NCBI GenBank assembly: GCA_045601325.1
Contig: JAZRZI010000008.1
Coordinates: 2,961 to 66,960, forward strand
Length of the DNA: 64,000 nucleotides
Source of the DNA: Bacilli bacterium
GTDB lineage: Bacteria > Bacillota_I > Bacilli_A > RFN20 > CAG-826
Direction: 5' to 3'
The stretch's first letter is position 1; each line of letters begins with the position of its first letter. The translations under genes were made by a program, and so were the position numbers. Shown here in pieces: positions 1 through 64,000 of the stretch. The notes under the pieces are model-generated. The model had not been told where the DNA came from. It saw nothing but the letters and a program-made list of their open reading frames with translations, and searched no databases.

Positions 1-74
1 GGGACATTGAAAAGTACTCTATCACACATGACAGAATAAATTCCACAGCTTAATCCCACTATTCTTCCTTGCAT
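1..74 (-). CDS. rsgA: Ribosome small-subunit biogenesis GTPase RsgA/CpgA; only the first ~24 codons are present, and the gene runs off the window start
   Basis: Minus-strand ATG at 72-74 overlaps the pknB stop. The translation MQGRIVGLSCGIYSV... resembles an RsgA N-terminus. The position after stp/pknB is conserved in Firmicutes. Confidence 0.5.
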   Translation of the reverse strand, partial: MQGRIVGLSCGIYSVMCDRVLFNV

Positions 75-958
75 TATTTAAAACCAAATAATCTCGCAAA
101 GAATCCTTTCTTCTCTTTGAGAAGTTCAGGGTGTTCTTTAATTTTAACTAAATCTTGATAAAACTCATTAGCGGTTTTGTAACGCTTACGAGGATCTTTT
201 TCGGTAGCTTTTCTTATAATGTCTTCAATTTGTTTTGGACAATTAGGCAAATATTTTTTAGGAGAAGGTAATTTCTCTTTAATATGAGCAACAGCGACAC
301 TTACAGCATCTTTACCAGTAAATGGAAGATGACCAGTAATTAATTCAAAGAATGTAATACCAGCAGAATAAATATCTGTTTGAGCACTGGCAGGTTTGCC
401 TTTAGATATTTCAGGAGCCATATAGTGAACAGAACCGATAATTTCGTTGCCATTAGAGTTTTGCATTTTGATACCAGAAGATTCAGCGATACCGAAATCA
501 CCAAGCTTAATTGTGCCATCTCTAAGCATAAACATATTTTGTGGTTTCACATCTCTATGTATGACAAATCTACCATGAGCGTATATAAGCGCAGAGGTTA
601 ATTGAATCATCGCACTAATTGCTTCTTCTAATGTCAAAGCCGAACGAAAACCAAGCACATCGCTGAGAACTTGCCCATCAACATATTCAATAACCATATA
701 TGGTTTATTTTCATATGTACCATGGCTATAGATTTGCACAATATTTTGATGTTTTAAAGAAGCCGCAATAGTAATTTCATTGTTAAAACGAGTAAGGTTG
801 ATAGTGTTACTCATTACATCTTCTCTAATGATTTTAATGGCAACCGTATTTTTAGTGATTGCATCATGTGCTTCATACACTTCGGCCATGCCACCATGAC
901 CAATACGGGCTGTTACACGATATCGATCATCTAGATATGTTCCAATTTTAATTGGCAT
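74..958 (-). CDS. pknB: Hanks-type Ser/Thr protein kinase; a short form with no TM or PASTA repeats
   Basis: Shows kinase subdomains (GxGxxAxV-like GHGGMAEVY, VAIK, HRDVKPQN, DFG, APE). The ORF track starts at 1006, but the likely start is the MPIKIG Met at 958, which overlaps the stp stop. Confidence 0.85.
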   Translation of the reverse strand: MPIKIGTYLDDRYRVTARIGHGGMAEVYEAHDAITKNTVAIKIIREDVMSNTINLTRFNNEITIAASLKHQNIVQIYSHGTYENKPYMVIEYVDGQVLSDVLGFRSALTLEEAISAMIQLTSALIYAHGRFVIHRDVKPQNMFMLRDGTIKLGDFGIAESSGIKMQNSNGNEIIGSVHYMAPEISKGKPASAQTDIYSAGITFFELITGHLPFTGKDAVSVAVAHIKEKLPSPKKYLPNCPKQIEDIIRKATEKDPRKRYKTANEFYQDLVKIKEHPELLKEKKGFFARLFGFK

Positions 959-1709
959 GTTTGACCGCCTCCCATAGTACGACGCTAATATTATCTGTTC
1001 CACCATTTGCGTTAGCTAAAGCTATCAATTGCTCGGTCTTTTGAATTGTACTACCAGTACTATTAAGCACGGCAGCAATATCAGTGCTATGCAAATTGTT
1101 ATATAAACCATCTGAACAAAGTAACAATGTATCAGGCACTTCATAATGAACTCTTAAGTCCATATTAGAAGCAGGGAAAATGCCTAAAGCATTCATAATA
1201 ACATTGCGCTTTTCATGCACTTTAGCTTCTTCTTCGGTGATTTGATGTGTTCTTACTAAGTAAGCAACATATGATTGATCTTCGGTGATTTGGTTAAGCT
1301 TTTTATCTTTCATAGAGTAAGCTCTAGAATCTCCAATTTGGCATGTGAAAACTCTATCATCAAGCAATAAAGTAGCAGTTAATGTTGTACCCATTCCTTT
1401 ATAAAAGTCTTTTGTGCAAGATTCATCATAAATAAGCTTATTAGCTTTTTTAACTGCGTGATATAACCATCTATATGCGCTTGTGTGGGTTAGAAACCTA
1501 TCTTTTGACTTGAATGATTCACTTAAAAAGTTGATAGCGATTGTTGCGGCGTATTCGCCTTTGTTTTGTCCGCCCATACCATCACACACGATAAGAAGTA
1601 CATTACCTTGTGAATTGATAAGAGCAGCGACTCTATCTTCATTTGTAAGTCTAACTTTACCAATATTTGTTTGAGCACAATATGTGCCTGCAACTGTCAT
1701 TTGTTTCAT
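948..1709 (-). CDS. stp: PP2C-family Ser/Thr protein phosphatase (Stp/PrpC)
   Basis: Contains DGMGG and DNISVV PP2C motifs. It sits immediately upstream of the kinase and overlaps it. Confidence 0.85.
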   Translation of the reverse strand: MKQMTVAGTYCAQTNIGKVRLTNEDRVAALINSQGNVLLIVCDGMGGQNKGEYAATIAINFLSESFKSKDRFLTHTSAYRWLYHAVKKANKLIYDESCTKDFYKGMGTTLTATLLLDDRVFTCQIGDSRAYSMKDKKLNQITEDQSYVAYLVRTHQITEEEAKVHEKRNVIMNALGIFPASNMDLRVHYEVPDTLLLCSDGLYNNLHSTDIAAVLNSTGSTIQKTEQLIALANANGGTDNISVVLWEAVKHAN

Positions 1710-2749
1710 ATCATTCCCTCACTTTTTGCTTTTAATTGTCCACACGCAGCATCGATGTCGGATCCAAATTCTTTTCTTATTGTAGCGGTTACTCCACCTT
1801 TGGTTAAACAATCTAAAAATGTATGCACTCTATTTCCAGAACTACGTTTATAATCGTTTTTATTTGTTTCGTTATATGGGATTAAGTTAACATATCCCAT
1901 TGTGCCTTTGATTAAAGTAATCAATTCTTCAGCATGTTCTTTTGTGTCATTTAAGTCTTCTAAAAGAAGATATTCGTAAGTTACTCTTCTGCCTGAAATT
2001 TCTTCGTATTCTTTTACCGCTGGCATAAGAACTTCTAAAGGATATGCTTTGTTAACTTTCATCAAGGCATTTCTAAGTTCGTTATTTGGAGCATGTAAAG
2101 AAATAGCTAAATTAGTTTGTAAACCCTCTCTAGCATACTTTTTAATGCCTTCAACAAGTCCACATGTGGAAACAGTGATGTGTCTAGCTCCAATATCCAA
2201 ACCTTTTTGGTTATTAACAATACGGATAAAATCCATAACGTTATCGTAATTATCAAATGGTTCACCAGTCCCCATAACAACGATATGAGAAACGTGTTGG
2301 CCTTTGCCTTCTTCTTTCAAAAGATTGTTAATGACAAGTATTTGCCCCACCATTTCTTCAGGGAGAAGGTTTCTTTGTTTTCCAAGCATACCAGATGAAC
2401 AAAATGAACACGCCATATTGCAACCAACTTGGCTTGACACGCACACTACGCAACCATAGTTATAGCGCATGAGCACACATTCAACCTTTGCGCCATCATA
2501 AAGTTCAAGCAAAAGTTTAATCGTGCCATCTTGACTAACTTGTTTCAAAAATATCTTTGGCAATTCTAAGCAATATTTCTCTTTGAGAACTTCTCTAAAT
2601 CTTAAAGAAATATCTGTCATTTCATCAAACGAAGTGGCTTTCTTTTCATAAATCCAAGTGTAAAGTTGGATAGCACGATAAGGTTTTTGACCTTCGCTAA
2701 CCATTAATTCTTGAAGTTTTTTCATTTCCATTCCGTAGAGATTAATCAT
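1706..2749 (-). CDS. rlmN: Radical-SAM rRNA/tRNA adenine-C2 methyltransferase RlmN
   Basis: Has the CxxxCxxC radical SAM motif (CNMACSFC) and a C-terminal catalytic Cys region. Its genomic context is conserved. Confidence 0.9.
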   Translation of the reverse strand: MINLYGMEMKKLQELMVSEGQKPYRAIQLYTWIYEKKATSFDEMTDISLRFREVLKEKYCLELPKIFLKQVSQDGTIKLLLELYDGAKVECVLMRYNYGCVVCVSSQVGCNMACSFCSSGMLGKQRNLLPEEMVGQILVINNLLKEEGKGQHVSHIVVMGTGEPFDNYDNVMDFIRIVNNQKGLDIGARHITVSTCGLVEGIKKYAREGLQTNLAISLHAPNNELRNALMKVNKAYPLEVLMPAVKEYEEISGRRVTYEYLLLEDLNDTKEHAEELITLIKGTMGYVNLIPYNETNKNDYKRSSGNRVHTFLDCLTKGGVTATIRKEFGSDIDAACGQLKAKSEGMI

Positions 2750-4031
2750 TGCTATCTTTCTCCATATTCAAAGTCTTTCTAAGTCTAGCAAAGTAAAATG
2801 TTGTATCGCTAGAACCGAATGGGAAAAATTGTTTTTCTTCGCACAAAACAAAATTATTGTGGTTAGAAATAAACTTCTTAATCATGTCTCTTCCTTCTTT
2901 AACGTTCAAAGTAGGAACAGCGTATAAAAGTTCACCATTATCTTCCACTAATAAGGAAGCTTCATGCAAAGCGGTTCTTTCTTCGTCTAATATAGAATCC
3001 AAATCTTCTTGTTTAAATCTTAAGAAGTAATCTGGAACAGTTTTGAACGATGCAAAGTTAGAGTTTCTTGGCATTACAATGAAAGTATGAACAGGTTCTG
3101 AAACGCAAGAAATGATGCTTGTTGAATCTTGTTCATAAATTCTCATTTTGTCTAAACCTAATTCTTGCTTTGTCTTTTTTGCATCGAAATAGCAAGAAGA
3201 ATCATTTGTAATCAAATCAAATTTAGCAAATGTTGAAAACTTGTAAATAAGTTTCATATACACATTTGTTCTATATCCTGTAAATACAGCTATGTTTCTA
3301 AAAGGATCGATATCACAGGTATCAATAGCATAACTGAGAGCAGGACTAAATGTTGCAATTAAATTTTCTTTGTACGCTTCGGTATTCTTTAAAGATTCCT
3401 TTTGGGAATACAAAACCATATCGTTAAATTCACATTCTTCAAATTCTGGATAACACGCTAAAAATTCATTTTTATCGTTCTTGCTAGAATTGACGAGCAA
3501 GAATTGTTTTGAAGACTTAGTATTGGCTCTTAATGTTTTATATAAAAGAGATTCTTTGAAATGTTTTCCCCACATTTTAACAAGCCATAAAGGTGTATTA
3601 TATCTTATGGATAAGAATTCATGTGAATTCTCTTTTAAATCAGTAATGGTTAAAAAATCTTTAGTTTTTGATTTTTCTAAAAAGGATTCAAAGTTAACTT
3701 TATTTTCTTCTTCAACCTCATTCAAAAAAGTAGAAGTAATAAATTCTTTTGCAATTTCTTCATTACTGACGTTAATGAATAAACCATTAGCGAGGAAAAC
3801 GAATAAATCATATTTCACTTTTTTAGTGATATTTGGGAATAGTTCATTAATTTTTCTTTCAAAAACATAAAAGTGTTTTAATGAACAACTCACTAAAGAA
3901 GCGATCGAGCGTCTCTCAACGTTAGTGATTTTTTTATCTTTTGCAAAATTTCTTATCGCAATGGAAAAAGAGATGTCTTCATCCACTACTTTGGAAAGGA
4001 TATTTGAACTAAGTGAAAGTAAATTAGTCAT
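2742..4031 (-). CDS. RsmB/Sun-like protein with a NusB-like N-domain but degenerate methyltransferase motifs (likely a pseudo-enzyme)
   Basis: It has a NusB-like N-terminus, an RsmB-like C-terminal tail (FYFARLRK) and the positional equivalent of rsmB. The motif IV PCS and motif VI TCS cysteines are replaced (MPRNSN, AVPT). Confidence 0.5.
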   Translation of the reverse strand: MTNLLSLSSNILSKVVDEDISFSIAIRNFAKDKKITNVERRSIASLVSCSLKHFYVFERKINELFPNITKKVKYDLFVFLANGLFINVSNEEIAKEFITSTFLNEVEEENKVNFESFLEKSKTKDFLTITDLKENSHEFLSIRYNTPLWLVKMWGKHFKESLLYKTLRANTKSSKQFLLVNSSKNDKNEFLACYPEFEECEFNDMVLYSQKESLKNTEAYKENLIATFSPALSYAIDTCDIDPFRNIAVFTGYRTNVYMKLIYKFSTFAKFDLITNDSSCYFDAKKTKQELGLDKMRIYEQDSTSIISCVSEPVHTFIVMPRNSNFASFKTVPDYFLRFKQEDLDSILDEERTALHEASLLVEDNGELLYAVPTLNVKEGRDMIKKFISNHNNFVLCEEKQFFPFGSSDTTFYFARLRKTLNMEKDSND

Positions 4032-4033
4032 AC

Positions 4034-4540
4034 TTATTTGTCATCTGGATCCTTAGGAACGATGCCATCAAAGATGTCACCAGTATAGATTTCATCTTCA
4101 TCATCGCCTTCTTCGTGATGATGGCATTCACAATCATCATCACAATCATCATCATAAGTTTCTTCTTCATCATTATTAAAATCGACAACATTGCTTACGG
4201 TAATATAACGTGGATAATCCTTATTTATTTCCTCATAGCGGTTGTCTTGTAAATAATAATAGAATTCGAGAGATTTATTGATAGCAACTTCGCCAATGCT
4301 AGAAAGAATAAACTTAGCTGCTAAATCTTGTAAAACAGAAACCTTAAGTGGAGCGTGAACATGAATTAAAATGTTCCATGAAGTTTGTTCTACTCCGTTG
4401 TGGAAAATCATATTATTAGGAGAAACAAAGTTAATTTCGTCTTCATCGACTTCGTATAACTTAGCAAGAGAAGGTGTCATCTCTTTTGATAAACGTCCGA
4501 CAATATATTGATCGAGACCATAAAAAATTACTGTAATCAT
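4034..4540 (-). CDS. Hypothetical small protein with an acidic Cys/His-rich C-terminal tail (CDDDCECHHHEEGDDEDE)
   Basis: An ORF with an ATG at 4540 preceded by a GAGG RBS. No recognisable catalytic motifs. It occupies the position where def/fmt normally lie between priA and rsmB. Confidence 0.4.
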   Translation of the reverse strand: MITVIFYGLDQYIVGRLSKEMTPSLAKLYEVDEDEINFVSPNNMIFHNGVEQTSWNILIHVHAPLKVSVLQDLAAKFILSSIGEVAINKSLEFYYYLQDNRYEEINKDYPRYITVSNVVDFNNDEEETYDDDCDDDCECHHHEEGDDEDEIYTGDIFDGIVPKDPDDK

Positions 4541-4588
4541 AAGAATACCTCGCCAATTATTGTAATACAAAAATATATATTTTTAAAA

Positions 4589-6784
4589 TTAAAAATTATA
4601 TGGATCGATATTTATCTCTAAATTAAGATTAGATTTGCCTGAAAATAAAGTAATCGCTTTCTTTAAAATTTCACGAGCGAAATCGTTATCTTTATATTTC
4701 ACAAATATGACTCTAAGATGTAAATCTCTATCCCTTGAAACATATGGAGTTGTTGGTCCTAAAATTTGACCTTTATCTAAAAAATTATCCGCTAAAAAAT
4801 CCGCCATATCGAGAGATTGTTGAATCACTTTCTCTTCATCCTTTCCGGATATTACTGCACTGGCTAAATAAGTATAAGGTGGGTAAGACTGGATTTTTCT
4901 CATACTCATTTCTTTTCTATAGAATAATTCATAATCTTGTCTAGCTGCCAAGGTAATAGCGTAGTGAGAAGGGTTATATGTTTGAATGATGGCTTCACCT
5001 TTTTTGTTTTTCCTTCCACTTCTTCCGACCGCTTGAGTAATTAATTGAAATGCTCTTTCACTGCTTCTATAACTTGGCATAGATAAACCAATGTCAGCTA
5101 AAACAATGCCCACTAAAGTTACATCAGGAAAATCGTGGCCTTTTGCAATCATTTGTGTGCCAATTAAAATATCAGCTTCCTTTGTTCTAAATGATTCGAT
5201 TATAGAAGGTATTTTTGTTCTTATTTTTGCAGAATCGCTGTCGAGTCTTAATGTTCTAGCTTCTGGGAACAATCTATGAATTTCATCTTCAATACGTTCC
5301 GTGCCAAATCCAGTTTTCATCAAATATTTAGAACCACATTCTGGACAAACTTCAGGCATCTTTTCAACATAGTCACAATGATGACATTTAAGCATATTAT
5401 CAGTTTTATGGTAGGTTAATGCAATTCCACATGTAGGACACTTAAATATATGGCCGCATTTCCTGCATGAAACATTGGTGGAAAAGCCTCTTCTATTGAT
5501 CAATAAAATCGCTTGTTCACGATTGGACAAAACACGTTGAATTGATTCTCTGAGTTTCTTTGAGAAAATATAAGAATCCCTATCTATATTGTTATAATCT
5601 TGCAAATTTACAATGGTTGTTTTTGGTAGTTCTTGATTATTAACACGTTTTTTTAATTTGAGAAAATGATAAACGCCTTTTTGCGCTCTTGCTCTAGATT
5701 CTAGCGAAGGTGTTGCACTGCCCAAAAGCACTTTTGCATTATGCATAACGCCACGCATGATAGCCACTTCTCTAGCATGATAAAAAGGAGAAACATCTTG
5801 TTTATAGGATTCGACATGTTCCTCATCTAAAATAATAAGTCCTATATTTTCTAGAGGTGCAAATATCGCGCTTCTAGCACCGACAACAACCCTGCATTCA
5901 CCTTTAGCGATTTTACGATATTCATCATATTTTTCCGCAGGAGTTAATTCGCTATGTAAAATAGCAACGTTGCCTTGGAAACGTCTAATACAATATTCCA
6001 TCATCATAGGAGTTAAAGAAATTTCAGGAACAAGCATCAAAACACTTTTTCCCTCTCTTAAAACCTTTTCCGATAAGTTTAAATAAACTTCCGTTTTGCC
6101 ACTTCCAGTAACACCTTCAAGTAAAAATACTTTATCACTCGATTCTTCAAATTCTTTAATAACACTAAGCTGTTCGTCCGTTAAAGGAGGTGGGGTGATG
6201 TATTCATAGTTTGGAATTGCTAACCTGCGTTTTTCCTCTTTAACTATTTCAATTCTTCCGTACTCAATTAATTTTTCAACAACAGAAGGAGAACCAACTT
6301 CACGTTTAAGAACCTTCCCTTCATTAGAAATTAATCTAAGTATTTCTATTTGTTTTGATGTTAAATCATTTTCATCATTATCCTTAATAACGAGATATTG
6401 ATCATACGCAACTTTTGGAGCTTTCAATGACGAATGCCTTGGCGATAAGGAAGGCGGTAACATAGATTGAAGAACGCTAATTTTAGGAGCGAGATAATAT
6501 TCTGCAACTTGATTTGATAACGCTAGCAAATCATCATTTAGTAATGGGGTTTGATCTAAAACATCAGAAATTTCACCAATGGTAAAACCAAGTTCATCTT
6601 CAAGCTGTTCTTTACTCTTATCAATTTCCTTTGTTGAGACAACATAGCCCATTACTTCACGTTTATGAAAGTTGAGCAAAACCCTGTATCCAGGTCTAAC
6701 TATTTTACTCCCAGAGTACGTGTAAGAAAAAGGACGATTCAAGGAGTAATTTGCATATTCAATTAATACTTCTATTACAAGCAT
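4589..6784 (-). CDS. priA: Primosomal protein N' (PriA helicase)
   Basis: Carries Walker A GVTGSGKT, a DEEH box and the Cys-rich zinc-binding insert (CRKCGHIFKCPTCG...CHHCDY...CPECG). Confidence 0.9.
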   Translation of the reverse strand: MLVIEVLIEYANYSLNRPFSYTYSGSKIVRPGYRVLLNFHKREVMGYVVSTKEIDKSKEQLEDELGFTIGEISDVLDQTPLLNDDLLALSNQVAEYYLAPKISVLQSMLPPSLSPRHSSLKAPKVAYDQYLVIKDNDENDLTSKQIEILRLISNEGKVLKREVGSPSVVEKLIEYGRIEIVKEEKRRLAIPNYEYITPPPLTDEQLSVIKEFEESSDKVFLLEGVTGSGKTEVYLNLSEKVLREGKSVLMLVPEISLTPMMMEYCIRRFQGNVAILHSELTPAEKYDEYRKIAKGECRVVVGARSAIFAPLENIGLIILDEEHVESYKQDVSPFYHAREVAIMRGVMHNAKVLLGSATPSLESRARAQKGVYHFLKLKKRVNNQELPKTTIVNLQDYNNIDRDSYIFSKKLRESIQRVLSNREQAILLINRRGFSTNVSCRKCGHIFKCPTCGIALTYHKTDNMLKCHHCDYVEKMPEVCPECGSKYLMKTGFGTERIEDEIHRLFPEARTLRLDSDSAKIRTKIPSIIESFRTKEADILIGTQMIAKGHDFPDVTLVGIVLADIGLSMPSYRSSERAFQLITQAVGRSGRKNKKGEAIIQTYNPSHYAITLAARQDYELFYRKEMSMRKIQSYPPYTYLASAVISGKDEEKVIQQSLDMADFLADNFLDKGQILGPTTPYVSRDRDLHLRVIFVKYKDNDFAREILKKAITLFSGKSNLNLEINIDPYNF

Positions 6785-6801
6785 ATTATTTCCTTATCGT
6801 C

Positions 6802-7380
6802 CTATTTGACTTCTGCGATTTTTGTTTTAATGATATCCGCTATTTGTTTAGCTGCTTTTTTAACTTGTGCATTTATAACAACGTAATCATAATATTTAGA
6901 CATTTCCATTTCTCGAGCGCCCTTTGCTAATCTTTTTTGGATTACTTCTTCTGGCTCACTACGACGATGCCTAATTCTATATTCAAGAGCTTTTAAACTA
7001 GGTGGCATAAGGAATAATGATACAACTCCAGGATCCTTAACTTTTTCAAGAACCTGAGTTGCGCCATTGATTTCTATTTCTAGAAAGACATTTTTACCTT
7101 GGTTTCTTAATTCTTCAACTTTGTCTTTTGGAGTGCCATAACAATGTCCGACAAATTCAGCATGCTCTAAGAAATTATCCTTAGCAATATTTTCATCGAA
7201 TTCTTTCTGGCTCACAAAGTAATAATCAACACCATTTACTTCTTTATCTCTAGGACTTCTAGTTGTCATAGAAATAGAGTACACAAAATCTATGCTCTTA
7301 TCTTTTAAGAGCTCACGTCTCACAGTGCCTTTTCCAACACCTGATGGTCCGCTAAGAATAATTAATAAACCTTTTTTCAT
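6802..7380 (-). CDS. gmk: Guanylate kinase
   Basis: P-loop GPSGVGKGT, GMP-binding signature, ~190 aa. Confidence 0.9.
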   Translation of the reverse strand: MKKGLLIILSGPSGVGKGTVRRELLKDKSIDFVYSISMTTRSPRDKEVNGVDYYFVSQKEFDENIAKDNFLEHAEFVGHCYGTPKDKVEELRNQGKNVFLEIEINGATQVLEKVKDPGVVSLFLMPPSLKALEYRIRHRRSEPEEVIQKRLAKGAREMEMSKYYDYVVINAQVKKAAKQIADIIKTKIAEVK

Positions 7381-7480
7381 TCCAATATAATTTTATATAA
7401 TAAACAATCTTTGTCAAATACATCTAATATATAAAATATATAGATAGACCAACAAAAAAGTTGGTAAAATAATAAATACT

Positions 7481-8854
7481 ATGAAATACAGTTTTGCAGA
7501 TTTTAAAAAAATAGTTTGTCTAATCAAAGAAAATATAATAGACAACCATGTCTCAAGCATAACAGTAATCAACTCACATGACATATTGTTATCTTTTTCG
7601 TTATATAGAAAAGCAAGACTTTTTATATCTCTAAATCATCAAAAGCCATTCATAGCATTTACAAATAATAAAGAAAGTTTCGTAACAACTATAGGACAAT
7701 TAAATGACACCCTGAGAAAAGCATTGAAAGACGCTTACATTACAGGAGTTGATATATTAAATGATGATAAGATATTGAAGGTTAATTTTGAAAAATCAAA
7801 TGATTACTTTGAAAAAGTCAAAAAGTCTTTAATTATTGAACTAATCCCACACAAACAAAACTTAATAATTTTAAACGAAAATGGAATAATTGAGTTTGCA
7901 ATTCACAACACAAGTATCGATGTGTCTAGACCGATTGCGAAAGGGCTTTTATATCAGTTGCCTAATAAAAGCGAAAACTATGTAGAAGATACACCGATGA
8001 GTGAAAATCAGTTATCAAGTTTAGTTGCAAAATATATTGAAACTGCAAAAGAGACTAAACTTAAAGAAAGATATAATGATCTGTTCAAATTTATAAAAAG
8101 CAAAATCAAATCGTTTAATAACAAAATAGAAATATTAAACAAAGAAATAATTTCAGCTAAAAATAATCTCATTTACCAAGAACACGCAAATATGATGTTG
8201 GCTTTAGCGAATGATAAAGAAGAATTAGAAAACTATTTTAATGCAAATTCAATAACCTACGATTCAAATTTCTCTATCGGACAATACGCAAACATATTAT
8301 TCAAAAAATATAAAAAAGCTAAAAGAACAATAGAGATAGATTCTTATGAAATTTCTAAGACCGAAGACCAAATTTATTCACTTAATTTAATTCTAAAACA
8401 AGTTCCATATATGGATGATGAAGACCTATACAATTTAGCGTTAGAAATGATGCCACACAAATTTAAACAGTTGCCTAGAAAAAATCCTAAAACTATATTT
8501 AGCTATATCAATATAGAAGGAGTTAAAATATATTTCGGAAAATCAAGCAAACAAAACGAAGAATTAACATTTAAATTTGCACGAAATAACTATAGTTATT
8601 TCCATATTAAAGATTATCATGGTTCGCATGTAATTGTTGCAAGCGAGCAGTTAACTAATAATATAATTTTAACAGCTTGTGAATTGTGTTTGTTGTTATC
8701 TGATAAAACTACAGGCGACATCATGTATACGCAAGTAAAAAATGTCAAAAAAGGTGATTCGCCAGGCCAAGCTTTAATGACTAATTACAAATTGATCACA
8801 TTAAGAGAAATTAGATTAACGACCATCGATAAACTAAAACATTATCAAAAGTAA
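7481..8854 (+). CDS. rqcH: NFACT-family RqcH/FbpA-like ribosome quality-control protein (short form)
   Basis: N-terminal NFACT-N-like region, central coiled coil, and a DUF814/NFACT-R signature YHGSHVIV near the C-terminus. Confidence 0.6.
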   Translation: MKYSFADFKKIVCLIKENIIDNHVSSITVINSHDILLSFSLYRKARLFISLNHQKPFIAFTNNKESFVTTIGQLNDTLRKALKDAYITGVDILNDDKILKVNFEKSNDYFEKVKKSLIIELIPHKQNLIILNENGIIEFAIHNTSIDVSRPIAKGLLYQLPNKSENYVEDTPMSENQLSSLVAKYIETAKETKLKERYNDLFKFIKSKIKSFNNKIEILNKEIISAKNNLIYQEHANMMLALANDKEELENYFNANSITYDSNFSIGQYANILFKKYKKAKRTIEIDSYEISKTEDQIYSLNLILKQVPYMDDEDLYNLALEMMPHKFKQLPRKNPKTIFSYINIEGVKIYFGKSSKQNEELTFKFARNNYSYFHIKDYHGSHVIVASEQLTNNIILTACELCLLLSDKTTGDIMYTQVKNVKKGDSPGQALMTNYKLITLREIRLTTIDKLKHYQK

Positions 8855-8867
8855 ATTTCAAAATATA

Positions 8868-8895
8868 ACAGTGGGTGATTATCCACTGTTTTTAT
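8868..8895. terminator. Bidirectional rho-independent terminator between rqcH and trmL
   Basis: Hairpin acagtgg-N8-ccactgt followed by TTTTT. Confidence 0.6.
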
Positions 8896-8901
8896 TAACC
8901 T

Positions 8902-9441
8902 TTATTGTTTAATTTCCTTATCTAGAAAATCGTTACCTTTTATCGATTCTGCAGTTGCCAGATTTGGGAAATTTTGTTGCCTTAAAACTTCGTATGAAAC
9001 TATCGCGACACAATTGGAAAGGTTTAAACTTCTAGCTTCCGGAACCATAGGAAGTCTAAGTAATCTATCAGGATGAGATCTTAAAATATCATGAGGAATT
9101 CCTGTCGATTCTCTTCCAAACATCAAATATATATCTTTAACAGGATCTGTGAAGTCAAATGTTGAATAAACCTTTTGAGAATAACGCGTTATATAGTACA
9201 CATCATCTTTATAATGCTTTTTTTCAAATTCCTCATAACATTCATAATAAAACAATTTCAAATCATCGATATAATCCATTCCAACTCTTTTTAAGTCCTT
9301 AGAATCAATAGAGAAACTTAAAGGACCAATTATGTGTAATGTTGCATGAATTGCTACGCAAGTGCGCATAATATTACCGGTATTTTGAGGTTTTTCGGGA
9401 CGAAATAAGACAATATTTATCATACGCGAATATTTTATCAT
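8902..9441 (-). CDS. trmL: SpoU-family tRNA (cytidine/uridine-2'-O)-methyltransferase (TrmL-like)
   Basis: SPOUT motifs: FRPEKPQNTGNIMRT, GRESTGIP, LNLSNCVAIVSYE. Confidence 0.7.
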   Translation of the reverse strand: MIKYSRMINIVLFRPEKPQNTGNIMRTCVAIHATLHIIGPLSFSIDSKDLKRVGMDYIDDLKLFYYECYEEFEKKHYKDDVYYITRYSQKVYSTFDFTDPVKDIYLMFGRESTGIPHDILRSHPDRLLRLPMVPEARSLNLSNCVAIVSYEVLRQQNFPNLATAESIKGNDFLDKEIKQ

Positions 9442-9498
9442 AAATATGCATAAATTGACTCAGTTTCTTTAGATACTAATATGTGCTATATTATACGC

Positions 9499-10266
9499 AT
9501 GAAAAAGAGAAGAATTTTATATTTATTGCCTCTAATATTAACTAGTTGTTCGAACAATAATGCATACTCTATAAAAATTATGCAAAATTATGAGGCAAGA
9601 GTGGAAAATGACGATTGCTTTGGAAGTACAGTGACAAGTAATCAACTCTGCACACTTTTGGAAACAAAACAAACATTCCCACTATTCATATATTCAAACT
9701 CTTGCTCTATATGTGCTACATTTAAAGATGTTCTTTTAAAATACATCGATGAATATGGAACGTTTTTCTATCGTTATGAATCAAATTCATTGAGTAATGA
9801 TCTATTATTAGAAAAATTCCCAGAGATATTTCAAGATAACTTATTTACACCTGCACTATTAACATTTGAGGATGGAAAATTAGTTTACGTATTTCAAAGC
9901 AGTAAAATGACTAGTTACAACAAATTTAGACCAGTCGCAAAATCACATTTAATTAAGACGAATATAACAACTTTATGTAATAAAGAAACATTCACTAAAT
10001 ACATTAACGATAATCAAGATTTCTTATTGTTTAGTTATGATTCAGCAAATAAATCAAATTTAGAAATGAATAAGTTTGTTTATGATATCGCAAAAAAATC
10101 CAATAAAAAAACATTGTTATTAGATATACAAACGATTGATTTTTATAATATATTCGAAGAAAGCATAATGACTTGCCAAATATATGAAGGCGGACAAATT
10201 AAAAGCGCCACAACTAGTGAGAACGGTGACGCTTTATTTAAGGATTTAATTAATTCTTTTTATTGA
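9499..10266 (+). CDS. Lipoprotein with a thioredoxin-like CxxC motif
   Basis: Signal peptide with the lipobox LILTSC. FIYSNSCSICATFK resembles a thioredoxin-fold CxxC. The ATG at 9499 is the likely start. Confidence 0.5.
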   Translation: MKKRRILYLLPLILTSCSNNNAYSIKIMQNYEARVENDDCFGSTVTSNQLCTLLETKQTFPLFIYSNSCSICATFKDVLLKYIDEYGTFFYRYESNSLSNDLLLEKFPEIFQDNLFTPALLTFEDGKLVYVFQSSKMTSYNKFRPVAKSHLIKTNITTLCNKETFTKYINDNQDFLLFSYDSANKSNLEMNKFVYDIAKKSNKKTLLLDIQTIDFYNIFEESIMTCQIYEGGQIKSATTSENGDALFKDLINSFY

Positions 10267-10669
10267 GCAAAATATTAAGCCTATTAACAGCTCTTAAATA
10301 AGCCTTGCGTGCCCTAGCTTCATCAATAGCAGCATCAGGGCTTTTATTTTCAATTCTATCCTTTGCTCTTTGAAGAGCGGCTTTTGCCCTCTCTTCATCA
10401 ATCTCATCTTCTCTTTCAATTGAATTAACTAAAACAACAACCTTATCCTTGCTGACTTTAATCACGCCACCACTAATTGCGTATGAAAATTCAAAATTAT
10501 CAAATTGAATTCGCATCATAGAGATAGCTAAAGTAGAAATTAAAGGGGAATGGCTGGGTAAAATGCCCAAATTAAAGTCTTCTGAACGCACATTAAGAAA
10601 ATATACGTTGCCTTCAAAATAACGGCCAGTTGGAGTTAATATTTCAAGAGGAAATGTAAGTGCTGCCAT
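10250..10669 (-). CDS. atpC: F1Fo ATP synthase epsilon subunit
   Basis: Size and sequence pattern of epsilon, and it is the last gene of the atp operon. Confidence 0.85.
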   Translation of the reverse strand: MAALTFPLEILTPTGRYFEGNVYFLNVRSEDFNLGILPSHSPLISTLAISMMRIQFDNFEFSYAISGGVIKVSKDKVVVLVNSIEREDEIDEERAKAALQRAKDRIENKSPDAAIDEARARKAYLRAVNRLNILLNKKN

Positions 10670-10671
10670 AA

Positions 10672-12078
<1,407 letters not shown>

Positions 12079-12087
12079 TTAATCCTC

Positions 12088-12933
12088 CTAGATTGCTTCC
12101 GCCGCAGCAGCAATTTCAATAATTTCTTGAGTAATCGCACCTTGGCGGGCTTTATTGAACTCGATTTTAAGTGCATCGAGAATTTCATTCGCGTTATTAG
12201 TTGCGTTATCCATCGCATTGCAACGACTTGCTTGTTCACAAACTTCAGATTCTAGTAACTTAGAATAGATAGTTGTTTTTAAATATATTGGAACTAACTC
12301 AGAAACAAGCTTTTCTTCACTTGGTTCTAAGATAGGTGGATAAGTAATTTGTTCTTTCTTTTCAGACTTAGAAATAGGAAGAACGACATAGTCTTTAGGA
12401 ATAAAGGCTATTGAGTTTTTATATGAAGAATAAATCATATGCACTGTTCTATAAGTACCTTTGACATATTCATTAATTACAAATTCAGTTAAGGATTTAA
12501 TTGTGTAATTATCTTCAATAGATGAATAGGAAGAAAATTCTTCCACCTTTCCAAATTCACCATTCGAGAAATGGATTAAACCTTTGCCACCTAATATGAT
12601 TGCATCATCTTCAGGTTTAATAGATGCATCCGCTAATTTGAAGATATTGTTGTTATAAGCACCGCATAATCCTAATGTGGAACTAACAACTATATACAGG
12701 TCTTTCTTTGAGGTTTTATTGGTTTGTGAAAAAGGAGTTTCAACTATAGAAGTGTAATTTAAAATCTCATCGGTGATTTCATCGATGTATGAAGAATATT
12801 CACGATTAGCGAGCATTTTATTTCTCCAGCGTTTAAGTTTAACTGTGGAAACAAGTTTCATCGCGCTTGTAACCTTTAACGCTCCGCTAACAGATTTGAT
12901 ACGAGATTTAATTTTAGTAACTTCTTGAGACAT
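12088..12933 (-). CDS. atpG: ATP synthase gamma subunit
   Basis: Operon position, and the conserved C-terminal ITxEIxEI motif. Confidence 0.9.
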   Translation of the reverse strand: MSQEVTKIKSRIKSVSGALKVTSAMKLVSTVKLKRWRNKMLANREYSSYIDEITDEILNYTSIVETPFSQTNKTSKKDLYIVVSSTLGLCGAYNNNIFKLADASIKPEDDAIILGGKGLIHFSNGEFGKVEEFSSYSSIEDNYTIKSLTEFVINEYVKGTYRTVHMIYSSYKNSIAFIPKDYVVLPISKSEKKEQITYPPILEPSEEKLVSELVPIYLKTTIYSKLLESEVCEQASRCNAMDNATNNANEILDALKIEFNKARQGAITQEIIEIAAAAEAI

Positions 12934-12943
12934 TACTTATACC

Positions 12944-14461
<1,518 letters not shown>

Positions 14462-14989
14462 CTATTTCAAAAGGTCACTCTTCATTGTTTCGAGTTGAGT
14501 TTTAATTGATCCATCATAAACGTGATTATTGATTGTCACTTTAATGCCACCGATAAGGGATGGATCAATACGGTTGTATAATTCAACCTTTGTTTGTTCT
14601 TTAAGAGAAATTTTCTCTTCGATTTCAGTAATCGTTTGTTCATCAAGAGGAATTGTAGAAAATACAATGCCTTCAATTACTCCACGATATTCATTACAGT
14701 AGGAATTAAAACTTAATAAGACCTCATCGAGAATATTTACTCTGCTGTTTTCAACTAAGATTTTAATTAACGAGAGCAAGACGGTTGAAAAACCATTTAA
14801 AGATTTATCCACCATATCGATGCGTTCTTCCTTTGTCAAAAAAGGAGAATTCAAAACCATAACGAAATCAGCATTCTCTATTAGAATACTTCTTAAGTTC
14901 TTAGCTTCTTCTTGCATAGAGTTTAAGTTGTTATTTTCTAAGCAAAGAGAATAAAGAGCTTGTCCGTAACGTGAAGCAATTTCATTCAT
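14462..14989 (-). CDS. atpH: ATP synthase delta subunit
   Basis: Operon position, ~175 aa OSCP-like. Confidence 0.8.
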   Translation of the reverse strand: MNEIASRYGQALYSLCLENNNLNSMQEEAKNLRSILIENADFVMVLNSPFLTKEERIDMVDKSLNGFSTVLLSLIKILVENSRVNILDEVLLSFNSYCNEYRGVIEGIVFSTIPLDEQTITEIEEKISLKEQTKVELYNRIDPSLIGGIKVTINNHVYDGSIKTQLETMKSDLLK

Positions 14990-14991
14990 AG

Positions 14992-15540
14992 TTATAGTCT
15001 TTCAATAAATTCCTTAGCCAAACGTTCATTATCTTCACTAGTAATTTCACGTTTTAAAATTTCGCTAGATGCACTTAAAGCGACATCCACCATTTCATCA
15101 TGAATGGATTCCAAAGCTTCTTGCTTAGATCTTTCAATGTCGTCTTCAGCGTTGGCTTTAATTCTAGCGGCTTCTAATTTTGCTTCTTCAATGATAGCTT
15201 CACCAGATACACTTGCAGCCTTGTTAGCTGCTTCGATGATGCTGGCAGCTTCCTTTTTAGAAGCAATAATTGCCTCTTGTGATTCAAGAGCATTTTTTTC
15301 AGCGATAGCTTTATTCTTTTGTGCATCATTAATATTTTGTTCAATAAAATCCGCTCTTTTCTTGAGCATTTTCTTTACTGGTTTATAGGCCAAAAATATA
15401 ACGACAATCAAAAGCACAGCAAATGCAGCGAGTTGCACCACAAAAGATAACCAACTAGGAATTAGGTTATTCTTGATGTTTTCGCCGATTGATTCGCCGA
15501 CTAAAATGACGTTTGTAGGATGAACCATTTTTACCTCCAA
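14992..15540 (-). CDS. atpF: ATP synthase Fo subunit b
   Basis: N-terminal TM helix followed by a long Ala/Glu/Lys-rich helix. Confidence 0.8.
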   Translation of the reverse strand: MEVKMVHPTNVILVGESIGENIKNNLIPSWLSFVVQLAAFAVLLIVVIFLAYKPVKKMLKKRADFIEQNINDAQKNKAIAEKNALESQEAIIASKKEAASIIEAANKAASVSGEAIIEEAKLEAARIKANAEDDIERSKQEALESIHDEMVDVALSASSEILKREITSEDNERLAKEFIERL

Positions 15541-15548
15541 TCCAGTAA

Positions 15549-15764
15549 TTAGTTACTAAAGATGCACAAAATAGAAATTAATAATGAATAAATAGCAGTT
15601 GTCTCAACTAAAGCACAAGCCAAAATCATTGTTGTACGAAGTTTGCTATAGGCTTCTGGATTACGAGAAATACCTTCAATAGCTTTAGAACAGACTAAGC
15701 CTTCACCAAGAGCACTAGGCATAACACCTAAGATTGCGATTGCAGCGGCCATTAAATTGCTCAT
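15549..15764 (-). CDS. atpE: ATP synthase Fo subunit c
   Basis: 71-aa two-helix proteolipid with a conserved carboxylate (…ALVETTAIY…). Confidence 0.85.
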   Translation of the reverse strand: MSNLMAAAIAILGVMPSALGEGLVCSKAIEGISRNPEAYSKLRTTMILACALVETTAIYSLLISILCIFSN

Positions 15765-15782
15765 AGACGTCCTCCTTTCCTC

Positions 15783-16541
15783 TTATTCTTCCTCTGGAAT
15801 CTCTTGTCCAACAAATATAGCTGTTAATGAAATAAACACTGTTGTTTGGATAAGAGCAGAGAATAAATCGAAATATGCGTGTAACACAGGTGTAATGAAA
15901 GGCGCAATGAAGTTACCAACATGCACTGATTCAGTTGCTAATGTACACACTTGATTTCCAATAGAACCCACAGCTTCGTAAATTAAGGACATTAATACAT
16001 ATCCTGCAGTTGCGTTACCGAATAAACGCAAAGTCAAAGAAATAAGTGGAGCCCACATAGAAATTAAGTTAATAGGTAATAAAACTGGGAATGGATCAAT
16101 ATAACGTTTGAAATATCCCCACTTAGTGAATTTCGCGGACACTAAATGGATGGATAAAAAAGCAGTTAATCCAAGAGATAAAGGTACCGCTAAAGAAGTA
16201 ACGGGGGATGGTAAACCAGTTAAACCCCATATAAACGAAATAAATAAATAAACCGCGCAAGTCATGATGACTCCACCAAAACCTGGCAAACGTTTTCCAA
16301 GCAAATCTTCTGTGAATCTATCAAAGAAAGTAACACCAATTTCAGCAATGAGCAATAAACCACGTGGCTTCTTTAGTGGATCATGATTATTAGCAAGAAT
16401 ACCAACGATTAACGCCAAAATAGCAACAATAGCCATAACAATAAGAGACGACATAACTTCGCCTGATAAGTTGGTCTTTAAAAAGTTATCAAATAAAGAA
16501 CCTGATGTTTCTGGTGTATCATTAAGCATTGTTACTGACAT
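15783..16541 (-). CDS. atpB: ATP synthase Fo subunit a
   Basis: Polytopic membrane protein with the conserved R in LRLFGNATAG. Confidence 0.85.
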   Translation of the reverse strand: MSVTMLNDTPETSGSLFDNFLKTNLSGEVMSSLIVMAIVAILALIVGILANNHDPLKKPRGLLLIAEIGVTFFDRFTEDLLGKRLPGFGGVIMTCAVYLFISFIWGLTGLPSPVTSLAVPLSLGLTAFLSIHLVSAKFTKWGYFKRYIDPFPVLLPINLISMWAPLISLTLRLFGNATAGYVLMSLIYEAVGSIGNQVCTLATESVHVGNFIAPFITPVLHAYFDLFSALIQTTVFISLTAIFVGQEIPEEE

Positions 16542-16929
16542 TCTTGCTCTCTTTTCTAACTAAAATTATTAATACGACTAGTGAAATTAAATATCCACCA
16601 ACAACTGCAAAAGGATTAAAGATATGATATTCAAGTTTGAAATACATATAAGCGCTTAAAACAAGCACAGTTGCTAATAAGATAAATCTCATTATGCTGA
16701 CAATAATTGCGCCTACTGATCTTTTATTTCTCGCGTCTTTTCCTTCTACTAAACCAAGAATTAGATATGAAAGGATACCAACTAATCCCCCTAATGCAAT
16801 TCCATTAGGAACATCATGATAACCAATAAAATACAAAAATAAAGTAATAAGCATTACCGCTACTAAACTAATAGCGGAAATAAATGCTGTTTTATAATAA
16901 ATTTGCAAATTTTTAATCCAGTTCTTCAT
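16522..16929 (-). CDS. atpI: AtpI-like small membrane protein (ATP synthase protein I)
   Basis: Small polytopic membrane protein immediately upstream of atpB. Confidence 0.5.
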   Translation of the reverse strand: MKNWIKNLQIYYKTAFISAISLVAVMLITLFLYFIGYHDVPNGIALGGLVGILSYLILGLVEGKDARNKRSVGAIIVSIMRFILLATVLVLSAYMYFKLEYHIFNPFAVVGGYLISLVVLIILVRKESKNVSNNA

Positions 16930-16947
16930 AATACCCTTTTTAATAAA

Positions 16948-17475
16948 TTAAATAACATCAATATGGATATGATTCAAAATCTTGAAAGACATTTCTTGGG
17001 TTTCTAAATCATATGATGATGTTGCGTTTCTAACAACCTTGATAGGCGTATTTTCTTTTGCAGCGGTCTTACAAACCACTGCATTAGCAAATACACAAAT
17101 GCTGCTGACTAAGCCACATAAGAATATTTCACTGATTTCATCTTTATGGTTTTCAACGTATTTTCCAAGGTCAAGGGATCCAAAAGTTTTCTTTTCGAAA
17201 ACAAGAGAATCACCAACAAGAGGTTGCAACCCATCAGTAAGTTTCCAACCTTCGCTATCTTTGATACAATGCAAAACAGGCAATTTATTTCCTTCAATTG
17301 TATCCATATAATTTTCATGATGTGTGTCCATAGTAAATACTACTTCATCACCATTAGCGCGGAAGTCTTTTATTAAATCAATAATGTTATTTTCAATGAG
17401 TTCTGCCCCATTAAAACCTAAGCTTCCATCAACGAAATCCTTTTGATAATCTACAACCACGAGCAATCTTTTCAT
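16948..17475 (-). CDS. Isochorismatase-family cysteine hydrolase (nicotinamidase PncA-like)
   Basis: VVDYQKDF, a catalytic Cys in CGLVSSICV and a conserved Lys. Confidence 0.6.
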   Translation of the reverse strand: MKRLLVVVDYQKDFVDGSLGFNGAELIENNIIDLIKDFRANGDEVVFTMDTHHENYMDTIEGNKLPVLHCIKDSEGWKLTDGLQPLVGDSLVFEKKTFGSLDLGKYVENHKDEISEIFLCGLVSSICVFANAVVCKTAAKENTPIKVVRNATSSYDLETQEMSFKILNHIHIDVI

Positions 17476-17614
17476 AGTTAAGACCTCCATAATTCATACA
17501 GAATTATAGCAATAATATTTTTTCTTGTCTTGCAAATTAATAAAAATATTTGCATAATGTAAGGCTAACTTATAAAATCGTAAGTGCAAGCAAACATAAA
17601 GGAGATAAAAAAAT

Positions 17615-19255
17615 ATGTCATTCAATGTAACTTTTAATAACGTCACAAAAACATTTGAAAACCCTATCACTGTCCTTGATATCGTTGGGCAAGATAGAAA
17701 TTTTATCTGTGCTTCAGTTAATGGAAGAATCCGCGAATTAACATATACATTGGATAAAGATTCCACAGTTGAGGTTTTAACTGCGAAAGATAGAAATGCA
17801 AGACACGCATATGAAGCTTCCTTAAGATTCTTAGTCGCAATGGCTATGCATAACATTCACCCTGAGATAGATATTAGATTCTCTTACAATGTTTCGCGTT
17901 CTATTTTCTTACAAGTTTTAAATCCAAGAATTATTTGTACAGGTCAAATGGTCAAAGAACTCGAAACAGAAATGAAACGCTTAGTGGAATTAGATTTACC
18001 AATGGTAAGAACAATTGCTTCTAAGGAAGAAACTGCAAGAATTTTCACTAGAGATGGATATCCAGATAAAGTTGATATCCTAAAATATCGTCCAGAAAAA
18101 ACATCCCATATTTATGTGTGTGATGGCTATAGAAACTATATGTACAATCGTATGGTGCCATCAACGGGTTACTTACAAAAATGGTCAATTCGTTTCTATC
18201 ATCCAGGAATTATCATTCAATACCCTAGAAGCGAAACTTCTGGTGATATTCCAAGATTTGAAGACGCACCAACATTTGGTAAAACTCTAAAGAGGGCACA
18301 TCAATGGGCAACCGCAACTGGTGCAAACACTATCGTCGGAATCAACAAATTAATTGAAGATTCAGGTCCAGTTGATTTCATTACTCTTTGTGAGCAAAAC
18401 CACAATAGACAACTTTGTGAATTGGGTGAAATGATCGAAGCGGATAAAGAAAACATTAGATTGATTTGTATCGCAGGTCCATCAAGCTCTGGAAAAACTA
18501 CTTTTGCAAACAGATTAAGAATTGAACTTTTATCTAGAGGTATTAAGCCTATTAGAATTTCACTTGATGATTACTATTTAGATAAAGATAAGATTCCTCT
18601 AGATGAAAAAGGTGAAAGAGATCTTGAATCAGTTCAAGCGCTTGATATCGCTTTATTCAATCAAAATATGGCAGACCTTATTTCAGGTGTTGAAGTGCAA
18701 CTCCCAAGATATGATTTCAAATTAGGTCATAGGGTGCCAGGAAGATTGATGCAAATTAGCGATGACCAACCAATTATTGTGGAGGGCATTCACGCTTTAA
18801 ATGAAATCGTTTCTTCATCAGTCCCTAACCACCAGAAATATAAAATCTTCATTGCTCCTCAAGCCCAAGTCAATATCGACGAGCACAATCCACTATCATT
18901 AACAGATTTAAGGTTGTTAAGAAGAATTGTTAGGGATTATCAATTTAGAGGCAGTGATGCGCTTGAGACATTGAGCATGTGGGAAAGCGTAAGAAAAGGT
19001 GAATTCAAATGGATTTATTTCACACAAGAAGGCGCAGATTATGTTTATAACTCATTCCTATCATACGAACTAGCGGTTATGAAAAAATACGCAATGCCAC
19101 TACTTGAAAAGATCGAACACGATAATCCATATTACCCAATGGCAGAACGTTTGATAAGAATGTTAAAATTCTTCATCGATATGCCAGATGAATGGGTGCC
19201 ATGTAACTCAATCTTAAGAGAATTTATCGGAAAGAGTTGTTACGCTGATGTATAA
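17615..19255 (+). CDS. TGS-like N-domain fused to a uridine kinase/phosphoribulokinase-family P-loop nucleoside kinase
   Basis: P-loop IAGPSSSGKTT, with a Udk-like downstream region. N-terminal ~230 aa ThrRS N-terminal-like region (TGS-type domain). Confidence 0.65.
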   Translation: MSFNVTFNNVTKTFENPITVLDIVGQDRNFICASVNGRIRELTYTLDKDSTVEVLTAKDRNARHAYEASLRFLVAMAMHNIHPEIDIRFSYNVSRSIFLQVLNPRIICTGQMVKELETEMKRLVELDLPMVRTIASKEETARIFTRDGYPDKVDILKYRPEKTSHIYVCDGYRNYMYNRMVPSTGYLQKWSIRFYHPGIIIQYPRSETSGDIPRFEDAPTFGKTLKRAHQWATATGANTIVGINKLIEDSGPVDFITLCEQNHNRQLCELGEMIEADKENIRLICIAGPSSSGKTTFANRLRIELLSRGIKPIRISLDDYYLDKDKIPLDEKGERDLESVQALDIALFNQNMADLISGVEVQLPRYDFKLGHRVPGRLMQISDDQPIIVEGIHALNEIVSSSVPNHQKYKIFIAPQAQVNIDEHNPLSLTDLRLLRRIVRDYQFRGSDALETLSMWESVRKGEFKWIYFTQEGADYVYNSFLSYELAVMKKYAMPLLEKIEHDNPYYPMAERLIRMLKFFIDMPDEWVPCNSILREFIGKSCYADV

Positions 19256-19284
19256 AAAAAGAGGGATTTAATCCCTCTTTTTAC
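19256..19284. terminator. Bidirectional rho-independent terminator
   Basis: aaaaaGAGGGAtttaaTCCCTCttttt. Confidence 0.65.
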
Positions 19285-20398
19285 TTGCTTGCCAAGCTTT
19301 AAATGAATTGGCCTCACGCTCGTGAATGTTCACTAGTTGAGAGTAATAAATTTTTCTCATGTCTAAGTATTTAGCCATTTGATTTTCTGTCACCCTCTTA
19401 GAGAACAATGATGTAAAAACATACTCTAATCTAAAGAATGATTCATATAAACTGAGAAGAGTAACGTAATAGAAATATTGCTTATTTGAATAAATCAACA
19501 TAGGTGTGCTATGGATGATTTCTGAACTCATTTCATATCTATTTGAATATTTAGATAAACCCGCTAATTTTTGAAGGCCATCTCTAAAGTTAAGTTTAAA
19601 TGATTCATCATCCTTAACCCCTTCAATGCCATATAGCCAACCGTATTCAATGTACTTCTTAATATCCTTGCTCTTAAGATTATATTGTTTCATTTCTTCT
19701 TTCATAGAATTAAAAATTTCAGTTTGCTTTTCTTTATCCTTCATTATATCTTTAAACACAATGCCATAAGACATGTGCTTATTGTATAAATCAATGATAG
19801 GATCGCCATACTTTTCTAGTATCACTAAAGTACATTCACATTCATGCAAAGTACGCCAGGAAGAGAAAGCTTCGGTTTCAAAACCGTCCACTAATAAATC
19901 AAGTGTGCATCTAGCGATGCTAAGTGACTTAGTTAGTAAGTCTGAAATCAAAGTGGTCTTAGGGTCATTCTTATCAAATTGTTGAAGAATGTTAAGCATA
20001 AAATTTATGTATGTTGATAAAGAAGAAATTGGCGGAATAAACTTATTTGCAAAGCTTTTTTGAGGATGATGAAAAGCTGATAAAGATAAATATTTATCTG
20101 CAACCACAGAAGCCATAGAAGTTTTAATGTTATCGTTCTTTTTGAAAAGTTCTAAATCTTCGCTAGTTCTATGAACAACACTATATAAATATTCGCCCAC
20201 AACATATTGTATTAATTCAAATGAATTAATAGTATCAAGATTTATCAAATTATTAACAGAGTTTAATTCTTCAATTCCTTCATATGCAATTGAATAAATT
20301 TCATAAGTATAATCAGGATCAACAATTGAAGGTATGTTTAAAAATGAAAGAACTTGCTTATATTGATCTATACTAAATAATGCGCTTCGTTTTTCCAT
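19268..20398 (-). CDS. Hypothetical protein (376 aa), no recognisable motif
   Basis: Long ORF with coding-like composition. It is the last gene of the minus-strand glpK-pepP-mrp-yigZ operon (14 nt after the glpK stop). Confidence 0.35.
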   Translation of the reverse strand: MEKRSALFSIDQYKQVLSFLNIPSIVDPDYTYEIYSIAYEGIEELNSVNNLINLDTINSFELIQYVVGEYLYSVVHRTSEDLELFKKNDNIKTSMASVVADKYLSLSAFHHPQKSFANKFIPPISSLSTYINFMLNILQQFDKNDPKTTLISDLLTKSLSIARCTLDLLVDGFETEAFSSWRTLHECECTLVILEKYGDPIIDLYNKHMSYGIVFKDIMKDKEKQTEIFNSMKEEMKQYNLKSKDIKKYIEYGWLYGIEGVKDDESFKLNFRDGLQKLAGLSKYSNRYEMSSEIIHSTPMLIYSNKQYFYYVTLLSLYESFFRLEYVFTSLFSKRVTENQMAKYLDMRKIYYSQLVNIHEREANSFKAWQASKKRD

Positions 20399-20412
20399 AA
20401 TCTCCTTCCTTT

Positions 20413-21888
20413 CTACTTAAACATTCTTGTGGCTTTAACAGCGGTTTTCCAACCTTTATAACGGGAAGATACTTCGGCTTTTGTCATAGTTGGTATAAAC
20501 ACTTTTGCTGCTTTATGAATTTCTTTAATTTCATCTAAGCAAGTATAAAAACCAGAATTCAGTCCTGCTAAATAAGCCACGCCTAAAGCTGTAGTTTCTA
20601 AGCACATAGGAAGTTTGATATTGCATGTTAATATATCGCTTTGGAATTGCATAAGATAATTGTTAGCGACTGCGCCACCATCAACCCATAAATCCTTAAG
20701 GCAACATTTAACCTCTTTTTTCATAACTTCGAAAACATCTTTGCATTGATATGCGATGCCTTGAAGAGCAGCGGAAACAAACTGTGCTTTGTTAGTTCCA
20801 CGTGATAGTCCAAAGACTGCACCTTTAGCATTATCGTCCCAATACGGAGTGCCGAGTCCTACAAATGCAGGAACAACATAAACACCATTATTATCTTTTG
20901 CATCATATGCTAATTTTTCGCTTTCTGAGGCGCTAGAAAACAAGTTCATTTGGTCGCGCATCCATTGAACGGTCGCACCACCCATAAAAACAGAACCTTC
21001 AAGAGCGTAACAAACTTCATCCTTTATCTTCCAAGCAACAGTAGTTAATAACCCTTTTTTAGAAAATGTTGGAACTTTTCCAGTGTTTATCAGCATGAAG
21101 CAACCTGTACCGTATGTATTTTTGCTATCGCCAATTTCAAAACATGTTTGGCCGAATAATGCAGCTTGTTGATCACCCGCCACACCACATATGCAAACAT
21201 CGGTTTTGAAAAATGATGCAGGTCCATAATTAAAACTACTCGCATAAACATTAGGCAATATCTTTTTAGGGATATTAAATAATTTGCATAACTCATCATC
21301 CCAAGACATATCATTAATGTTAAAAAGTAAAGTTCGTGAGGCGTTAGAGACATCGGTAGCATATGTGCCTCCATTAGTTAGTTTATAAACTAACCAGCAA
21401 TCAATTGTACCAACCATCAACTCGCCCTTTTCCGCTCTTTCTTGACCATTAGGAATACTATCTAAAATAAATCTAATTTTGCTCGCTGAAAAATATGGAT
21501 TGATTAATAGTCCAGTTTTTTGGTGAATGAATTCTTTTTTTTCGAACAACTTATCACATATATCAGCGGTTTGTCTTGATTGCCATACAATGGCATTGCT
21601 CACAGGCAATCCTGTAGACTTATCCCAAATTACAGCGGTTTCTCTTTGGTTGGTGATTCCAATCGAATCAATGTTATCAAACGTGATATTAGCTTTTACT
21701 AAAACTTCACTAATAACATTAATTACACTAACCCAAATCGATAATGCATCCACTTCCACCCACCCAGGATGAGGGAATAAACATTCAACCTCCTCTTGAG
21801 CGCTATAGCAGGCTTTACCATTATGATCAAAAAGGATAGCTCTAGATGAAGTTGTTCCTTGATCAATTGAAAGAATGAATTTTTTCAT
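20413..21888 (-). CDS. glpK: Glycerol kinase
   Basis: FGGY signatures (IDQGTTSSRAILFD and GG), 491 aa. Confidence 0.9.
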   Translation of the reverse strand: MKKFILSIDQGTTSSRAILFDHNGKACYSAQEEVECLFPHPGWVEVDALSIWVSVINVISEVLVKANITFDNIDSIGITNQRETAVIWDKSTGLPVSNAIVWQSRQTADICDKLFEKKEFIHQKTGLLINPYFSASKIRFILDSIPNGQERAEKGELMVGTIDCWLVYKLTNGGTYATDVSNASRTLLFNINDMSWDDELCKLFNIPKKILPNVYASSFNYGPASFFKTDVCICGVAGDQQAALFGQTCFEIGDSKNTYGTGCFMLINTGKVPTFSKKGLLTTVAWKIKDEVCYALEGSVFMGGATVQWMRDQMNLFSSASESEKLAYDAKDNNGVYVVPAFVGLGTPYWDDNAKGAVFGLSRGTNKAQFVSAALQGIAYQCKDVFEVMKKEVKCCLKDLWVDGGAVANNYLMQFQSDILTCNIKLPMCLETTALGVAYLAGLNSGFYTCLDEIKEIHKAAKVFIPTMTKAEVSSRYKGWKTAVKATRMFK

Positions 21889-21890
21889 TA

Positions 21891-23150
21891 TTAGCGTTTC
21901 CTTGTTCTAAATAATCTCTCTACATCCGCAATTTCTTTAGCAATGTTTTTAGAAAGGTTAATAGCTCTACCATTAGAAATTAAGATATCATCTTCGATAC
22001 GAACACCGATACCTAAATCAGAGAAATATAAACCAGGTTCAACTGTAATAACATTTCCATTTTCTAATGGTTTACTTCTATCTGAAATATCATGAGTATC
22101 TAAACCCAAGTGATGAGAAATGTTATGGAAATAAATTTTCTTCATATCAAATTCCTCATCGATAAGGCCTAGACGTAAGCATTCACTTCTTAAGCACGCG
22201 ATAGTGAATTCTTGCAATTCTTTAATTGTTTGGCCTTCTCTAATATGTTCAATAACTGCTTTGTTTGTGTTTAAAACAGCTTCGTAAACATCTCTTTGTT
22301 TTCCTTCGAATACTCCATTAACTGGATATGTACGAGTGATATCAGCGGAATAACCGTTTGTCTTATAGCCTAAATCGCATAACACTAAATCATTAGGTTT
22401 AATAACATCGGTTTGAGTTGGGTAATGCAAACATGTACCATTTTTTCCACTAGCAATAATTGTGGAGAATGATAAATCATGTCTACCATGCTTTCTACCA
22501 TAGAACTCAAACTCATCGGCAACTTCATATTCAAGTAGACCTGGTCTAAGATTGATAATCAAGTTATTTAAACCCATGTTAGTAGCATTAATAGCGTCGA
22601 CAATGTTATCGATTTCTTCGGGAGTTTTAACCATCCTTATATTTCTTAATAAAGGATAAGCATCTAAAACTTCAATATGTGGGTATTCCAAACCAATATA
22701 TTCTTTATAGTTAGTTGTGCTATAAGCATCTTTAATTTTAAGTTCAGGTGCTAAGTCAATATATAGTTTATTGATTTTACCATAGGTATTGTTCTCAGCC
22801 GCTAAAACTAGAGAAAGCATTTGTTCGAAAGAAGAAACTCTAAATGTAGATTCAATATTTGAATCTCTAACAGCTTCCTCGATTGTTAATAAATGACCAG
22901 TCCATTTTTCTTTGACTGGATCGTTTTCGTGAATAAATAAATAAGTATGTCTCACTCCAATACCTTTAACCATCATCAAGATAGAATCTTCTTGTTGAAT
23001 ATTAGTGAGGTAAAAGAAGTTTCTATTTGAAACAAACTTATAATTTTCATCTTCACTAACGATTTTGCTCACGCCAGAAAATAAGACACAGGCAGAGTTT
23101 TCATCCATTAGTGAGAATAATCTATCACGTCTATTTGATAACTCAGACAT
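21891..23150 (-). CDS. M24-family Xaa-Pro aminopeptidase
   Basis: Metal-binding HNISHHLGLDTHD and EPGLY motifs. Confidence 0.8.
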   Translation of the reverse strand: MSELSNRRDRLFSLMDENSACVLFSGVSKIVSEDENYKFVSNRNFFYLTNIQQEDSILMMVKGIGVRHTYLFIHENDPVKEKWTGHLLTIEEAVRDSNIESTFRVSSFEQMLSLVLAAENNTYGKINKLYIDLAPELKIKDAYSTTNYKEYIGLEYPHIEVLDAYPLLRNIRMVKTPEEIDNIVDAINATNMGLNNLIINLRPGLLEYEVADEFEFYGRKHGRHDLSFSTIIASGKNGTCLHYPTQTDVIKPNDLVLCDLGYKTNGYSADITRTYPVNGVFEGKQRDVYEAVLNTNKAVIEHIREGQTIKELQEFTIACLRSECLRLGLIDEEFDMKKIYFHNISHHLGLDTHDISDRSKPLENGNVITVEPGLYFSDLGIGVRIEDDILISNGRAINLSKNIAKEIADVERLFRTRKR

Positions 23151-23151
23151 A

Positions 23152-23997
23152 TCATTCTTCCTCCTTTAAAATTGCTTCAACTGCACTAGAAATTTCAGGC
23201 AAATCAATGAATTCTGCCATACCTTTATCAACTAAAGAAGTGTTCTCACTATTTAAAGGTAACTTAGCAAGTACATTGAAATTCATTTGCTTAGCAAAAT
23301 CCTCGAGGTGAGATTCGCCGAATATCTTTAGTTCTTTGCCACAATCTGGACATCTGTAATAGGACATATTTTCGATAACACCTAATACATTAATTTTCAT
23401 CATGTTAGCCATCTTAAGTGCTTTAGTAACAATCATAGATACTAAATCTTGAGGCGAAGTAATAATGATTAAATCATCAACAGGCAACATTTGAAAAATA
23501 GTTAAAGCGACATCTCCAGTTCCTGGAGGCATATCGATAAGAAGAAAGTCCAATTCTTCCCATAAAACTTCTTCATAAAATTGTTTAACTAAATTGCCAA
23601 GCAATGGACCTCTCCAAACGATTGGATCACTATCATCCTCTAATAAGAGGTTAGCGGAAATAACTTTAATTCCTAATCTAGTTTCAATAGGGTAGATAAG
23701 ATTATCTTCACCATAAGCTTTTTCTTTAATGCCAAAGGCTTTAGGAATGCTTGGTCCTGTAATATCAGCATCAAGAATGCCTACTTTATATCCTTCTCTT
23801 CTTAAAGAAACCGCTAATAATGAGGTGACATATGATTTACCGACACCACCTTTTCCTGAAAGTACACCGATTACTTTCTTAATATGTGAACGGTCATTCA
23901 ATTTAGCTTTGACAATTTTGCTGCCACAGCCCTCTGACATACCACAATGTTCACAATCATGATTGCATTCTGACATATAATTCCTCCTATAGCTCAA
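23152..23997 (-). CDS. Mrp/ApbC/NBP35-family Fe-S cluster carrier ATPase
   Basis: Deviant Walker A GKGGVGKS, a CxxC pair, and an N-terminal Cys cluster (CNHDCEHCGMSEGCGS). Confidence 0.85.
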   Translation of the reverse strand: MSYRRNYMSECNHDCEHCGMSEGCGSKIVKAKLNDRSHIKKVIGVLSGKGGVGKSYVTSLLAVSLRREGYKVGILDADITGPSIPKAFGIKEKAYGEDNLIYPIETRLGIKVISANLLLEDDSDPIVWRGPLLGNLVKQFYEEVLWEELDFLLIDMPPGTGDVALTIFQMLPVDDLIIITSPQDLVSMIVTKALKMANMMKINVLGVIENMSYYRCPDCGKELKIFGESHLEDFAKQMNFNVLAKLPLNSENTSLVDKGMAEFIDLPEISSAVEAILKEEE

Positions 23998-24364
23998 CTA
24001 ACTGAGCGTTATTAATAACATCAATACCGGATTGTAAGTATGTTCTAAGTAACCTAGAAGCACCAAGCTTAACTCCTCCAAAATATCTAGCCACAAACAC
24101 CACGACGTTGTTCAAATCCTTTTTGTGCAAAAATTCTAATAATGGTCTACCGGCTGTTCCTTTTGGTTCTTGGTCATCACTAGACTTGCTAGCCTGTCCA
24201 ATTCGATAAGCGTATGGAATGTGTTTGGCTTTGCTGTGTTCTTTTTTAATCTCAGTAAGCAAGGGTTTAAAATCATCAACATTTGAAATAGGCACTAATA
24301 TGGCCACAAATTTTGACTTCATAACTTCAAATGTTTTTTGACTTCTGGCTGTTACTGTTTTCAT
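23987..24364 (-). CDS. IMPACT/YigZ (UPF0029) family protein; N-domain only
   Basis: ARYFGGVKLGASRLLRTY signature, 125 aa. Confidence 0.55.
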   Translation of the reverse strand: MKTVTARSQKTFEVMKSKFVAILVPISNVDDFKPLLTEIKKEHSKAKHIPYAYRIGQASKSSDDQEPKGTAGRPLLEFLHKKDLNNVVVFVARYFGGVKLGASRLLRTYLQSGIDVINNAQLVEL

Positions 24365-24448
24365 ACTCCAATTAGTAGTAGTAACAAAGTTATTACTACA
24401 AATACCACTGTTTTTAGTGTATAGTTTTTAGTTGGAGAAATAAAGTAA

Positions 24449-25264
24449 ATGTTTTTCAAAAGACAAAAATGTGACATTTGTGGAGCACAATATGACTCCG
24501 TAGAAAAAGATTGTCCTACGTGTAATGCACCTAATAAAGCTTACAGAAAAGGCATATCAAAAACGGTTGTTTGGACACCTTGGTGGCATCAATTAATAAT
24601 GATTGCACTAGAATTTTTGTTTATGGAATTAATTTCCTTATTAGTGGCAAAAATAATCGTAATGGTTAATCCATCTATTGAAAAAGTATCATTTGTAATG
24701 CTCGCTAACTCACTTGTTTATTTATTGATGTTTTTAACATTTATTGGGATGAGCATTCCATATAGGAAGAAAGTGTTTAAGTCCTTTAATAGCGGATGGC
24801 TTCCATATGCAGTTGGTTTTTTGATGGGAATAGGATTAATCGTTTTGTCAATGATTTGGGGATCTATTGTTTCAGTATTTAGACCGGAAAACACCGGAAA
24901 TGAAAATCAACAAACAATTGTATCAATGGTCAGTGAATACCCACTAGGTTGCATAATTGTATTAGGATTTTTAGGACCAATTTGTGAAGAATTTTCATTT
25001 AGAGTTGGTCTATTTGGTTTAACCTCTAGAATAAATAGAATACTCGCGTATGTCGTAACAGCTTTAGTGTTTGGATTTATGCATTTCTCATTCACTTCTG
25101 AAGACATAGTAAACGAACTATTAAATATTCCTGATTATATATTTGCAGGTGTCATTTTGGCACTTACATATGACTTCCATGGCTTAGCTGCATCCACAAC
25201 CGCTCACGTGGTAAATAATGTATTCTCAGTTATTATGTCTATTCTTTTATCATTTTTAAATTAA
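24449..25264 (+). CDS. Zinc-ribbon plus CPBP (CAAX-protease) family intramembrane metalloprotease
   Basis: N-terminal CxxC..CxxC, followed by the CPBP motifs EEFSFR, FGFMH and HVVNN. Confidence 0.7.
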   Translation: MFFKRQKCDICGAQYDSVEKDCPTCNAPNKAYRKGISKTVVWTPWWHQLIMIALEFLFMELISLLVAKIIVMVNPSIEKVSFVMLANSLVYLLMFLTFIGMSIPYRKKVFKSFNSGWLPYAVGFLMGIGLIVLSMIWGSIVSVFRPENTGNENQQTIVSMVSEYPLGCIIVLGFLGPICEEFSFRVGLFGLTSRINRILAYVVTALVFGFMHFSFTSEDIVNELLNIPDYIFAGVILALTYDFHGLAASTTAHVVNNVFSVIMSILLSFLN

Positions 25265-25265
25265 T

Positions 25266-26150
25266 ATGGAAAACACACATAAAAAGTGGCAAATACTCAA
25301 TAATTTCGGTTTAAAAATAATCGCTTTGGTCACAATGACTATAGACCATCTAGGTATTTTTCTTGCCGAGATGTTTTTGACTTATAATGATCCATTAGTA
25401 TTAGCTTTTAGAAGTATTGGAAGACTAGCCTTACCATTATTTGCCTTTATGATTTATGAAGGGGTCAAACACACAAAACACTTTGGTAAATACATACTTA
25501 GACTAGGAATTATGTCCACCGCTGTATCCTTGGGTTTACTTGTCCTACATTTTGAAGATTTCGGTTTAACAGGAATCTCTTATGCGGGAAACATTTTCCT
25601 CGATTTATTATTAGCTGCTTTAGCGGCATATTTATTAAAGAAAGAAAAAGTGTGGCTAAAGTTATTATCATTACTTCCACTTGCTTATGGAATATTAAAT
25701 TTTGCTATAAATGCTTATGAGGGTTCACATGGCGGTATCGTTAATTGGTTGCCAGATGTGATTAGACTTCAATATGGATTTTACGCAATTGGAATAGTAA
25801 TGTTATTAACACTTGGTGGCTTTATAAAAAATGAACTTTTAAAAAGTTACGCAACGAAGATAGGAGCTGAAGAAAATTCGTTTATCGGAACGTCTTTTGA
25901 TACAACTTTAGAGACCATAATAAACGTCACAATGATCACAATCGCTTCATTAAGCCTATTTATTATTAAATTACTTATTGGTTACATTTTTATGTCTGTA
26001 CAAACATACTGCCTATTAGCGGGCGTATTCGTTTTGTTATATAATGGAAAACGAGGTTACAACAAGAAGTGGTTTAGCTTAGGCTGTTATCTATATTACC
26101 CACTACACTTAGGAATTCTTGCTTTAATCTTTTATTTAATTACTTTATAG
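25266..26150 (+). CDS. TraX-family membrane protein
   Basis: N-terminal KIIALVTMTIDHLG motif and a polytopic profile. Confidence 0.55.
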   Translation: MENTHKKWQILNNFGLKIIALVTMTIDHLGIFLAEMFLTYNDPLVLAFRSIGRLALPLFAFMIYEGVKHTKHFGKYILRLGIMSTAVSLGLLVLHFEDFGLTGISYAGNIFLDLLLAALAAYLLKKEKVWLKLLSLLPLAYGILNFAINAYEGSHGGIVNWLPDVIRLQYGFYAIGIVMLLTLGGFIKNELLKSYATKIGAEENSFIGTSFDTTLETIINVTMITIASLSLFIIKLLIGYIFMSVQTYCLLAGVFVLLYNGKRGYNKKWFSLGCYLYYPLHLGILALIFYLITL

Positions 26151-26160
26151 GAGAAATTTT

Positions 26161-26472
26161 ATGATCAAACACATTGAAACAGTTCAAGAATATGATGAAA
26201 TCATCGCTAATAATGAATTGGTGCTTGTAGACTTCTTTGCTACTTGGTGTGGTCCATGCAAAATGCTTGCACCAGTATTAGAAGAAGTTGATGAAAAGCA
26301 ATTAACAAATGCTAAAATTATTAAAGTTGATACGGATGAGTTTATTGAAATAGCAAGAAGATATAACATTCAAGCCATCCCAACATTGATTCTTTTCAAA
26401 AATGGTGTTTTATCAAATACATCACTTGGCTATTTAAATAAAAACCAAGTTATCTCATTTATAAATAAATAA
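26161..26472 (+). CDS. trxA: Thioredoxin
   Basis: WCGPCK active site, 103 aa. Confidence 0.9.
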   Translation: MIKHIETVQEYDEIIANNELVLVDFFATWCGPCKMLAPVLEEVDEKQLTNAKIIKVDTDEFIEIARRYNIQAIPTLILFKNGVLSNTSLGYLNKNQVISFINK

Positions 26473-26520
26473 TTGTTATTTTGGTTGCGTTAGTAATATA
26501 ATATAACACGCTACCGAATT

Positions 26521-26594
26521 GCAGGCGTAGTTCAGTGGTAGAACATCAGCCTTCCAAGCTGATTATGCGGGTTCGATTCCCGTCGCCTGCTCCA
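26521..26594 (+). tRNA. tRNA-Gly (anticodon UCC)
   Basis: Cloverleaf identified manually: acceptor GCAGGCG/CGCCTGC, anticodon stem TCAGC/GCTGA, loop CTTCCAA, T-loop TTCGATT, encoded CCA. Confidence 0.85.
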
Positions 26595-26604
26595 GAGACA
26601 AAAA

Positions 26605-26636
26605 ATCGTTGGATAACTTCATTCCAACGTTTTTTA
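26605..26636 (+). terminator. Rho-independent terminator after trxA/tRNA-Gly
   Basis: cgttgga-N9-tccaacg followed by TTTTTT. Confidence 0.6.
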
Positions 26637-26708
26637 TTTAATGAGTAAGCCAATAAAATGGATTGGACATAATTTAAACTTTTTTTATAATTTTATATAG
26701 GTATCACT

Positions 26709-27311
26709 ATGAACTTTGAATTAATACTAGCAACATCTAACAAACATAAAGTCCAAGAGGTAAGAAAAATATTATCTCCACACGGTATAATTGTATATGG
26801 TTTAAATGATTTAAACCTTAAACCAGAGGAAGTAATTGAAGATGGCGTTACTTATCAAGCTAACGCTCTAAAAAAGGCCCAAAGTGTGCAAAAACTAACT
26901 TCTATGCCAATCATCGCTGATGATTCAGGTATTGAAGTAGAAGCTTTAGATAATAAACCAGGTTTGCATTCTGCAAGATTTGCGGAAAGCGAAGGTGGCT
27001 ATATTAATGCGATGAATAAAATCATCAAAGCCACAAAAGACAAAAACAATAACAATGCAAGATTTGTTTGCGACATCGTTTTATTAAATGTTGACGAAAA
27101 ACCACTATTATTTGAAGGCATAGCTAACGGGCACATCAAAAATGAAATAATTGGTGATTCCGGATTTGGATATGACCCTATATTCTATTACGATGAATTA
27201 GGCAAAACTTTTGCAGAATTAACTGAAGATGAAAAAAATAAAGTCTCGCACAGAGCAAGAGCTTTAAAGAAATTATTAACTTATCTTAAGATTAATCAAT
27301 TAATCAAGTGA
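26709..27311 (+). CDS. rdgB: Non-canonical purine NTP pyrophosphatase (RdgB/HAM1)
   Basis: ILATSNKHK and FGYDPIF motifs. Confidence 0.85.
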   Translation: MNFELILATSNKHKVQEVRKILSPHGIIVYGLNDLNLKPEEVIEDGVTYQANALKKAQSVQKLTSMPIIADDSGIEVEALDNKPGLHSARFAESEGGYINAMNKIIKATKDKNNNNARFVCDIVLLNVDEKPLLFEGIANGHIKNEIIGDSGFGYDPIFYYDELGKTFAELTEDEKNKVSHRARALKKLLTYLKINQLIK

Positions 27312-28363
27312 CGATAACGTTTAAGAATAGTTTTAAATGCTAAGTGAAAAATCATACAGACTAATCCACCTAGTAAAAATACACCTGCGCCTATGAGAAA
27401 ATACATAGACCAGGTTTTTTCTTTAAAGAAAATGAATGAACAAATAAGACCGGCGGTAAATAAATAAAAGACAATAAATAATGGCAAAGAACCACGTGAT
27501 GCTTTGTAAATACCAATATTATTAGGGTAGATATTATTGGAAATAATTTTAATATGTTTTGCTTCTTCATCTAGTGTCGCGTTAACAACTTTAGTTGGGT
27601 TTCGTTTTGGCTCTTCATCGTTTCTTGCAATCATTGCCTTGCCTAATGCATTAAAACCAACGAATTTATAAGTAAAGCCTTCCATAGTTGGTTGTTTCTT
27701 TTCTAGATATCGTTTTGATTTTTCAACATCATCGATAATATCTTGGTGATATTTTTCTACTTCCTTGCTAACTGAATTAGGATCTAATTTTTGCATTGAA
27801 AGCTCATATAACGCTAATAAAGATTCTCTTGCCTTTAAAAGTTTGTGATTCTTCTCAAAATAGAGTTTTAAACAATCTGCGTCATAGAAATATGATCTAT
27901 ATGAAAGCTTCTTATAAACAAGATACTCGTATTCATCTAAACCAATAGAACATTTGTTCATAAATAAGAACAATGAGTTCAAGTCCGACATTTTAGAAAA
28001 ATAAGATGCGTAATCATTTCCTAACATTAAAGTAAATTCTTCAAATCTATCTCTTCTAAGAGTGGACATGTATAAGAGAGATAAAAGTCTACCGAATCTA
28101 GCTTCTATAGATTCTGGATCAAACGCTAAAATATTAGCAAACATTTCATATGCTTTACCATAATCTTTAACACCATAAAGAATCTTTTTTGCTTTAACAA
28201 CTTTGTTGTGAAGCATAGTTTCATAGTTAGAAATAGCTTCACCAGTGGTGAGTTCGGCCATACAATGAGGGCAATAACAAACCTTTGCAGAACTATTCAC
28301 ATCAAAAATTGCGTTGGTGAATTCTTCAGGATGACAATGTGTACAATAACCTTTTTTAAGACT
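27296..28363 (-). CDS. Hypothetical protein with an N-terminal zinc ribbon, a helical repeat region and a C-terminal double TM
   Basis: CTHCHPEEF...CYCPHC, with two hydrophobic helices at the C-terminus. No enzymatic motif found. Confidence 0.35.
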   Translation of the reverse strand, partial: SLKKGYCTHCHPEEFTNAIFDVNSSAKVCYCPHCMAELTTGEAISNYETMLHNKVVKAKKILYGVKDYGKAYEMFANILAFDPESIEARFGRLLSLLYMSTLRRDRFEEFTLMLGNDYASYFSKMSDLNSLFLFMNKCSIGLDEYEYLVYKKLSYRSYFYDADCLKLYFEKNHKLLKARESLLALYELSMQKLDPNSVSKEVEKYHQDIIDDVEKSKRYLEKKQPTMEGFTYKFVGFNALGKAMIARNDEEPKRNPTKVVNATLDEEAKHIKIISNNIYPNNIGIYKASRGSLPLFIVFYLFTAGLICSFIFFKEKTWSMYFLIGAGVFLLGGLVCMIFHLAFKTILKRYRHLIN

Positions 28364-28367
28364 CATA

Positions 28368-29054
28368 CTAAAATACCGGTGCAAAAACTATTAGACCATA
28401 AACGATAAGGAATTGGCCTACTAAATATGTAATCATGATTGGAAGATCTCTTCTTCTAAAATCATGGACGTAAGTTGAGATGATAACAAGCACATCACTG
28501 ATGAAGAATAAAACATAGCCCACTAATAACATAATGCTAGCAAAGAATTCATCTCCACCTTTAGGTGCATTCTTAATAACTAAATAAACTGTAGAACCAA
28601 TTAATGCGACTAAAAGAAACATATAGAAGTTTCCTTCTAATGTAGGTAATCCACACATTTTGTGATTGAAAATAAATAGAATTAAAGATAACGCAATAAT
28701 GACTCCAAATCCAATGAGATACATAGTCACATTAGTGCATTCAAGAATAAATCTATTAATTGCAAAGAAAAGACATAGGTGTCCAATTAAAAATAAAGTT
28801 GTTCCAATAAAATAACTTGTTTTCTTGTGAACTTTAATAAGGAAAAAGTCACCGACACACGCTAAATAGAAAGGAATATATACAAGCGGATTAGAAGGGA
28901 CAGCAATAGTTAACGCAACCGCTAAAAATAAAACGCAAAAAGGTTTAGTAAACTTTTTAAGTTTTTCTTTTTCGAATAAGCAGAACATAATGTGCACTAA
29001 GGCATATGCTCCGAATAGTGTGAATAGAATCAATATAGGCAATTCGAGTTTCAT
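28368..29054 (-). CDS. YhhN-family (lysoplasmalogenase-like) membrane protein
   Basis: Polytopic, with conserved GD, GH and SD positions (CVGDFFL, LIGHLCLF, FISDVLV). Confidence 0.5.
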   Translation of the reverse strand: MKLELPILILFTLFGAYALVHIMFCLFEKEKLKKFTKPFCVLFLAVALTIAVPSNPLVYIPFYLACVGDFFLIKVHKKTSYFIGTTLFLIGHLCLFFAINRFILECTNVTMYLIGFGVIIALSLILFIFNHKMCGLPTLEGNFYMFLLVALIGSTVYLVIKNAPKGGDEFFASIMLLVGYVLFFISDVLVIISTYVHDFRRRDLPIMITYLVGQFLIVYGLIVFAPVF

Positions 29055-29122
29055 AAGTTCTTATATTATATATAAAGAAAATAATTTAATAAAGTAAATT
29101 ATATTTGGGTTATAATAGACCC

Positions 29123-30178
29123 ATGAAATTTAACGTAAACGAACAAGAAAAAAGCAAAATATATGCATTATTAGAAACTAAGGAAATGAACATCATTGTT
29201 GCAGACATGCTTCAAGCATTCTTTTCTTACGTAGATGCAGTTAAAGGGGTTACCACCACTGACGATTACATTTCCAGTATGTGTGACTTTTGGGAAATCG
29301 ACATGAATAACCAAGAAAATATAGACATCTTGTTCGATAGAGTTATAAAAGAATTGAAAGAATTGAACGATAAGGATTTAAAGAATAACCCTTATTTTAA
29401 AAACATAAACATAAAGCCAGTTAAAATTGGTAATTACTATCTTGGTTATGACACATATTATCCATATCAAGGCTTTGCCTATGATGATTTATCATATCTA
29501 GAATATTACTTAGAAATTTCAAAAGTTGGATATTATTCAAAGGAAGTTAAGTATCCAGTTTTAAAACATAATAAAGATGTCTGGATGAGCATTACTCCTA
29601 ATGAAATTGCCACTATGCAAAATTCAATCGATGAAGCTAATGGCAAAGTTTTAGTTGTTGGCCTTGGTTTAGGATACTATCCATATATGATTTCATTAAA
29701 AAACGATGTTAAAGAAATAATCATTGTTGAAAAGGATAAGGATGTTATTGAAATTTTTAAAAAAAACATACTTCCTCAATTTTCACATAAAGAAAAAATA
29801 ACAATTGTGAATGATGATGCTTATAAATTCATCGAAAACAATAAAACAAAATTTGACTATGCTTTTATCGATATTTGGCATAATCCAAACGATGGGCTTC
29901 CTCTATACATCAAATTTAAACAAATCGAACATAATCTAGGTTCTATAAAAGTATCTTATTGGATTGAATCTTCAATATTGGAATTATATAGACGTTGTTA
30001 TCTCACAGTGGTTGAAGAACAGCTTGAAGGAATGGGTGAATCCAATTATCAAAAAGCTAAAAATGACATGGATAAATTGATTAACTCCATTTACCATAAA
30101 ACAAAAAACGTAACTATAAATAGTTACGCTTCGTTATTAGAATTATTAAGTGATAAAAATATTATTTTGAATATTTAA
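29123..30178 (+). CDS. Spermidine-synthase-fold (aminopropyltransferase-like) protein with an atypical nucleotide-binding loop
   Basis: GKVLVVGLGLGYY...EIIIVEKDKDVIEIFK...FDYAFIDIWHNPNDG matches the SpeE-like Rossmann layout. The GGGDG motif is degenerate. A TATAAT sits just 6 nt upstream of the ATG at 29123, so the mRNA may be leaderless or the start may be downstream. Confidence 0.45.
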   Translation: MKFNVNEQEKSKIYALLETKEMNIIVADMLQAFFSYVDAVKGVTTTDDYISSMCDFWEIDMNNQENIDILFDRVIKELKELNDKDLKNNPYFKNINIKPVKIGNYYLGYDTYYPYQGFAYDDLSYLEYYLEISKVGYYSKEVKYPVLKHNKDVWMSITPNEIATMQNSIDEANGKVLVVGLGLGYYPYMISLKNDVKEIIIVEKDKDVIEIFKKNILPQFSHKEKITIVNDDAYKFIENNKTKFDYAFIDIWHNPNDGLPLYIKFKQIEHNLGSIKVSYWIESSILELYRRCYLTVVEEQLEGMGESNYQKAKNDMDKLINSIYHKTKNVTINSYASLLELLSDKNIILNI

Positions 30179-31697
30179 ATTTGCTTGCTTTGAAAAATAA
30201 GTAATTTCTTTTCTCGTGTTTGAGAATTCTTTGAATTGCAAACATTCCAGTTGCTGCCGCTAAAGGTAAACCACCAGGAGATTGGCACCATTGAGAAGCT
30301 AAATAAAGGTTATTAATTCCATGGATATGACCACTATGCATCAAAATGCCGTTTTTAGATGTCACCATAAATGACATATAGCTGCCTTTATAAGCGTCTG
30401 TATACCTTTCAAAAGTTAAAGGAGATAAAGAATCTAAGTATTCAAAATCTTCTTTAGAGAATTCGGGATATTGGGAAACAATTTTAGAAACTATTTGATT
30501 GCTAATTTCTTTCTTTTTGGAATAATATGCATTTTTATCCTTATCAAAGATTTCTTTCCAATAATCATAAGAATCGTGATATTGCTCAACATAGACTTCC
30601 ATGACAGTTTTGCCATTTCTATCAAAATAATCATCGAATCCAAAACTTCTCATGACAATTGAATGCTGATTTTCTTTACCTATGGTAAGTCCATCTACAG
30701 GGAAATATTGATTATTTGTGTGGAATACAGAATCATATTTTTCTTTATCGACTGCATAATAAGCCAAGAAAGCACTTGGACAAGGGTTCTTGTCTGATTT
30801 GTCGAAACGTTTATTGAAAGGCTTGTTTTTATATTTACCTACTAAAAGTTTATTTAATAAAACATTTGCGTCAACCGCAGAGACGACATAGTCAGCTGCA
30901 ATAAACTCGCCATTATCCAAAGTAACACCTGTGGTTTTCTTTTTGTCAATGTTGATTTGAATTACAGGAGATTTAGTTCTAATAGTGCCACCTAATGAAA
31001 GATATCTTTCTTCCATATTATTTACTAAGCCTTTAGAAACCTTTTTAGGAATGCCTCCATTTTGATAAACGATGGTACCAAAACTATAAATCAAAGCATA
31101 TGCACTGCCAGGTCCTGGTTGAAATTGATTAAAGAAGAATCTTAGTATTGGGGATTTGAATTTTTTGCAATATTTTTCACAACTAGATGTAGCAATTCTC
31201 GCCATAAAGAATATGTAAGGAAATAGCTTGAATCCTGTCTTTAATAACCTACCAAAACTCATAGTATTAACTGGCTCAGTAAGTGGCAATGGAACATTCA
31301 TTATTTTTCTTAAGTCCTTAAAAAATCTATTGATTGCACGTTTGTCATTTGGGCCAACTCTTAAGAATTCTTCTTTAAGCTTTTTAGGATCAGCGTATAG
31401 AGTTAACTTTTCTCCTTGATAATCCATCACGCCAATTACCTTTTGAACAAAAATATTGTCATCATCAGTTATAACACCAAGATTTTTCCAAATGTTATAT
31501 AAATCTGTATCTTTATGAGTGCCAGTTAACCAGTGAACACATCCATCGATATGATAGCCTTTTCTTTCCCACCAAGTGCAAAGACCGCCAACTCTATCAT
31601 GTCGTTCTAAAACAATAGATTCGAATCCATTTTGTTGAGCGTATATTCCAGCAGAAAGACCGGAAATTCCCCCTCCAATAATTACTATTTTCTTCAT
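30162..31697 (-). CDS. FAD-dependent oxidoreductase (CrtI/amine-oxidase superfamily)
   Basis: N-terminal dinucleotide-binding fold KIVIIGGGISGLSAG...LERHDRVGG. Confidence 0.7.
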   Translation of the reverse strand: MKKIVIIGGGISGLSAGIYAQQNGFESIVLERHDRVGGLCTWWERKGYHIDGCVHWLTGTHKDTDLYNIWKNLGVITDDDNIFVQKVIGVMDYQGEKLTLYADPKKLKEEFLRVGPNDKRAINRFFKDLRKIMNVPLPLTEPVNTMSFGRLLKTGFKLFPYIFFMARIATSSCEKYCKKFKSPILRFFFNQFQPGPGSAYALIYSFGTIVYQNGGIPKKVSKGLVNNMEERYLSLGGTIRTKSPVIQINIDKKKTTGVTLDNGEFIAADYVVSAVDANVLLNKLLVGKYKNKPFNKRFDKSDKNPCPSAFLAYYAVDKEKYDSVFHTNNQYFPVDGLTIGKENQHSIVMRSFGFDDYFDRNGKTVMEVYVEQYHDSYDYWKEIFDKDKNAYYSKKKEISNQIVSKIVSQYPEFSKEDFEYLDSLSPLTFERYTDAYKGSYMSFMVTSKNGILMHSGHIHGINNLYLASQWCQSPGGLPLAAATGMFAIQRILKHEKRNYLFFKASKFKYSK

Positions 31698-32975
31698 TTA
31701 TCTTGCTTCCTTATCTAAACGATCAGCAACAAGTTGGCAATTATTATAGATTTCTTCTATAGGTTGACCGACAAAAAATTCTCCATCATCATAAAGAATC
31801 TTTCCGTTAATCATCGTCATTTTAATAATATCTTTTGAACCACTATAAACTATGTTATTAACAATGCTATTTAATGGCTGCATATTAGGTCTAGTTAAAT
31901 CAATTTCAATTAAATCTGCTAATTTATTTACTTCCAAAATGTCAGCATCAAATAATCCCATTGCATGAGCTCCATTGACAGTTGCCATCTTAAGAATTTC
32001 ATATGCAGGTAACGCTTTAGGGTCACTATTTTGCAATTTTCCAAGTGAATAAACCAATTGCATTTCTTTGAACATGTCTAAACAATTGTTACTTGCTGGC
32101 CCATCTGTACCTATGCAAACATTTAACCCACTTTCTAAATATTTACTTACAGGACATATACCACTCGCTAGCTTTGAGTTACTGCCAGGGCAAGTAACTA
32201 CTGATACATTATGTTTTTTAAATATTTCGATATCTTTATCATCTAAATAGTTGCAATGAAAAGCGACACCACCATTTTCATAAAATCCCAAGGATTCAAA
32301 AAATTGAATTGGTGAAAAACCATTGTGTCTTTTCTTGCACTCTTCAACTTCACTTAATGTTTCGGAAGTATGAGTAGCGAAAGGAGATTTCGTTTCTTTT
32401 AAAACTCTTGAAGTTACCTCGTAATCAATATTTTCAGAAGTGTATTCAGCGTGTAGACCAATCACATATGTGACTAAACTATTTTTACTAGAGTTGAAAT
32501 CAAAGTAGTAATCTTTCAAATTTTCCTCTGATGTGTAATTAGAATAAGTGCCTTGCAAAACAGCACGCATGCCAAATTCTTCTGCCGCTTTAGCGGTTGA
32601 TAAAGGATAGAAATATTGGTCATAACAAGCAGTTATTCCACTAGTCAAATATTCTAAAAATGCGACTTTAGATAAGTGATATGGATCTTCAACTTTCAAA
32701 TGTCTTTCCCTAGGAAACACAACATTAAAAAGCCAATCTTGCAACGAAAGATCATCTGCACAACTGCGTAAAAATGTCATCGCACTATGAGTGTGTACGT
32801 TCTTAAAGCCAGGCATAACAACATTGCCGTTGCATTCTCTAATAACATCAAATGGTGAGAACTTCTTATAATCTTCACCAATATATGCAATTCTATTTTC
32901 AAATATTACAATATTCGAGAGAAATATAGGAGTGTTATCCATTTTTAACACCCTAGCATTTTTAAGTAAAATTTT
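31698..32975 (-). CDS. Metal-dependent amidohydrolase, MTA/SAH deaminase (MtaD)-like
   Basis: NVHTHSAMT metal-binding motif, ~425 aa and other amidohydrolase-1 features. Confidence 0.65.
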   Translation of the reverse strand, partial: KILLKNARVLKMDNTPIFLSNIVIFENRIAYIGEDYKKFSPFDVIRECNGNVVMPGFKNVHTHSAMTFLRSCADDLSLQDWLFNVVFPRERHLKVEDPYHLSKVAFLEYLTSGITACYDQYFYPLSTAKAAEEFGMRAVLQGTYSNYTSEENLKDYYFDFNSSKNSLVTYVIGLHAEYTSENIDYEVTSRVLKETKSPFATHTSETLSEVEECKKRHNGFSPIQFFESLGFYENGGVAFHCNYLDDKDIEIFKKHNVSVVTCPGSNSKLASGICPVSKYLESGLNVCIGTDGPASNNCLDMFKEMQLVYSLGKLQNSDPKALPAYEILKMATVNGAHAMGLFDADILEVNKLADLIEIDLTRPNMQPLNSIVNNIVYSGSKDIIKMTMINGKILYDDGEFFVGQPIEEIYNNCQLVADRLDKEAR

Positions 32976-33046
32976 CATACAATGCATTTTATCATTAACT
33001 TTTTGTTTTTGTATACAAAAAGCAACACATTTGTTAAATTATAAAT

Positions 33047-34723
33047 ATGAAAAACGAACAAAATAACAATGTAAAAGTGCTATGCACAAAAAAGATTCAA
33101 CCTAAAAAAATTGAACCAACAACTAAAAATAAGAAGAAAAAGAAGAAACATATATTTGGAAAAATCCTCCTTACATTTTTCATCGTTTTTATTGTTTTAC
33201 CAATTGGTTTAGTCTATGCATTATGTTACACAAATAAATGGGAAGACATTAAAGCTACCGATGAGACCACTGAAGAAATATTTAATAGAATAAAAGTTGA
33301 TTCACTAGATTACTCAACATCCGCATATAATCCAAGAGTACAATTGAGATTAACTCAAGATGATTTGAATGGATTTTTAAAGCAATACACACAAGAATTC
33401 ACAACCGATAATCCTTTGATGAAATTTGTAAATAATTTCTATATCAAGATCGAGGACAACCAATACGAATTCGTTTTTGAAATAAAAACAAAAATTTTCT
33501 GTACAAAGCTAATCTTACAAGCTGAATTCCAAGAAATAGGTAATAGAGAAGATTACACAAAATCATATTTTGATTTTAAAATAAAAACATTAAAAGTTGG
33601 AAGATTATCAGGATTTGATGCATTGATTATCAAATTAGTAAATTCTGAAACAATCACATCTTTCTTTAATGATGCAGGCATAAGTGCACAAGTCGATTTA
33701 GAAAATAAAGAAATCAAATATTATGAAAAAGATTTAATCGAAGATATAAAGAAGCAAGAAGGCTTTGAAGATGATGATTTATACTTTTCTGTTGTCAATG
33801 ACGCTTTGCAAAGAAGAATGCTTAAGTTCGATTTTAACAGCGATAATTCGTTAACAGTTTCAGCATCTTTGAAAGATATGAAATATAACGATACTTATTG
33901 TGATCATAATAAGGAATTGGGTTACAACTTTTCCGAGAAAAGAGAAATGGTTGTTCAAGCCCTAAATGAAGGCATTATAAACGAAGATAACGCAGGAAAC
34001 TTATTTGATTATCTAATTCATGGTTATGAATTTGCTAAACAAGATAATACAGTTAGAATGCAATTTACAGGTGACATTTTTAAAACTCTTGGTATCGATG
34101 ATGTCGCAACATACGAAGGATATGAAAAAATCAGTATTTTAAACCATGATTATGCAACACTTGATAGCAGGATTGCAAATTCAGTAGATCCAACTAATTT
34201 AGCAACAGGTGGAGTCATTGCCTCGCTTAATGAAAATGACATTAATAACTTTATTCGTGCTTCTGAAATGATTGGCGTAAAATCTCTATTTATGAGAAAA
34301 ACAAGCGAAACAGAATGGAAAGCAAATTATGTTGCTATTAATGATTTCTATTGTGACATCGTAGATAATGGCGTCAATTATGTTGTAGGCATTGATATCA
34401 ATGGTTATAACACAGTTCTAAGTTTTGTCACTACTTTTGAAAATATTGAAGGTTATAAATTAAGTTTTAATACAGACAAAGTTTACTATGGCAATACAGA
34501 AGCAACCGAATCAATGAAAATTGTTATCTTAAGCATATTAGAAAGTGCAATTAACGCGGATGCCACTATGGGTGTTGAAATAGTAAATAACCATTTCATA
34601 TTTGATTTTGCTTCGGGTATTGAAGAAAGCGGGTATGGAAATTATATTGATCCATCGAGAGGAAGAATCGAAGTAAAAGATTCCACTGATGGCAATGGTA
34701 GAATTAATTTCCTACTGAATTAA
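33047..34723 (+). CDS. Membrane-anchored hypothetical protein with a Lys-rich cytoplasmic N-terminus and a large extracytoplasmic domain
   Basis: A poly-K stretch, a single N-terminal TM, and no recognisable motifs. Confidence 0.35.
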   Translation: MKNEQNNNVKVLCTKKIQPKKIEPTTKNKKKKKKHIFGKILLTFFIVFIVLPIGLVYALCYTNKWEDIKATDETTEEIFNRIKVDSLDYSTSAYNPRVQLRLTQDDLNGFLKQYTQEFTTDNPLMKFVNNFYIKIEDNQYEFVFEIKTKIFCTKLILQAEFQEIGNREDYTKSYFDFKIKTLKVGRLSGFDALIIKLVNSETITSFFNDAGISAQVDLENKEIKYYEKDLIEDIKKQEGFEDDDLYFSVVNDALQRRMLKFDFNSDNSLTVSASLKDMKYNDTYCDHNKELGYNFSEKREMVVQALNEGIINEDNAGNLFDYLIHGYEFAKQDNTVRMQFTGDIFKTLGIDDVATYEGYEKISILNHDYATLDSRIANSVDPTNLATGGVIASLNENDINNFIRASEMIGVKSLFMRKTSETEWKANYVAINDFYCDIVDNGVNYVVGIDINGYNTVLSFVTTFENIEGYKLSFNTDKVYYGNTEATESMKIVILSILESAINADATMGVEIVNNHFIFDFASGIEESGYGNYIDPSRGRIEVKDSTDGNGRINFLLN

Positions 34724-34744
34724 CCAGTTTTAACTGGTTTTTAT
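34723..34744. terminator. Bidirectional terminator between convergent genes
   Basis: ccagtt-tt-aactgg hairpin followed by TTTTT. Confidence 0.45.
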
Positions 34745-35520
34745 GAAATTTCTAAAAACTCAATTAGTTTTAAATTATATTTTTTTACTAGTTCGTACGC
34801 TTTATCAATGCGTTCATCAGGATTAAATATAAAACATGGATTATGAGCGTCTAAACCGATAATAACAGTGTTTCCAATTTCTCCAGCAATAGAGAAGAAC
34901 TCTTCGGAAGGATATGTCCTTTGGCTATCTCTAAACCATCCTCCAACATTAATTTCTAATGGAGTGTTTGTTTCTTTAGCTTTGATGCATATTCTTCTAA
35001 ACTGTTCTAATACATGTGGGGTAATATTTGTCGTCCAACAAATGAATAAATCAGGATGAGCGACATATGAAAATAAGCCAGTATCTAATCCTTGGCAAAT
35101 AAAGTCTGTATATTGAGTCATTTCTTCTTCGAGAACTTCATCTCCTAATATGTAATGTCTTTGACCGGTTGGTACAAATACGTCATGTTGACCCAAAATA
35201 AAATATTCAATTCCTATTTCCTTTAGATGCTTATAATGTTCTTCACATCCAGGAAGATATAATGCTTCTAAACCTATATGAATCTCAATTTGATCTTTAT
35301 ATTTATCTTTTAACTCCTTAAGTGAAGAAATATAGCCTTTGACGTATTCAATTCCACCATTTCCATTGTTGTACCATTCAAATTCAGAAATTTCTTCGTG
35401 ATCTGCAAAACCAAGCACCTTAATGCCAGCTTTAATAGCAGCTAAAACATACTCTTCATCTTTTCCTTGAGCATGCATGCACCTATATGTATGTGTGTGG
35501 TAATTTGCTTTTATATACAT
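34741..35520 (-). CDS. PHP-family phosphoesterase (histidinol-phosphatase HisK/HisJ-like)
   Basis: N-terminal HTHTxxxxH (NYHTHTYRCMHA) plus downstream His/Asp metal ligands. Confidence 0.65.
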   Translation of the reverse strand: MYIKANYHTHTYRCMHAQGKDEEYVLAAIKAGIKVLGFADHEEISEFEWYNNGNGGIEYVKGYISSLKELKDKYKDQIEIHIGLEALYLPGCEEHYKHLKEIGIEYFILGQHDVFVPTGQRHYILGDEVLEEEMTQYTDFICQGLDTGLFSYVAHPDLFICWTTNITPHVLEQFRRICIKAKETNTPLEINVGGWFRDSQRTYPSEEFFSIAGEIGNTVIIGLDAHNPCFIFNPDERIDKAYELVKKYNLKLIEFLEIS

Positions 35521-36146
35521 TAAATAACTTTCTTAAATTCCTTAAACCATTTATTTGCGATGACATCCGCACCAATTAGGTTGCTATGAACGCCATCATA
35601 CAAAACATAAGTATTGCCGTATTTTGCTGCGGCTTTATCTAGCTCACTTTGCAATTTCACAAAGTGACAATTAAATTCTTTTGCTAATTTCTTTGCACCT
35701 TTTGCGTATTTGTACACTAAAGAAAAGAGTTCTAAATTGCCTTCTGTTGCAGGGCCTTTAATAAAGAAAGGTTCGCAAACCATAATCTTTGTGTTAGGAA
35801 GTTTCTCCTTAAGATTTTTTAATAACTCACGGTAATTAGATAAATACTTGCGATATGAATTTCCATTATTAATAACATGATGCCAAACATCATTAACACC
35901 AATCATGATGCTAAGAACATCAGGATTTTTAGCCACTACATCTGTCTCATATCTTTTTAATAGCTCAGTAGTTCTATCTCCACCACAACCAACATTAATT
36001 GTTTCAATACATTGAGAATCATATTTCATTAACAATGTTGCTACTTGGAAAACATATCCATTCCCATAAGAAAATACTTTATCAACCTTTTCATCACGAG
36101 AGCGACACATATCTGTCAAAGAATCACCAAAAAATACAACTTTCAT
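35520..36146 (-). CDS. SGNH/GDSL-family hydrolase
   Basis: VVFFGDSLTD block I, GxND and DGVH blocks. Confidence 0.7.
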   Translation of the reverse strand: MKVVFFGDSLTDMCRSRDEKVDKVFSYGNGYVFQVATLLMKYDSQCIETINVGCGGDRTTELLKRYETDVVAKNPDVLSIMIGVNDVWHHVINNGNSYRKYLSNYRELLKNLKEKLPNTKIMVCEPFFIKGPATEGNLELFSLVYKYAKGAKKLAKEFNCHFVKLQSELDKAAAKYGNTYVLYDGVHSNLIGADVIANKWFKEFKKVI

Positions 36147-36147
36147 A

Positions 36148-37185
36148 CTATTTCACCATTTCATGTAATTTGTCTAAATTATCAAATATATCCTTAGCTA
36201 ATGTTAATTGAGTTCTGCATCTAACTAAGTTATGTTCATCAAATTTTGTGTGGAAATAAACATCTCCATCAAGATAGTCTGTTAAGAATCTAATACCACA
36301 TTCATATGTTAATAAGAATGCACTATAAGGTAGCAATTCTAACTCTCTTGGGGATAAGACAGTTCTCATTTCGCTTAAATATGCATTTGCGTAATTTTTA
36401 TATAACTCGTAATTAACTTTAAGTTTGGAAAGATCTCTACTATCTTCATTAGTGCCTGTGAACAAGCTTCTAAGAGCGTCGCCAAAGTCAAATAAATAAC
36501 TACCAGGCATAATAGTATCCAAATCGATAATACATCTAGCATCGTCTGTTTTAGCGTCAAATAATGCATTATTAATTTTAGGGTCATTATGGGTAATGCT
36601 TAGTGGAATGCTTCCATCTTGTAAACCAGACATAATCTTATCTATTTCTTTTTCATAAGATAACGCTAATTCAATTTCAGGCATACAAGTTGATTTACGT
36701 CCTTTAACATCCTTTGCAATACTTGCTAATAAATCTCTAAATCTTTTTGGAGTATTGTGAAAATTAGGAATTACTTCGTAAAGTTTGCTTGCATCAAAAT
36801 CTCTTAAGCATTTATGGAATTTACCATATGCGACCGCATCTTTGATTAATGTTTCTGTGTCGGTAACTTCCTCCAAAGTAACAGAGTTTTCTACAAAGTC
36901 ATATAAACGGAAGTATTTGTCACCTTCTTGATGATATAACTCATCTTTTAAAGTGCGAATAATCTTCAAAGATTCAATACCCTTCTTTTCCAAGTTAGAA
37001 GTGACATATTCAATGTTTGCCATTAATTCATCGACATTTTTAAATGCGACTGTATTAATTTGTTGAAGAATATATCTTCTTTTTGAAGTAACAACTAAAT
37101 ATGTTCTATTGATGTGACCATTTCCATATGGTTCGCAAGATAAAACATCACCTTCGATTTTAAATTGTTTGATAATATTTGCCAT
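36148..37185 (-). CDS. APH-family small-molecule kinase (N-acetylhexosamine kinase NahK- or MtnK-like)
   Basis: Nucleotide loop EPYGNGHINRTYLV, Brenner motif HNDPKINN and a DLD metal-binding motif. Confidence 0.6.
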   Translation of the reverse strand: MANIIKQFKIEGDVLSCEPYGNGHINRTYLVVTSKRRYILQQINTVAFKNVDELMANIEYVTSNLEKKGIESLKIIRTLKDELYHQEGDKYFRLYDFVENSVTLEEVTDTETLIKDAVAYGKFHKCLRDFDASKLYEVIPNFHNTPKRFRDLLASIAKDVKGRKSTCMPEIELALSYEKEIDKIMSGLQDGSIPLSITHNDPKINNALFDAKTDDARCIIDLDTIMPGSYLFDFGDALRSLFTGTNEDSRDLSKLKVNYELYKNYANAYLSEMRTVLSPRELELLPYSAFLLTYECGIRFLTDYLDGDVYFHTKFDEHNLVRCRTQLTLAKDIFDNLDKLHEMVK

Positions 37186-37256
37186 ATAATTCGTATTATT
37201 CAGTTAAGCCTAGTTTGATGACTGAATAACTTTCTCCTTTCTAGGCTATAATCCCC

Positions 37257-37937
37257 TTAACTATGTAAGTTTTCAAATAAAATTAAATCTTCCTTCGTCG
37301 TAATTTTGAAATTCAATTTGGAGCCATTAACTAAATACACAGGAATATTCAGTTTGCTTACTAATTGAGCGTCGTCGCTTGCGTCGCTATCCTTAAACAT
37401 TTCATGAGCTTTTTTAATTACTCCTAATTTAAACGTTTGAGGTGTTTGAGCTTGATAAAGTTCTTTTCTACTGCAAGTATCCGTCAAAGTATTTGCATTT
37501 GCGCTTTTAATAATTGTATCGGTTACAGGTATGACAGTTTCTACTGCGTCAAAAGTTTTACCAGCGATGATATTTTCATTGATAATCTCTTGAGATACAT
37601 TCGCTCTTGCAGCGTCATGAATTAATACCACATCATTATAATTAACCCCTAATGCTTCTAATGCACATAATCCATTATAAGATGATGCTTGTCTTGTATC
37701 TCCACCTACGAGAACGGCGTTAACCTTAGATAATCCAAATTCTTTCGCCCATTCTTTGACTTTTACTATGTAATCTCTCAAAGTCACCACAACAATCATG
37801 TCAATATTTTGGTTATTTTGAAAAGCCTCTAAAGTATAAATAAGAAGAGGTTTGTTATTTACTAATATGAATTGTTTGGGCGTGGATTCTTTCATTCTTG
37901 TTCCACTGCCAGAAGCTAAGACTAACGCGATATTCAT
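37257..37937 (-). CDS. IspD/TarI-family cytidylyltransferase
   Basis: ALVLASGSGTRM...PKQF signature. The upstream in-frame extension to 38039 is probably not translated. Confidence 0.7.
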   Translation of the reverse strand: MNIALVLASGSGTRMKESTPKQFILVNNKPLLIYTLEAFQNNQNIDMIVVVTLRDYIVKVKEWAKEFGLSKVNAVLVGGDTRQASSYNGLCALEALGVNYNDVVLIHDAARANVSQEIINENIIAGKTFDAVETVIPVTDTIIKSANANTLTDTCSRKELYQAQTPQTFKLGVIKKAHEMFKDSDASDDAQLVSKLNIPVYLVNGSKLNFKITTKEDLILFENLHS

Positions 37938-37945
37938 ACTTTTAA

Positions 37946-38749
37946 TTATTTGATATCCCTTTTTATAAAAGTGATCGTTCCAAGAATCGCAAACACAATT
38001 GCCCATCCTAAAGGACAAACAATAGAAGCGAGGAACCACGTTTGATTCATACCTCTACACATAGTAGATATAACTCCAAAACTAAATATAGGGTTTAGCC
38101 AACCTTGAATGCCGATAACAAACTCTTCTTCTTGTTTGCCGATATTTTCAAGTGTTGGAATAATTGCGAGAAATAATAGAAACACGATTGGGACAATAAC
38201 TAATGGCATCGAACCACCGATGTTTCTTGTAAGAGTGGCCATAAATATGGTGAAAGTAACAATAAAAACATATGTTGCTAGTGCCATAAGTGGGTATTGA
38301 TATAGTAGACTAGGTACAAATTGTCCTAATGTTGTGGAACCATTCTTGTCAAAACCACCAATAATTGAAGCGACACCAACTGATAAACCAAAATAAATTG
38401 TCATCAAAGAGATGGTGAAAATTAAGCCTATCAATAATAAAGAAAAGTAGATAGAACTCTTTTTGTGACCCGCAATAATCTTATTTCTAATCGTGCCACA
38501 ATTAAATTCACCAATAGTAAATACAATTAAATTAATAGGAACAGTTAATCCAAAGTTTTGAGTTGGAGACAAGCTGGAAATAAACATGTTTTGTCCATTA
38601 CATACGGCGCCGACATTGTCTCCAAGCAAATCAATGCCAAAATACACTAAGTTCATAAACACTGCTAAAGCAACGCCGATGATTAATGTGATTCTAAAAG
38701 TCCAGTCTTTAAATAACTTATAGAGAGCAGATTTAATGATATTAGCCAT
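37946..38749 (-). CDS. ABC-2 type transporter permease
   Basis: Six-TM profile. It overlaps the upstream ATPase gene. Confidence 0.6.
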   Translation of the reverse strand: MANIIKSALYKLFKDWTFRITLIIGVALAVFMNLVYFGIDLLGDNVGAVCNGQNMFISSLSPTQNFGLTVPINLIVFTIGEFNCGTIRNKIIAGHKKSSIYFSLLLIGLIFTISLMTIYFGLSVGVASIIGGFDKNGSTTLGQFVPSLLYQYPLMALATYVFIVTFTIFMATLTRNIGGSMPLVIVPIVFLLFLAIIPTLENIGKQEEEFVIGIQGWLNPIFSFGVISTMCRGMNQTWFLASIVCPLGWAIVFAILGTITFIKRDIK

Positions 38750-39653
38750 TATTACTACCTCCTATAAGATTAAGATAATAATCTTCAACATTTCCTTCAC
38801 GGGTGCGAATGTCTAAAACATCGAGACCGACTTTATGAAGTCTTTCTAGTAATTCTAAAGGAGTGACATCGTCAAAAACTCGAATATATGTCACATAGTT
38901 CTTATAATCTTTAAAACCTGCCTTTGCTAAAGCTACTTCAACTTCAGATAAATCTTGATGTTTAATGTCGATTGCTTTAATACAATCTTTTACTAAATCA
39001 TCAGCAGATATTTCTTTTAATAATTTACCTTTTTGGATGAAACCATAATGAGTTGCAACCTTTTCAAGTTCAGAAAGGATGTGAGAAGAAATTAAGAAAG
39101 TAATCCCTTGTTGATTTAAAGAGGTTATAAGATTTCTTAATTCCGCAATACCAGCAGGATCTAAACCATTCATAGGTTCATCAAGAAGCATAAGTTTAGG
39201 TTTATTTAAAAGCAAAACCGCGATACCTAAACGTTGTCTCATACCTAAAGAAAAGTTTTTAACTTTCTTTTTGCCAGTATCTGCTAGCTCAACATCTTTT
39301 AATACCTTATCAATAATTGAGAAATCCTTAACACCATAATACATACAAGCGAATTTTAGATTTTCTTTAGCGGTCATTGTAGGCACCAAAGAAGGAGCTT
39401 CAATAATGGCGGAAATGTTATTTCTAACTTTATATATTTTTGAATCTTTTGCATTAACATTAAACAAAGCATAAGTTCCATCATTAGGAATTGCTAAACC
39501 CATAAGCAAACGCATAATGGTTGTTTTACCACTACCATTTTCTCCAACAAATCCATATACAGAACCGAGTGGGACATGCATATTTACTTTGTTAACAGCT
39601 ACATTGGTACTATATTTTTTAGTAAGGTTATTTGTTACAATTGCGTATTCCAT
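38742..39653 (-). CDS. ABC transporter ATP-binding protein
   Basis: Walker A GENGSGKTT, signature FSLGMRQRL and Walker B LMLLDEP. The ATG at 39653 has an AGGAGG RBS; the track's extension to 39731 is AT-rich spacer. Confidence 0.85.
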   Translation of the reverse strand: MEYAIVTNNLTKKYSTNVAVNKVNMHVPLGSVYGFVGENGSGKTTIMRLLMGLAIPNDGTYALFNVNAKDSKIYKVRNNISAIIEAPSLVPTMTAKENLKFACMYYGVKDFSIIDKVLKDVELADTGKKKVKNFSLGMRQRLGIAVLLLNKPKLMLLDEPMNGLDPAGIAELRNLITSLNQQGITFLISSHILSELEKVATHYGFIQKGKLLKEISADDLVKDCIKAIDIKHQDLSEVEVALAKAGFKDYKNYVTYIRVFDDVTPLELLERLHKVGLDVLDIRTREGNVEDYYLNLIGGSNNG

Positions 39654-39758
39654 AAATATCCTCCTTTTAATAATTATAATAATTATTATTTTAAAAATAA
39701 AGGTGCGAGAGATTAAAAAAAGTTCCAACACGCAAGTATTGAAACTTATTTTTTAAAG

Positions 39759-39850
39759 TGGCGGAGTAAGAGAGACTCGAACTCTCGCACCAGTTAACCC
39801 GATCTACGTCCTTAGCAGGGACGCCCCTTCACCAACTTGGGTATTACTCC
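39759..39850 (-). tRNA. tRNA-Ser (anticodon GCU), long variable arm
   Basis: The reverse complement folds as GGAGTAA.../...TTACTCC+G+CCA with anticodon loop CTGCTAA, 92 nt. A TATAAT lies ~11 nt upstream on the minus strand. Confidence 0.8.
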
Positions 39851-39900
39851 AACGGACGCTCATTATAATAACATAACAAGCGTAAATATAGAAATTATTT

Positions 39901-41337
39901 TTAATATGCCTTAGCAAATAAAACAACTTTTGTAGCTTTTTTGCCACATACTGGACAGGTGACATCAAAAGAAATTTGATTGAATGGAATGCATCTAGCA
40001 GTAGCGTTAGTCAATTCCTTAATCTTATCTTCACATTCTTGATCGCCACACCACATCATCTTAGCGTAGCCACCTTTTTCTAATGCAGCATTTAATTCTT
40101 CTAAGTTATGAATTTCTGTGACGTGATCTAATAAATATCTATATGCCTTTTCATACATTGCTTTGTGAATTTGTGGGATTAATTCATTAATCTTATCCAC
40201 CATTTCTTCTTTTTTAACAGTAATTTTTTCACCATTGTAACGTGTAGCAATAGTGACGTTTCCTGCTTCGATATCTCTAGGGCCAATTTCAATTCTTAAT
40301 GGAACGCCTTTCATTTCATATTCAGCAAACTTCCAACCAGGAGATTTATCAGATTCATCTAATTTAACTCTTAAGCCAGCATCTTTAATCATCTTAGCTA
40401 ATTCTCTAGCAGCAGGAATAACACCTGGTTTTTGTGCCGCTACAGGAATAACAACAGCTTGGATAGGTGCGACATATGGAGGTAAGGATAAACCATTATC
40501 GTCGCCGTGAACCATAATGATAGCGCCGAGTAATCTAGTAGAAACACCCCAAGATGTTTGATGTGGATGTGCTAATTTTCCATCTCTTCCTTGGAAGGTG
40601 ACACCAAAGGCTTCCGAGAAGCCAGTACCAAAATAGTGAGTTGTGCCAGATTGTAAACCTTTTCCGTCAGGCATTAAAGCTTCAATAGAATAAGTTTCCA
40701 TTGCCCCAGCAAATTTTTCTTTTTCAGTTTTTCTACCTTTAACGAAAGGAATAGCAAGTAAATCTCTGCCACAATCGTCATAGATTTCTAACATTCTTAA
40801 AGCTTCTGTTCTAGCTTCTTCTTCAGTTTCGTGCATTGTGTGGCCTTCTTGCCATAAGAATTCAGCACCTCTTAAGAATGGACGAGTTGTCTTTTCCCAT
40901 CTCACCACAGAACACCATTGGTTATAAAGTTTTGGTAAATCTCTATATGAAGAAATGATTTTTGCGTAATGTTCGGTGAATAATGTTTCACTCGTTGGAC
41001 GGATAATAAGTGGGTCTTCAATAGGAGCGCCACCACCAATATTTGCCACTAAGCATTCAGGTGCAAAGCCTTCAACGTGGTCCTTTTCTTTTTGAAGCAA
41101 AGATTCAGGAATAACAGTTGGCATGTAAACATTTTCATGACCAGTTTCTTTAAATTTCTTGTTCAAATATTCTTGAATTTGTTCCCAAATGGCATAACCA
41201 TAAGGTCTATAAATGATAAAGCCTTTAACAGAACTATAATCCATTAATTCAGCTTTTTTACAGACGTCAGTATACCATTGTGCAAAGTCATCTTCTTGAC
41301 GTGTAATGGAATCATTTTTAATTTGATTATTTCCCAT
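39901..41337 (-). CDS. proS: Prolyl-tRNA synthetase (archaeal/eukaryote-like form with a C-terminal zinc-binding domain)
   Basis: Class II aaRS motifs, no INS editing domain, and a C-terminal CPVCGKK zinc motif. 478 aa. Confidence 0.9.
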   Translation of the reverse strand: MGNNQIKNDSITRQEDDFAQWYTDVCKKAELMDYSSVKGFIIYRPYGYAIWEQIQEYLNKKFKETGHENVYMPTVIPESLLQKEKDHVEGFAPECLVANIGGGAPIEDPLIIRPTSETLFTEHYAKIISSYRDLPKLYNQWCSVVRWEKTTRPFLRGAEFLWQEGHTMHETEEEARTEALRMLEIYDDCGRDLLAIPFVKGRKTEKEKFAGAMETYSIEALMPDGKGLQSGTTHYFGTGFSEAFGVTFQGRDGKLAHPHQTSWGVSTRLLGAIIMVHGDDNGLSLPPYVAPIQAVVIPVAAQKPGVIPAARELAKMIKDAGLRVKLDESDKSPGWKFAEYEMKGVPLRIEIGPRDIEAGNVTIATRYNGEKITVKKEEMVDKINELIPQIHKAMYEKAYRYLLDHVTEIHNLEELNAALEKGGYAKMMWCGDQECEDKIKELTNATARCIPFNQISFDVTCPVCGKKATKVVLFAKAY

Positions 41338-41339
41338 AT

Positions 41340-43088
41340 TTATACTCTCCTTGACGCGACAATCGCGATATCGTTTAATTCTTTCATTCTCTTTTCGCTA
41401 ATAGGCATAACCATTTCGCTGCTAGGTCCATTAGTATCACTAGACACTAAGTTAATACCAGATTGGATAATGATATCCACGAAATGTCTAGTCGGTATGT
41501 CGGTAACAATAATCGGTTTATTGTATCTTTGTAAGCTAGCAATAATGCTGTAATAAGAATGGGTAATAGAATTCATTCTTTCTTTAGTCTTAATATTTAC
41601 TGCTTTGACCACAAAGTAATCAAACTCATTATTTATTTTACTGTCCAATAATAATGTTTTGTCGCTTATAGAAAGCGCCAAACCATAACCAAGATTATGC
41701 AACTCTTTTAATTTATTTACAACCAAATCTATCTCAGAAGCGTTATCGCAAACTTCCTGTTCATCAAATAAGAGGATTAAATCAATCTTATTGACAGTTT
41801 GAATTTGTGATAATACATTAGCGATATGGTCGGTAGCAAACATACTTGCTTCCACAAACAAAGATGCTCCATTTGTTCTATCGCTAGCACTGAATACAGG
41901 GACAATTTGACGTTCAATATAGTCCAGTAATTCTCTGCTTCTTCCATATTTAGAAGAGTATTTCATAATTTCATTGAAGTTATTAAAAATAACTTTTGAA
42001 CCATTAACATATGAGAAATATCCTAAAATACGTTTATTAAAGCAATCAACGATAGGTCTATATGTAATAGAAAGGTGTCCACCTTCTAAAATAGCATCGA
42101 TATTTTGAATGTAATTTTCACTTTGAAGTACGACTCTAGATGATTTATCAAATAGGAAGTAATCGCAATCAGTCAATTGTTGAGCATGAATGCTAACTTG
42201 TTCTGCTTTTTCTAATAAACTATTAAAATCATGGTAATATTGAGCGTTTTGGACAATGCCAACACCAAAGTGAATAGAGCTACCATTGGAATCTTTTCTA
42301 AGTTCTTTCTTAATAGCATCCACTATCGAAATAGCTAATTGAACAGCTTCATCACTGGATGCAATTTGCATATCAAATAAAACGAGTTCATTAGTGTTAA
42401 CCTCAAGAATCTTTCTATTTGCTCTTTTATGAGTGGCGAAAGAACAAATTGTGTATTTTAAACGAGTGTATAAATATTGTTCGGCAACATCGGTGACTGT
42501 AACTCTATTTCCTAAATAGGAAAAACGAATTGCAAATGTATATCCTTTTATGGACTTCATGGTGTCAAATTCGGATGAAATATCACTTCTTGAAACAATA
42601 CCCATATCGGATTTATTAGTTTTCTTTTTAGTTTCATAGTTTGAAATAGATGCTATGTGTTCACTTTGAAGAATAATCTTTCCGGTAAGCTTATCGTAGT
42701 TAACTACTTTTAATAAAGTACGCGTAGAATTCTTTCTGTTGTCATTTAAAACGTCAATTTCAAGGAAAGGAGAAACTTCGTTATTAGAAATCTTATCAAC
42801 CCATTCCTTAAGTTTTGTAACTTGAGATTCCACTGCTAAAGCGTAGAAGGAAGTTAAAGACATAGTTTGTTTGTTAGCTAGATCAGACAAGCTAAAAGTA
42901 GTAACTGAATTTTCTCGTTTATCAATGATGAAAATAGAATAACTTCTATTCTTAACAGAAACACTTTTGTTTTTTCTTCTTTCTAAACCACTACCAACAC
43001 CAAAAGATACAATCATTCCGAGTATGAAAAGAACCACCAATAAGGTAACAATAGCTAGGGTAAGAAATACAGGGTTAGTAAAATCCAT
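41340..43088 (-). CDS. Membrane-anchored protein with degenerate GGDEF-like and EAL-like domains (both catalytic signatures lost)
   Basis: N-terminal TM. The EAL-domain core YRPIVDC...ILGYFSYV is recognisable with EAL replaced by FSY and DDFG replaced by SISD. The GGDEF tail SIHFGVGIV is present, but the signature position reads NELVLF. Confidence 0.5.
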   Translation of the reverse strand: MDFTNPVFLTLAIVTLLVVLFILGMIVSFGVGSGLERRKNKSVSVKNRSYSIFIIDKRENSVTTFSLSDLANKQTMSLTSFYALAVESQVTKLKEWVDKISNNEVSPFLEIDVLNDNRKNSTRTLLKVVNYDKLTGKIILQSEHIASISNYETKKKTNKSDMGIVSRSDISSEFDTMKSIKGYTFAIRFSYLGNRVTVTDVAEQYLYTRLKYTICSFATHKRANRKILEVNTNELVLFDMQIASSDEAVQLAISIVDAIKKELRKDSNGSSIHFGVGIVQNAQYYHDFNSLLEKAEQVSIHAQQLTDCDYFLFDKSSRVVLQSENYIQNIDAILEGGHLSITYRPIVDCFNKRILGYFSYVNGSKVIFNNFNEIMKYSSKYGRSRELLDYIERQIVPVFSASDRTNGASLFVEASMFATDHIANVLSQIQTVNKIDLILLFDEQEVCDNASEIDLVVNKLKELHNLGYGLALSISDKTLLLDSKINNEFDYFVVKAVNIKTKERMNSITHSYYSIIASLQRYNKPIIVTDIPTRHFVDIIIQSGINLVSSDTNGPSSEMVMPISEKRMKELNDIAIVASRRV

Positions 43089-43149
43089 ACCTCGATATTA
43101 TAAATTATTCAAATAAATTTGACTATAAAAAGTCTAATTTACAATTTAA

Positions 43150-43190
43150 TTGTCTATAAAAATATAGGAGTCGTGGTATAATACTTAAGG
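43150..43190 (+). promoter_or_regulatory. Putative sigma-70 promoter for tRNA-Ser(CGA), with an extended -10 TGgTATAAT
   Basis: tcgTGGTATAATac lies ~10 nt upstream of the mature tRNA 5' end. Confidence 0.35.
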
Positions 43191-43194
43191 TTTT

Positions 43195-43287
43195 GGAGAA
43201 GTACCCAAGTGGTTGAAGGGGGCAGTTTCGAAAACTGCTAGGGGGCAATTGAGTCTCGCATGGGTCCGAATCCCATCCTCTCCGCCA
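43195..43287 (+). tRNA. tRNA-Ser (anticodon CGA), long variable arm
   Basis: GGAGAAG...anticodon stem GCAGT/ACTGC with loop TTCGAAA, a long variable arm, T-arm ATGGG/CCCAT, encoded CCA. Confidence 0.8.
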
Positions 43288-43299
43288 ATTTTTTATTGT

Positions 43300-43592
43300 T
43301 ATATTTTAAAAAAATATGATAATCTAATTTAGTAAAGCTACGAAGGAAACAAGTACACTATTCCTCTGCTAGATAGAGATGACTCGGTTGGTGAAAGAGT
43401 TATAGCAAGAATTTGTGGAATACATTCTGGAGCTGCTTCCTGAAATTAAGTAGGGATAGACGGGTTAGCCCGATATAGCTAGATGTGCACTGCACACACT
43501 AAGGAATAACTCGTGAGGGTTATTTAAAATGAGGTGGTAACACGATACATTCGTCCTCTGTAAAGAGGACTTTTTATATTTTTAGGAGGGAA
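43300..43592 (+). promoter_or_regulatory. T-box riboswitch leader (Tyr specifier) controlling tyrS
   Basis: A UAC specifier candidate in AAGUACAC; the conserved T-box sequence aaTGAGGTGGtAACACG; a terminator cgtcctct-gtaa-agaggac followed by TTTTT, just upstream of the RBS aggaggg. Confidence 0.7.
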
Positions 43593-43596
43593 AAAT

Positions 43597-44814
43597 ATGG
43601 GCATTTATGAAGATCTTCAAGAAAGAGGTTTAATCGCTCAAGTTACCGATGAGAACGAAATTAAGGAATTAGTTAATAACGGAAAAGCTGTTTTCTATAT
43701 TGGCTTTGATCCAACCGCTGATAGTTTGCATGTTGGTCACTTTATGACATTAGTGTTGATGAAGAGATTACAAATGGCAGGCAATAGACCAATTGCTTTA
43801 TTAGGCGGTGGAACTGGTATGGTTGGTGACCCATCAGGTAGAACAGATATGAGAAAAATGTTAACTATTGAAGACATTGATCACAACTGTGACTGTTTTA
43901 AAAAGCAAATGGAAAAATTCATAGAATTCGGTCCAGGCAAAGCCATGATTATTAACAATGCTGAATGGTTAAGAAACCTTAACTATATTGATTTATTAAG
44001 AGACGTAGGTGCACATTTCTCAGTTAACAAAATGTTAACTGCTGAATGCTATAAGCAAAGAATGGAAAGAGGCTTATCCTTCTTAGAATTCAACTATATG
44101 ATTATGCAAAGCTATGACTTCTATTATTTGCATGAACATTATGGATGCAATATGGAATTCGGTGGCGATGACCAATGGAGTAATATGCTTGGTGGCACCG
44201 AATTAATTAGAAAGAAAACCGGCAAAGATGCATATGCATTAACAATTACTCTTTTATTAAATAGCGAAGGAAAGAAAATGGGCAAAACCGCTTCAGGTGC
44301 AGTTTGGTTAGATCCAAATAAAACATCTCCATTTGAATTCTTCCAATACTGGAGAAATGTTGATGACGGCGATGTGATTAAATGTATGAAACTTTTGACA
44401 TTTATTCCTATCCAAGAAATCAAGGAAATGGAAAGCTGGCCAGATAATAGAATTAACGAAAAGAAAGAGATTCTCGCATTTGAATTGACAAAGTTAGTTC
44501 ACGGTGAAGAAGAAGCTGCAAAAGCTAAAGTAGCAGCAAGAGCATTATTCTCTGGAGAAGGTGATGATAGCAATATGCCAACAACCGAACTCGAAAATGT
44601 TCCCGAAGAAGGAATTCAATTATTGAATATCATGGTCACTGCTGAATTAACTACATCTAGAGGTGAAGGAAGAAGACTCATTGAACAAGGTGGAGTTTCT
44701 GTTAATGGAGAAAAAATAAATAATCCAAATATCACAATTTCTAAAGCTCAATTAATGGAAGGAATTAAGATTAAAAAAGGTAAAAAAGTCTTCCACAAAG
44801 TTATTGCAAAATAG
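43597..44814 (+). CDS. tyrS: Tyrosyl-tRNA synthetase
   Basis: HIGH motif (HVGH), KMSKS (KMGKT), and a C-terminal S4-like domain. Confidence 0.9.
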   Translation: MGIYEDLQERGLIAQVTDENEIKELVNNGKAVFYIGFDPTADSLHVGHFMTLVLMKRLQMAGNRPIALLGGGTGMVGDPSGRTDMRKMLTIEDIDHNCDCFKKQMEKFIEFGPGKAMIINNAEWLRNLNYIDLLRDVGAHFSVNKMLTAECYKQRMERGLSFLEFNYMIMQSYDFYYLHEHYGCNMEFGGDDQWSNMLGGTELIRKKTGKDAYALTITLLLNSEGKKMGKTASGAVWLDPNKTSPFEFFQYWRNVDDGDVIKCMKLLTFIPIQEIKEMESWPDNRINEKKEILAFELTKLVHGEEEAAKAKVAARALFSGEGDDSNMPTTELENVPEEGIQLLNIMVTAELTTSRGEGRRLIEQGGVSVNGEKINNPNITISKAQLMEGIKIKKGKKVFHKVIAK

Positions 44815-44829
44815 TTTAATAGCAAACAA

Positions 44830-44857
44830 AAAAGAGCACTTTGTGCTCTTTTATTTT
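44830..44857. terminator. Bidirectional rho-independent terminator after tyrS
   Basis: agagcac-ttt-gtgctct followed by TTTT. Confidence 0.65.
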
Positions 44858-44870
44858 ACATTATTATAGG

Positions 44871-45923
44871 TTAATTAATTGGTTTGATAAAGAAACTACC
44901 ATACACCTGCACCAAAGATGTGACAGAAATGAATGAGTGACTATCAACTTTCCTTGCTAATTCAACAACTTTCTTAACTTCATTAGAAGAAACAATCATC
45001 CAAAAGACGAATTGTTCTCTACCAGAATAAACACCATTACCATGCGCCATTGTAGCACCGTGAGGGAAATTGGAAATCAAGATTTCGCCCATATCTGAAT
45101 GTGTTGTAATGATTTCAACTCTAAGTTTTTTATTTCTTAAGTTAATAAGGTCGACGACAACATTAACAATGATTAAATAAACTAATGAAAATAACATTGG
45201 ACCAACAGCAGCGCCCCAGTTACCACCATTATCAACAGCTAGAAGAATAGAATAAATAGCGATAATAACAGCATTAACGGCGACACCAAATTTGCCAACA
45301 GAAGTAGACTTTTTATTAGAAATATAGTAGGTTATAATATCAATTCCGCCACATGAGAATTCTGCCTTATATGTGATTGCACTAGATAGGCCTATTATTA
45401 CGCCACCAAATAAGCCGCGTAAAAAAGGCATTGAACCAATAGCAGTTGAAAGATCAACTACCTCATTCACAGTACGTGAACCTGTTGCGAGTAAATTGTA
45501 CATAAAGCCATTTTCGCCACCAAGCATTTGAGGCACTAAAACTAAGAACAACGAAGAAGCTCCAACATTGATAGCTGTTTGGATTGAAAAACGTTTGCCA
45601 ATTTTAAAGAAAGCAAAAACTAATAAAGGTAAATTAAAACAAACATAACCAATAGCGGTAAGTACGTTATCAGGAATTGTTCCACCAAAAATATGAACAA
45701 CCAAAGCAAGAACTTGAGATAAACCAGATACACCACCAGTTGCAAACTTCATCGTAGAGAATGGTTCATTAGGCAAAACGAAAAGAGTAAAGCCAACAGC
45801 AAATATAATTGCTCCTAATACTGCAATAAAAAATCCTTTAACTTCATAAAGAATTTTTTTGAGAATATAATGATCATAGAAGAAGTTATTTATTTTTCTT
45901 TTGTAACGTTGAATTTTTCTCAT
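44871..45923 (-). CDS. YitT-family (DUF161/DUF2179) integral membrane protein
   Basis: Polytopic N-terminus and a C-terminal DUF2179-like soluble domain. The start is uncertain (ATG at 45923, or TTG at 45965). Confidence 0.5.
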   Translation of the reverse strand: MRKIQRYKRKINNFFYDHYILKKILYEVKGFFIAVLGAIIFAVGFTLFVLPNEPFSTMKFATGGVSGLSQVLALVVHIFGGTIPDNVLTAIGYVCFNLPLLVFAFFKIGKRFSIQTAINVGASSLFLVLVPQMLGGENGFMYNLLATGSRTVNEVVDLSTAIGSMPFLRGLFGGVIIGLSSAITYKAEFSCGGIDIITYYISNKKSTSVGKFGVAVNAVIIAIYSILLAVDNGGNWGAAVGPMLFSLVYLIIVNVVVDLINLRNKKLRVEIITTHSDMGEILISNFPHGATMAHGNGVYSGREQFVFWMIVSSNEVKKVVELARKVDSHSFISVTSLVQVYGSFFIKPIN

Positions 45924-46123
45924 ATTGACAAGCAATATTGTAGTAGGAGTCAAGTCAAAAAACAATATATATTATATTTATAATATTTTTTGGTAAAATA
46001 TAGACGTTATGGCATATTGGCTATTTGCCTAATACATGTTTGTTATACAAATATGTTATTGCATTAAAAAATGCTTAGTGTTAATATATTTAGCGCTATA
46101 TGTATATATAGGAGGTTACTACT

Positions 46124-46942
46124 ATGGTCGTATTAAAAGCAATCGGAAGATTCTTCGCCAAGATTGGTCGTTGGATCAGAGACACAGCATGGGTTCAACC
46201 ATTATTAATTGTTGGCGGTATCTTTGCAATTATCTTCTCTATCCCACCAATTACAAAAGCTATCAAAAACGCTAATAAAGAAAGCGATGCTGCATTAGCA
46301 TATTACAAGAAAAATGCATTAAGCTGGAAAGGCGTCGAAAAAGATGGCGTTAGCTGTGATGTTGAAAAATTATTTGCTTATCTTGAAAACCCTGATGATC
46401 CAAATAATAAAACATACGCTAATAAATTTGGTCGTAAATTCTTTGTGAACTTTGTCCAAGAAGGCTGCACAGGCTGCAAATCAAACTACTATGGTTTCAA
46501 AACAGCACAAGACAACTGGGGCAAATCTGAATTTGCATTCGAGGGCGAAAAAGAAGCATTCAAATCTTACAGCATCTTTATTGATGCAGAAGATGATGAC
46601 GATGAAATTTGCTTCACAAAATACATTTCTGGTAACAAAGCAAGTGCTGAATACAATGACATCTTCCAAGATGCAAGTGATATTCAAACTCCATATAAGG
46701 ACAACGTAGGCGGTGGAGATTCATATTATGAATCATTATTCTCAGAAGAAAATACATTCCAATCTCCAACATGCTTCTTAGTTGACTTAGATGGTCCTGG
46801 TTATACATCTACATTCGGTATCTCTGAAATCTTCTTCGAATTCAGCGGAAAAAATGGAGATAGCACAGCATGGGGCAAAGCAAGAACAGTTTGGGATTGT
46901 TGGAACCACCAAGGTATCTTCTCAGTTGATTACAAAAAATAA
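46124..46942 (+). CDS. Membrane-anchored extracytoplasmic thioredoxin-like CxxC protein
   Basis: N-terminal TM, followed by FFVNFVQEGCTGCK (a thioredoxin-fold CxxC context). Confidence 0.45.
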   Translation: MVVLKAIGRFFAKIGRWIRDTAWVQPLLIVGGIFAIIFSIPPITKAIKNANKESDAALAYYKKNALSWKGVEKDGVSCDVEKLFAYLENPDDPNNKTYANKFGRKFFVNFVQEGCTGCKSNYYGFKTAQDNWGKSEFAFEGEKEAFKSYSIFIDAEDDDDEICFTKYISGNKASAEYNDIFQDASDIQTPYKDNVGGGDSYYESLFSEENTFQSPTCFLVDLDGPGYTSTFGISEIFFEFSGKNGDSTAWGKARTVWDCWNHQGIFSVDYKK

Positions 46943-46951
46943 AAACTAAAT

Positions 46952-46976
46952 AACCGTCACTTTGACGGTTTTTTAT
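46952..46976 (+). terminator. Rho-independent terminator
   Basis: accgtca-ctt-tgacggt followed by TTTTT. Confidence 0.65.
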
Positions 46977-46980
46977 TATT

Positions 46981-47688
46981 ATGAAATACTTTAAATACAC
47001 TTTTGATAACAATGTTATTGCGCTTACCACCACTACAGAAATTGGTAACATGGCTTTTCAAGTCGGCAATAATCCAAGTGATGTAATTACCAATAGAACT
47101 AAGGTTTTAAACGATTTATCTATTGATAAAAATCATTTAGTTTTTGTCCACCAAACTCATAGTGATGTAATAAAAGAAGTTACTATTAAGGATTTAGGAA
47201 AAGGCTCAAACGACTTTGTTAGTGGTGTTGAAGCTGATGCTTTATATACAAAGGAAAAAGGAATTGCATTAGCAATATTCCATGCAGATTGTGTTCCACT
47301 ATTCTTTTATGATCCTACTGTTCCTCTTATAGGAATTATTCATGCTGGCTATATAGGAACTATTAAAAAGATTACTTACAAAGCATTAAAGGAAGTTATC
47401 GAAAAGGAACATTTAAACCCAGATAATATTCAAGTATATGCTGGTCCACATAGAAGAAAGGAATCATTCTTCGTTGGCGAAGAACAAAAAGAAGAAATAT
47501 TGTCCGCAAATTGTTTATACGAGGATGGATATTTCGATGCAACTAATAGTAACATCAACTTCGTGCGCGCATGCGATATAAATAATATTAAAGATATACA
47601 AATAGATACAGTTAAGGACATAAATTGCTTTTCAGCATATAAAAAGACACCAGTCGGTAGAATGGCGTCCATTATTCTTTTAAAGTAA
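46981..47688 (+). CDS. pgeF: Peptidoglycan editing factor PgeF (YfiH/DUF152 laccase-domain protein)
   Basis: HQTHSDV, HADCVP and HAG motifs. Confidence 0.8.
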   Translation: MKYFKYTFDNNVIALTTTTEIGNMAFQVGNNPSDVITNRTKVLNDLSIDKNHLVFVHQTHSDVIKEVTIKDLGKGSNDFVSGVEADALYTKEKGIALAIFHADCVPLFFYDPTVPLIGIIHAGYIGTIKKITYKALKEVIEKEHLNPDNIQVYAGPHRRKESFFVGEEQKEEILSANCLYEDGYFDATNSNINFVRACDINNIKDIQIDTVKDINCFSAYKKTPVGRMASIILLK

Positions 47689-47692
47689 CAAG

Positions 47693-48160
47693 TTACTTAT
47701 TTAATCTTTTAAGTACACTACTAGGAACTAAAGCTGAGACATCAACTCCGTTTTTTGCCATCTCAATAATTGTGCTAGAAGATATAAATGATTTTTCTAG
47801 TTTAGACATGAGAAACACTGTATCGATATCATGGTCAACATAATCGTTTGCAGAGGCAAGTTGGAATTCATAATCGAAATCAGTGACAGCTCTTAAGCCT
47901 CTAATTAAATATCTAGAGTTATGGGCTTTAGCGTATTCAACTGTCAATCCAGAATAAGAATCGACCTCAACATTTTTCAAATCGCTAACGGCTTCTTTTA
48001 TCATATCAACTCTATCTATGATAGAGAATCTGCCTTTCTTATCAGCGTTTACCGCAACTAAAACGATGACTTTATCAAATACGCCTAATGCTCTTTTAAT
48101 GATATCTAAATGACCATTTGTGATTGGGTCAAAACTACCTGCATATATTCCAACTTTCAT
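47693..48160 (-). CDS. coaD: Phosphopantetheine adenylyltransferase
   Basis: GSFDPITNGHLDII motif. Confidence 0.9.
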   Translation of the reverse strand: MKVGIYAGSFDPITNGHLDIIKRALGVFDKVIVLVAVNADKKGRFSIIDRVDMIKEAVSDLKNVEVDSYSGLTVEYAKAHNSRYLIRGLRAVTDFDYEFQLASANDYVDHDIDTVFLMSKLEKSFISSSTIIEMAKNGVDVSALVPSSVLKRLNK

Positions 48161-48162
48161 CA

Positions 48163-48711
48163 TTATTGCCTCCATAATATGGAGACAAAAATTTCCCCAT
48201 ATTTATAATCTTTTCTCTTTTTGAACAAATCATTATCAAATTCTAAATAATGATCTGACTCGGTCACTATTATAGCATTATCTTTTAAAAGATTCTTTGA
48301 TAACGCTAAGTTAATAACATCCTCATATTTACCTTCTTTATATGGAGGGTCCATAAATAAGATGTCAACTTTTACATTTTTGTTAGATAATGTCTCTATA
48401 GCAGAAACATCTGACATAGAAAAGACAAACGCATTTTCGTTTGTTATTTTTAAATTGTTGATATTGTTTTTAATTGTTTTTAATGCAATAGGATTAATAT
48501 CTACAAAGTATGATTTTAAGCAGCCCCTAGAAATGGCTTCAATTCCAAACGCTCCGCTTCCTGAATATAAATCTAAGAATACTAACCCATCTATATCACC
48601 AAGAGCGTTAAAAATAGATTCTCTAATCCTATCTTTAGTGGGTCTAATATGGCTTGTATCATCAGGCCATTCTAGTAATCTATGTCTATAAATTCCACCA
48701 ATAACTCGCAT
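48163..48711 (-). CDS. rsmD: 16S rRNA (guanine966-N2)-methyltransferase RsmD
   Basis: DLYSGSGAFGIEAISRG and FMDPPY motifs. Confidence 0.85.
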   Translation of the reverse strand: MRVIGGIYRHRLLEWPDDTSHIRPTKDRIRESIFNALGDIDGLVFLDLYSGSGAFGIEAISRGCLKSYFVDINPIALKTIKNNINNLKITNENAFVFSMSDVSAIETLSNKNVKVDILFMDPPYKEGKYEDVINLALSKNLLKDNAIIVTESDHYLEFDNDLFKKRKDYKYGEIFVSILWRQ

Positions 48712-48712
48712 A

Positions 48713-49075
48713 CTACTTAACCTTATCACAAAGTTTAGGCATAAAAGGATAAAAAATTAATCTATTAATTTCCTCATATAAATCTTTAACTTCCTTATAC
48801 GCTGATAAATATTCTTTTACTAGTGGATGATTCATAAGTTTTTCTTTAGCTAAAGACAACTCTTTAGTGGCAGAAATGGCTTCCTTAGAATCGCTTTTAA
48901 ATAATCTAGTCATATCTTCATAATGATCTACTGCTCTATCTTTTTGATAAGAAAGAGTCATTACTTCTTCGTCATTATTTAATTTTGTTTCTAAATTATT
49001 AAGTAAAATAACCCTTGGATCATTATCTATTTCTTTTTTTAAACGATACGCTAATTCGGTAATTTTTGTTTCCAT
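48713..49075 (-). CDS. YlbF/YmcA-family (UPF0342) protein
   Basis: ~120 aa helical protein at the position of ylbF upstream of rsmD-coaD. The Met at 49075 is the likely start. Confidence 0.5.
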   Translation of the reverse strand: METKITELAYRLKKEIDNDPRVILLNNLETKLNNDEEVMTLSYQKDRAVDHYEDMTRLFKSDSKEAISATKELSLAKEKLMNHPLVKEYLSAYKEVKDLYEEINRLIFYPFMPKLCDKVK

Positions 49076-49134
49076 GTTCTTATTATAAAATATTTTTATC
49101 TCAATATATATCACTTTGTGATAAGATAAAATAT

Positions 49135-49680
49135 ATGAAATTAAAAATAGTAAAAGACCATAATCCAATAATGAGAAAAGTGAGTGCTCCTATGGCTCTC
49201 CCTCTTTCTAATGAAGATAAAGATTTATTAGACTCAATGCTCAATTATATTAAGATGTCTCAAGATGAAGAATATGCAAAAAAGCATAACGTGAGACCAG
49301 GTGTTGGCCTTGCTGCTATTCAAGTTGGGCAACTTAAAAAAGCGTTTGTTGTATATCTTAAATACGAAGATGGAACGGAATTCGCTCACCAAGTTGTTAA
49401 TCCAAGAATTATTGAAACATCTTTTAGAAAAGCAGCACTTTCTGGTGGAGAAGGTTGCTTATCCGTAGATAAAGACCATCCAGGTCTAGTTCACCGTTAC
49501 TATAAAGTTAAAATGGAATGCTACGATGCTTTAACTAATGAAAACATCGTTATCAGCGCGAGCGGATATGAAGCAATCATTTTACAACATGAATATGATC
49601 ATTTAGATGGAAAATTCTATTATGACCGTATCGACAAGAACAATCCTAATAAGCAATTATTAGGTGAAGAAATTATTTAA
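49135..49680 (+). CDS. def: Peptide deformylase
   Basis: GVGLAAIQVG, EGCLS and QHEYDHLDG motifs. The ATG at 49135 is the likely start. Confidence 0.9.
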   Translation: MKLKIVKDHNPIMRKVSAPMALPLSNEDKDLLDSMLNYIKMSQDEEYAKKHNVRPGVGLAAIQVGQLKKAFVVYLKYEDGTEFAHQVVNPRIIETSFRKAALSGGEGCLSVDKDHPGLVHRYYKVKMECYDALTNENIVISASGYEAIILQHEYDHLDGKFYYDRIDKNNPNKQLLGEEII

Positions 49681-49766
49681 TTTTAAATAATACTTTATTT
49701 TTTATTATAGTGTGTTATCATACATACAACTAAATTGACATAACATAATGGCTATGGAGGTTTTAA

Positions 49767-51440
49767 ATGGTAAGAAGTAGTTCGATGCCTGTTTCTATCT
49801 ATGCTTTAGGTGGTTTAGGCGAAGTTGGAAAAAACACTTATTGTGTTGAAAATGAAGAAACTTTAATTATTTTAGATGCTGGCGTGCGTTTCCCAGGAGT
49901 TGAATTCCCAGGAATTGACTATATCGTTCCTGATTATACGCACCTCAAAAACAATAGAAATAAGATTAAAGCACTTTTCATTACGCACGGACACGAAGAC
50001 CACATCGGAGGCATTCCTTTCTTATTACAGCACGTTCATATACCTGTTATTTACGCACCAAGATTGGCAGCTGCTTTAATTAAAAACAGATTAGAAGAAA
50101 ATAAAATGCAAGATAGAACTATTATCGTTGAGTACGATGAAAACTCTATTGTTAGCGTAGATTCATTCAAAGTTTCATTCTTTAGAGTAACACACTCAAT
50201 ACCTGATTCATTTGGTATTGTTGTTGATACTACCGAAGGTAGAATTGTTTCTACAGGTGATTTTAAAGTTGACTTAACGCCTGTTGGACCAGATATCGCT
50301 ATTACTCGTATGGCAGAATTAGGAAAAGAAGGCGTTGATTTAATGCTTAGTGATTCCACTAATGCTGAAAATGAAGGCTATACACCTAGTGAAAAGAATG
50401 TTTACGATTCTATTAATGATGTAATTGAAAATGCTGCTGGAAGAATTATTGTTTCTACATTCTCAAGTAACATTTCTCGTATTCAACAAGTTTGCGAATG
50501 CGCTGTTAAACATAATAGAAAGATTACCATAGTAGGAAGAAGCATGGAAAAAGCAGTGCAAATTTCAAGAAGCTTCGGATATATCAAAGTACCTGATTCA
50601 TCTTTCTTCCCAACAAGTGATATTAGATTATATAGAAACAGCGAAATTTTAATTCTTTGTACTGGTTCTCAAGGCGAACCAATGGCAGCTTTAAGCAGAA
50701 TCGCAAACGGAGAACATAAAGACATTCATATTATTCCGGGAGATACTGTTGTTTTCTCAAGCTCTGCTATTCCAGGTAACGGAATAATGATTGAACACGT
50801 TGTTGATACGTTATCTAGATCTGGTGCAGAAGTAGTTACAAACTCTATTTTAAGCGATATTCACTCATCTGGTCACCCTGCAAAACAAGAATTAAGACTT
50901 GTCTTAAAATTATTAAAACCTAAATACTTTATGCCTATGCATGGTGAATATAGAATGTTAAGAATTCACGCTGAACTAGCTACAACTGTGGGATTAGAAA
51001 AAGAAAATACTTTCGTACTCGATAACGGTGATTGCTTAACACTTTCAAGACATAAAGTCACATTAGATTATCCAGTTGAACACGGTAATACATACATTGA
51101 TGGAAAAGACATTAATGGTTTAGCAGCCACGGTTATGCAAGATAGAAAAATTCTTACTGATGATGGTATGGTTGCAATAACTGTATCTTTGAACACAAAA
51201 ACCAATGAAATAATTACTGTTCCACAATTATTCTTAAAAGGCGTTATTAGCCAAGAAAACAAAAAGATGTCTGAAAAAATAATTGCCGAAATAGAAAAAA
51301 CATTAAAAGCAAAATTACAAACTAGGACAAACTTTACAGAATTAAAAATGATCATGAAAAAGATTGCTGGCGATCTTATTTACGAAAGAACAAATCGTAA
51401 GCCAATGATCATTCCTGTAATTATGGCTAAAAATTCATGA
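49767..51440 (+). CDS. rnj: Ribonuclease J
   Basis: Metallo-beta-lactamase HGHEDHIGG motif, a beta-CASP region and a C-terminal domain. 557 aa. Confidence 0.9.
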   Translation: MVRSSSMPVSIYALGGLGEVGKNTYCVENEETLIILDAGVRFPGVEFPGIDYIVPDYTHLKNNRNKIKALFITHGHEDHIGGIPFLLQHVHIPVIYAPRLAAALIKNRLEENKMQDRTIIVEYDENSIVSVDSFKVSFFRVTHSIPDSFGIVVDTTEGRIVSTGDFKVDLTPVGPDIAITRMAELGKEGVDLMLSDSTNAENEGYTPSEKNVYDSINDVIENAAGRIIVSTFSSNISRIQQVCECAVKHNRKITIVGRSMEKAVQISRSFGYIKVPDSSFFPTSDIRLYRNSEILILCTGSQGEPMAALSRIANGEHKDIHIIPGDTVVFSSSAIPGNGIMIEHVVDTLSRSGAEVVTNSILSDIHSSGHPAKQELRLVLKLLKPKYFMPMHGEYRMLRIHAELATTVGLEKENTFVLDNGDCLTLSRHKVTLDYPVEHGNTYIDGKDINGLAATVMQDRKILTDDGMVAITVSLNTKTNEIITVPQLFLKGVISQENKKMSEKIIAEIEKTLKAKLQTRTNFTELKMIMKKIAGDLIYERTNRKPMIIPVIMAKNS

Positions 51441-51997
51441 TTATCTTAGCGAGTAAATCACCAAGAAGAAAAGAATTGATGAAGAAAATAACTTCATCTT
51501 TTTCTATATGTGTAGCAGATATTGATGAGTCAATTAGTTATTCTTTGCCAACTCCATTAGATGCAACAATGGATATTGCAAAAAGAAAAGGTGAAAAAGT
51601 TGCAAAAGACCACTATGACGATATAGTAATTTCAGCTGACACAATTGTTGTATTAGATAATGAAATATTAGGCAAACCAAAAGACAAAGAAGATGCCAAA
51701 AATATGCTTCTAAAATTATCAAATAAAACGCACACAGTCGTCACTGCATATGCGATATTTTATAAGGACAAAATGATTCAAAATCACGTGGAAACTTTAG
51801 TAAAATTTGCTAACCTTCAATTAGATACAGTGCTTAGATATATAGAAACAGGTTCCCCTATGGATAAAGCTGGTAGCTATGGTTACCAAGATAACGACAA
51901 AGAGTTCCATATAGTCGATAACATCATTGGCAGCGAAGACAATGTCATCGGTTTTCCAGTAGAAGAAATAAAAGGCGATTTAAATAAAATCGCCTAA
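51437..51997 (+). CDS. maf: Maf-family nucleoside triphosphate pyrophosphatase
   Basis: ILASKSPRRKELM N-terminus and the SADT motif. Confidence 0.85.
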   Translation: MIILASKSPRRKELMKKITSSFSICVADIDESISYSLPTPLDATMDIAKRKGEKVAKDHYDDIVISADTIVVLDNEILGKPKDKEDAKNMLLKLSNKTHTVVTAYAIFYKDKMIQNHVETLVKFANLQLDTVLRYIETGSPMDKAGSYGYQDNDKEFHIVDNIIGSEDNVIGFPVEEIKGDLNKIA

Positions 51998-52020
51998 TAT
52001 TTAAAGATTTAATCGGAAAA

Positions 52021-52404
52021 TTACAGGGATTTTTCAATCTCTGTTTTAATTTTTACAGCTTTGTTTTCGATTACTAATGTAACTTTATTAGTCATTTCGA
52101 CAATGTTAGAAACTCCTAATGTAGTTAATTGATCTCTATTGATTAATGATTTGTCCAATAAAGAAACAGATAATCTTGAACCGGAGGCATTAACCTCTTT
52201 CACATTATCTTTTCCACCTAAAGCATCTAGCCAATTAGAACTATCAATTTGAGGTGTTTTATCTTTATGAGATTTGCCTTTAATAACAAAAACAATAACC
52301 AAAGTTATAACAATGATTCCAATCACTCCCATACAAAGCCAAATAGCGTTGTTTTTTAAGAAAGCATTGAAGTCATCTTTAAAACCATCAAATATAGGTA
52401 CCAT
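52021..52404 (-). CDS. Membrane-anchored PTS EIIB-like domain protein with the phospho-acceptor Cys replaced by Ser
   Basis: WLDALGGKDNVKEVNASGSRLSV matches the EIIB(Glc) signature LGGxxNIxxxxxCxTRLR, with Cys replaced by Ser and Thr by Gly. It has an N-terminal TM. It shares 1 nt with the nadK stop. Confidence 0.5.
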   Translation of the reverse strand: MVPIFDGFKDDFNAFLKNNAIWLCMGVIGIIVITLVIVFVIKGKSHKDKTPQIDSSNWLDALGGKDNVKEVNASGSRLSVSLLDKSLINRDQLTTLGVSNIVEMTNKVTLVIENKAVKIKTEIEKSL

Positions 52405-53192
52405 TATTTAACAAAGCTCCTCTTTAATGCTTTAATCCATGAACGTGTATTTGCGTGAATCATATTCACACGTTTATCTGATAATGTAACTAACATAGAA
52501 ATCAATCTTTGGTTAGATTCTGTAGTCATATAATCATAACCGACGACTTCTTTTCTAAAATCTCCAGTAATAAGAATGTTCTTTTCTCCAGAAACAATAA
52601 GCGGGGACCCTAAAGAACGAATAACATTATTTTGAATTGTAGCAATTTCAGTTAATTCTAATAAATCTAATGATGGATCAACAACCGCACCACCAAGTGA
52701 TTTATTATAAGCTGTGCTTCCAGATGATGAACAAATAATCAAACCATTACCATGGAATGTTTCGAGATGGTCTTCATTAATATCAACATCCGCGATTAAT
52801 GTATGGAAAGGAGATTCTAATCTAATTTCATTAACTGCAAAAATATCTTCTTCGTCATCGTTTTCAAAAACAAGATGCCCTTTTAACAATCTATGAGGAG
52901 TAACAACATATTCCTCTTTTTCAATTTTTCTAAACAAATGGGAAATATCCTTATCTGTATAGTCAAAGAAAAAACATAAAGTTCCATCGTTAACTCCAAC
53001 AAAGTTAATAGTATCTAATTTATCAATGTAATGTTGAACTGCTCTTAAGAAAGTTCCATCGCCACCAACAAAGATAACAATATCAGGATTTTCGTTATCT
53101 ATAATATATCCACGTTTGTCACATTCTTCCTTAATTAGGCCAGTAACTAATGATTGGTCTTTTTTTGGATTAAGAAATAAACCTATCTTCAT
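52404..53192 (-). CDS. nadK: NAD kinase
   Basis: GGDGT motif and an NE/D short motif. Confidence 0.85.
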   Translation of the reverse strand: MKIGLFLNPKKDQSLVTGLIKEECDKRGYIIDNENPDIVIFVGGDGTFLRAVQHYIDKLDTINFVGVNDGTLCFFFDYTDKDISHLFRKIEKEEYVVTPHRLLKGHLVFENDDEEDIFAVNEIRLESPFHTLIADVDINEDHLETFHGNGLIICSSSGSTAYNKSLGGAVVDPSLDLLELTEIATIQNNVIRSLGSPLIVSGEKNILITGDFRKEVVGYDYMTTESNQRLISMLVTLSDKRVNMIHANTRSWIKALKRSFVK

Positions 53193-53248
53193 TTTAACAA
53201 ACCCCTTTTAGTGTGCTAATATTGTATCACAATATAAAAGGTAGTCAA

Positions 53249-53839
53249 ATGTCAAAAGAAATGGAATATGAAGAAAGAGTAATGCTTAATTATGACCAAT
53301 ATTTAAGCATTTTAGCCTTTTATATGCAAAAAGAGCCATCTACCCCTATATTAGTGCAAACAAATTACTATTTCGATGATAAGCACTTCACATTAATTAA
53401 AAAGCACTTTGTATTAAGAATACGCACTGTTGAAGATGTTAAATGTGAATTAACATTAAAAATAAAAGGGATTAACGGAGATACAGAAATTAATATCCCA
53501 TTATCCTACAACAAAGCACAAGAATTAATTGATAACTTTAATATTGAAGACAAAGAATTATTTAGTCAATTATCCAAAGAAAACATCGACGTTAAAGATT
53601 TAAAATTAATTGGATCTTTAAGAAATATTCGTTCTGAGTTCTATGACGGAGACAACCTAATTGTTGTTGATAAAAATGAATATCTTGATGTAGTTGACTA
53701 TAACTTAGAAGTTGAATCTGCATCCATGGAAAATAGCAAAAATTGTATTTTAAAAATTTGTAATCAGTTTAATTTAGAATACACAAAAGATTACGTCTCT
53801 AAGAGTAGACGTTTATTAAAAAAAATATATAAAAGTTAA
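53249..53839 (+). CDS. CYTH-domain (triphosphate tunnel metalloenzyme) protein
   Basis: N-terminal ExExK-like (YEERVML) and a beta-barrel pattern. The ATG at 53249 is the likely start. Confidence 0.5.
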   Translation: MSKEMEYEERVMLNYDQYLSILAFYMQKEPSTPILVQTNYYFDDKHFTLIKKHFVLRIRTVEDVKCELTLKIKGINGDTEINIPLSYNKAQELIDNFNIEDKELFSQLSKENIDVKDLKLIGSLRNIRSEFYDGDNLIVVDKNEYLDVVDYNLEVESASMENSKNCILKICNQFNLEYTKDYVSKSRRLLKKIYKS

Positions 53840-54268
53840 TTATTTGTCAGTTTTTGCTTGATCACAGTTGGCAAATTTTTCGCAATTCTCCTTCAAACAG
53901 AAGTCCATTGCCATTCTTCTTGCCTTTGGAATGAATACTGTTAATTCATCATTATCATATCCAACCTGAATTTGAGAATCATCCACCATGATTGGTCTTT
54001 TTAGGACACTTGGATTGTTACGGATAAATTGAATTAGCTCTTTAATTGTCATAGAGTTAATATCAACTTTTCCCTCTTTGATAATCTTGCTTTTTGTAGC
54101 AATAATATCATCAGTACCATTTTCACTTTTCTTGAGTATGTCTCTTAATTCATCTTCACTTAAAGTTGCTGAAAATATGTTTTTTTCAACGAATGGAATA
54201 TTTTGTTCGTTGAACCAGTTTTTAACCTTCTTACAAGATGAACATGTTGGAGCAGTGTAAATTTTTAT
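53840..54268 (-). CDS. spx: Spx/ArsC-family redox-sensing regulator
   Basis: N-terminal IKIYTAPTCSSCKK CxxC motif and an ArsC fold. Confidence 0.7.
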   Translation of the reverse strand: MKIYTAPTCSSCKKVKNWFNEQNIPFVEKNIFSATLSEDELRDILKKSENGTDDIIATKSKIIKEGKVDINSMTIKELIQFIRNNPSVLKRPIMVDDSQIQVGYDNDELTVFIPKARRMAMDFCLKENCEKFANCDQAKTDK

Positions 54269-54400
54269 CATGGAAATATTATATAACAACGTTATAGTTT
54301 TTACACAAAAATCATTAAAATATATAATGCAAAAATCAATCGTTGATTGAAAAGCAAATTACAAATCATTAAACTATATTAGAAAGAAGAGGGTCAAATT

Positions 54401-55384
54401 ATGGCAGATAGAATTCTTACAGGTATTAAGCCAACTGGCAAATTAACATTAGGAAATTACATTGGTGTTCTCAAAGGATTACCAAAACAAATGGATAGAG
54501 GTGATTGCTTTATCTTTATTGCAGACTTACATGCTTTAACGCTTCCTATAGATCCAGAAGAATTAAGACAAAATAGCATTGACCTAGCTGCCTTCTATCT
54601 TGCTGCAGGTCTTGACCCAAAAAGAGTTACTTTGTTTTTACAATCTAGTGTTTCTGCCCACAGTGAATTAAACTCAATCATGCAAAACTATTTGTATATG
54701 GGTGAATTATCTAGAATGACACAATTTAAGGATAAATCATCTAAGATGAAAGAATCCGCAATTGGATTAGGACTATTTGCTTATCCAGTTTTAATGGCTT
54801 GCGATATCATTCTTTACGACGCAAATATTGTTCCTGTGGGTGAAGATCAAGTTCAACATGTGGAATTGACCAGAGATTTAGTTAATAGGTTTAACAATAG
54901 ATATGGTGATGTTCTTCAAATGCCTAAATACGAAATGCGTAAGGTTGGTGCAAGAATTATGTCACTATCAAATCCATTAGTGAAAATGTCTAAATCAGAT
55001 CCTAAGGGTGACATCTTTTTAAAAGATGACTTATCAGTAATTAGAAAGAAAATCATGTCAGCGGTTACAGATTCAGGCTGTGAAGTTAAATACGATGTCG
55101 AAAATAAACCAGGTGTATCTAACTTATTAACAATCTACGCTGCAATTAAAGAAATTAGCATAGAAGAAGCAGAAGCACATTTCACTGGATATCGATATGG
55201 TGATTTCAAAAAAGAAGTTGCGGATGCGGTTTGTGATGAATTAGGACCTTTCCAAGAAAGATATAGAAAGATTATTGAACACAAATCATACGAAGCAGTC
55301 TTAAAAGAAGGCGCAATTAAAGCGAAAGCTATTGCAGATAAAACATTAGGAAGAGTCCAAAAAGCAATAGGTTTATTAAAATAG
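54401..55384 (+). CDS. trpS: Tryptophanyl-tRNA synthetase
   Basis: TGIKPTGKLTLGNYIG (HIGH region) and KMSKS. Confidence 0.9.
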   Translation: MADRILTGIKPTGKLTLGNYIGVLKGLPKQMDRGDCFIFIADLHALTLPIDPEELRQNSIDLAAFYLAAGLDPKRVTLFLQSSVSAHSELNSIMQNYLYMGELSRMTQFKDKSSKMKESAIGLGLFAYPVLMACDIILYDANIVPVGEDQVQHVELTRDLVNRFNNRYGDVLQMPKYEMRKVGARIMSLSNPLVKMSKSDPKGDIFLKDDLSVIRKKIMSAVTDSGCEVKYDVENKPGVSNLLTIYAAIKEISIEEAEAHFTGYRYGDFKKEVADAVCDELGPFQERYRKIIEHKSYEAVLKEGAIKAKAIADKTLGRVQKAIGLLK

Positions 55385-55612
55385 GCATTAAAGATTCCAA
55401 TTTGAAGCCCGTTAAGAAACCATTTTTAATTGTGCCACAAAATATGTTTTAATTTATGAAAAGCTTAATTCTTTACTATAAAAACATTCACTTGATGCTT
55501 TTGAAATAACAAAAGTATTTATGATTTCTTAAAAAAATTTCCGATTGAATCGCTTTTTTTAATGCTAATCTTTTTTTTATTTTTAAAAACAATAGTGTCG
55601 TGTTATTATATG

Positions 55613-57268
55613 CCCATGGTTATCAACGATTTAACAACTGCGATTATCTACTTGTTAGTAGGCGTATCAATATTATTAATTGGCATGAAATTAATGTCTG
55701 GTGGTTTGAAAAAATGTATAGGCCACAGCATTAGAAAATTCTTTAAAAAAACAGAAAATAGTCCTGTTGTATCATTGGGTATTGGCACTGTAGTAACTGC
55801 CGGAATTCAATCAAGCGATGCGACTAATGCAATGGTTATTGGTTTCATAAATGCTGGAGCAATGACTATTTTCCAAGGACTATGTATCATGCTTGGTGCG
55901 TATATAGGCACAACTGTCACAGGTATATTAGCCTCATTCTCATCATTACGTATTTCTTTGTATTTCTTGCTATTCGCATTCGTAGGCGTAATATTAATGT
56001 TTATTAATAGCGATTTAGTTAAAAACATTGGCGAAATACTTGCAGGTTTGGGATTATTGTTCTTTGGCCTTGCCATTATGAAAGCTGGTTTTAAGCAAGA
56101 AGACATTATTTTGGGCATTCAAAATATATTTGGAAACATTAACTTTGGTCCACTTTTATACTTATTTGGAATATTGCTAACTGCACTTGTGCAGTCTTCT
56201 TCTGCAGTAACATCTATTGTTATTGCCATGGTTGGTGCCTCTTCAATCACATTGGGAACTGGTTTGTATATTGTTTTAGGCGCTATGGTTGGAACGGTTG
56301 TAACCACTTTACTTGCCACTATTGGAGGCTCTGTAAGTGGTAAAAGAGCAGCTTTAGTTGCATTTGTATTAAGATTGTTAACTACATCTATAATGTTAGT
56401 TTTATTATGCATATTTAACGAACAAATATCTCAAGCAATGCATATCTTTGCGGTTGATGGAAGCGACGAACTTCCTGTCGCGTTATTTACATTATTCTTC
56501 AATATTATTTTCATGCCTCTGTGCATTCCATTATTAAAGCCAATGATCAAACTATTTGAAAAGATAGTTAAAGATAAAGAAGCGAATAAACTTAAAACAT
56601 GTATTCGTTACATTAATAACAATTTGCTAAAAACACCTGCAGTTGCAGAATTACAAGTTAAAAAAGAAATACTTCATATGTACGATTTAGCTTATAGAAA
56701 CTACATCAACGGTATTAATAAATTTCTTATTAATGAAAATGATAAAGATGCAGAATTGAAAGAATTAGAAAACCAGATTGACTATTTAAATAGTCATATT
56801 GCTGACTTCCTTATAGAATTATCTTCAAAAGTAGATAAACGTGATGAACAAAGAGTCGGAGCATTCTTCCATGTTATTAACGATATTGAACGTATTGGCG
56901 ACCACGCTTTAAACTTCTTAGAAGAATATAACAGCATGAAAAATAAAGAACTTAAATATACAGAAATCGCATTAGAAGAAATTAAAGAATTTAACAACGT
57001 GTTACTTCCTATGTTTGATTTAGCCAGAAACATCTTCAACAACAAAGATAAAAGTTTATTAAAAAAATTGCATGAATTAGAAAATAAAACAGATCAATTA
57101 AAAATTAAATTCTCCACTAATCACTACGAAAGAATCAAAGCTAAAGAATGTGTTAACGAACTATCATCATACTATTCCACGCTTCTCGTAGAATTAGAAA
57201 GAATTGCGGACCACTTAAATAATATAGGCTATTCTATTATCAACCCTGTCGGTGATGATTCAAATTAA
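55613..57268 (+). CDS. Na+/phosphate cotransporter (NptA family) with C-terminal PhoU-like repeats
   Basis: Duplicated Na/Pi cotransporter repeats and a C-terminal PhoU-like helical domain. The track's start at 55562 runs through a poly-T tract; the ATG at 55613 is more likely. Confidence 0.75.
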   Translation, partial: PMVINDLTTAIIYLLVGVSILLIGMKLMSGGLKKCIGHSIRKFFKKTENSPVVSLGIGTVVTAGIQSSDATNAMVIGFINAGAMTIFQGLCIMLGAYIGTTVTGILASFSSLRISLYFLLFAFVGVILMFINSDLVKNIGEILAGLGLLFFGLAIMKAGFKQEDIILGIQNIFGNINFGPLLYLFGILLTALVQSSSAVTSIVIAMVGASSITLGTGLYIVLGAMVGTVVTTLLATIGGSVSGKRAALVAFVLRLLTTSIMLVLLCIFNEQISQAMHIFAVDGSDELPVALFTLFFNIIFMPLCIPLLKPMIKLFEKIVKDKEANKLKTCIRYINNNLLKTPAVAELQVKKEILHMYDLAYRNYINGINKFLINENDKDAELKELENQIDYLNSHIADFLIELSSKVDKRDEQRVGAFFHVINDIERIGDHALNFLEEYNSMKNKELKYTEIALEEIKEFNNVLLPMFDLARNIFNNKDKSLLKKLHELENKTDQLKIKFSTNHYERIKAKECVNELSSYYSTLLVELERIADHLNNIGYSIINPVGDDSN

Positions 57269-57274
57269 AATATT

Positions 57275-58249
57275 TTAATGGAACTTTAATTTGTCCAATA
57301 AGTCTTGATATTCTCGTGGCATCGGAGCCTTAAAGGATTTACTAGAAAGATTTTCTAAAGGTTTAGCCAACTTGCCAAAATGAAGTTCACTAGCGTGTAA
57401 GAATTGATTTTTAAATTTGTATTCTTTTTCGAATAAATTATTAACTTTGAAATCACCATATTTAGTGTCACCCACTACATGGTGTCTAATATAAGACATA
57501 TGAACACGGATTTGATGTGTTCTACCGGTAACTAGAGTTAAATCTAATAACGTATAGTCACCAAATCTTTCAATTGGGTGATAAATTGTTTTCGAAGTTT
57601 TCCCACCATCTTTAGTTTTTGCGACAACGGCTTTCTTTTGATCAAAGTTTTTTCTAAGAGGGGCGTCAACCTCACCATTTTCTTCTACATCGCCAACCAC
57701 TAAAGACAAATAATGTTTCCCTATTAATTCGTGATTCTTTAACAATTCAAATAAATAGACTAAAGAGGCATGGTTCTTACCAAAAATAACAAAACCGGAA
57801 GTATTTCTATCTATTCTATGAGCAGGTCCAGGTTTAAAGCCAACTTCCTTATTAGGATCATATTCCCCTTTTGCCATTAAATACTCAATAACCATTTGGT
57901 CTAATGCTTTTTCGTTAGAATGGTCATCTTTTTGCACTAGTACACCTCTAGGTTTGTTGATAAAGATGACATTTTTATCCTCGTAAACAATCCAATCTTT
58001 TATTGAATAGTTAGGTGTAAAATCACCATTTTTTTTAAACTCTTCCATTTTAGTGTCAGCGATATAAATCAAGACCTCATCGCCTTCATTTACGATATAC
58101 TTTGTATCTTGCCAATGGCCATTCACTTTAATATCTTTTTTTCTAAATGTTTTATAGATAAAAGATAATGGAGCAATACTAAGAATTTTTCTTACATATT
58201 TCTCTAAGGTTTGCCCTTGTTCTGTATCTTTAACAATGAATTTTTGCAT
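57275..58249 (-). CDS. rluD: RluA-family pseudouridine synthase (RluD-like) with an N-terminal S4 domain
   Basis: HRIDRNTSG catalytic motif. Confidence 0.8.
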   Translation of the reverse strand: MQKFIVKDTEQGQTLEKYVRKILSIAPLSFIYKTFRKKDIKVNGHWQDTKYIVNEGDEVLIYIADTKMEEFKKNGDFTPNYSIKDWIVYEDKNVIFINKPRGVLVQKDDHSNEKALDQMVIEYLMAKGEYDPNKEVGFKPGPAHRIDRNTSGFVIFGKNHASLVYLFELLKNHELIGKHYLSLVVGDVEENGEVDAPLRKNFDQKKAVVAKTKDGGKTSKTIYHPIERFGDYTLLDLTLVTGRTHQIRVHMSYIRHHVVGDTKYGDFKVNNLFEKEYKFKNQFLHASELHFGKLAKPLENLSSKSFKAPMPREYQDLLDKLKFH

Positions 58250-58359
58250 ACGTAGATATTGTAATCAAAAATATTTTCTAAATAAAGATAACATATTTAT
58301 GTTTTTTTGTTATAATACATAAGCACGCCACGAAAAACTCGTGGGAAAAGGCCATTCAT

Positions 58360-58450
58360 GGAGGAATACCCAAGAGGCTGAAGGGGCGGGCTTGGAAAGC
58401 TCGTAGGCATGTAACAGTGCGCAAGGGTTCAAATCCCTTTTCTTCCGCCA
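58360..58450 (+). tRNA. tRNA-Ser (anticodon GGA), long variable arm
   Basis: GGAGGAA...anticodon stem CGGGC/GCTCG with loop TTGGAAA, a long variable arm, T-loop TTCAAAT, encoded CCA. A TGtTATAAT -10 lies ~45 nt upstream. Confidence 0.8.
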
Positions 58451-58459
58451 ATAGAATAC

Positions 58460-58488
58460 TACCCTAGATTTTATCTAGGGTTTTATTC
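58460..58488 (+). terminator. Rho-independent terminator after tRNA-Ser(GGA)
   Basis: accctaga-ttttat-tctagggt followed by TTTT. Confidence 0.55.
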
Positions 58489-58500
58489 TTTACATAGACC

Positions 58501-58533
58501 AAAATGGGAAAAAAATGGGAAAAAAATGGGAAA
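58501..58533. repeat. Perfect 3 x 11-bp tandem repeat (aaaatgggaaa)
   Basis: Read directly from the sequence. It lies between the tRNA-Ser terminator and the stop of the TVP38-like gene. Confidence 0.8.
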
Positions 58534-58535
58534 AG

Positions 58536-59300
58536 TTATTTCTCTTCCTTCTCCCTTCTTGCTTTAAGATATGCACTTAGTTTCTTGTCAATCCATCTTG
58601 CAATTTTGAAGAGACAAGTAATGTAAACAATAAGACAAGCACCTAATACGAACCAGTTATAAACCTTATCAAAAGTAAATGGTAAGAATAAATCCTTTGG
58701 AATTAAAGACACTCCAAATACCACTGTGGCAATTCCAACAGCTTTACCAATTGCTCCATAAAGCATATGCAACCACCACTTCATTTTCATAGATCCTACA
58801 CATAGACAAATAAAGTCATCTGGGAATAGTGGAAGTAAATACATTATTGGAACATAAACCATACCTTTTTCATTGATTAGTTCTTTGGTCTTTTCGTATT
58901 CTTCCTTGCCAAATATCTTGATGATGAGTTTAGAGCCACCAAATCGACCTAAAGCATCAATGAAAATGTAAGAGAGAATACAACCACCAAATGTTGCTAA
59001 AAAGCACTTCCAATTTGCTCCAAATAATGCAATTCCTAGCCATACAAAGACACCACTACCAACCGGGTTCATACAAAGAAGTGTCGCTCCAATTGCTTCT
59101 GCTAGAACATAAACTATGTAAAGCATTGGGTTGTCTTTGAGTTCTTCAAACATAGCATTGTTAAAAACAAAGCCATTATCAAATTGAATTACACCAGTAA
59201 GATAGAAAATTAAGAAGAAAATACTACTTATTGCGATACCAATTGCTAAGACAATTAAGAGTTGAAGTAATTGCTTTTTATGATTCTTAAGCCATTTCAT
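58536..59300 (-). CDS. TVP38/TMEM64 (DedA-superfamily) membrane protein
   Basis: Polytopic. The LLPLFPDDFICLCVGSMKM segment matches the DedA/TVP38 re-entrant loop motif. Its start codon overlaps the stop of the giant upstream ORF by 1 nt. Confidence 0.55.
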   Translation of the reverse strand: MKWLKNHKKQLLQLLIVLAIGIAISSIFFLIFYLTGVIQFDNGFVFNNAMFEELKDNPMLYIVYVLAEAIGATLLCMNPVGSGVFVWLGIALFGANWKCFLATFGGCILSYIFIDALGRFGGSKLIIKIFGKEEYEKTKELINEKGMVYVPIMYLLPLFPDDFICLCVGSMKMKWWLHMLYGAIGKAVGIATVVFGVSLIPKDLFLPFTFDKVYNWFVLGACLIVYITCLFKIARWIDKKLSAYLKARREKEEK

Positions 59301-62300
59301 TAGTCTTTCACTCCAACATATGTTAAGGCATCTTTGTGACTTGCTCCCTTACTCATCAAGAAAGAGATAAGTGTTTTTTGAGAGTTCCCGGTTACTGAAT
59401 ACCCAGCAAGATACATAAGTAAAACTTTCTCTTGTTTAGACATTTGAAGTTTATTTATGTAATCAATAACTAATTCTTTTCTACTCTTCTTCTTTGTTTC
59501 AGTAATAGAACCAGTCTTTTGTAAGATTGAAATATATTTAGCAAGTTCGACATTGCCATTGGTTAAAACAAGTAAGTTTTCAAGTTTTGATGAACCACTA
59601 CTACCAATTGCTCTTGCTTTAGCAAAACCATAATAGGCATTATAAACGCTTGAAATGAGTTTGGCTTTTTCTTCGCTTGTAGCAACTCTATACTCTGGTG
59701 TATTCATCACTTTAACAACTTGATTTTCACTTTGTTGATATAGTTTCTTAAATTGAGTAATTTGAGCCGCAGTGAGTTGAATTTGATTACCATTATCATC
59801 AGTGTAGGCAGTAGGAATACTTCTTGGAATAGCATTATAACCTTGAGATGAAAGTATAACTAATTCAGCATTGATTTGGTCATTAGTTACTCCACCTTTG
59901 AACTCACTGACCATATAGGAAAGATATGCTTGTGCGGACTTTGTGTCTCCACTTTCAATATATTGGTTATAGGATTTGGTTAAACCATTAACAGTAGAAG
60001 CATAGAAAATATTATTGAATTTCAAAGCTGCTTCCGAATCAATGAGTTTGGTAATTCCATAGATATACTTTTTGATTTCATCAATTGGAAGCCCTGTAAG
60101 ACCTTCAAGAATAGAAATTAAACCAGTTAATAATGCACCACTAACTTTACCTTCTACAATAGAAGAATAAATATTATGTGCCACTTGTCCTAAGTCGTTG
60201 AGCATAGAAATGCTTGGAGCATCAATCTCATAACCATTCAAGACAGTGCCAGTGAGAGTTCCAACAACAGGAATCCAATTTAAGAATGAGTTAGTAGCAA
60301 CTGTTGTAAGTATTTCTTCTGCTTTGTATTCGCTAAATTTCTTCTTACCATAGAGGAAGTTAGCGAGCATACCAACAGCGGTGACAGCAATACCATTGAT
60401 AATCATCTTAGCAAGGATATTAAGAGGTATTCTCTTACCACCACTAAACTTATATTGTTTATAACCATCACTCTTGTTTTGTTGAGTTTTGGCTTCACCA
60501 TTGGCTTTATATTCTTCTTCACGAGCATTATTAAGATTTTCTTTAAGTGTCTTATTAGTTGCTCTTTGTTCATTGACTTTTGCTCTTGCTTCAGCAATTA
60601 AACCGTTGATATCTTCTTCAACTGAAGTATCAGCAAATTGACCTTCATCTCCATTGATCCAAGCAACTTTATTGAGTTCAATTTCTTTTGAATAAATTTT
60701 CGAGCCTTGTCCACCAGCATATTCTTCGGCTTGTATTTTACTTGTTGAAACAAATGTTCCTTGTTCAATCTCTTTTGAAGAATAAATAGTTATTTTTCCA
60801 CTTTCAAGTGCTTTTTGTGCGTCTTCTCTTGAGAAATCTCCCCAAGCAAATTGACCTTCTTTTTCATCATTCAAAGCAAGGACTTCTTCCCAAGTTTTAA
60901 TATCTTCAACCTTACGGATACCTACATGATATGAGTCTTCCATTGGGTTATATTTATTAACAATACCAAGTTGTTGTTCTTTCTTATTATTAAGCAAATT
61001 ATCTCTTTCTTCTCTTAAAGTGTCGAGTTGTTTGAGACCATTGTTGTATGCTTCTTCAGCTTTAGAAGTAACCTTTTGTGCTTCTTCATACTTAGCAAGT
61101 GCATTTTCTAAATCTGCTTTTAATTGAGCCTCATCAACATTGTGGAATTGATGATATAAAGAACCTTGAACAGCATATGAAGCAACATTCGCTCTCATAG
61201 CACCAGCAAGGACATTGAAAGTCATTCTTGTAATTGCATTATCATTGAGCAAGTTTTGATGAAGTGGAGTAGAACCAACATTAAGCATATTGTATAAAGA
61301 ATACATATCTCTAACATATTGCTTACCTTCAACACTATTAACGTCAACACCATTCTTCAAACAATCATTGACTATGTCTAAAAGACCACTATCCATAGCG
61401 AGTTTATCCCAAAACTTAACCGGAGACATAACTATGGATTGTATCTTTCCACTAATACCACTAAATGTTGTAGGAGCATTACCTTTTAAGAGTTCTTGTG
61501 AAGCACTACGATATTTGAGTTCAGGTATTACTTCATCAATAAGCATATGAGCTGCTTCTCTAACTTCTTTACCATATTTGCTTAATTTAACCATTTTGGC
61601 TAAATCAATATTGGAAGTTGTATGTGATAAGTAGTTCTTAACACTTCTAATAGGAGAAGAAATCTTACTTGTAGCATAACCACTCATAAATAGAGCAGTT
61701 GTTTTTGTGATGAAGTTTTGACTTTCTGGGTTTTTAATAATCCATTGATCAGTGATATCGGTAAGATATTTGAGTTCATTTCTTCCATACTTTTCACTAA
61801 TGTGTTGAGCAACTGAAATACCATTACTGTCTTTACTATTAAGTAAGGCATAAAAATCATGAACCGCTGGTTTAAGATAAATTTGTTGACCAATTCTTTT
61901 AATATAGTCACCAATCTCGTCCATGATATCAACGACACCTAAAGCACTTAAGTCTTCAGTTCTCTTTAATCCATATCTAAAGGAAGGGTCACCAATAACC
62001 CTTTTATCAATAGAGGTTTGGAAATAAGAATCTTTATGTAATGTGGAATAGTCTTTAACTAAGTCAACATCAACATATCCACTTTCTTTTTTGAAATCAA
62101 CAAACTTACTTTGTAAGTATTCATTGATAACTTTATAGTGCAAGTTTTCAGCAAGTTTAATGGTTTCTGGTGTCATTAAGGCATCAATATCAGCTTTTAA
62201 TTGTTCCAAGTGACCTTCGCCTTGATAGAACCATACTGGTCTACCTTGTTTGTCTTCGGTGTGATAACCACCATAGTTAATATTTTCAGCATTAACTGGA

Positions 62301-64000
62301 GCAAGATGAGTTTCGATATAGGCTTTAATAAGTTCACCTTTTGTAATCTTAACACCGTTAATCTTCCCGGCATTATCTTTACTATGCCAACCTTTTGGTA
62401 AGAAATCACTTACAAACTCATTGCTCTTAACAACCCATTCAGTATTGTTTCCATGTGCTTGTAAAATTCTAATTTGACCTTTAGTGATTTCACCATAGCC
62501 ATATTTAACAAAGAGTTCTCCACCCTTTCCACCAAGTGTCTTAGTAATTGGGTCTAAAACCATTTGAAGTTTAGACATATCATAAGAAGCAATTTCATTA
62601 GAAGTTGCGATTGCTCTACTTCTTCTTTCTGGAATTACTCTTCTTACCATTTTTTGTTCATAGGCAAGTAAATCTTTGTTGTATTGCTTTAATGCTTTAT
62701 AAGTTTCTAAAGATAACTCTGGTTTACCTAAGTCGCCTCTTAAGAGAACCTCTAATTCTTCAAGGTCTCTCTTGATAGTGTCATCATAGTTCATGATGCT
62801 CTTTTCATAGTTTTCTTCGGTGTAAATCTTATTAGCAGTAGAGATTGCTTCGATAGTTTTATCGGTTGCTTTATAAGTTCCACCATGTCTTTCTAAAGAA
62901 GCAAGTAGTTTTGAGAGCATATTGATAGTATGGACATCTCTATCTTCTAACTTGTCATAGGTATAGTCGCCTTCCGCTAAATCTTTAATCTTAGAGCGGT
63001 TTCTAGATAAGAAGTTGGTGTAATCCTTTTTAGCCTTAACTTCTTTGATTTGAGACTTAAGGTCATTGTTAATTGACTTAAAGATTTCATATGCTTTAGC
63101 AAGTCTTTCATTAGCCTTTTCTCTAATCTTAGCAATTTGTTCATTCTTCTTTTCAAGAGATAAATCAAATCTCTTTTCGAGTTTAGCAATTCTAGAAAGT
63201 TCACTCTTTGCTTTAAGCAAACCAGTGATAGCCTTAACAAAGTCATCTTTATGTCCTGCTAAGAACTCTTGTCTAACACTTCTATCTGGGTTAAATGAAA
63301 CAATCTTAGAGTTAGCAATATCATCTGCTAATTCACTAATAGCATTTGCAATTTCACTTTCTTTAAGAGTATTAAAATCTTCAAATAGTCTCTTTGCGGT
63401 TTCACCTTTAAGGAGTTTAATTTGATATTCATATCCTTCCTTTTTAGGGAAGATTTTATCCATAATTTGTTTCTTGACAATATCAACAATGTCCTCTGCC
63501 TTTTTCATAGATAAAACTCTCTCATGGTTTAGATCACCATAAGCCTTGATATATCTTGGCTCACTCTCTTTTGGAAGAGACATCATTATTTCATCATTTG
63601 CCTTTGCCATTGCGACAGAAGTCTTGGCAATTTCACTAACATTTATTGATTTTGTTGGTAAAACCTCAATATTTTCAATGTTTTTGAATTTAGAATCGAC
63701 ATATGTAATAGCACTATGCCACTCACCATCTTCACCATTAACAGCTTTAGAGATAATCATGTATCTATCTCCATCTTTGATTATAGATGAACCTTTGTGC
63801 TCTCTAATAAGTTCAAAATATTCTTTTATTTGTTCAGTAGAATAATCTTGTTGAATTGCTTTTGCAACGTCTCTATTAACAGTTAATCCACTTGCATTAT
63901 TTGGCACTTCGATGCCTTTAGAAACAAACGAACTAATTGGAATAATTGCACCTTGAACAGTGCCATCACTATTGTCAACTGTTCCTAAATAAATAATAGA
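59300..64000 (-). CDS. Giant protein, at least 1,566 codons and 5'-truncated by the window edge. It is coiled-coil rich with a Gly-rich hydrophobic block, resembling a phage tape-measure or ICE/polyvalent-type protein
   Basis: The reading frame stays open from 59300 to the window end; the track's start at 63907 is an internal GTG. There are two long coiled-coil stretches, a ~120-aa Gly-rich hydrophobic region (approximately nt 60083-60439) and no nucleotide-binding or catalytic motif. Confidence 0.4.
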   Translation of the reverse strand, partial: SIIYLGTVDNSDGTVQGAIIPISSFVSKGIEVPNNASGLTVNRDVAKAIQQDYSTEQIKEYFELIREHKGSSIIKDGDRYMIISKAVNGEDGEWHSAITYVDSKFKNIENIEVLPTKSINVSEIAKTSVAMAKANDEIMMSLPKESEPRYIKAYGDLNHERVLSMKKAEDIVDIVKKQIMDKIFPKKEGYEYQIKLLKGETAKRLFEDFNTLKESEIANAISELADDIANSKIVSFNPDRSVRQEFLAGHKDDFVKAITGLLKAKSELSRIAKLEKRFDLSLEKKNEQIAKIREKANERLAKAYEIFKSINNDLKSQIKEVKAKKDYTNFLSRNRSKIKDLAEGDYTYDKLEDRDVHTINMLSKLLASLERHGGTYKATDKTIEAISTANKIYTEENYEKSIMNYDDTIKRDLEELEVLLRGDLGKPELSLETYKALKQYNKDLLAYEQKMVRRVIPERRSRAIATSNEIASYDMSKLQMVLDPITKTLGGKGGELFVKYGYGEITKGQIRILQAHGNNTEWVVKSNEFVSDFLPKGWHSKDNAGKINGVKITKGELIKAYIETHLAPVNAENINYGGYHTEDKQGRPVWFYQGEGHLEQLKADIDALMTPETIKLAENLHYKVINEYLQSKFVDFKKESGYVDVDLVKDYSTLHKDSYFQTSIDKRVIGDPSFRYGLKRTEDLSALGVVDIMDEIGDYIKRIGQQIYLKPAVHDFYALLNSKDSNGISVAQHISEKYGRNELKYLTDITDQWIIKNPESQNFITKTTALFMSGYATSKISSPIRSVKNYLSHTTSNIDLAKMVKLSKYGKEVREAAHMLIDEVIPELKYRSASQELLKGNAPTTFSGISGKIQSIVMSPVKFWDKLAMDSGLLDIVNDCLKNGVDVNSVEGKQYVRDMYSLYNMLNVGSTPLHQNLLNDNAITRMTFNVLAGAMRANVASYAVQGSLYHQFHNVDEAQLKADLENALAKYEEAQKVTSKAEEAYNNGLKQLDTLREERDNLLNNKKEQQLGIVNKYNPMEDSYHVGIRKVEDIKTWEEVLALNDEKEGQFAWGDFSREDAQKALESGKITIYSSKEIEQGTFVSTSKIQAEEYAGGQGSKIYSKEIELNKVAWINGDEGQFADTSVEEDINGLIAEARAKVNEQRATNKTLKENLNNAREEEYKANGEAKTQQNKSDGYKQYKFSGGKRIPLNILAKMIINGIAVTAVGMLANFLYGKKKFSEYKAEEILTTVATNSFLNWIPVVGTLTGTVLNGYEIDAPSISMLNDLGQVAHNIYSSIVEGKVSGALLTGLISILEGLTGLPIDEIKKYIYGITKLIDSEAALKFNNIFYASTVNGLTKSYNQYIESGDTKSAQAYLSYMVSEFKGGVTNDQINAELVILSSQGYNAIPRSIPTAYTDDNGNQIQLTAAQITQFKKLYQQSENQVVKVMNTPEYRVATSEEKAKLISSVYNAYYGFAKARAIGSSGSSKLENLLVLTNGNVELAKYISILQKTGSITETKKKSRKELVIDYINKLQMSKQEKVLLMYLAGYSVTGNSQKTLISFLMSKGASHKDALTYVGVKD

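Follow-up and report, generated by a model that had tools for sequence, protein, structure and literature searches.

The gene at positions 2742-4031 (minus strand) of the 64-kb stretch of DNA analysed here (the window) encodes an RsmB-like protein of 429 residues that lacks the motif VI cysteine, a loss shared by 202 distinct relatives from at least 60 uncultured Bacilli species that carry the gene in the same operon. RsmB is the 16S rRNA m5C967 methyltransferase. Our preferred reading, held with some confidence, is that the gene is the positional descendant of rsmB (yloM in B. subtilis) and now codes for a pseudoenzyme kept for a non-catalytic role.

Gene content of the priA-rsgA locus

Positions 1-7380 of the window form one conserved ribosome-related operon with all genes on the minus strand, in the order gmk-priA-X-rsmB*-rlmN-stp-kinase-rsgA (rsmB* being the RsmB-like gene). 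Gene and profile calls agree with the order rsgA-pknB-stp-rlmN-rsmB-X-priA read in the initial annotation. The features are as follows.

1-73, minus: rsgA (cpgA), 30S assembly GTPase, N-terminal 24 codons only, the gene being cut by the window edge (translation MQGRIVGLSCGIYSVMCDRVLFNV)
74-1006, minus: Hanks-type Ser/Thr kinase without transmembrane (TM) or PASTA segments (Pkinase, E = 1.1e-55)
948-1709, minus: Stp1/PrpC-type PP2C phosphatase (NF033484, 248.5 bits, cutoff 230)
1706-2749, minus: RlmN radical-SAM rRNA/tRNA methyltransferase (TIGR00048, 409 bits, cutoff 290)
2742-4031, minus: putative RsmB-derived pseudo-methyltransferase, 429 residues (NF011494, PF01189, AF2/Foldseek, motif tables, dN/dS)
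4034-4540, minus: protein X, 168 residues, pI about 4 (PF08921, E = 1.4e-3; Foldseek; homologue alignment)
4589-6784, minus: PriA replication-restart helicase (TIGR00595, 606 bits, cutoff 230)
6802-7380, minus: Gmk guanylate kinase, at the head of the apparent operon (PF00625, E = 8.9e-50)
48163-48729, minus: RsmD, intact (TIGR00095, 141.9 bits, cutoff 117.5)
49135-49680, plus: Def peptide deformylase, intact, outside the priA block (TIGR00079, 123 bits, cutoff 104)

The rsgA fragment corresponds to the RsgA N-termini of the relatives L004 and L008, and at every related locus the gene after the kinase carries RsgA Pfam domains. Ahead of gmk, a promoter scan gave as best site, by consensus match only, TTGACA-16-TAAAAT at 7417-7390. 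The RsmB-like gene is tightly packed, with a 2-nt gap between the stop codon of X and its start codon and an 8-nt overlap with rlmN downstream. RsmD is the m2G966 methyltransferase, and m2G966 adjoins the target nucleotide of RsmB.

A tblastn search with E. coli Def matched 49171-49626 (plus strand), between ylbF (minus) and rnjA (plus), and the motifs GVGLAAIQ, EGCLS and HEYDH were all present. The gene had been described as relocated to 49135; it does lie there, but it is not simply relocated, the context coaD-rsmD-ylbF followed by def-rnjA-maf being conserved across the lineage and found, with intact motifs, in 9 relatives. The absence of fmt from the window was confirmed: tblastn with E. 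coli Fmt gave no match in the 64 kb, and the same search was negative for over 60 priA/rsmB* loci and for 11 def loci from this lineage. In E. coli, def can be inactivated only when fmt is inactivated too, and in the Mollicutes the two genes were lost together (PMC4014445). Since def is intact here, formylation is probably retained and fmt is probably encoded elsewhere in the genome.

The kinase ORF codes for 310 residues; the more likely start, however, is the ATG at 958, which is preceded at 8 nt by a GGGAGG ribosome-binding site and gives a protein of 294 residues. The length of 310 first assigned to it is thereby revised, while the lack of TM and PASTA segments stands: no hydrophobic segment was detected in the protein (maximum KD19 1.28). 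Like the PASTA kinases PrkC, PknB and Stk1, it has a Hanks domain and a PP2C partner, but its match to the PASTA-kinase profile NF033483 is confined to the kinase part (positions 1-273 of 563; 346 bits, cutoff 450), and, in place of TM helix and PASTA repeats, it carries a basic/aromatic C-terminal tail, KEKKxFFARLFGFK, conserved in 53 relatives, all of 307-313 residues.

Protein X, whose sequence contains ...DDDCDDDCECHHHEEG..., is by profile and structural comparison a predicted DUF1904/tautomerase-fold domain without Pro1, followed by a disordered acidic tail. The domain, of the DUF1904/MIF-tautomerase fold, covers residues 1 to about 100; behind it come a YPRYI motif, a disordered acidic linker into which DDDCECHHH is inserted, and IYTGDIF, which is conserved. 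The PF08921 match of the window copy (19.4 bits) lies under the Pfam cutoff of 24.1; 23 of 38 homologues matched at E ≤ 0.01, the best at 3e-6. Foldseek placed X closest to 4m1a (E = 3.7e-6) and 1u9d, then to MIF/D-DT. The first hundred residues form two beta-alpha-beta units, as in DUF1904 (PDB 4M1A, 1U9D; MIF/4-OT tautomerase superfamily; TM on target 0.77 and 0.65). Unlike the active tautomerases, X begins with Met-Ile-Thr and therefore has no catalytic Pro1, and all homologues in the alignment start with M-I-T or M-I-I. Homologues of X fell into 795 clusters, at 60-78% identity. The 50-70-residue disordered acidic tail with IYTGDIF and the variable Cys/His insert are also additions relative to DUF1904. 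X had been characterised as a 168-residue acidic protein in the def/fmt position, which holds, and by a CDDDCECHHH tail, which does not define it: the insert occurs in about one third of close homologues, in a subclade only, and is sometimes shifted to the C-terminus. What the homologues conserve is the tautomerase-like domain and IYTGDIF.

Fold and catalytic residues of the RsmB-like protein

The relationship to RsmB proposed in the initial annotation was borne out by profile and structure. Against the NCBIfam RsmB model the protein matched over residues 6-398 with E = 3.6e-17, at scores under the curated cutoffs (62.3 bits versus 319 for NF011494, 38.8 versus 269 for TIGR00563 and 24.4 versus 27 for PF01189); PF01189 matched 8 of 10 family members and PF22458 6 of 10. 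With the AF2 model (pLDDT 87), the best Foldseek matches were the E. coli Fmu structures 1sqf and 1sqg (E about 1e-21, TM 0.77, about 445 columns); Nop2, NSUN4 and RsmF came next. The model comprises both a helical NusB-like N-domain, predicted with high confidence, and the RsmB/F Rossmann methyltransferase fold. The NusB-like domain said to be retained is thus part of a complete two-domain architecture, yet Pfam NusB gave no match on the N-terminal domain.

The protein shares with RsmB/Fmu/Sun (E. coli b3289, PDB 1SQF/1SQG; B. subtilis YloM) the full-length two-domain fold, with E. coli RsmB its length of 429 residues, and with RsmB of the Bacilli the slot directly upstream of rlmN-prpC-prkC-cpgA. 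Short stretches correspond too: NTPxWL to HPSWL of E. coli, PD to HPD, and GGxLxY...T....KE to GGTLVYATCSVLPEE. It differs from RsmB in its low profile scores, in its mildly acidic character, in an identity of 16% to the E. coli protein, and in the catalytic motifs.

The alignment with E. coli RsmB and the canonical relative P0150 showed that both catalytic cysteines are absent from the window protein. In motif VI, T-C375-S is replaced by V-P-T, exactly as first read. In motif IV, D-A-P-C325-S is replaced by M-P-R-N-S; the loss of this cysteine had been noted correctly, but as PCS to PRN, one residue out of register, and in columns the cysteine becomes Asn and the Pro has moved by one. In the same way, motif I CAAPGGKT is replaced by TGYRTNVY and the glycine loop of the SAM site is gone, in keeping with the loss of much of SAM motif I that had been noted. 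Among the 202 distinct members of the family, position 375 is never Cys (P in 66, N in 32, Y in 31, D in 23 and others), position 325 is Cys in 16, D322 is hydrophobic throughout, D277 is replaced by V, T, C or A, and G258 and G259 by N, S or D. None of the acidic SAM/cytosine ligands of motifs II, III and IV is left, hydrophobic residues having taken most of their places. Two residues, T374 and E379, never vary, and P147, P333, G366 and Y370 hardly do; therefore, some pocket-lining residues persist.

These last residues, with the motif IV cysteine of the 16 members, are what would favour a protein that is still an enzyme and works with relocated residues, either as a divergent methyltransferase or as some other catalyst, dependent on SAM or not. 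We regard this as very improbable: m5C chemistry needs the motif VI thiol, which none of the 202 members has, no other conserved Cys was found in their methyltransferase domain, and the replaced glycine loop and acidic ligands and the profile scores far under the cutoffs argue against it as well. The residue comparison supports a protein that is catalytically dead and that would be unable to bind SAM or make m5C.

Retention in the family and candidate roles

The catalytic loss is a family state and not a local lesion. A canonical RsmB was found once (P0150) among the top 148 cluster representatives, and every complete locus from 60 GTDB species keeps the synteny. The RsmB-like gene is the fastest-evolving of the operon (mean distance 1.38 versus 0.52-1.0 for the others). 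This rate, which also weighs against the preferred reading, is the one point that would suit a decaying relic without function, a reading with next to no probability: the ORF is intact at 400-460 residues in all species sampled, 265 cluster representatives reach E ≤ 1e-30, the predicted fold is confident, and dN/dS over 13 species pairs was 0.03-0.11, by which selection analysis the relic is effectively refuted. Purifying selection on the gene is as strong as on its neighbours (0.02-0.09 for PriA, 0.01-0.08 for RlmN). The initial annotation, which had a dead RsmB retained in a translation-linked operon, fits with these values and with the B. subtilis-like priA...cpgA block. Lost catalytic residues together with purifying selection are the generic marks of a pseudoenzyme; the protein shows both, and its gene is present in 60 species.

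P0150 lies in the neighbourhood rsmB-rlmN-PP2C-short kinase-rsgA-rpe-TPK. Since a canonical RsmB occupies the same slot in this relative, the gene of the window would be a positional ortholog turned pseudoenzyme. The strong divergence from canonical RsmB and the confidently modelled N-terminal domain could also fit a neofunctionalised paralog, which would have taken over the old locus while an intact rsmB persisted elsewhere, with a new function such as a NusB-like one exerted through the helical N-domain. The exact rsmB slot speaks against this, as does the search for a second rsmB, none being found in the 64-kb window or within 10 kb on either side of more than 60 loci. The host lineages have small, reduced genomes (PMC10868615), one related locus lying on a 1.33-Mb contig, in which duplicates are uncommon, and in the related Mollicutes RsmB was lost outright several times (PMC4014445). 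We hold the paralog to be rather improbable.

Because every residue for methylation has been lost and the gene is maintained, a non-enzymatic job is inferred for the positional ortholog. The retained role would be a non-catalytic one that canonical RsmB already had, most likely binding of the 16S rRNA precursor, by which the protein might help or check maturation of the 30S head and P-site, beside RlmN and the 30S GTPase RsgA. By analogy, our best guess is a factor for 30S maturation or RNA binding that acts without catalysis. The parallel would be with Nop2, Dim1/DIMT1 and Bud23/WBSCR22, which are needed in ribosome biogenesis for their presence and not for methylation; the case for a structural or RNA-binding role is one of precedent only. 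Knocking out rsmB in E. coli has mild effects; therefore, if the non-catalytic function were strongly required here, that need would have been gained within the lineage. The Nop2 protein is required while its m5C is not (PMC4510066), and the presence, not the activity, of DIMT1L and WBSCR22 is required (PMC4472018).

The family is mildly acidic, with a median pI of 6.2 and a net charge of -4, compared to pI 7.2 and 8.0 for two canonical RsmBs; this is unhelpful to the idea of RNA binding.

The acidic-to-neutral pI, unlike that of a typical RNA binder, would better suit an adaptor or regulatory subunit, a dead RsmB working off rRNA as protein partner of X, of RlmN or of the Stp/kinase pair, by analogy with methyltransferase paralogs that, themselves inactive, serve to activate or scaffold a partner. 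X is directly upstream in nearly all loci (the 2-nt gap in the window), the RlmN gene overlaps the RsmB-like gene, and X is far more conserved (60-78% identity versus 25-38% for the RsmB-like protein). In evolutionary distance the RsmB-like protein keeps a modest residual correlation to the kinase (partial r 0.46) and to Stp (0.32), but the values are only 0.13 for X and -0.21 for RlmN, and such mirror-tree signals are weak and partly saturated at these divergences. In one subclade, moreover, a gene for a 735-residue secreted protein splits X from the RsmB-like gene. On balance the adaptor appears unlikely.

More speculatively, and doubtful as it stands, X and the dead RsmB might make up a two-protein module particular to this lineage, which took the place of def-fmt-rsmB in Bacilli with reduced genomes and rewired either the maturation of the 30S P-site or the initiation of translation. 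The lineage would then lack m5C967 and any RsmB besides the dead one, which would be an obligatory chaperone or checkpoint of 16S h31. X, probably a trimer of the tautomerase fold whose tail is acidic and in some members bears a metal-binding-like Cys/His insert, would regulate the dead RsmB or mimic its ligand, possibly under control of the soluble kinase and phosphatase.

Comparison with known systems

The B. subtilis block, which we take to be priA-def-fmt-yloM(rsmB)-yloN(rlmN)-prpC-prkC-cpgA-rpe-thiN, is the closest counterpart of the locus. Taken together, the window and the related loci show the same frame, gmk...priA...rsmB*-rlmN-stp-kinase-rsgA-rpe-TPK with rpmB on the other strand, but X stands in place of def-fmt, the kinase is without TM and PASTA domains, and RsmB appears catalytically dead.

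For the pseudoenzyme reading, yeast Nop2, human NSUN1 (p120) and NSUN4-MTERF4 share the methyltransferase fold (Foldseek matches 4-8 and 18-19). In contrast to the RsmB-like protein these enzymes have kept both cysteines and their activity, and they serve the large subunit in eukaryotes or mitochondria, whereas the present case would be a natural and permanent loss of catalysis in a bacterium. Members of the KsgA/Dim1 family that have given up methylation or can do without it (DIMT1L, WBSCR22/Bud23, mtTFB-type derivatives) resemble the present case as rRNA methyltransferases selected for a non-catalytic role, in assembly or in another process (PMC4472018, PMC2614427). They belong, however, to another methyltransferase family and act at another rRNA site.

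An RsmB-like protein in a priA...cpgA-type gene string

Positions 1-7380 of the window (GC content about 32%, standard genetic code in use) form a single densely packed minus-strand gene string, whose members and upstream neighbour are as follows.

Genes of the minus-strand string and its upstream neighbour
7481-8854, divergent, upstream of the gene string: RqcH/NFACT
6802-7380 (-): Gmk, start of the string
4589-6784 (-): PriA (TIGR00595, 606 bits)
4034-4540 (-): X, an acidic protein of 168 aa
2742-4031 (-): RsmB-like protein
1706-2749 (-): RlmN (409 bits)
948-1709 (-): Stp1/PrpC phosphatase (248 bits)
74-1006 (-): Hanks kinase
1-73 (-): RsgA, first 24 codons

The initial annotation, whose specific claims all hold with small corrections, had seen in this order the Firmicutes priA...cpgA block, and the string indeed matches the B. 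subtilis order, which we take to be gmk...priA-def-fmt-yloM-yloN-prpC-prkC-cpgA. The X gene is separated from the RsmB-like gene by a 2-nt gap, the RsmB-like gene overlaps rlmN by 8 nt, and rlmN overlaps stp by 4 nt. By consensus matching, a single strong promoter-like site was found for the string, at 7417-7390 upstream of gmk (11/12 matches), and a consensus scan detected no terminator-like sites within 1-7380.

The product of 2742-4031 is an RsmB relative visible only to sensitive profile and fold methods. A tblastn search with E. coli RsmB over the window left the gene undetected, and phmmer against PDB sequences gave no significant match (best relevant hit 2yxl, E=0.14). The NCBIfam RsmB model covers residues 6-398 with E=3.6e-17 and 62 bits against a cutoff of 319, and this profile match, together with the fold, confirmed the RsmB relationship suggested earlier; PF01189 matches 8/10 family members and PF22458 6/10. 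The best PDB matches of the AlphaFold model (pLDDT 87) were E. coli Fmu/RsmB, 1sqf and 1sqg (TM 0.77 over ~445 columns, 16% identity), spanning both the helical N-terminal domain and the methyltransferase part, followed by PH0851, Nop2, NSUN4 and RsmF. The NusB-like N-domain described as retained is supported by the alignment of this helical domain with the Fmu structure, but a NusB Pfam match is absent from it. A search for NusB among the unannotated small neighbour genes in relatives gave no result.

Catalytic residues, spread and selection of the family

In the alignment with E. coli RsmB (E. coli numbering), D-A-P-C325-S corresponds to M-P-R-N-S and T-C375-S to V-P-T, and C-A-A-P-G-G-K-T of SAM motif I corresponds to T-G-Y-R-T-N-V-Y; both catalytic cysteines are thus lost and motif I is degraded, as had been read from the window. 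Residues were then counted over 202 distinct members, aligned jointly with E. coli RsmB and with P0150, a canonical RsmB of a related organism, as anchors. The motif VI cysteine was present in 0/202 members (P in 66, N in 32, Y in 31 and D in 23, among others) and the motif IV cysteine in 16/202, all from one subclade, and no substitute conserved cysteine was found in the catalytic domain across the 202 members. G258 and G259 are replaced by N, S or D, and the acidic D277 (motif II) and D322 (motif IV) by hydrophobic residues. The RsmB-like residues kept by the family (P147, P333, G366, Y370 and F387, with T374 and E379 invariant) are probably mostly core or structural positions. As judged from the alignment, loss of the catalytic residues is a family trait and not a private lesion, and SAM binding by the family is predicted to be very unlikely. 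The m5C chemistry requires the motif VI thiol as nucleophile, an established mechanism (PMC4510066), and because this thiol is missing the family cannot act as an m5C methyltransferase; that the RsmB-like protein keeps some residual enzymatic activity is unlikely.

Most family members are named hypothetical at NCBI. Source labels on the members P0007, P0139 and P0279 read '16S rRNA C967 or C1407 C5-methylase', '16S rRNA (cytosine967-C5)-methyltransferase' and 'sun protein', and since the catalytic residues are missing, such names are very likely wrong. The dead family is a warning to annotators.

A word-indexed search returned 10 relatives of the RsmB-like protein, and with a full HMMER profile 265 cluster representatives were recovered at E<=1e-30. 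A scan of GTDB species genomes detected the RsmB-like gene in 60 species, every one an uncultivated MAG of the 'Bacilli bacterium' type; their habitats are groundwater, lakes, the rumen and the gut of horses, humans and chickens. Candidatus Onthovivens merdipullorum is among the family members. Such habitats, like the small size of the contigs and genomes, agree with the reduced-genome orders of Bacilli treated in PMC10868615. The ORF was intact, with 400-460 aa, in every species sampled. Across 13 pairs of close species its dN/dS was 0.03-0.11, indistinguishable from the values at the same loci for PriA (0.02-0.09), RlmN (0.01-0.08) and X (0.03-0.11), yet no other protein of the operon evolves as fast as its product (mean distance 1.38 vs 0.52-1.0). 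By this measure the RsmB-like gene is functional and under strong purifying selection, and its being a non-functional relic is unlikely.

The order gmk-priA-X-rsmB-like-rlmN-stp-kinase was held in all complete loci, apart from two types of deviation: in one subclade a 735-aa gene separates the X and RsmB-like genes (L042, 7690-9897; also L039, L059 and L061), and priA is missing at this position in three loci. The inserted gene, whose 735-aa product is hydrophobic at its N-terminus and resembles a secreted protein, breaks an otherwise universal adjacency. Among the best 148 representatives, one is a canonical RsmB, P0150 (NCBI HHU28859.1; motifs CAAPG, DAPCS and TCT), whose locus reads rsmB-rlmN-PP2C-296-aa kinase-rsgA-rpe-TPK; as it occupies the same slot, the dead protein sits in the ancestral rsmB position. 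On the near-identical contigs carrying this canonical RsmB, the short kinase is one 296-aa gene (L070, 13032-13921) vs 74-aa and 209-aa pieces (L071, 13032-13922), a split that is probably an assembly frameshift. An intact second RsmB may exist elsewhere in the genome; none was found in the 64 kb of the window or in the 10 kb on either side of any locus.

Protein X, the def gene and the kinase

The acidic protein with a Cys/His-rich stretch reported in the def/fmt position corresponds to X, which contains DDDCDDDCECHHH. Its 795 homolog clusters (60-78% identity) are all unnamed, and the median pI of the family is 4.3. Residues 1 to ~100 gave a confident model (pLDDT ~90) of two beta-alpha-beta units, the remainder being disordered. 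The top structural matches were the DUF1904 proteins 4m1a and 1u9d, then MIF/D-dopachrome tautomerases, and Pfam DUF1904 matches 23/38 X homologs, with the window copy under the cutoff. X shares the fold of canonical tautomerases but not Pro1, and for this reason is not a canonical tautomerase; this tautomerase-like fold also ruled out a degenerate Def or Fmt. Conserved segments are YGLDQF, FHxGxEQTSW, EFYYYSQDNRY and YPRYI, then IYTGDIF past an acidic linker. A tail acting as an SSB-like C-terminal peptide for PriA was rejected as well, because the DIF motif falls short of the extreme C-terminus and X accompanies the RsmB-like gene in priA-less loci. The Cys/His insert DDDCxCHHHH (window 4085-4150 (-), X residues ~131-152) occurs in about one third of close homologs (CxC in 35/120; P0160-P0226), and in some (P0197, P0226) it lies at the extreme C-terminus, not in the acidic linker. 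The insert is real but restricted to certain clades, and it acts as a mobile, metal-binding-like module would.

As initially stated, no fmt was found in the 64 kb of the window, and in 60 or more loci the 10 kb to either side of priA contained neither fmt nor def. The def gene was found where reported, at 49135-49680 (+), above the curated cutoff and with all three catalytic motifs. Its context, coaD-rsmD-ylbF (-) then def-rnjA-maf (+) (window 47693-51997; L072-L082), recurs with intact GxGxAAxQ, EGCLS and HExDH in 9 lineage relatives from metagenomes (motifs intact in 10/10 copies), so that what had been called a relocation is rather a stable, selected arrangement of the lineage. In B. subtilis, defB/ykrB presumably likewise lies near rnjA/ykqC. 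RsmD, the methyltransferase for the adjacent G966, is encoded intact at 48163-48729. In the metagenome scan on Def, no fmt was adjacent to def in lineage relatives, and def and fmt occurred together only in one distant organism (33% identity). In E. coli def can be inactivated only with fmt also inactivated, and in Mollicutes the two were lost together (PMC4014445); by analogy, the intact def argues for an fmt elsewhere in the genome.

The kinase matches the PASTA-kinase model at positions 1-273/563 only, which is the kinase half, and no hydrophobic segment was found in it. The absence of a TM/PASTA sensor thus stood, whereas the length of 310 aa is probably too great, an ATG at 958 preceded by an RBS being the likelier start and giving 294 aa. 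In the numbering of the window gene, the kinases of all 53 relatives have 307-313 aa, and 53/53 carry a basic/aromatic C-terminal tail, KEKK(G/S)FFARLFGFK (window 74-120 (-); L001-L069), which may serve in docking or membrane association in place of the TM/PASTA module. The missing PASTA domains would fit a lineage of reduced or absent peptidoglycan (PMC10868615); against this reading stands a PgeF-like protein encoded in the window, scoring below cutoff. X, which is highly conserved, and the PASTA-less kinase with its conserved tail can serve to mark this lineage among the little-studied Bacilli of small genome size.

Further features were recorded in the window, among them a ProRS-C_1 domain, presumably a mark of the archaeal/eukaryote-like ProRS and not of the typical bacterial type.

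Further features of the window
27296-28384 (-): ORF of 362 aa, no or only sub-threshold Pfam family
33047-34723 (+): ORF of 558 aa, no or only sub-threshold Pfam family
39901-41337 (-): prolyl-tRNA synthetase with ProRS-C_1 C-terminal domain
41340-43088 (-): ORF of 582 aa, no or only sub-threshold Pfam family, weak EAL-like match (E=3.5e-4)
43331-43561 (+): T-box leader (118.8 bits), directly 5' of the next gene
43597-44814 (+): TyrRS-type class I tRNA synthetase
46124-46942 (+): ORF of 272 aa, no or only sub-threshold Pfam family
54401-55384: second tRNA-synt_1b protein, 327 aa, likely TrpRS
59300-63907 (-): ORF of 1535 aa, sole Pfam match borderline TRAP_beta-like (residues 867-950, E=8.7e-5)

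A possible role for the dead RsmB

The literature on inactive or pseudo RsmB and on RsmB in Mollicutes yielded no description of such an inactive RsmB clade; the family and the operon are known, and the pseudoenzyme clade is what is new. We propose that the dead RsmB works independently of methylation; the guess with most support is that it may bind rRNA or pre-30S particles and serve as a chaperone or checkpoint of assembly. Behind this guess stand the analogy with Nop2 (PMC4510066), DIMT1L and WBSCR22 (PMC4472018) and the operon context, in which the protein adjoins RlmN, RsgA and the Stp/kinase pair. A net-charge test for RNA binding came out unsupportive, the family pI being mildly acidic. 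The main rival is a protein adaptor for X, RlmN or the kinase; against it, mirror-tree and partial correlation analysis revealed no specific co-evolution of the RsmB-like protein with X (partial r 0.13), and its distance correlations with the kinase and Stp were weak and not interpretable at such divergence.

That Bacilli of gut, rumen and groundwater keep an activity-less RsmB under strong selection suggests that RsmB has a function apart from catalysis. The rRNA methyltransferases of bacteria generally count as dispensable fine-tuners, and their assembly and methylation roles are hard to separate genetically; evolution made this separation in the present Bacilli clade, which offers a clean natural experiment on the non-catalytic roles of these enzymes. 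In eukaryotes, Nop2, Dim1 and Bud23 have methylation-independent assembly functions, and from such precedents a pseudoenzyme RsmB would be conceptually expected.

Follow-up and report, generated by a model that had tools for sequence, protein, structure and literature searches.

Inherited gene order as the probable reason why a SpeE-like gene, an MtaD/DadD-type deaminase gene and a CrtI/CrtD-family flavoprotein gene adjoin in uncultured Bacilli

Here we have analyzed three adjacent genes within a 64,000-nucleotide stretch of DNA from a Bacilli bacterium (the window), for which a small polyamine- or MTA-handling module had originally been predicted. By combining profile, structure and gene-neighborhood comparisons, we arrive at a different reading: the genes probably encode functionally untied enzymes that have stayed neighbors because a single lineage of uncultured Bacilli, low in GC and host-associated, inherited this gene order, and they do not form a polyamine unit. 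The features on which this reading draws are given below in window coordinates.

29111..29116, plus strand: TATAAT -10 box, ending 6 nt before the SpeE-like ATG at 29123, with no SD
29123..30178, plus strand: SpeE-like gene, 351 aa, class I (Rossmann) methyltransferase fold, unnamed family (sequence, profile and structure searches)
30105..30132, no strand assigned: palindromic hairpin within the SpeE-like CDS at its 3' end, 30 nt beyond the FAD stop codon (consensus scan)
30162..30178, no strand assigned: convergent 3'-end overlap of the SpeE-like and FAD genes, 17 nt (sequence; 4-35 nt in relatives)
30162..31697, minus strand: CrtI/CrtD-family FAD oxidoreductase, 511 aa, amine-oxidase superfamily fold, carotenoid-desaturase branch (profile and PDB searches)
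31698..32978, minus strand: MtaD/DadD-type amidohydrolase, probable 5'-substituted adenosine (MTA/SAH/5'-dAdo) deaminase (profile and PDB searches)
31706..31712, minus strand: SD-like AAGGAAG, 8 nt before the FAD ATG and inside the end of the amidohydrolase gene (direct sequence reading)
32986..32994, minus strand: extended -10 element TGATAAAAT, ending 7 nt before the amidohydrolase ATG at 32978

The frame originally read for the SpeE-like gene stands, but its length of 357 aa does not; that reading began at TTG 29105, a start ruled out by homologues, whose alignments begin at the Met of ATG 29123, and a database protein 100% identical to the product has the 351 aa that this ATG gives. The TATAAT does lie exactly 6 nt upstream of the ATG, as first reported. 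Of the two explanations then offered for it, a mis-assigned start conflicts with the homologue alignments, while a leaderless transcript is backed by the family as a whole: TAnnnT precedes the start by 5-9 nt in 41 of 57 distinct upstream regions, and only five of the 57 hold an SD-like sequence. The spacing of the box at 29111-29116 fits a leaderless mRNA whose first base is the A of the ATG, and the gene is probably leaderless, as judged from these upstream regions. For conserved gene starts of the leaderless kind, the family offers a clear case for comparison.

All three ORFs are present as originally described, and the FAD and SpeE-like genes do overlap at their convergent ends. The overlap is not special to this pair, because RdgB and hyp362 also converge with an overlap of 16 nt (27296-27311) and the corresponding overlap in relatives varies from 4 to 35 nt. 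The hairpin is terminator-like on the minus strand and was flagged on the plus strand too, a candidate from the consensus scan. Only the amidohydrolase and FAD genes are both co-oriented and abutting, the stop of the former running directly into the ATG of the latter (TAAATG), which suggests a two-gene amidohydrolase-FAD operon that would be co-transcribed, with TGATAAAAT as the probable leaderless promoter of the pair. The SpeE-like gene is convergent to both, so the trio lacks the shared orientation that co-transcription of all three would need. A YhhN-family membrane protein is also encoded upstream in the window.

The identification of the SpeE-like protein as a spermidine synthase is not borne out. 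Pfam PF01564 (Spermine_synth) matches it with 38 bits (GA 22.9) over only profile positions 8-99 of 186, and the NCBIfam SpeE equivalogs reach 20-34 bits against cut-offs of 250-472. Among 36 family members, Spermine_synth is the closest Pfam family for 25, weakly, and 11 have no match at E<=1e-3. When the PDB was searched with the family profile, an O-methyltransferase-like protein (9e-6) and a UPF0020 methyltransferase came ahead of SpeE (2.6e-4), always by matches limited to residues 175-251, and structure and profile searches together show no closer kinship with SpeE than with other methyltransferases. Rather, it shows the Rossmann core of the class I SAM-dependent methyltransferase superfamily, with the G-x-G-x-G loop, strand 2 followed by an acidic residue and strand 3 by D/A. 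The loop GLGLGYY, correctly described as degenerate relative to GGGDGG, spans residues 180-186 (351-aa numbering; motif I is G180-L-G-L-G-Y185), and is followed by further motif residues at E203, D232-A233 and D250-I-W-H...D257-G. Within it, the nearly invariant L183 aligns with the Asp of GGGDGG in SpeE; changing this Asp to Ile in SPDS (D103I) eliminates SPDS activity and confers methyltransferase activity with SAM (PMC3725402). The SpeE-like protein most likely works with SAM and not dcSAM, transferring a methyl group to an acceptor that could be a small cationic molecule or else a protein.

The suggestion that the protein might be non-catalytic appears very unlikely from the alignment, because the cofactor-binding motif residues (G180/G182/G184, E203, D232-A233 and D250) are invariant or nearly so in the family. 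A role as an RNA methyltransferase was also considered and is judged less likely, because the entire family is acidic (pI 4.6-6.4, median 5.2). Found in at least 577 species, this large and well-conserved family has no Pfam family of its own, and in the absence of a dedicated model its members are liable to be mislabeled "spermidine synthase", wrongly implying polyamine synthesis in uncultured gut organisms.

For the amidohydrolase, the original assignment holds up well. Its best PDB matches are the MTA/SAH deaminases 4F0R (1.6e-58) and TM0936 (2.8e-53), ahead of atrazine chlorohydrolase (5.6e-41, C-terminal half only), 8-oxoguanine deaminase (1.6e-32) and guanine deaminase (~1e-21); the protein is accordingly MtaD-like and does not group with cytosine/guanine deaminases. 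The motifs NVHTHS, GLHAEYT, HTSET, AFHCNYL, GTDG and DWL..VFPRE align with those of 4F0R and supply the residues for metal binding and catalysis (HxH, H, HxxE, H, D) as well as the ribose-binding Glu of the W..P.E motif, roles that we take to be those of the corresponding residues in TM0936. The protein falls below every NCBIfam equivalog cut-off (336 vs 609 for PRK06038, 257 vs 522 for DadD PRK07228, 183 vs 779 for MtaD PRK15493). Its ORF extends over 31698..32987 on the minus strand (429 aa); since residue 4 is where 15 of the 22 alignments with homologues set in, translation likely starts from the ATG at 32978. The end coordinate first given for this gene, 32975, is 3 nt off. The presence of an MtaD/DadD-type deaminase in these genomes hints at an inosine route for clearing SAM by-products.

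The flavoprotein, by comparison, is not the polyamine or amine oxidase that had been proposed. Its best NCBIfam model is crtI_fam (TIGR02734; 97 bits, below the cut-off of 238), and in the PDB it matches CrtD 4REP over its full length (5e-22) and CrtI 4DGK over residues 7-323, about 60% of the protein (3e-19). Sequence and structure agree on full-length similarity to the CrtI/CrtD phytoene-desaturase family, and similarity to PAO/MAO-type enzymes does not extend to the substrate domain, the FMS1/MAO match covering only the first ~50 residues. A grouping with carotenoid desaturases had been named in advance as evidence against the module. By analogy with this family, the protein, which is basic (pI 9.3), may act on a substrate of hydrophobic, isoprenoid or lipid-like character. 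The 64-kb window showed no crtB/crtM-type gene, and the literature on COG1233/CrtI-like enzymes in gut bacteria offered nothing useful on function.

Gene order across relatives bears most directly on whether the three genes belong together. In a sample of 80 loci from other species, drawn from the at least 577 genomes with the SpeE-like family, the FAD gene was found in none; it is confined to the small clade to which the window belongs. The trio itself was seen only in the window and in L081-83 and L089, within a longer collinear backbone (between the window and L081 the collinearity reaches ProRS and an EAL-like gene). Conservation of the three-gene neighborhood elsewhere is weak, which largely matches the second outcome named in advance as evidence against the module, and adjacency in diverse genomes beyond shared ancestry was not observed among the 80 loci. 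Two relatives have only part of the trio: L087 lacks the deaminase, its FAD gene still adjoining the SpeE-like gene (a point against inherited order alone), and L088 has the deaminase but no FAD gene. On a simple NJ tree of the SpeE-like proteins, the FAD-bearing loci (the window, L081, L087 and L089) group together, and those with an adjacent amidohydrolase occupy a single larger region. The amidohydrolase is the most frequent single neighbor of the SpeE-like gene, lying within 10 kb in 19 of the 80 loci (14 directly adjacent and convergent, five further off); when adjacent, it is almost always inside the same RdgB-hyp362 backbone, and RdgB (in 15 loci) and hyp362 (in 16) are found in almost the same set. 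Unrelated neighbors flank the gene in about 60 of the 80, among them ABC transporters/exporters, GatA/GatB, rubrerythrin, acyl-CoA ligase, NUDIX, glycosyltransferase and ribosomal protein S10. Given such heterogeneity, a function for the SpeE-like family by guilt of association was rejected.

These distributions, taken with the family placements, allow the competing explanations to be weighed. In a polyamine/MTA module, an aminopropyltransferase would make polyamine and MTA, MtaD would deaminate the MTA and the flavoprotein would oxidize polyamines. Although the weak Spermine_synth affinity of the SpeE-like protein, its acidic character and conserved acidic pocket residues (compatible with an amine substrate), the MtaD/DadD-like deaminase and the amine-oxidase superfamily of the flavoprotein all agree with such a scheme, we consider it very improbable: the Leu replaces a dcSAM-specific Asp whose equivalent change inactivates a real SPDS (PMC3725402), SpeE is no nearer a relative than other methyltransferases, the flavoprotein is CrtD/CrtI-like and not PAO-like, the trio is limited to one small clade, and a search of the 64 kb for other polyamine or MTA-salvage genes found no speD, pot or mtn. 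Still harder to credit is a lipid-modifying pair of FAD-reductase and methyltransferase whose SAH the deaminase removes. The model for such a pair would be the Bfa/Tms type of system, in which an FAD-reductase and a methyltransferase make 10-methyl fatty acids. The juxtaposition of an FAD enzyme of the amine-oxidase/CrtI superfamily with a methyltransferase-fold gene in four genomes, the basic flavoprotein (of a family acting on hydrophobic substrates) and the YhhN-family membrane protein upstream would fit, but the SpeE-like methyltransferase is not of cyclopropane-fatty-acid-synthase type, the two genes converge, none of the 80 other SpeE-like loci has FAD, and more distant FAD homologues adjoin a cation ATPase instead of a methyltransferase.

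Looser coupling of two genes, in which an SAH/MTA deaminase is kept near a SAM-dependent methyltransferase to relieve product inhibition and the flavoprotein is a passenger, is rather unlikely. In its favor, the deaminase is the commonest neighbor and occurs in at least two arrangements, and DadD/MtaD enzymes deaminate SAH in organisms using the SIH route (PMC10978960). However, the two genes are convergent and therefore not co-transcribed, they do not lie within 10 kb of each other in around three quarters of the sampled species, their adjacency follows the RdgB-hyp362 backbone as plain collinearity predicts, and SAH clearance serves every methyltransferase of the cell. Some selective linkage is nonetheless conceivable, because a second amidohydrolase configuration, with the gene ~5 kb upstream, recurs in four loci at two other places in the SpeE-like tree. 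A more ambitious reading would make the SpeE-like protein the founding member of a new SAM-dependent alkyl-/methyltransferase family in uncultured gut and rumen Bacilli, whose acidic invariant pocket (E131, E161, D250, W252, H253, D257, E282) modifies a cationic amine (e.g., a polyamine) or a basic protein N-terminus/lysine and for which the recurrent nearby MtaD-type deaminase is a dedicated by-product scavenger; we hold this to be quite unlikely.

The preferred reading of inherited gene order would instead run as follows. The SpeE-like gene would encode a stand-alone, acidic class I methyltransferase-fold enzyme, probably from a leaderless message, and this enzyme, if it uses SAM, would release SAH and not MTA. 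The MtaD/DadD-type metal-dependent deaminase would convert SAH, MTA and 5'-deoxyadenosine from all SAM-using enzymes to inosine derivatives. The FAD gene would have been inserted once between the other two in the window's sub-clade, where it would be translationally coupled to the deaminase gene. Of all this, the folds, the family placements, the conserved motifs and the distribution of gene order are shown directly; SAM use, the substrates, the operon and leaderless transcription are inferred. Little follows from the locus as a "polyamine module"; its members look like ordinary collinear housekeeping genes.

Among known systems, the flavoprotein shares with flavin polyamine/amine oxidases (FMS1, maize PAO, SMOX, MAO) the superfamily fold and N-terminal FAD-binding motif, and differs from CrtI/CrtD (4REP, 4DGK; TIGR02734) in its identity of only 19% and sub-cut-off score, in a family-specific invariant motif with two Cys, GG-x-C..W.R.G...DGC.HW, and in having no carotenoid genes nearby. 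Small-molecule N-/O-methyltransferases (GAMT 3ORH; family-3 COMT-like OMTs) are unlike the SpeE-like protein in domain architecture, at 10-17% identity and with no sequence-level membership. SpeE (PF01564) has in common with it the class I Rossmann core, the G-x-G-x-G loop, the acidic residue ending strand 2, the D-A/G motif, an Asp after strand 4, a beta-rich segment before the core and an acidic protein overall; unlike SpeE, with a match limited to ~80 residues, the SpeE-like protein has Leu for the dcSAM-specific Asp, D-I-W-H-x-P-x-D-G in place of the D-S-S-D-P putrescine loop, and extra N-terminal (1-98) and C-terminal (282-351) helical domains. The amidohydrolase, under all NCBIfam equivalog cut-offs and so assigned to a predicted class only, resembles MtaD (TM0936, 4F0R) and DadD in full-length homology (E 1e-53 to 1e-58), metal ligands, catalytic Glu and Asp, and the ribose-binding W..P.E.

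The original prediction read three neighbouring genes, encoding an amidohydrolase, an FAD-binding flavoprotein and a protein resembling spermidine synthase (here SpeE-like), as a module for polyamine or methylthioadenosine (MTA) handling. Two parts of that interpretation stand, the deaminase type of the amidohydrolase and the leaderless start of the SpeE-like gene; the module itself is not supported, because the SpeE-like protein lacks the residue that defines decarboxylated SAM (dcSAM) binding and any specific relationship to SpeE, the flavoprotein is of the CrtD/CrtI type, the other two genes converge on the SpeE-like gene from the opposite strand, and the three occur together only in one small clade, inside a longer collinear block. 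Some residual linkage of the SpeE-like gene to an S-adenosylhomocysteine (SAH)/MTA deaminase is possible. Mild interest is left in a class I methyltransferase-fold family of uncultured host-associated Bacilli, which is large, unnamed and acidic and has apparently leaderless, stand-alone genes.

All three ORFs were recovered where they had been placed, in a chromosomal stretch of about 32% GC, and are listed here with a nearby hairpin.

29123–30178, plus strand: SpeE-like ORF, 351 aa counted from ATG
30162–31697, minus strand: FAD ORF, 511 aa
31698–32987, minus strand: amidohydrolase ORF, 429 aa
30105–30132: hairpin CGTAACTATAAATAGTTACG, a perfect palindrome of 8-12 bp, within the SpeE-like coding sequence at its 3' end (consensus scan only)

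The length first proposed for the SpeE-like protein, 357 aa, is correct in frame and counts from a TTG at 29105. A mis-assigned start had also been considered; the ATG at 29123 is correct, since a 100% identical database protein has 351 aa and 35 homologues align from the same Met. For the amidohydrolase, 15 of 22 homologue alignments start at residue 4 of the 429-aa form, and the true start is more likely the ATG at 32978 than that at 32987. The FAD and SpeE-like genes do overlap convergently by 17 nt (30162–30178), as described, but this carries no special meaning because the convergent tails of RdgB and of a neighbouring hypothetical 362-aa protein gene (hyp362) also overlap, by 16 nt; this compact genome tends to have such overlaps.

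The TATAAT noted upstream of the SpeE-like gene is present at 29111–29116, six nt 5' of the ATG, and no Shine-Dalgarno (SD) sequence accompanies it. We compared window positions 29111–29123 with the upstream regions of homologues in L001–L089. Among 57 distinct upstream regions, 41 carry TAnnnT ending 5–9 nt 5' of the start. The -10-like hexamer differs from TATAAT at no more than one position in 31 and is preceded by a TG in 14; an SD-like sequence occurs in just 5. In these loci the thioredoxin controls have an SD in 6/6 cases, and RdgB genes there have a -10-like hexamer close to the start in 8/17. The comparison favours a leaderless SpeE-like transcript, and it is well supported by these upstream sequences that the family would typically be leaderless. 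The amidohydrolase is probably a second leaderless gene: TGATAAAAT, an extended -10 element, has its end 7 nt 5' of the ATG at 32978 (region 32978–32994, minus strand). The first ATG of this ORF (32987) overlaps the element. Since the amidohydrolase stop abuts the FAD start (TAAATG) and AAGGAAG lies 8 nt 5' of that start, the two genes likely form an operon. The hairpin at 30105–30132, which has a 12-bp stem in the terminator scan and lies 30 nt past the FAD stop, resembles a terminator when read on the minus strand and could serve this operon, as judged by consensus scan only.

The amidohydrolase holds up as an MTA/SAH-deaminase-like enzyme. Its best solved relatives are MTA/SAH deaminases (4F0R, 1.6e-58; 4DYK/4GBD; 3LNP; TM0936, 2.8e-53), and in the alignment with 4F0R its HxH, His, HxxE, His and Asp motifs are all matched, as is its W..P.E segment. 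Atrazine chlorohydrolase matches the C-terminal half only (5.6e-41), 8-oxoguanine deaminase at 1.6e-32 and guanine deaminase at about 1e-21. In NCBIfam it scores best with archaeal MtaD/DadD-like families, with the DadD model and with the TRZ/ATZ family, in each case under the equivalog cut-off. Most likely it would deaminate SAH, MTA or 5'-deoxyadenosine, a route described in Thermotoga and methanogens (PMC10978960); this step serves all SAM-using enzymes of the cell alike.

The flavoprotein had been linked to polyamine-oxidising enzymes. Its sole full-length PDB match is CrtD gamma-carotene desaturase (4REP; 6e-12 with the single sequence, 5e-22 with the family profile), followed by CrtI (4DGK; 3e-19, residues 7–323), whereas FMS1 polyamine oxidase, MAO and LSD1 match only the FAD-binding motif, in about the first 50 residues (family profile) or up to residue 104 (single sequence). 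The protein therefore falls in the carotenoid-desaturase branch and not the amine-oxidase branch. The top NCBIfam model is crtI_fam (97 bits, cut-off 238), no carotenoid genes were seen within the 64-kb window, and the protein is basic (pI 9.3). Its family has an invariant N-terminal motif containing two cysteines and aromatic residues (G37-G38-x-C40..W43.R45.G47...D51-G52-C53.H55-W56..G59-T60, alignment A2), which aligns poorly in the inspected match to CrtD (4REP) and may point to a separate subfamily that has a chemistry of its own.

Gene order was compared across 80 loci in other species, with flanks of up to 10 kb, and the FAD gene is absent from all of them. The amidohydrolase is directly adjacent and convergent to the SpeE-like gene in 14 and within 10 kb in 5 more; RdgB (15) and hyp362 (16) occur in almost exactly the same loci. 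In about 60 others the SpeE-like neighbours are unrelated (ABC exporters, GatA/GatB, rubrerythrin, acyl-CoA ligase, NUDIX, glycosyltransferase, ribosomal protein S10), and opposite-strand genes usually flank the gene. Among closer relatives from metagenome contigs, L081–83 and L089 have the trio arranged as in the window (amidohydrolase->FAD-> <-SpeE-like; FAD 46–49% and SpeE-like 47–49% identity to the window), L087 has SpeE-like and FAD with a CCA-adding enzyme gene replacing the deaminase, and L088 has SpeE-like and deaminase without FAD. More distant FAD homologues (39–41% identity) lie downstream of a cation P-type ATPase gene with neither partner present. On a neighbour-joining tree of SpeE-like proteins, the FAD-bearing loci (four) form one cluster and the deaminase-adjacent loci one larger region with a few secondary losses. 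Four loci at other places in the tree show a second arrangement, in which the deaminase lies about 5 kb upstream. The window and L081 are collinear as far as ProRS and an EAL-like gene of 582 aa. Most simply, this would be an inherited collinear backbone: RdgB, hyp362, SpeE-like and deaminase, then ProRS and the EAL-like gene, would be ancestral, the flavoprotein gene would have entered by a single insertion, and the backbone would have decayed in other lineages. The hyp362 protein (27296–28384, minus strand) has N-terminal CxxC...CxxC motifs, a C-terminal membrane segment and no family match, and is conserved beside RdgB with the 16-nt convergent overlap in 16/80 loci. A 558-aa protein (33047–34723, plus strand) matches neither Pfam nor NCBIfam; in 6 loci from another lineage (L020, L028, L029, L038, L046, L061) the genes for its relatives lie immediately upstream of the SpeE-like gene and diverge from it.

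A Pfam sweep of most other window ORFs of at least 90 aa gave nothing beyond housekeeping functions (PrkC/PP2C, RlmN, PriA, Gmk, the F1Fo ATPase operon, glycerol kinase, ProRS, TyrRS, TrpRS, RNase J, Maf, NAD kinase); speE, speD, pot, mtnN, metK and luxS were not found in these 64 kb, which does not imply genome-wide absence. Firmicutes usually carry rsmB between PriA and the RlmN-PP2C-PrkC genes; the 429-aa ORF at this position (2742–4031, minus strand) scores 24 bits, below cut-off, with the RsmB/F methyltransferase model and would be either a very diverged RsmB or a replacement. A 1486-aa ORF (59300–63760, minus strand) has a marginal TRAP_beta-like stretch and otherwise no significant Pfam match. 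A Cu-oxidase_4 (YfiH/PgeF/FAMIN) family protein is encoded at 46981–47688 (plus strand); some members are reported to have purine-nucleoside activities, MTA-related ones included.

No specific tie to SpeE emerged for the SpeE-like protein itself. Pfam Spermine_synth covers residues 162–251 only (profile positions 8–99 of 186, 38 bits), and NCBIfam SpeE equivalogs reach 20–34 bits against cut-offs of 250–472. Across 36 family members, Spermine_synth matches 25 (weakly), TRM5/TYW2 13 and Methyltransf_24 7. With the family profile, the O-methyltransferase-like 3NTV (9e-6) and a UPF0020 methyltransferase outrank spermidine synthases (2.6e-4 and weaker), and every PDB match is confined to residues 175–251. 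Because these matches are partial and do not favour SpeE, the proposed spermidine-synthase fold amounts to a generic class I Rossmann methyltransferase core. The domains flanking it, N-terminal helical (1–98), beta-rich (99–158) and C-terminal helical (282–351), match nothing known. A word-indexed search found 446 relatives, and clusters at 50% identity number 765 (E<=1e-30) or 2836 (E<=1e-10); nearly all best matches are full-length proteins of 340–380 aa. The family occurs in at least 577 species-level genomes, almost all of them MAGs from gut, rumen and the like that carry the label Bacilli, Erysipelotrichales or Erysipelotrichaceae; its members are annotated as "hypothetical protein" or as "predicted methyltransferase". 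The family is acidic throughout (median pI 5.2, range 4.6–6.4), as RNA methyltransferases usually are not; such acidity fits a substrate that is a small molecule or a protein.

The GLGLGYY loop, from which it had been suggested that the protein might be non-catalytic, is present as described. Cofactor-binding motif residues (G180/G182/G184, E203, D232-A233, D250) are invariant or nearly so, alongside a family-specific conserved set (W154-M-S..P-N-E161, W252-H253, D257-G258, Y279-W280, R291). Together with L183, they argue for a SAM-using enzyme, against both aminopropyl transfer and a non-catalytic role. In SpeE, the Asp of GGGDGG binds the amine of dcSAM and probably repels the carboxylate of SAM, and its replacement by Ile abolished spermidine synthase activity and created low SAM-dependent methyltransferase activity (PMC3725402); where SpeE has this Asp, the SpeE-like protein has L183, nearly invariant across its family.

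Follow-up and report, generated by a model that had tools for sequence, protein, structure and literature searches.

A six-gene string joining nahK, a probable TarI-type cytidylyltransferase gene and an ABC exporter gene pair in a Bacilli bacterium looks like a composite of separate units

Six minus-strand genes at positions 34741..39653 of the window (the whole stretch of DNA analysed, 64 kb from a Bacilli bacterium) are read here, with moderate confidence, as a co-directional, probably co-transcribed string of separate units and not as one pathway. The string looks like an ordinary composite of unrelated housekeeping genes rather than a new pathway for synthesis and export of a CDP-activated head group, which had been proposed in an earlier note.

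The first gene of the string (38742..39653; all features below are on the minus strand) encodes an ABC transporter ATP-binding subunit of the DrrA/lantibiotic-protection type (303 aa) and begins with ATG at 39653, preceded by AAGGAGG. It is followed by the gene of an integral membrane ABC-2-type permease (37946..38749, 267 aa), which overlaps it by 8 nt, and, 8 nt after the permease stop, by that of an IspD/TarI-family cytidylyltransferase (37257..37937, 226 aa), most likely TarI-type. Transferase synthesis from the ATG at 37937 fits the N-terminus of the family; longer versions (GTG at 38039; the 249-aa call of the source record, P0121) are probably too long. A 71-nt spacer (37186..37256) separates this triplet from a second one, which comprises the genes of N-acetylhexosamine 1-kinase (NahK; 36148..37185, 345 aa), a cytoplasmic SGNH/GDSL esterase resembling the carbohydrate O-acetyl esterase Axe2 (35520..36146, 208 aa; 1 nt after the nahK stop) and a HisJ-family PHP phosphoesterase (34741..35520, 259 aa; its start overlaps the esterase stop by 1 nt). 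The junctions are thus -8, +8, +71, +1 and -1 nt, two tight triplets on either side of the spacer. Directly upstream of the string are tRNA-Ser with anticodon GCU (39759..39850; ARAGORN, Rfam tRNA 56.5 bits) and ProS, prolyl-tRNA synthetase (39901..41337; Pfam tRNA-synt_2b, HGTP_anticodon and ProRS-C_1). Between the tRNA and the ATPase gene the sequence reads as a terminator-like hairpin with a T-run (39720..39747), consisting of a stem of 12 pairs (3 G-C) and then TTTTTAAT. The coordinates and junctions given previously are exact to the base, the position downstream of proS and tRNA-Ser(GCU) is as described, and Pfam and NCBIfam agree with the domain families assigned.

The host genome is that of a compact, strand-biased, low-GC, Mollicutes-like member of the Bacilli. 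Across the window, genes on the same strand as a rule follow one another at junctions of 10 nt or less, unrelated genes included (RNase J/Maf; NAD kinase/EIIB-like ORF; amine oxidase/amidohydrolase), and the tight packing of the six genes is no more than the genome default. No terminator-like site was found in the 71-nt spacer, its sole promoter-like match is 9/12, its fold is not more stable than that of shuffled sequences (z = -0.06) and it matches no Rfam family; no recognisable Shine-Dalgarno sequence lies in it just upstream of the nahK ATG. Of the operon claimed earlier, co-transcription is therefore plausible, the spacer being free of a terminator or stable fold, while a single shared pathway finds no support in neighbourhood conservation. 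The databases hold no close relatives of the source organism, the nearest homologues of the window proteins being 48-58% identical, and the window proteins are all singleton clusters except for a 52-aa fragment clustering with the ABC ATPase.

The kinase is clearly related to NahK and, by its sequence, is a predicted anomeric 1-kinase of GlcNAc/GalNAc. It matches Bifidobacterium longum NahK (PDB 4wh1/4ocj) with E 5e-101, and 161 of 331 aligned residues are identical (49%) in a gapless alignment; its nearest homologue is 57% identical. The motifs HNDPKINN (H199-N206) and DLDTIMPGS (containing D221-T224) are invariant in 42 homologues including the window protein, and they align with the APH-type catalytic loop (HNDxKxNN) and the metal-binding motif (DLDT) of the B. 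longum enzyme. The product of NahK is a sugar 1-phosphate, phosphorylated at the anomeric carbon (PMC8106489). In the cell this enzyme would phosphorylate free GlcNAc or GalNAc at C1, and the HexNAc-1-phosphate could then pass to a sugar-1-phosphate uridylyltransferase (GlmU or a 3pnn-like enzyme) encoded elsewhere; together these steps would constitute a route for the salvage of GlcNAc/GalNAc into UDP-HexNAc. The protein also matches Pfam APH (3.8e-19). An aminoglycoside or macrolide phosphotransferase is ruled out by the NahK-like placement, which is the one the note had suggested. In the GNB/LNB pathway of B. longum (lnpABCD), the NahK protein (LnpB) is a full-length homologue of the window kinase, with the motifs kept. 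Unlike lnpABCD, the window lacks genes for a GH112 phosphorylase, GalT and a GalE-like protein (representatives of all three gave no tblastn match within it), and nahK is strung with unrelated genes.

Conservation of the neighbourhood across relatives had been set beforehand as a test of the kinase-cytidylyltransferase pairing, and it was followed in 165 NahK loci (2.0 Mb; 152 distinct at 95% amino acid identity). An IspD-family gene adjoins nahK in none of the 165. Such a gene occurs within 10 kb of nahK once, 9.2 kb off, besides one weak family-level match (E 3e-9) at 3.1 kb. The SGNH and PHP families were seen twice each and are not conserved NahK partners; a permease homologue was found neither in this census nor anywhere in the full set of 174 retrieved loci. 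The usual neighbours of nahK are a 3pnn-like nucleotidyltransferase, GH112, a GalE-like epimerase, NagA/NagB, GalT and sugar ABC genes, none of which is present in the window. In the reverse direction, neither NahK nor the ABC pair stands beside any of the five nearest IspD-like homologues whose context could be read. The records P0003 (NahK) and P0217 (IspD-like) share the sample SRR29834476 and the same listed longest contig (239,434 bp), the P0217 gene lying in a LicD-TarI-TarJ cluster and the P0003 nahK having no IspD-family gene within 8 kb. Coupling of the kinase to the cytidylyltransferase is thus without comparative support, because 0/165 NahK and 0/5 IspD-like loci show it, the partners are not conserved, the ABC pair is not TagGH-like and tight gaps are common.

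The two genes downstream of nahK also point to separate units. The SGNH esterase (Pfam Lipase_GDSL_2, 1.8e-24) carries the four SGNH blocks GDSLTD, GCGGD, GVNDV and DGVHSN, and its translation has no signal peptide. Its best named PDB relative is the Geobacillus acetyl xylan esterase 3w7v/5bn1 (2e-24). This enzyme, Axe2 of Geobacillus stearothermophilus, an intracellular acetyl-xylooligosaccharide esterase, is likewise an SGNH hydrolase of about 210 aa without a signal peptide; in contrast to Axe2, the window esterase is not surrounded by xylan-utilisation genes. As an intracellular Axe2-like O-acetyl esterase it may plausibly remove acetyl esters from imported sugars ahead of phosphorylation. 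The PHP protein (Pfam PHP 3.9e-12; PDB histidinol phosphatase 2yxo, 3e-16) passes the loose subfamily model TIGR01856 hisJ_fam (93.2/90.2) and would form a unit of its own as a HisJ-family phosphoesterase. Histidinol-phosphatase HisJ was rejected as its identity: the equivalog NF005996 gives 65.8/133, and his genes occur in 0/4 homologue contexts. The contexts of homologues of both proteins differ from that of the window and are variable, SGNH homologues being found fused to ROK kinase, GH127 and amidohydrolase_2, and PHP homologues to GtrA-like and YgjV-like membrane domains. The proposal that the phosphatase and the SGNH protein take part in one route is not supported by these contexts.

The transferase falls in the IspD/TarI family by Pfam (IspD PF01128, 5e-52), NCBIfam, PDB sequence and AlphaFold match, as had been supposed, and is most likely TarI-type, forming CDP-ribitol or another CDP-alditol. 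It passes the ribitol-5-phosphate cytidylyltransferase model NF001183 (182.6 bits, cut-off 166); its top PDB sequence match is Staphylococcus aureus TarI 6xhp (1.6e-36), and its AlphaFold model (pLDDT 94) is closest to TarI 6xhs (TM 0.94), with IspD structures at about 0.9. Resemblance thus extends to TarI/TarJ CDP-ribitol synthesis of S. aureus, S. pneumoniae and B. subtilis W23 and to the LicD-TarI-(TarJ/SDR) clusters of uncultured Bacilli, the home of its closest homologues: all five with readable context (51-56% identity) adjoin LicD and/or a TarJ-type or SDR reductase. Unlike these systems, the 64-kb window contains no LicD or TarJ homologue, so the expected partners of the transferase are unseen, and the near-invariant substrate-loop motif HDxxRP[LFC] of its relatives (Pro in 98% and Leu in 99% of 119 homologues; RPF in 5/5 best PDB relatives) is replaced by HDAARAN. 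The conserved Arg of the family motif beside this change contacts the substrate in IspD structures. The transferase would most likely supply CDP-ribitol to a LicD-type phosphotransferase encoded elsewhere. The nucleotidyltransferase slot upstream of nahK described below, the loss of RP[LF] and the lack of LicD/TarJ in the window are points that weigh against the separate-units view.

Alternatively, the transferase could be the true IspD of the MEP isoprenoid pathway, encoded by a housekeeping gene that happens to lie between the transporter and NahK; this is unlikely, though it fares best among the alternatives. The protein does pass the ispD equivalog_domain model TIGR00453 (195.9 vs 181.3), the IspD proteins of Thermotoga and B. 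subtilis come almost as near to it as TarI does, both in sequence and in fold, and in one relative with a LicD-TarI-TarJ cluster (L087) an isolated ispF lies close by with no ispD next to it, a hint that a single enzyme might fill the two functions. However, the full-length IspD equivalogs are failed (NF001186 180/253, NF009924 157.7/342), the top sequence and structure matches are TarI, the protein carries AVETVI..DTI and YQAQTPQTF, which are common to the four TarI-type chains aligned and differ in the only IspD aligned (Thermotoga), the 5/5 homologue contexts are LicD- or reductase-linked, and the annotated ORFs of the window include no other MEP gene.

The route suggested in the note, in which a small molecule is phosphorylated, CMP-activated and exported, fails because NahK yields an anomeric phosphate, and characterised IspD/TarI enzymes take alditol-type phosphates. 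Nor does the choline variant hold. LicA/LicC (choline kinase and CTP:phosphocholine cytidylyltransferase) resembles the window in that an APH-fold kinase adjoins a cytidylyltransferase-fold enzyme, whereas the window kinase is NahK, under the Pfam Choline_kinase cut-off (20.4 bits vs 29), and LicC 1jyk is only a remote match to the transferase (8e-5 over 52 residues). Cell-wall sugar salvage by AmgK/MurU/MupP likewise combines an anomeric amino-sugar kinase and a nucleotidyltransferase and has a phosphatase close by; the window transferase differs in being of the IspD/TarI family (MurU model score only 18.9/250) and the window phosphatase in being PHP, MupP being a HAD-family phosphatase.

An uncharacterised 3pnn-like nucleotidyltransferase of about 300 aa, seen here in an NTase-NahK module of Clostridia, is encoded immediately upstream of nahK and in the same direction in 37 of the 137 loci with upstream DNA (27%), and in 41 distinct NahK groups. 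The IspD-like gene of the window sits in the same slot, and since the slot is conserved this adjacency could be meaningful. The IspD/TarI-family enzyme could accordingly have displaced the usual partner of NahK and activate the phospho-sugar as a CDP- or NDP-sugar, with the esterase, phosphatase and ABC-2 exporter processing or exporting the product. The distance of 71 nt, uninterrupted by a terminator, the change to HDAARAN beside the conserved Arg of the family motif and the absence of a TarJ/LicD partner nearby are consistent with this. Nevertheless, the displacement is quite improbable: apart from the lack of an IspD-family neighbour, no other nucleotidyltransferase-signature family occupies the slot in the 165 loci, the nearest transferase homologues (51-58% identity) are linked to LicD/TarJ, the ABC pair is not TagGH-like, and the transferase gene lies 8 nt from the permease gene but 71 nt from nahK. 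Moreover, the window transferase has no significant similarity to the 3pnn-like family. The motifs shared with TarI are kept and nothing points to accelerated change, identity to the nearest homologue being 58% for the transferase, 57% for NahK and 48% for PHP and SGNH. To our knowledge, no IspD-family enzyme uses an anomeric sugar 1-phosphate.

In sequence, the ABC pair is similar to exporters of the drug or lantibiotic-protection kind, and in the separate-units reading it would act as a drug- or peptide-exporter-type unit. The ATPase (Pfam ABC_tran 1.3e-30) has as its best NCBIfam matches the lantibiotic-protection ATPase TIGR03740 (233.6 bits, below the cut-off of 309.75) and DrrA TIGR01188. 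The permease matches only Pfam ABC2_membrane_2, below threshold (E 8e-4; 19.2 bits vs 27.2), and has no NCBIfam family and no PDB sequence relative. A TagGH/TarGH teichoic-acid exporter was rejected on these matches, TagH being absent from the best 25 NCBIfam matches of the ATPase, and export of a CDP-activated head group or teichoic-like polymer, as formerly suggested, is not supported. In other bacteria, teichoic acids and further glycopolymers are transported by ABC-2 exporters such as TarGH, and the first triplet is joined by an 8-nt overlap and an 8-nt gap; the ATPase, permease and TarI-type transferase could on these grounds form an envelope-decoration unit (CDP-ribitol supply and export of a ribitol-phosphate glycolipid or polymer), with NahK, SGNH and PHP as a separate sugar-salvage unit. 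Such a division has a similarly low probability to the displacement, given the model scores of the ATPase and permease, the absence of the ABC pair from the IspD-like loci examined (n=5) and the little information that tight junctions carry in this genome.

The string of separate units remains the preferred reading. Considering the occupied slot in 27% of NahK loci together with HDAARAN, recruitment of an IspD/TarI-family enzyme as the nucleotidyltransferase partner of NahK, in place of the 3pnn-like enzyme and with RP[LF] to RAN as the switch to anomeric HexNAc-1-phosphate, is conceivable and the least probable of the readings considered. If true, the enzyme would make a donor of the CDP-HexNAc type, used for surface glycolipids in a wall-less lineage of Bacilli.

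The six genes lie on the minus strand at 34741–39653, directly downstream of proS (39901–41337) and the tRNA-Ser(GCU) gene (39759–39850), and the verified open reading frames and junctions agree with the earlier note. In minus-strand order they encode an ABC ATPase (38742–39653), an ABC-2 permease (37946–38749), an IspD-family transferase (37257–37937), an APH-family kinase (nahK, 36148–37185), an SGNH protein (35520–36146) and a PHP protein (34741–35520); these family labels are correct on domain, profile and structure matches. In the same order, the first two genes overlap by 8 nt, the next three junctions are gaps of 8, 71 and 1 nt, and the last two genes overlap by 1 nt. The string is thus divided by its single long spacer into two tight triplets, ATPase–permease–transferase and kinase–esterase–phosphatase.

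The ABC ATPase gene starts with the ATG at 39653, preceded by AAGGAGG. The transferase gene starts with the ATG at 37937 (226 aa), in agreement with the N-terminus of 119 homologues. The start in the source record (37937–38039, minus strand; 249 aa, P0121) is probably too far upstream, since it would overlap the permease gene and the family N-termini favour 37937. A terminator-like hairpin with a T-run (39747–39720, minus strand) is located between the tRNA-Ser and ABC ATPase genes, which suggests that transcription of proS and the tRNA does not simply continue into the string. Terminators between genes inside the string were not found; the 71-nt spacer has no match in Rfam, and its fold is no more stable than those of shuffled sequences (z = −0.06). 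Co-transcription of the six genes is therefore plausible as judged from the sequence.

The close packing of these genes is not informative on their function. The window has a GC content of about 32% and a strong strand bias, and junctions of 10 nt or less are typical of it, including those of unrelated gene pairs (RNase J/Maf; NAD kinase/EIIB-like ORF; amine oxidase/amidohydrolase). Touching or overlapping genes are the default in compact strand-biased genomes, so the position of a kinase beside a cytidylyltransferase is no evidence of a pathway; the case serves chiefly as a caution in this respect. The string is surrounded by housekeeping genes (ATP synthase, tRNA synthetases, PriA, Gmk, GlpK, CoaD).

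Several other features of the window were recorded. A T-box leader (43331–43561, plus strand; 118.8 bits) precedes the tyrosyl-tRNA synthetase gene at 43597–44814. The ORF at 41340–43088 (minus strand) encodes a 582-aa membrane protein of no clear family, whose sole match, to EAL, is sub-threshold, and a 558-aa Lys-rich, N-terminally hydrophobic protein of no clear family (33047–34723, plus strand) is convergent on the PHP gene. A 362-aa ORF (27296–28384, minus strand) has no clear family, and a 1535-aa ORF (59300–63907, minus strand) has no Pfam match at E ≤ 1e-5. A Ser/Thr protein kinase of only 310 aa without a Pfam PASTA match (74–1709, minus strand) has a PP2C phosphatase and RlmN as its partners; this would fit a reduced lineage of Bacilli, possibly one without a cell wall.

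The kinase is closest to N-acetylhexosamine 1-kinase (NahK, LnpB) of Bifidobacterium longum (PDB 4wh1/4ocj, E 5e-101), with 161 of 331 residues identical in a gapless alignment. Across 42 aligned homologues, neither the catalytic loop HNDPKINN nor the motif DLDTIMPGS shows any variation. Profile and PDB searches gave scores far under the cut-offs of the choline-kinase, homoserine-kinase and CotS models and a nearest aminoglycoside phosphotransferase structure at only E 0.13; the enzyme therefore does not cluster with antibiotic kinases of the aminoglycoside/macrolide type, and its NahK-like character, proposed earlier, holds. NahK transfers phosphate to the anomeric C1 of GlcNAc and GalNAc (PMC8106489, citing Nishimoto and Kitaoka 2007). 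An exact-peptide search of GTDB genomes returned no close relatives of the window NahK, and all window proteins formed singleton clusters, except for a 52-aa fragment clustered with the ATPase; all six genes are new representatives of known families, and their lineage has no close sequenced relative. Among homologues outside the window, NUDIX–NahK fusion proteins of about 500 aa (P0017, P0034, P0037) tie NahK to nucleotide-sugar or nucleotide metabolism.

The transferase matches Pfam IspD (5e-52) and passes both the domain-level ispD model TIGR00453 (195.9 against 181.3) and the ribitol-5-phosphate cytidylyltransferase subfamily model NF001183 (182.6 against 166), while it fails the full-length IspD equivalog models. 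Its best PDB sequence relatives are TarI of S. aureus and of B. subtilis and the Listeria TarI-like protein, followed by Thermotoga IspD. For the confident AlphaFold model (pLDDT 94) the best structural match is S. aureus TarI (TM 0.94), and IspD structures match almost as well. Profile, PDB and model matches thus agree with the IspD/TarI placement of the earlier note. The AV[DE]TVI..DTI and YQxQTPQxF motifs are common to the transferase and the four TarI-type chains aligned and differ in the single IspD aligned, that of Thermotoga. The strongest evidence for a TarI-type identity is the genomic context of homologues: the five closest with readable context (51–56% identity) all occur in LicD–TarI–TarJ(ADH), LicD–TarI or SDR–TarI arrangements. 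By what is known of TarI/TarJ and Bcs1, arrangements of the LicD/TarI/TarJ type follow a CDP-ribitol logic. No LicD or TarJ homologue was found within the 64-kb window. In a relative (locus L087), a lone ispF (YgbB, 13607–14080) lies 5 kb from a LicD–TarI–TarJ cluster with no ispD beside it, which prompts the question whether one IspD-family enzyme performs both roles there.

Conservation of the kinase–transferase pairing was assessed in a census of 165 NahK loci (2.0 Mb in all, of which 152 loci are distinct at 95% amino-acid identity) drawn from genomes, metagenomes and hand-picked Bacilli contigs; each family was sought with tblastn and with an HMM of its own. The matches listed by profile-guided scans of genomes and metagenomes were mostly Clostridia and Bifidobacterium loci (39–52% identity), and the closest Bacilli NahK contexts (50–57%) were sampled individually; their neighbours differ in each. 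An IspD-family gene was found within 10 kb of nahK in one of the 165 loci, at 9.2 kb, and one weak family-level match (E 3e-9) lay 3.1 kb away. The SGNH family occurred near nahK in two loci (at 1.8 and 3.2 kb), the PHP family likewise in two and the permease family in none; reciprocally, neither NahK nor the ABC pair was present in any of five IspD-like loci. The homologues P0003 (NahK) and P0217 (IspD-like) have the same length listed for their longest contig (239,434 bp), and sample SRR29834476 contains them both; P0217 sits in a LicD–TarI–TarJ cluster, and there is no IspD-family gene within 8 kb of the nahK of P0003. Shared synteny was also rejected for L137, a locus with ProS 2 kb from NahK, which belongs to an organism of 52% GC with a different gene order. 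The neighbourhood is not conserved among these loci, an outcome that the earlier note had named as speaking against its reading.

The usual neighbours of NahK were obtained by clustering all ORFs within 5 kb of nahK. They comprise a nucleotidyltransferase of about 300 aa (43 loci), sugar ABC permeases (27 and 23), a GalE-like epimerase (20), AraC regulators (20), NagB (17), GH112 lacto-N-biose phosphorylase (17), NagA (12) and GalT (8). Neither the nucleotidyltransferase nor GH112, GalE-like, NagA/NagB, GalT or sugar ABC partners are present in the window. In 41 loci the nucleotidyltransferase gene is the immediate same-strand neighbour of nahK, and in 38 it lies directly upstream, the gaps ranging from −15 to 139 nt; where at least 900 bp of upstream DNA was available, it directly precedes nahK in 37 of 137 loci. 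Examples are L159:1225–2154, L001, L007, L098 and about 38 other loci, often with the GalE-like epimerase. This enzyme has one close relative in the PDB, the structural-genomics entry 3pnn (E 7e-78), which carries no name, and its sole Pfam match, to NTP_transf_3, is sub-threshold. In none of the loci does another family with a nucleotidyltransferase signature take this upstream position. A literature search returned no relevant account of a NahK–nucleotidyltransferase operon, nor of NahK in Mollicutes. This conserved two-gene module is widespread in gut Clostridia, is apparently uncharacterised, and probably constitutes a direct route of GlcNAc/GalNAc salvage to UDP-HexNAc. The phosphorylate-then-activate logic invoked in the earlier note is therefore a real theme for NahK, but it is realized by an enzyme family other than IspD.

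The transferase could alternatively have been recruited as the nucleotidyltransferase partner of NahK. Its gene occupies the slot upstream of nahK equivalent to that used by the nucleotidyltransferase elsewhere. Moreover, residues 108–114 (37596–37616, minus strand) read HDAARAN, in place of a substrate-loop motif HDxxRPL with Pro in 98% and Leu in 99% of 119 homologues and with RPF in all five best PDB relatives, so that RP[LF] has become RAN. Of the 84 alignment columns with a conservation of 90% or more, the window protein departs from 9. However, the transferase keeps the motifs common to TarI structures, its identity to the nearest homologue (58%) makes it no more diverged than NahK (57%), PHP (48%) or SGNH (48%), and its gene is more closely linked with that of the permease than with nahK. 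Recruitment thus appears quite unlikely.

For the ABC ATPase, the best models are lantibiotic-protection TIGR03740 and DrrA TIGR01188, both under cut-off, and no TagH model is among its best 25 NCBIfam matches. For the permease, the sole match is to ABC2_membrane_2, below threshold, and searches of NCBIfam and the PDB gave no relative. Nothing ties this pair to glycopolymer export, the role assigned to it earlier; with the neighbourhood also unconserved, a single pathway for synthesis and export of a CDP-activated head group is not supported.

In the SGNH protein the four catalytic blocks are all present and a signal peptide is absent; among named structures the Geobacillus acetyl xylan esterase is closest (E 2e-24), and some homologues are fused to ROK sugar kinase, GH127, amidohydrolase_2 and beta-lactamase-fold domains (P0461, P0368, P0399, P0485). 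Our best guess from these matches is a cytoplasmic carbohydrate O-acetyl esterase.

The PHP protein passes the loose HisJ-family model (93.2 against 90.2) and fails the HisJ equivalog. His genes are absent from the homologue contexts examined, which include ROK–PHP–PMI, TMEM164–YhhN–PHP, ACP–PHP and PHP–acyl-ACP-thioesterase–NahK. Some homologues are fused to GtrA-like or YgjV-like membrane domains, and homologues often lie beside the lipid genes for acyl-ACP thioesterase, ACP, YhhN and TMEM164 (P0313, P0248; L060:8266–9824; L171; L172). The substrates of this HisJ-family subgroup may be phosphates associated with the membrane; for the window protein, membrane- or lipid-linked phosphates and sugar phosphates are equally likely. 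A MupP-like sugar-phosphate phosphatase feeding NahK would be speculation, as homologues have lipid, ACP, thioesterase or YhhN genes around them no less often than sugar genes.

On balance we lean towards reading the string as a composite of unrelated, possibly co-transcribed units rather than one pathway. The ATPase and permease would form a drug/peptide-type ABC exporter, and the transferase would be a TarI-type CDP-alditol synthase whose partners are encoded elsewhere. NahK would serve salvage by converting GlcNAc/GalNAc to HexNAc-1-P, to be used by a uridylyltransferase whose gene lies elsewhere; an Axe2-like esterase and a PHP phosphoesterase would complete the set.

To our knowledge, the phosphates used by characterised members of the IspD family are of the alditol type and not anomeric. 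If recruitment of the transferase by NahK were true, the substrate range of the family would extend to anomeric sugar phosphates. The side results, namely the nucleotidyltransferase–NahK module and the change in a normally invariant substrate-loop motif of a TarI-like enzyme, may outweigh the original finding and are the most worth following.

Follow-up and report, generated by a model that had tools for sequence, protein, structure and literature searches.

What can a GGDEF-EAL protein do once its catalytic motifs have gone, and why should its gene stay beside that of a prolyl-tRNA synthetase? The question is raised by a gene, here called X, that lies just 5′ of proS in the 64-kb stretch of DNA analysed (the window). 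A sequence-only reading of this DNA had described its product as a 582-aa protein with an N-terminal membrane anchor and recognisable but catalytically degenerate GGDEF-like and EAL-like domains, co-transcribed with proS. The ORF, its place next to proS and the anchor were all borne out (Table 1). On balance, the evidence tips slightly towards X being an inert PAS-GGDEF-EAL fossil, which would act as a membrane adaptor or scaffold and be the first gene of a proS operon, with the linkage maintained through the promoter.

Table 1. Features of the X-proS locus in the order of transcription of X; positions are those of the window.
Feature	Position	Strand	Remarks
tRNA-Ser(CGA)	43195..43287	+	Divergent, 106 nt 5′ of X; ARAGORN
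Imperfect palindrome	43118..43137	-	TTAGACT-TTTTAT-AGTCAAA; overlaps -35; candidate operator
Predicted sigma-70-type X-proS promoter	43097..43125	-	TAGTCA (43125-43120), 17 nt, TATAAT (43102-43097)
X (whole CDS and stop)	41340..43088	-	582-aa TM-PAS-like-dGGDEF-dEAL protein
X transmembrane anchor, residues ~7-33	42990..43070	-	Sole Kyte-Doolittle window >1.6; RRKNK follows
X PAS-like alpha/beta sensor-type domain (provisional), residues ~50-149	42642..42941	-	Secondary structure bbb-aa-bbb
X degenerate GGDEF-fold domain, residues ~165-315	42144..42596	-	NTNEL at 231-235
X degenerate EAL-fold domain, residues ~325-560	41409..42116	-	Canonical positions substituted
X basic C-terminal helix, residues ~565-581	41346..41396	-	AF2 helix 565-581; conserved
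proS Shine-Dalgarno	41346..41352	-	AAGGAGA; inside the last codons of X, 8 nt before the proS ATG
proS	39901..41337	-	Archaeal/eukaryote-like (family I) prolyl-tRNA synthetase; second gene of the predicted operon
tRNA-Ser(GCU)	39759..39850	-	50 nt 3′ of proS; ARAGORN and Rfam

The assignment to the two superfamilies depends on the depth of the profile used. As a single sequence, X scores 20.5 bits against Pfam EAL (E=3.5e-4), below the gathering score of 31.3, and single-sequence Pfam/NCBIfam evidence was judged insufficient for X alone. Tlr1612 and DibA were also matched weakly, at the junction of their GGDEF and EAL domains. An EAL match was found in all seven close homologues (7/7), and some relatives pass the Pfam threshold (e.g. 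P0040, 36.2 bits). Profiles built from seven sequences (A1) and from 68 close sequences (A2) found no matches in the PDB; only the diverse 132-member family profile (A3) succeeded, retrieving the solved GGDEF-EAL proteins 5m3c (8e-8), FimX (9e-7) and Lmo0131 (2.4e-4). In a database of 5.8 billion sequences the 132-member profile matched genuine PF00990/PF00563 proteins with E-values down to 5.9e-10, and when the EAL region was compared with real EAL domains by hhalign the probability was 96.6%. The AF2 model has a pLDDT of 90.4 (an earlier one from seven sequences, at 63.6, was set aside as poor). Foldseek with this structure reached 1e-17, with LapD at 7e-16, and LapD and FimX are among the closest structural neighbours. 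X therefore combines the TIM-barrel-like fold of PF00563 and the nucleotidyl-cyclase-like fold of PF00990 with detectable profile homology to each, and the recognition of both domains from the sequence holds.

The anchor is a single hydrophobic segment preceded by about six residues, and helix 6-46 of the AF2 model covers it; exactly one such segment is present in 126 of the 132 family members. By the positive-inside rule X is predicted to be N-out/C-in, so that one helix would hold an otherwise cytoplasmic protein at the inner membrane face. A secreted protein with a signal peptide was rejected, given the lack of a basic n-region, the length of the hydrophobic stretch (27 residues), the basic residues that come after it and the cytoplasmic type of the domains that follow. 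The region that follows the anchor and precedes the GGDEF fold is provisionally called PAS-like. A PAS domain is defined by a five-stranded antiparallel sheet with flanking helices and by profile homology to PAS families; the order of secondary structure and a 567-column Foldseek alignment to the PAS-GGDEF-EAL protein 5xgb are compatible with this, the fold search having covered full-length X. The domain has no Pfam match in X or its close homologues, a profile of the N-domain alone found no meaningful match in the PDB, and no sequence-level relatives occur outside the X family. The C-terminal helix has the highest mean column conservation of any segment (0.495), with K566 and position 570 basic in 93-95% of members.

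Alignment showed that the canonical motifs of both domains have been replaced, as had been proposed. The EAL signature was correctly read as GYFSYV, with F358-S359-Y360 at the EAL position, and the DDFG equivalent as SISD (S473-I474-S475-D476). The GGDEF position had been given as NELVLF, which lies in the right hairpin but two residues out of register; the true equivalent is NTNEL (N231-T232-N233-E234-L235). The metal-binding Asp of this domain is R188. In the I-site RxxD, located five residues ahead of the GGDEF position, the Asp is R225 (R in 68/132 members) and the Arg falls in a gap for most of the family. The ExLxR motif reads FSYVN, with E, L and R changed to F358, Y360 and N362, and FimX, aligned through the same profile, keeps E-V-L-L-R opposite these residues. 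Elsewhere in the EAL domain Q has become R344, N S415, DD S473/I474, K V494, the E of EGVE D530 and QG S549/S550, while the ExxE positions are L440/E443. Across the family, E stands at the EAL position in just 4/132 members, and neither a GGDEF-like motif nor ExLxR (searched as E.L.R or E.[LM].R within +/-8 residues) occurs in any of the 132.

X lacks the catalytic set of an active class 1 EAL phosphodiesterase (E, N, ExxE, DD(FG), K, E of EGVE, Q), both the GG[DE]EF motif and the metal Asp of an active diguanylate cyclase, and the I-site RxxD of PelD/PopA-type degenerate-GGDEF receptors. It should be unable to synthesise c-di-GMP because the GGDEF motif, the metal Asp and every guanine-binding residue are gone, and unable to hydrolyse it because 7/8 canonical EAL catalytic positions are replaced; these losses support the earlier view that X does not take part in classical c-di-GMP turnover. 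It is also without either of the motifs by which degenerate domains are known to dock c-di-GMP (ExLxR for EAL, RxxD for GGDEF). With the motifs for turnover and docking lost, X most likely works, by elimination, through macromolecular contacts, as a membrane-localised adaptor or scaffold.

The family to which X belongs is large, unannotated and unnamed. It comprises 454 clusters at 50% identity below 1e-3, at least 161 of them below E=1e-30, nearly all of about 580 aa and found only in MAGs of uncultured gut/rumen Bacilli/"Erysipelotrichaceae". Word-indexed homologue searches with A3 and P0150 found no cultured or characterised member; the few family members that they returned were all named 'hypothetical protein'. 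Likewise, literature searches linking GGDEF/EAL with prolyl-tRNA synthetase or with Erysipelotrichaceae found nothing. The window copy is an outlier, with 31-37% identity where 60% is expected, and has replaced several family-conserved residues. Between the window and the related locus L075, X is 52% identical and ProRS 79%, with dN of 0.31 and 0.028, so that X evolves about 11 times faster; dS for X is saturated (pS 0.77), which limits the statement on selection to dN << dS. Despite the divergence of the window copy, X is thus under purifying selection. Residues specific to the family are F-x-E443-x-[DE]445, FDYF 489-492 and FRPI 343-346, with an acidic residue at E443 in 79% of members and at 445 in 92%, and D490 in 81%; D/N530 and S549 are further conserved polar residues at the would-be EAL active site, which might form a remodelled site for a ligand or a metal. 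Only F81 and P345 are conserved in at least 90% of the family.

The co-transcription of X with proS that had been suggested is supported by the gap of 2 nt (X TAA 41342-41340, proS ATG 41337-41335), by the embedded Shine-Dalgarno and by conserved adjacency. The two genes appear to form an operon, being on the same strand with no room for a promoter or terminator between them, and neither a terminator nor a strong promoter was predicted at the junction. The proS product matches TIGR00408 at 1.1e-171 and has the Pfam domains tRNA-synt_2b, HGTP_anticodon and ProRS-C_1. The gene lies directly 3′ of X in 66/66 close loci and in 5/6 distant lineages; loci with this arrangement include L068-71, L073, L074 and L075. 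In the close loci the gap ranges from -17 to +24 nt, and 63/66 have an SD-like motif no more than 20 nt from the start of proS. Lineages that keep the pair share as little as ~16-20% identity in X, and the adjacency persists where the neighbours tyrS and YitT have moved. A functional tie is another possible reason why the pair outlasts other neighbours. In L072, X and tRNA-Ser(CGA) are present with no proS downstream, which speaks for a function of X by itself and against an obligatory linkage.

With a score of 10/12, the predicted promoter outranks all other promoter-like sites of the region. Its -10 box ends 8 nt ahead of the X ATG. Of 55 loci, 42 have a perfect TATAAT that stops 7-8 nt short of the ATG, and widening the spacing to 6-10 nt brings the count to 51; in four loci TATAAT lies 1 nt from the assigned ATG, and some start codons may be wrong. 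No Shine-Dalgarno was seen 5′ of X, and the TATAAT-ATG spacing predicts a leaderless mRNA. The palindrome over the -35 box is a candidate operator: perfect inverted repeats with arms of 6-9 nt lie at the same place in 47/57 loci, and the arm sequence varies between subclades with complementarity kept. T-boxes are typical of Firmicutes synthetase genes. A proline T-box 5′ of X was considered and rejected, the sole T-box belonging to the divergent tyrS, and the 10 related loci examined have none ahead of X. On the other side of proS, tRNA-Ser(GCU) keeps its position and strand in about 35/60 related loci and is followed in the window by a terminator-like hairpin (39747-39720, terminator scan); it may belong to the transcription unit as a third gene. 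In 62/68 loci tRNA-Ser(CGA) is divergent from X at a distance of 82-133 nt, among them the distant L068, L070 and L074 and the proS-less L072, giving the conserved module tRNA-Ser(CGA) <-> X - proS - tRNA-Ser(GCU). The transcript would thus start, under the candidate operator, at or beside the X AUG, proS would be translated from the strong Shine-Dalgarno in the last codons of X, and tRNA-Ser(GCU) and the terminator would close the unit. The near-universal linkage is best explained by dependence of proS on the X promoter, an expression lock-in that would keep the pair together and does not necessarily imply a biochemical partnership.

Several other roles have to be weighed against an inert scaffold. 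A c-di-GMP receptor like LapD or FimX, with a non-canonical site in a remodelled EAL barrel or at a domain interface and relaying the signal from the membrane, is suggested by the structural neighbours of X and by the acidic and polar residues conserved at its barrel-top positions. The ligand may well be available. The sequence-only reading saw no active cyclase or phosphodiesterase in the window, and a scan with home-made GGDEF/EAL HMMs found no other GGDEF/EAL ORF in the 64 kb (a weak EAL-HMM match at 12091-12936 was spurious, being ATP synthase gamma). This does not mean that the lineage is without c-di-GMP, because the related genome L038 carries an intact REC-PAS-GGDEF gene (12567-13730) 5 kb from the X-proS pair; moreover, the mollicute Acholeplasma laidlawii has 14 GGDEF/EAL proteins (PMC2408644). 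However, ExLxR decides c-di-GMP binding in degenerate EAL receptors, and even a Leu-to-Met change in it abolishes binding by CsrD (PMC10333796). With no ExLxR or GGDEF-like motif anywhere in the family, RxxD lost and the Q, N, DD, K and E contacts all replaced, we regard a receptor as unlikely. A new ligand or catalytic activity of the barrel or the GGDEF-like domain, using F-x-E-x-[DE], D490, [DN]530 and S549, would account for class-conserved acidic and hydroxyl residues at positions homologous to the active site and for the purifying selection; there is a precedent in GdpP, whose GGDEF domain is degenerate but has gained ATPase activity (PMC10333796). Conservation in an enzyme usually peaks at its active site, whereas these residues are conserved in only 65-92% of members, none being invariant, and the window copy has changed several residues typical of the family, so that this seems improbable. 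Least probable is a decaying relic or translated spacer that merely carries the promoter and ribosome-binding site of proS. The fast evolution, the divergence of the window copy, the loss of every catalytic motif and a leaderless start that may mean low translation would all fit a relic, but they stand against an intact ORF of ~580 aa with the same four-part architecture in more than 130 divergent representatives, a confident AF2 model, dN far below saturated dS, and the retention of X without proS in L072.

A partnership with ProRS or translation, in which X tethers or regulates ProRS at the membrane or serves as a CsrD-like RNA adaptor for a ribonuclease, is another reading that we hold doubtful. 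The RNA in the latter version could be tRNA-Ser or the operon transcript. In its favour are the constancy of the pair while flanking genes change, the two tRNA-Ser genes that bracket X in most loci, an RNase J gene at a distance of ~7 kb (window, L068 and L070), and the precedent of CsrD, a membrane-bound dGGDEF-dEAL protein that acts on RNA. Yet the ProRS is a family-I enzyme of ordinary, full-length form that carries no additional domain, the rate difference between the two proteins is unlike that of a tightly co-adapted pair, L072 keeps X and tRNA-Ser(CGA) without proS, and a proS lacking its own promoter explains the adjacency equally well. A broader proposal, that X is a lineage-specific membrane adaptor of the translation apparatus (bringing RNA to RNase J/RNase Y, recruiting or regulating ProRS, or sensing a ligand other than c-di-GMP with its EAL barrel), is speculative and we give it little weight. 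If true, X would be the first GGDEF-EAL fossil wired into aminoacyl-tRNA synthetase/tRNA biology, in Bacilli of reduced genome, and a tie of this kind would make it of considerably higher interest.

Among known systems, an inert scaffold of the CsrD/YdiV kind thus fits X better than a receptor of the LapD/FimX kind. Of the precedents named by the sequence-only reading, CsrD stands, and LapD and FimX fit poorly given the absence of ExLxR. CsrD of E. coli, which is probably the best analogue for the mode of action of X, is likewise anchored in the membrane at its N-terminus, with a sensor-type linker domain ahead of degenerate GGDEF and EAL domains, and acts through macromolecular contacts without catalysis or ExLxR-dependent c-di-GMP binding (PMC10333796). 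The likeness is functional and architectural only: the proteobacterial CsrD, which binds the CsrB/CsrC sRNAs, has two TM helices with GAPES4 periplasmic and HAMP domains and keeps E-x-M-x-R, whereas X has one TM helix and a PAS-like domain, has lost the motif entirely, has no known Csr system or sRNA target, and shows no sequence-level family relationship to CsrD beyond the shared superfamily. YdiV/STM1697 also neither catalyse nor bind c-di-GMP (PMC10333796), but are stand-alone cytoplasmic EAL-only gamma-proteobacterial proteins that bind FlhD, unlike the four-part membrane protein of Bacilli. LapD and FimX share the dual degenerate module, and LapD also the membrane location, but in both ExLxR is intact and serves to bind c-di-GMP. 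The two TMs of LapD flank a periplasmic domain that binds LapG, and a HAMP domain is also present, in contrast to the one hydrophobic segment and PAS-like domain of X. RbdA (PA0861) and DosP are active PAS-GGDEF-EAL phosphodiesterases with an intact EAL domain, and the GGDEF domain of RbdA binds GTP; X has lost the corresponding residues.

To our knowledge, almost all characterised degenerate GGDEF-EAL proteins come from Proteobacteria, and most have a c-di-GMP docking motif. The X family resembles these well-known proteins, but is large, unannotated and from low-GC Bacilli, and is a candidate for a new Pfam or NCBIfam family. Having lost all catalytic and binding motifs while keeping fold, length and architecture, it shows cleanly, in nature, how a 'dead' dual-enzyme scaffold can be retained over the long term. 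The X-proS pair also provides a testable case in which an essential synthetase gene without a T-box would be controlled through the promoter of the gene upstream.

When X, the membrane protein encoded directly upstream of proS, is taken as a single sequence, the evidence for its domain kinship is thin. It matches Pfam EAL at E=3.5e-4 (20.5 bits, under the gathering score of 31.3) and gives no match to Pfam GGDEF, and a family was therefore assembled for profile work. A word-indexed search recovered six homologues of 33-61% identity, and all seven sequences matched Pfam EAL (lowest E 1.7e-7). HMMER was run exhaustively against 1.84 billion cluster representatives: 454 clusters passed E<=1e-3, of which 300 reached <=1e-10 and 161 <=1e-30, nearly all of about 570-600 aa and aligned end to end. 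The profile of A3, an alignment of X with 131 family sequences (lowest identity to X 16%), matched the PDB entries of PA0575 GGDEF-EAL (5m3c, 8e-8) and FimX (4j40, 9.3e-7) and, more weakly, Lmo0131 EAL (2.4e-4) and DosP (4e-4); in a 5.8-billion-sequence collection it matched bona fide PF00990/PF00563 proteins, the best at 5.9e-10. The EAL-region sub-alignment was matched by hhalign to four real EAL domains with a probability of 96.6% over 220 columns. By fold and profile, X is a member of the GGDEF and EAL superfamilies, and the recognisable GGDEF-like and EAL-like domains claimed by the sequence-only reading are borne out.

The A3 profile supports the architecture TM-PAS-like-GGDEF-EAL-basic helix. 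The N-terminal TM helix proposed earlier for this 582-aa ORF corresponds to a single hydrophobic segment, with MDFTNP before it and ERRKNK after it, so that the positive-inside rule predicts an N-out/C-in anchor with the remainder cytoplasmic. The N-domain has no Pfam match and, by profile search, no sequence relative in the PDB.

Features of the X-proS region and residues of X at canonical motif positions
Feature	Position	Strand	Remarks
tRNA-Ser(GCU)	39759-39850	-	terminator-like hairpin next
proS ORF	39901..41337	-	478 aa
proS Shine-Dalgarno	41352-41346	-	AAGGAGA, perfect; within last codons of X
X ORF	41340..43088	-	582 aa
TATAAT	43102-43097	-	X ATG at 43088
Inverted repeat	43137-43118	-	TTAGACT-N6-AGTCAAA; one mismatch
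tRNA-Ser(CGA)	43195-43287	+
T-box, sole one of the window	43331-43561	+	serves tyrS; 118.8 bits
TM anchor of X	residues 7-33
PAS-like domain of X	residues ~50-149		from secondary-structure order and full-length structural alignment only
GGDEF fold of X	residues ~165-315
EAL fold of X	residues ~325-560
Basic C-terminal helix of X	residues 565-581		conserved
Metal-binding Asp, GGDEF domain	R188
I-site RxxD, Asp position	R225		R in 68/132 of family
GGDEF motif	N231-T-N-E-L235		GGDEF-like motif in 0/132 of family
Q of QP	R344
E-x-L-x-R	F358-S-Y360-V-N362		E at position 1 in 4/132 of family; ExLxR in 0/132
Asn, EAL domain	S415
DD	S473-I474
Lys, EAL domain	V494
Glu of EGVE	D530
QG	S549-S550

The family profile was aligned to real cyclases and phosphodiesterases, and residues were counted in A3 (n=132). 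The sole canonical residue left in X is E443, equal to the second Glu of ExxE. Both domains are catalytically degenerate, as had been proposed, the catalytic residues being replaced rather than intact. GYFSYV and SISD do stand at the EAL signature and at the DDFGTG equivalent, S473-I474 occupying the DD position; the NELVLF assigned to the GGDEF position was off by two residues. Degeneracy is a trait shared by the whole X family rather than recent decay in the source genome. At the motif level, X qualifies neither as an active cyclase or phosphodiesterase nor as an I-site or ExLxR receptor, in agreement with the earlier view that it takes no part in classical c-di-GMP turnover.

A scan of the 64-kb window with home-made HMMs for GGDEF and EAL revealed no further ORF of either kind. 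For these two domains, this agrees with the claim that the window has no active cyclase or phosphodiesterase. In a related rumen MAG (locus L038, a 191-kb contig), a REC-PAS-GGDEF gene about 5 kb downstream of X-proS (12567-13730, + strand) is intact and retains its GGDEF and DxD/GD motifs; the lineage of X would therefore be able to make c-di-GMP. The mollicute Acholeplasma laidlawii has 14 GGDEF/EAL proteins (PMC2408644). Given these two cases, the absence of a cyclase from 64 kb says little.

The product of proS is a family-I (archaeal/eukaryote-like) prolyl-tRNA synthetase (TIGR00408, 1.1e-171); its Pfam domains are tRNA-synt_2b, HGTP_anticodon and ProRS-C_1. At the junction the sequence is ...TCA AGG AGA GTA TAA at ATG GGA. 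The X stop occupies 41342-41340 and the ATG of proS 41337-41335, which agrees with the 2-nt spacing first reported. A degenerate-pattern scan limited to one genome per species yielded 67 close loci. All belong to uncultured MAGs, mainly of rumen and gut origin, that carry the label Bacilli, Bacillales or Erysipelotrichaceae. Wherever there was room, proS directly followed X (66/66); its ATG lies -17 to +24 nt from the X stop, and 63 of the 66 have an SD-like motif. It is also immediately 3' of X in five distant family lineages (P0187, P0171, P0080, P0060 and P0002); in a sixth, P0162 (locus L072), X is present with no proS immediately downstream. Gap sizes, the embedded Shine-Dalgarno and the 66/66 adjacency all argue for X and proS as one transcription unit, as had been suggested.

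The promoter anatomy is an addition to the earlier reading. The spacer of about 100 nt that separates tRNA-Ser(CGA) from X contains a perfect TATAAT, whose end is 7-8 nt ahead of the X ATG in 42 of 55 loci; in 51 of the 55 the distance is 6-10 nt. There is no Shine-Dalgarno ahead of X, whereas proS has a strong one. With a TATAAT so close to the ATG and no Shine-Dalgarno, the X mRNA is predicted to be leaderless. A perfect inverted repeat overlies the -35 region in 47 of 57 loci; it has arms of 6-9 nt, which differ between subclades (TTTGACT/AGTCAAA, TGAATTTG/CAAATTCA, TTATGAAT/ATTCATAA, TTTTTAC/GTAAAAA) with complementarity maintained. The repeat looks like a candidate operator for a dimeric regulator of the X-proS operon.

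The operon is flanked by two tRNA-Ser genes. The CGA gene is divergent and lies 82-133 nt ahead of X in 62/68 loci, and the GCU gene follows proS on the same strand after about 55 nt in the window and in some 35 of 60 loci. Since the CGA gene is kept in L072 without proS, conservation of its pairing with X goes deeper than that of the X-proS pair. Neither the window nor any of 10 related loci has a T-box ahead of X, and proS in the window is likewise without one; an aminoacyl-tRNA synthetase gene lacking a T-box is unusual for a Firmicute. In the distant loci L068 and L070, the first protein-coding gene upstream of X is a YitT/DUF2179 gene, which in the window also lies upstream, past an inserted T-box-tyrS unit. 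RNase J is about 7 kb off in the window, L068 and L070, and these placements together show a wider housekeeping synteny.

Other genes of the window were recorded. The YitT_membrane plus DUF2179 gene (44871-45965, - strand) neighbours X upstream in L070/L071 as in L068, and the tyrS unit (43597-44814, +) that separates YitT from X in the window occupies this place in just 9/67 related loci. A 272-aa ORF without Pfam match (46124-46942, +) adjoins a Cu-oxidase_4 (YfiH/PgeF-like) gene. At 36148-38039 (-) an APH/choline-kinase-like phosphotransferase adjoins an IspD/TarI-like cytidylyltransferase, with an ABC transporter pair upstream (37946-39731); the two enzyme genes look like a small module activating choline or alditol phosphate for cell-surface decoration. 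A 1535-aa ORF with a GTG start (59300-63907, -) has no convincing Pfam domain, only a borderline TRAP_beta match, and may encode a surface or adhesin-like protein.

In degenerate EAL receptors, ExLxR decides c-di-GMP binding: it is kept by FimX, LapD and Erwinia CsrD, E. coli CsrD, whose motif is ExMxR, shows no binding, and YdiV and STM1697 neither catalyse nor bind c-di-GMP (PMC10333796). Because the motif is gone, X is probably not a canonical receptor by this rule; a non-canonical one, in a lineage with an intact cyclase gene, we consider unlikely. The family does keep F-x-E443-x-[D/E]445, FDYF (489-492), FRPI (343-346), G356-Y357, S549 and the basic tail, and the chance that the barrel has been re-tooled for ligand binding or catalysis seems smaller still.

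The constancy of the operon could also indicate that X is functionally tied to ProRS or to tRNA/RNA metabolism, which we likewise regard as improbable. Against an obligate partnership stand L072, where X occurs without proS, and the evolution of X, about 11-fold faster than that of ProRS. Related genomes have a median pairwise identity of 52% in X and 79% in ProRS; in genome pairs with ProRS at 82-90%, window pairs excepted, X is at about 60% (minimum 47%). In the same ProRS range the window X has 31-37% identity to every copy in the close loci, and at 21 of the 66 well-conserved positions it does not match the family consensus: it is an evolutionary outlier, for which either accelerated evolution or xenologous replacement may account. 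Its single close relative, in locus L075, has 61% identity and the same promoter palindrome and proS junction. Between these two, X has a dN of 0.31 with saturated synonymous sites (pS 0.77), and the proS N-terminus a dN of 0.028. Given that dN against saturated synonymous sites, X is still under purifying selection, though relaxed or shifted. That it is a decaying relic is the least credible of these readings, with very little chance of being right.

We lean, at slightly better than even confidence, towards X as an inert PAS-dGGDEF-dEAL fossil (d, degenerate) that would serve, tethered to the membrane, as an adaptor or scaffold in the fashion of CsrD or YdiV. X would be the leaderless first gene of the operon and proS the second, relying on the X promoter with its own ribosome-binding site inside X; because of this dependence, the near-universal adjacency may reflect expression lock-in. 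The defining N-terminal modules of LapD and CsrD are not in X; CsrD and YdiV would be closest in mode of action, and X is in neither family. The observation first made on X is real and its interpretation was essentially right. Pfam, NCBIfam and literature searches found no model, name or paper for the family. It would take on greater significance only if a link to ProRS/tRNA biology or a new ligand were demonstrated for X; the X family is an undescribed, large, lineage-specific group of doubly dead GGDEF-EAL proteins in an unusually fixed operon context.
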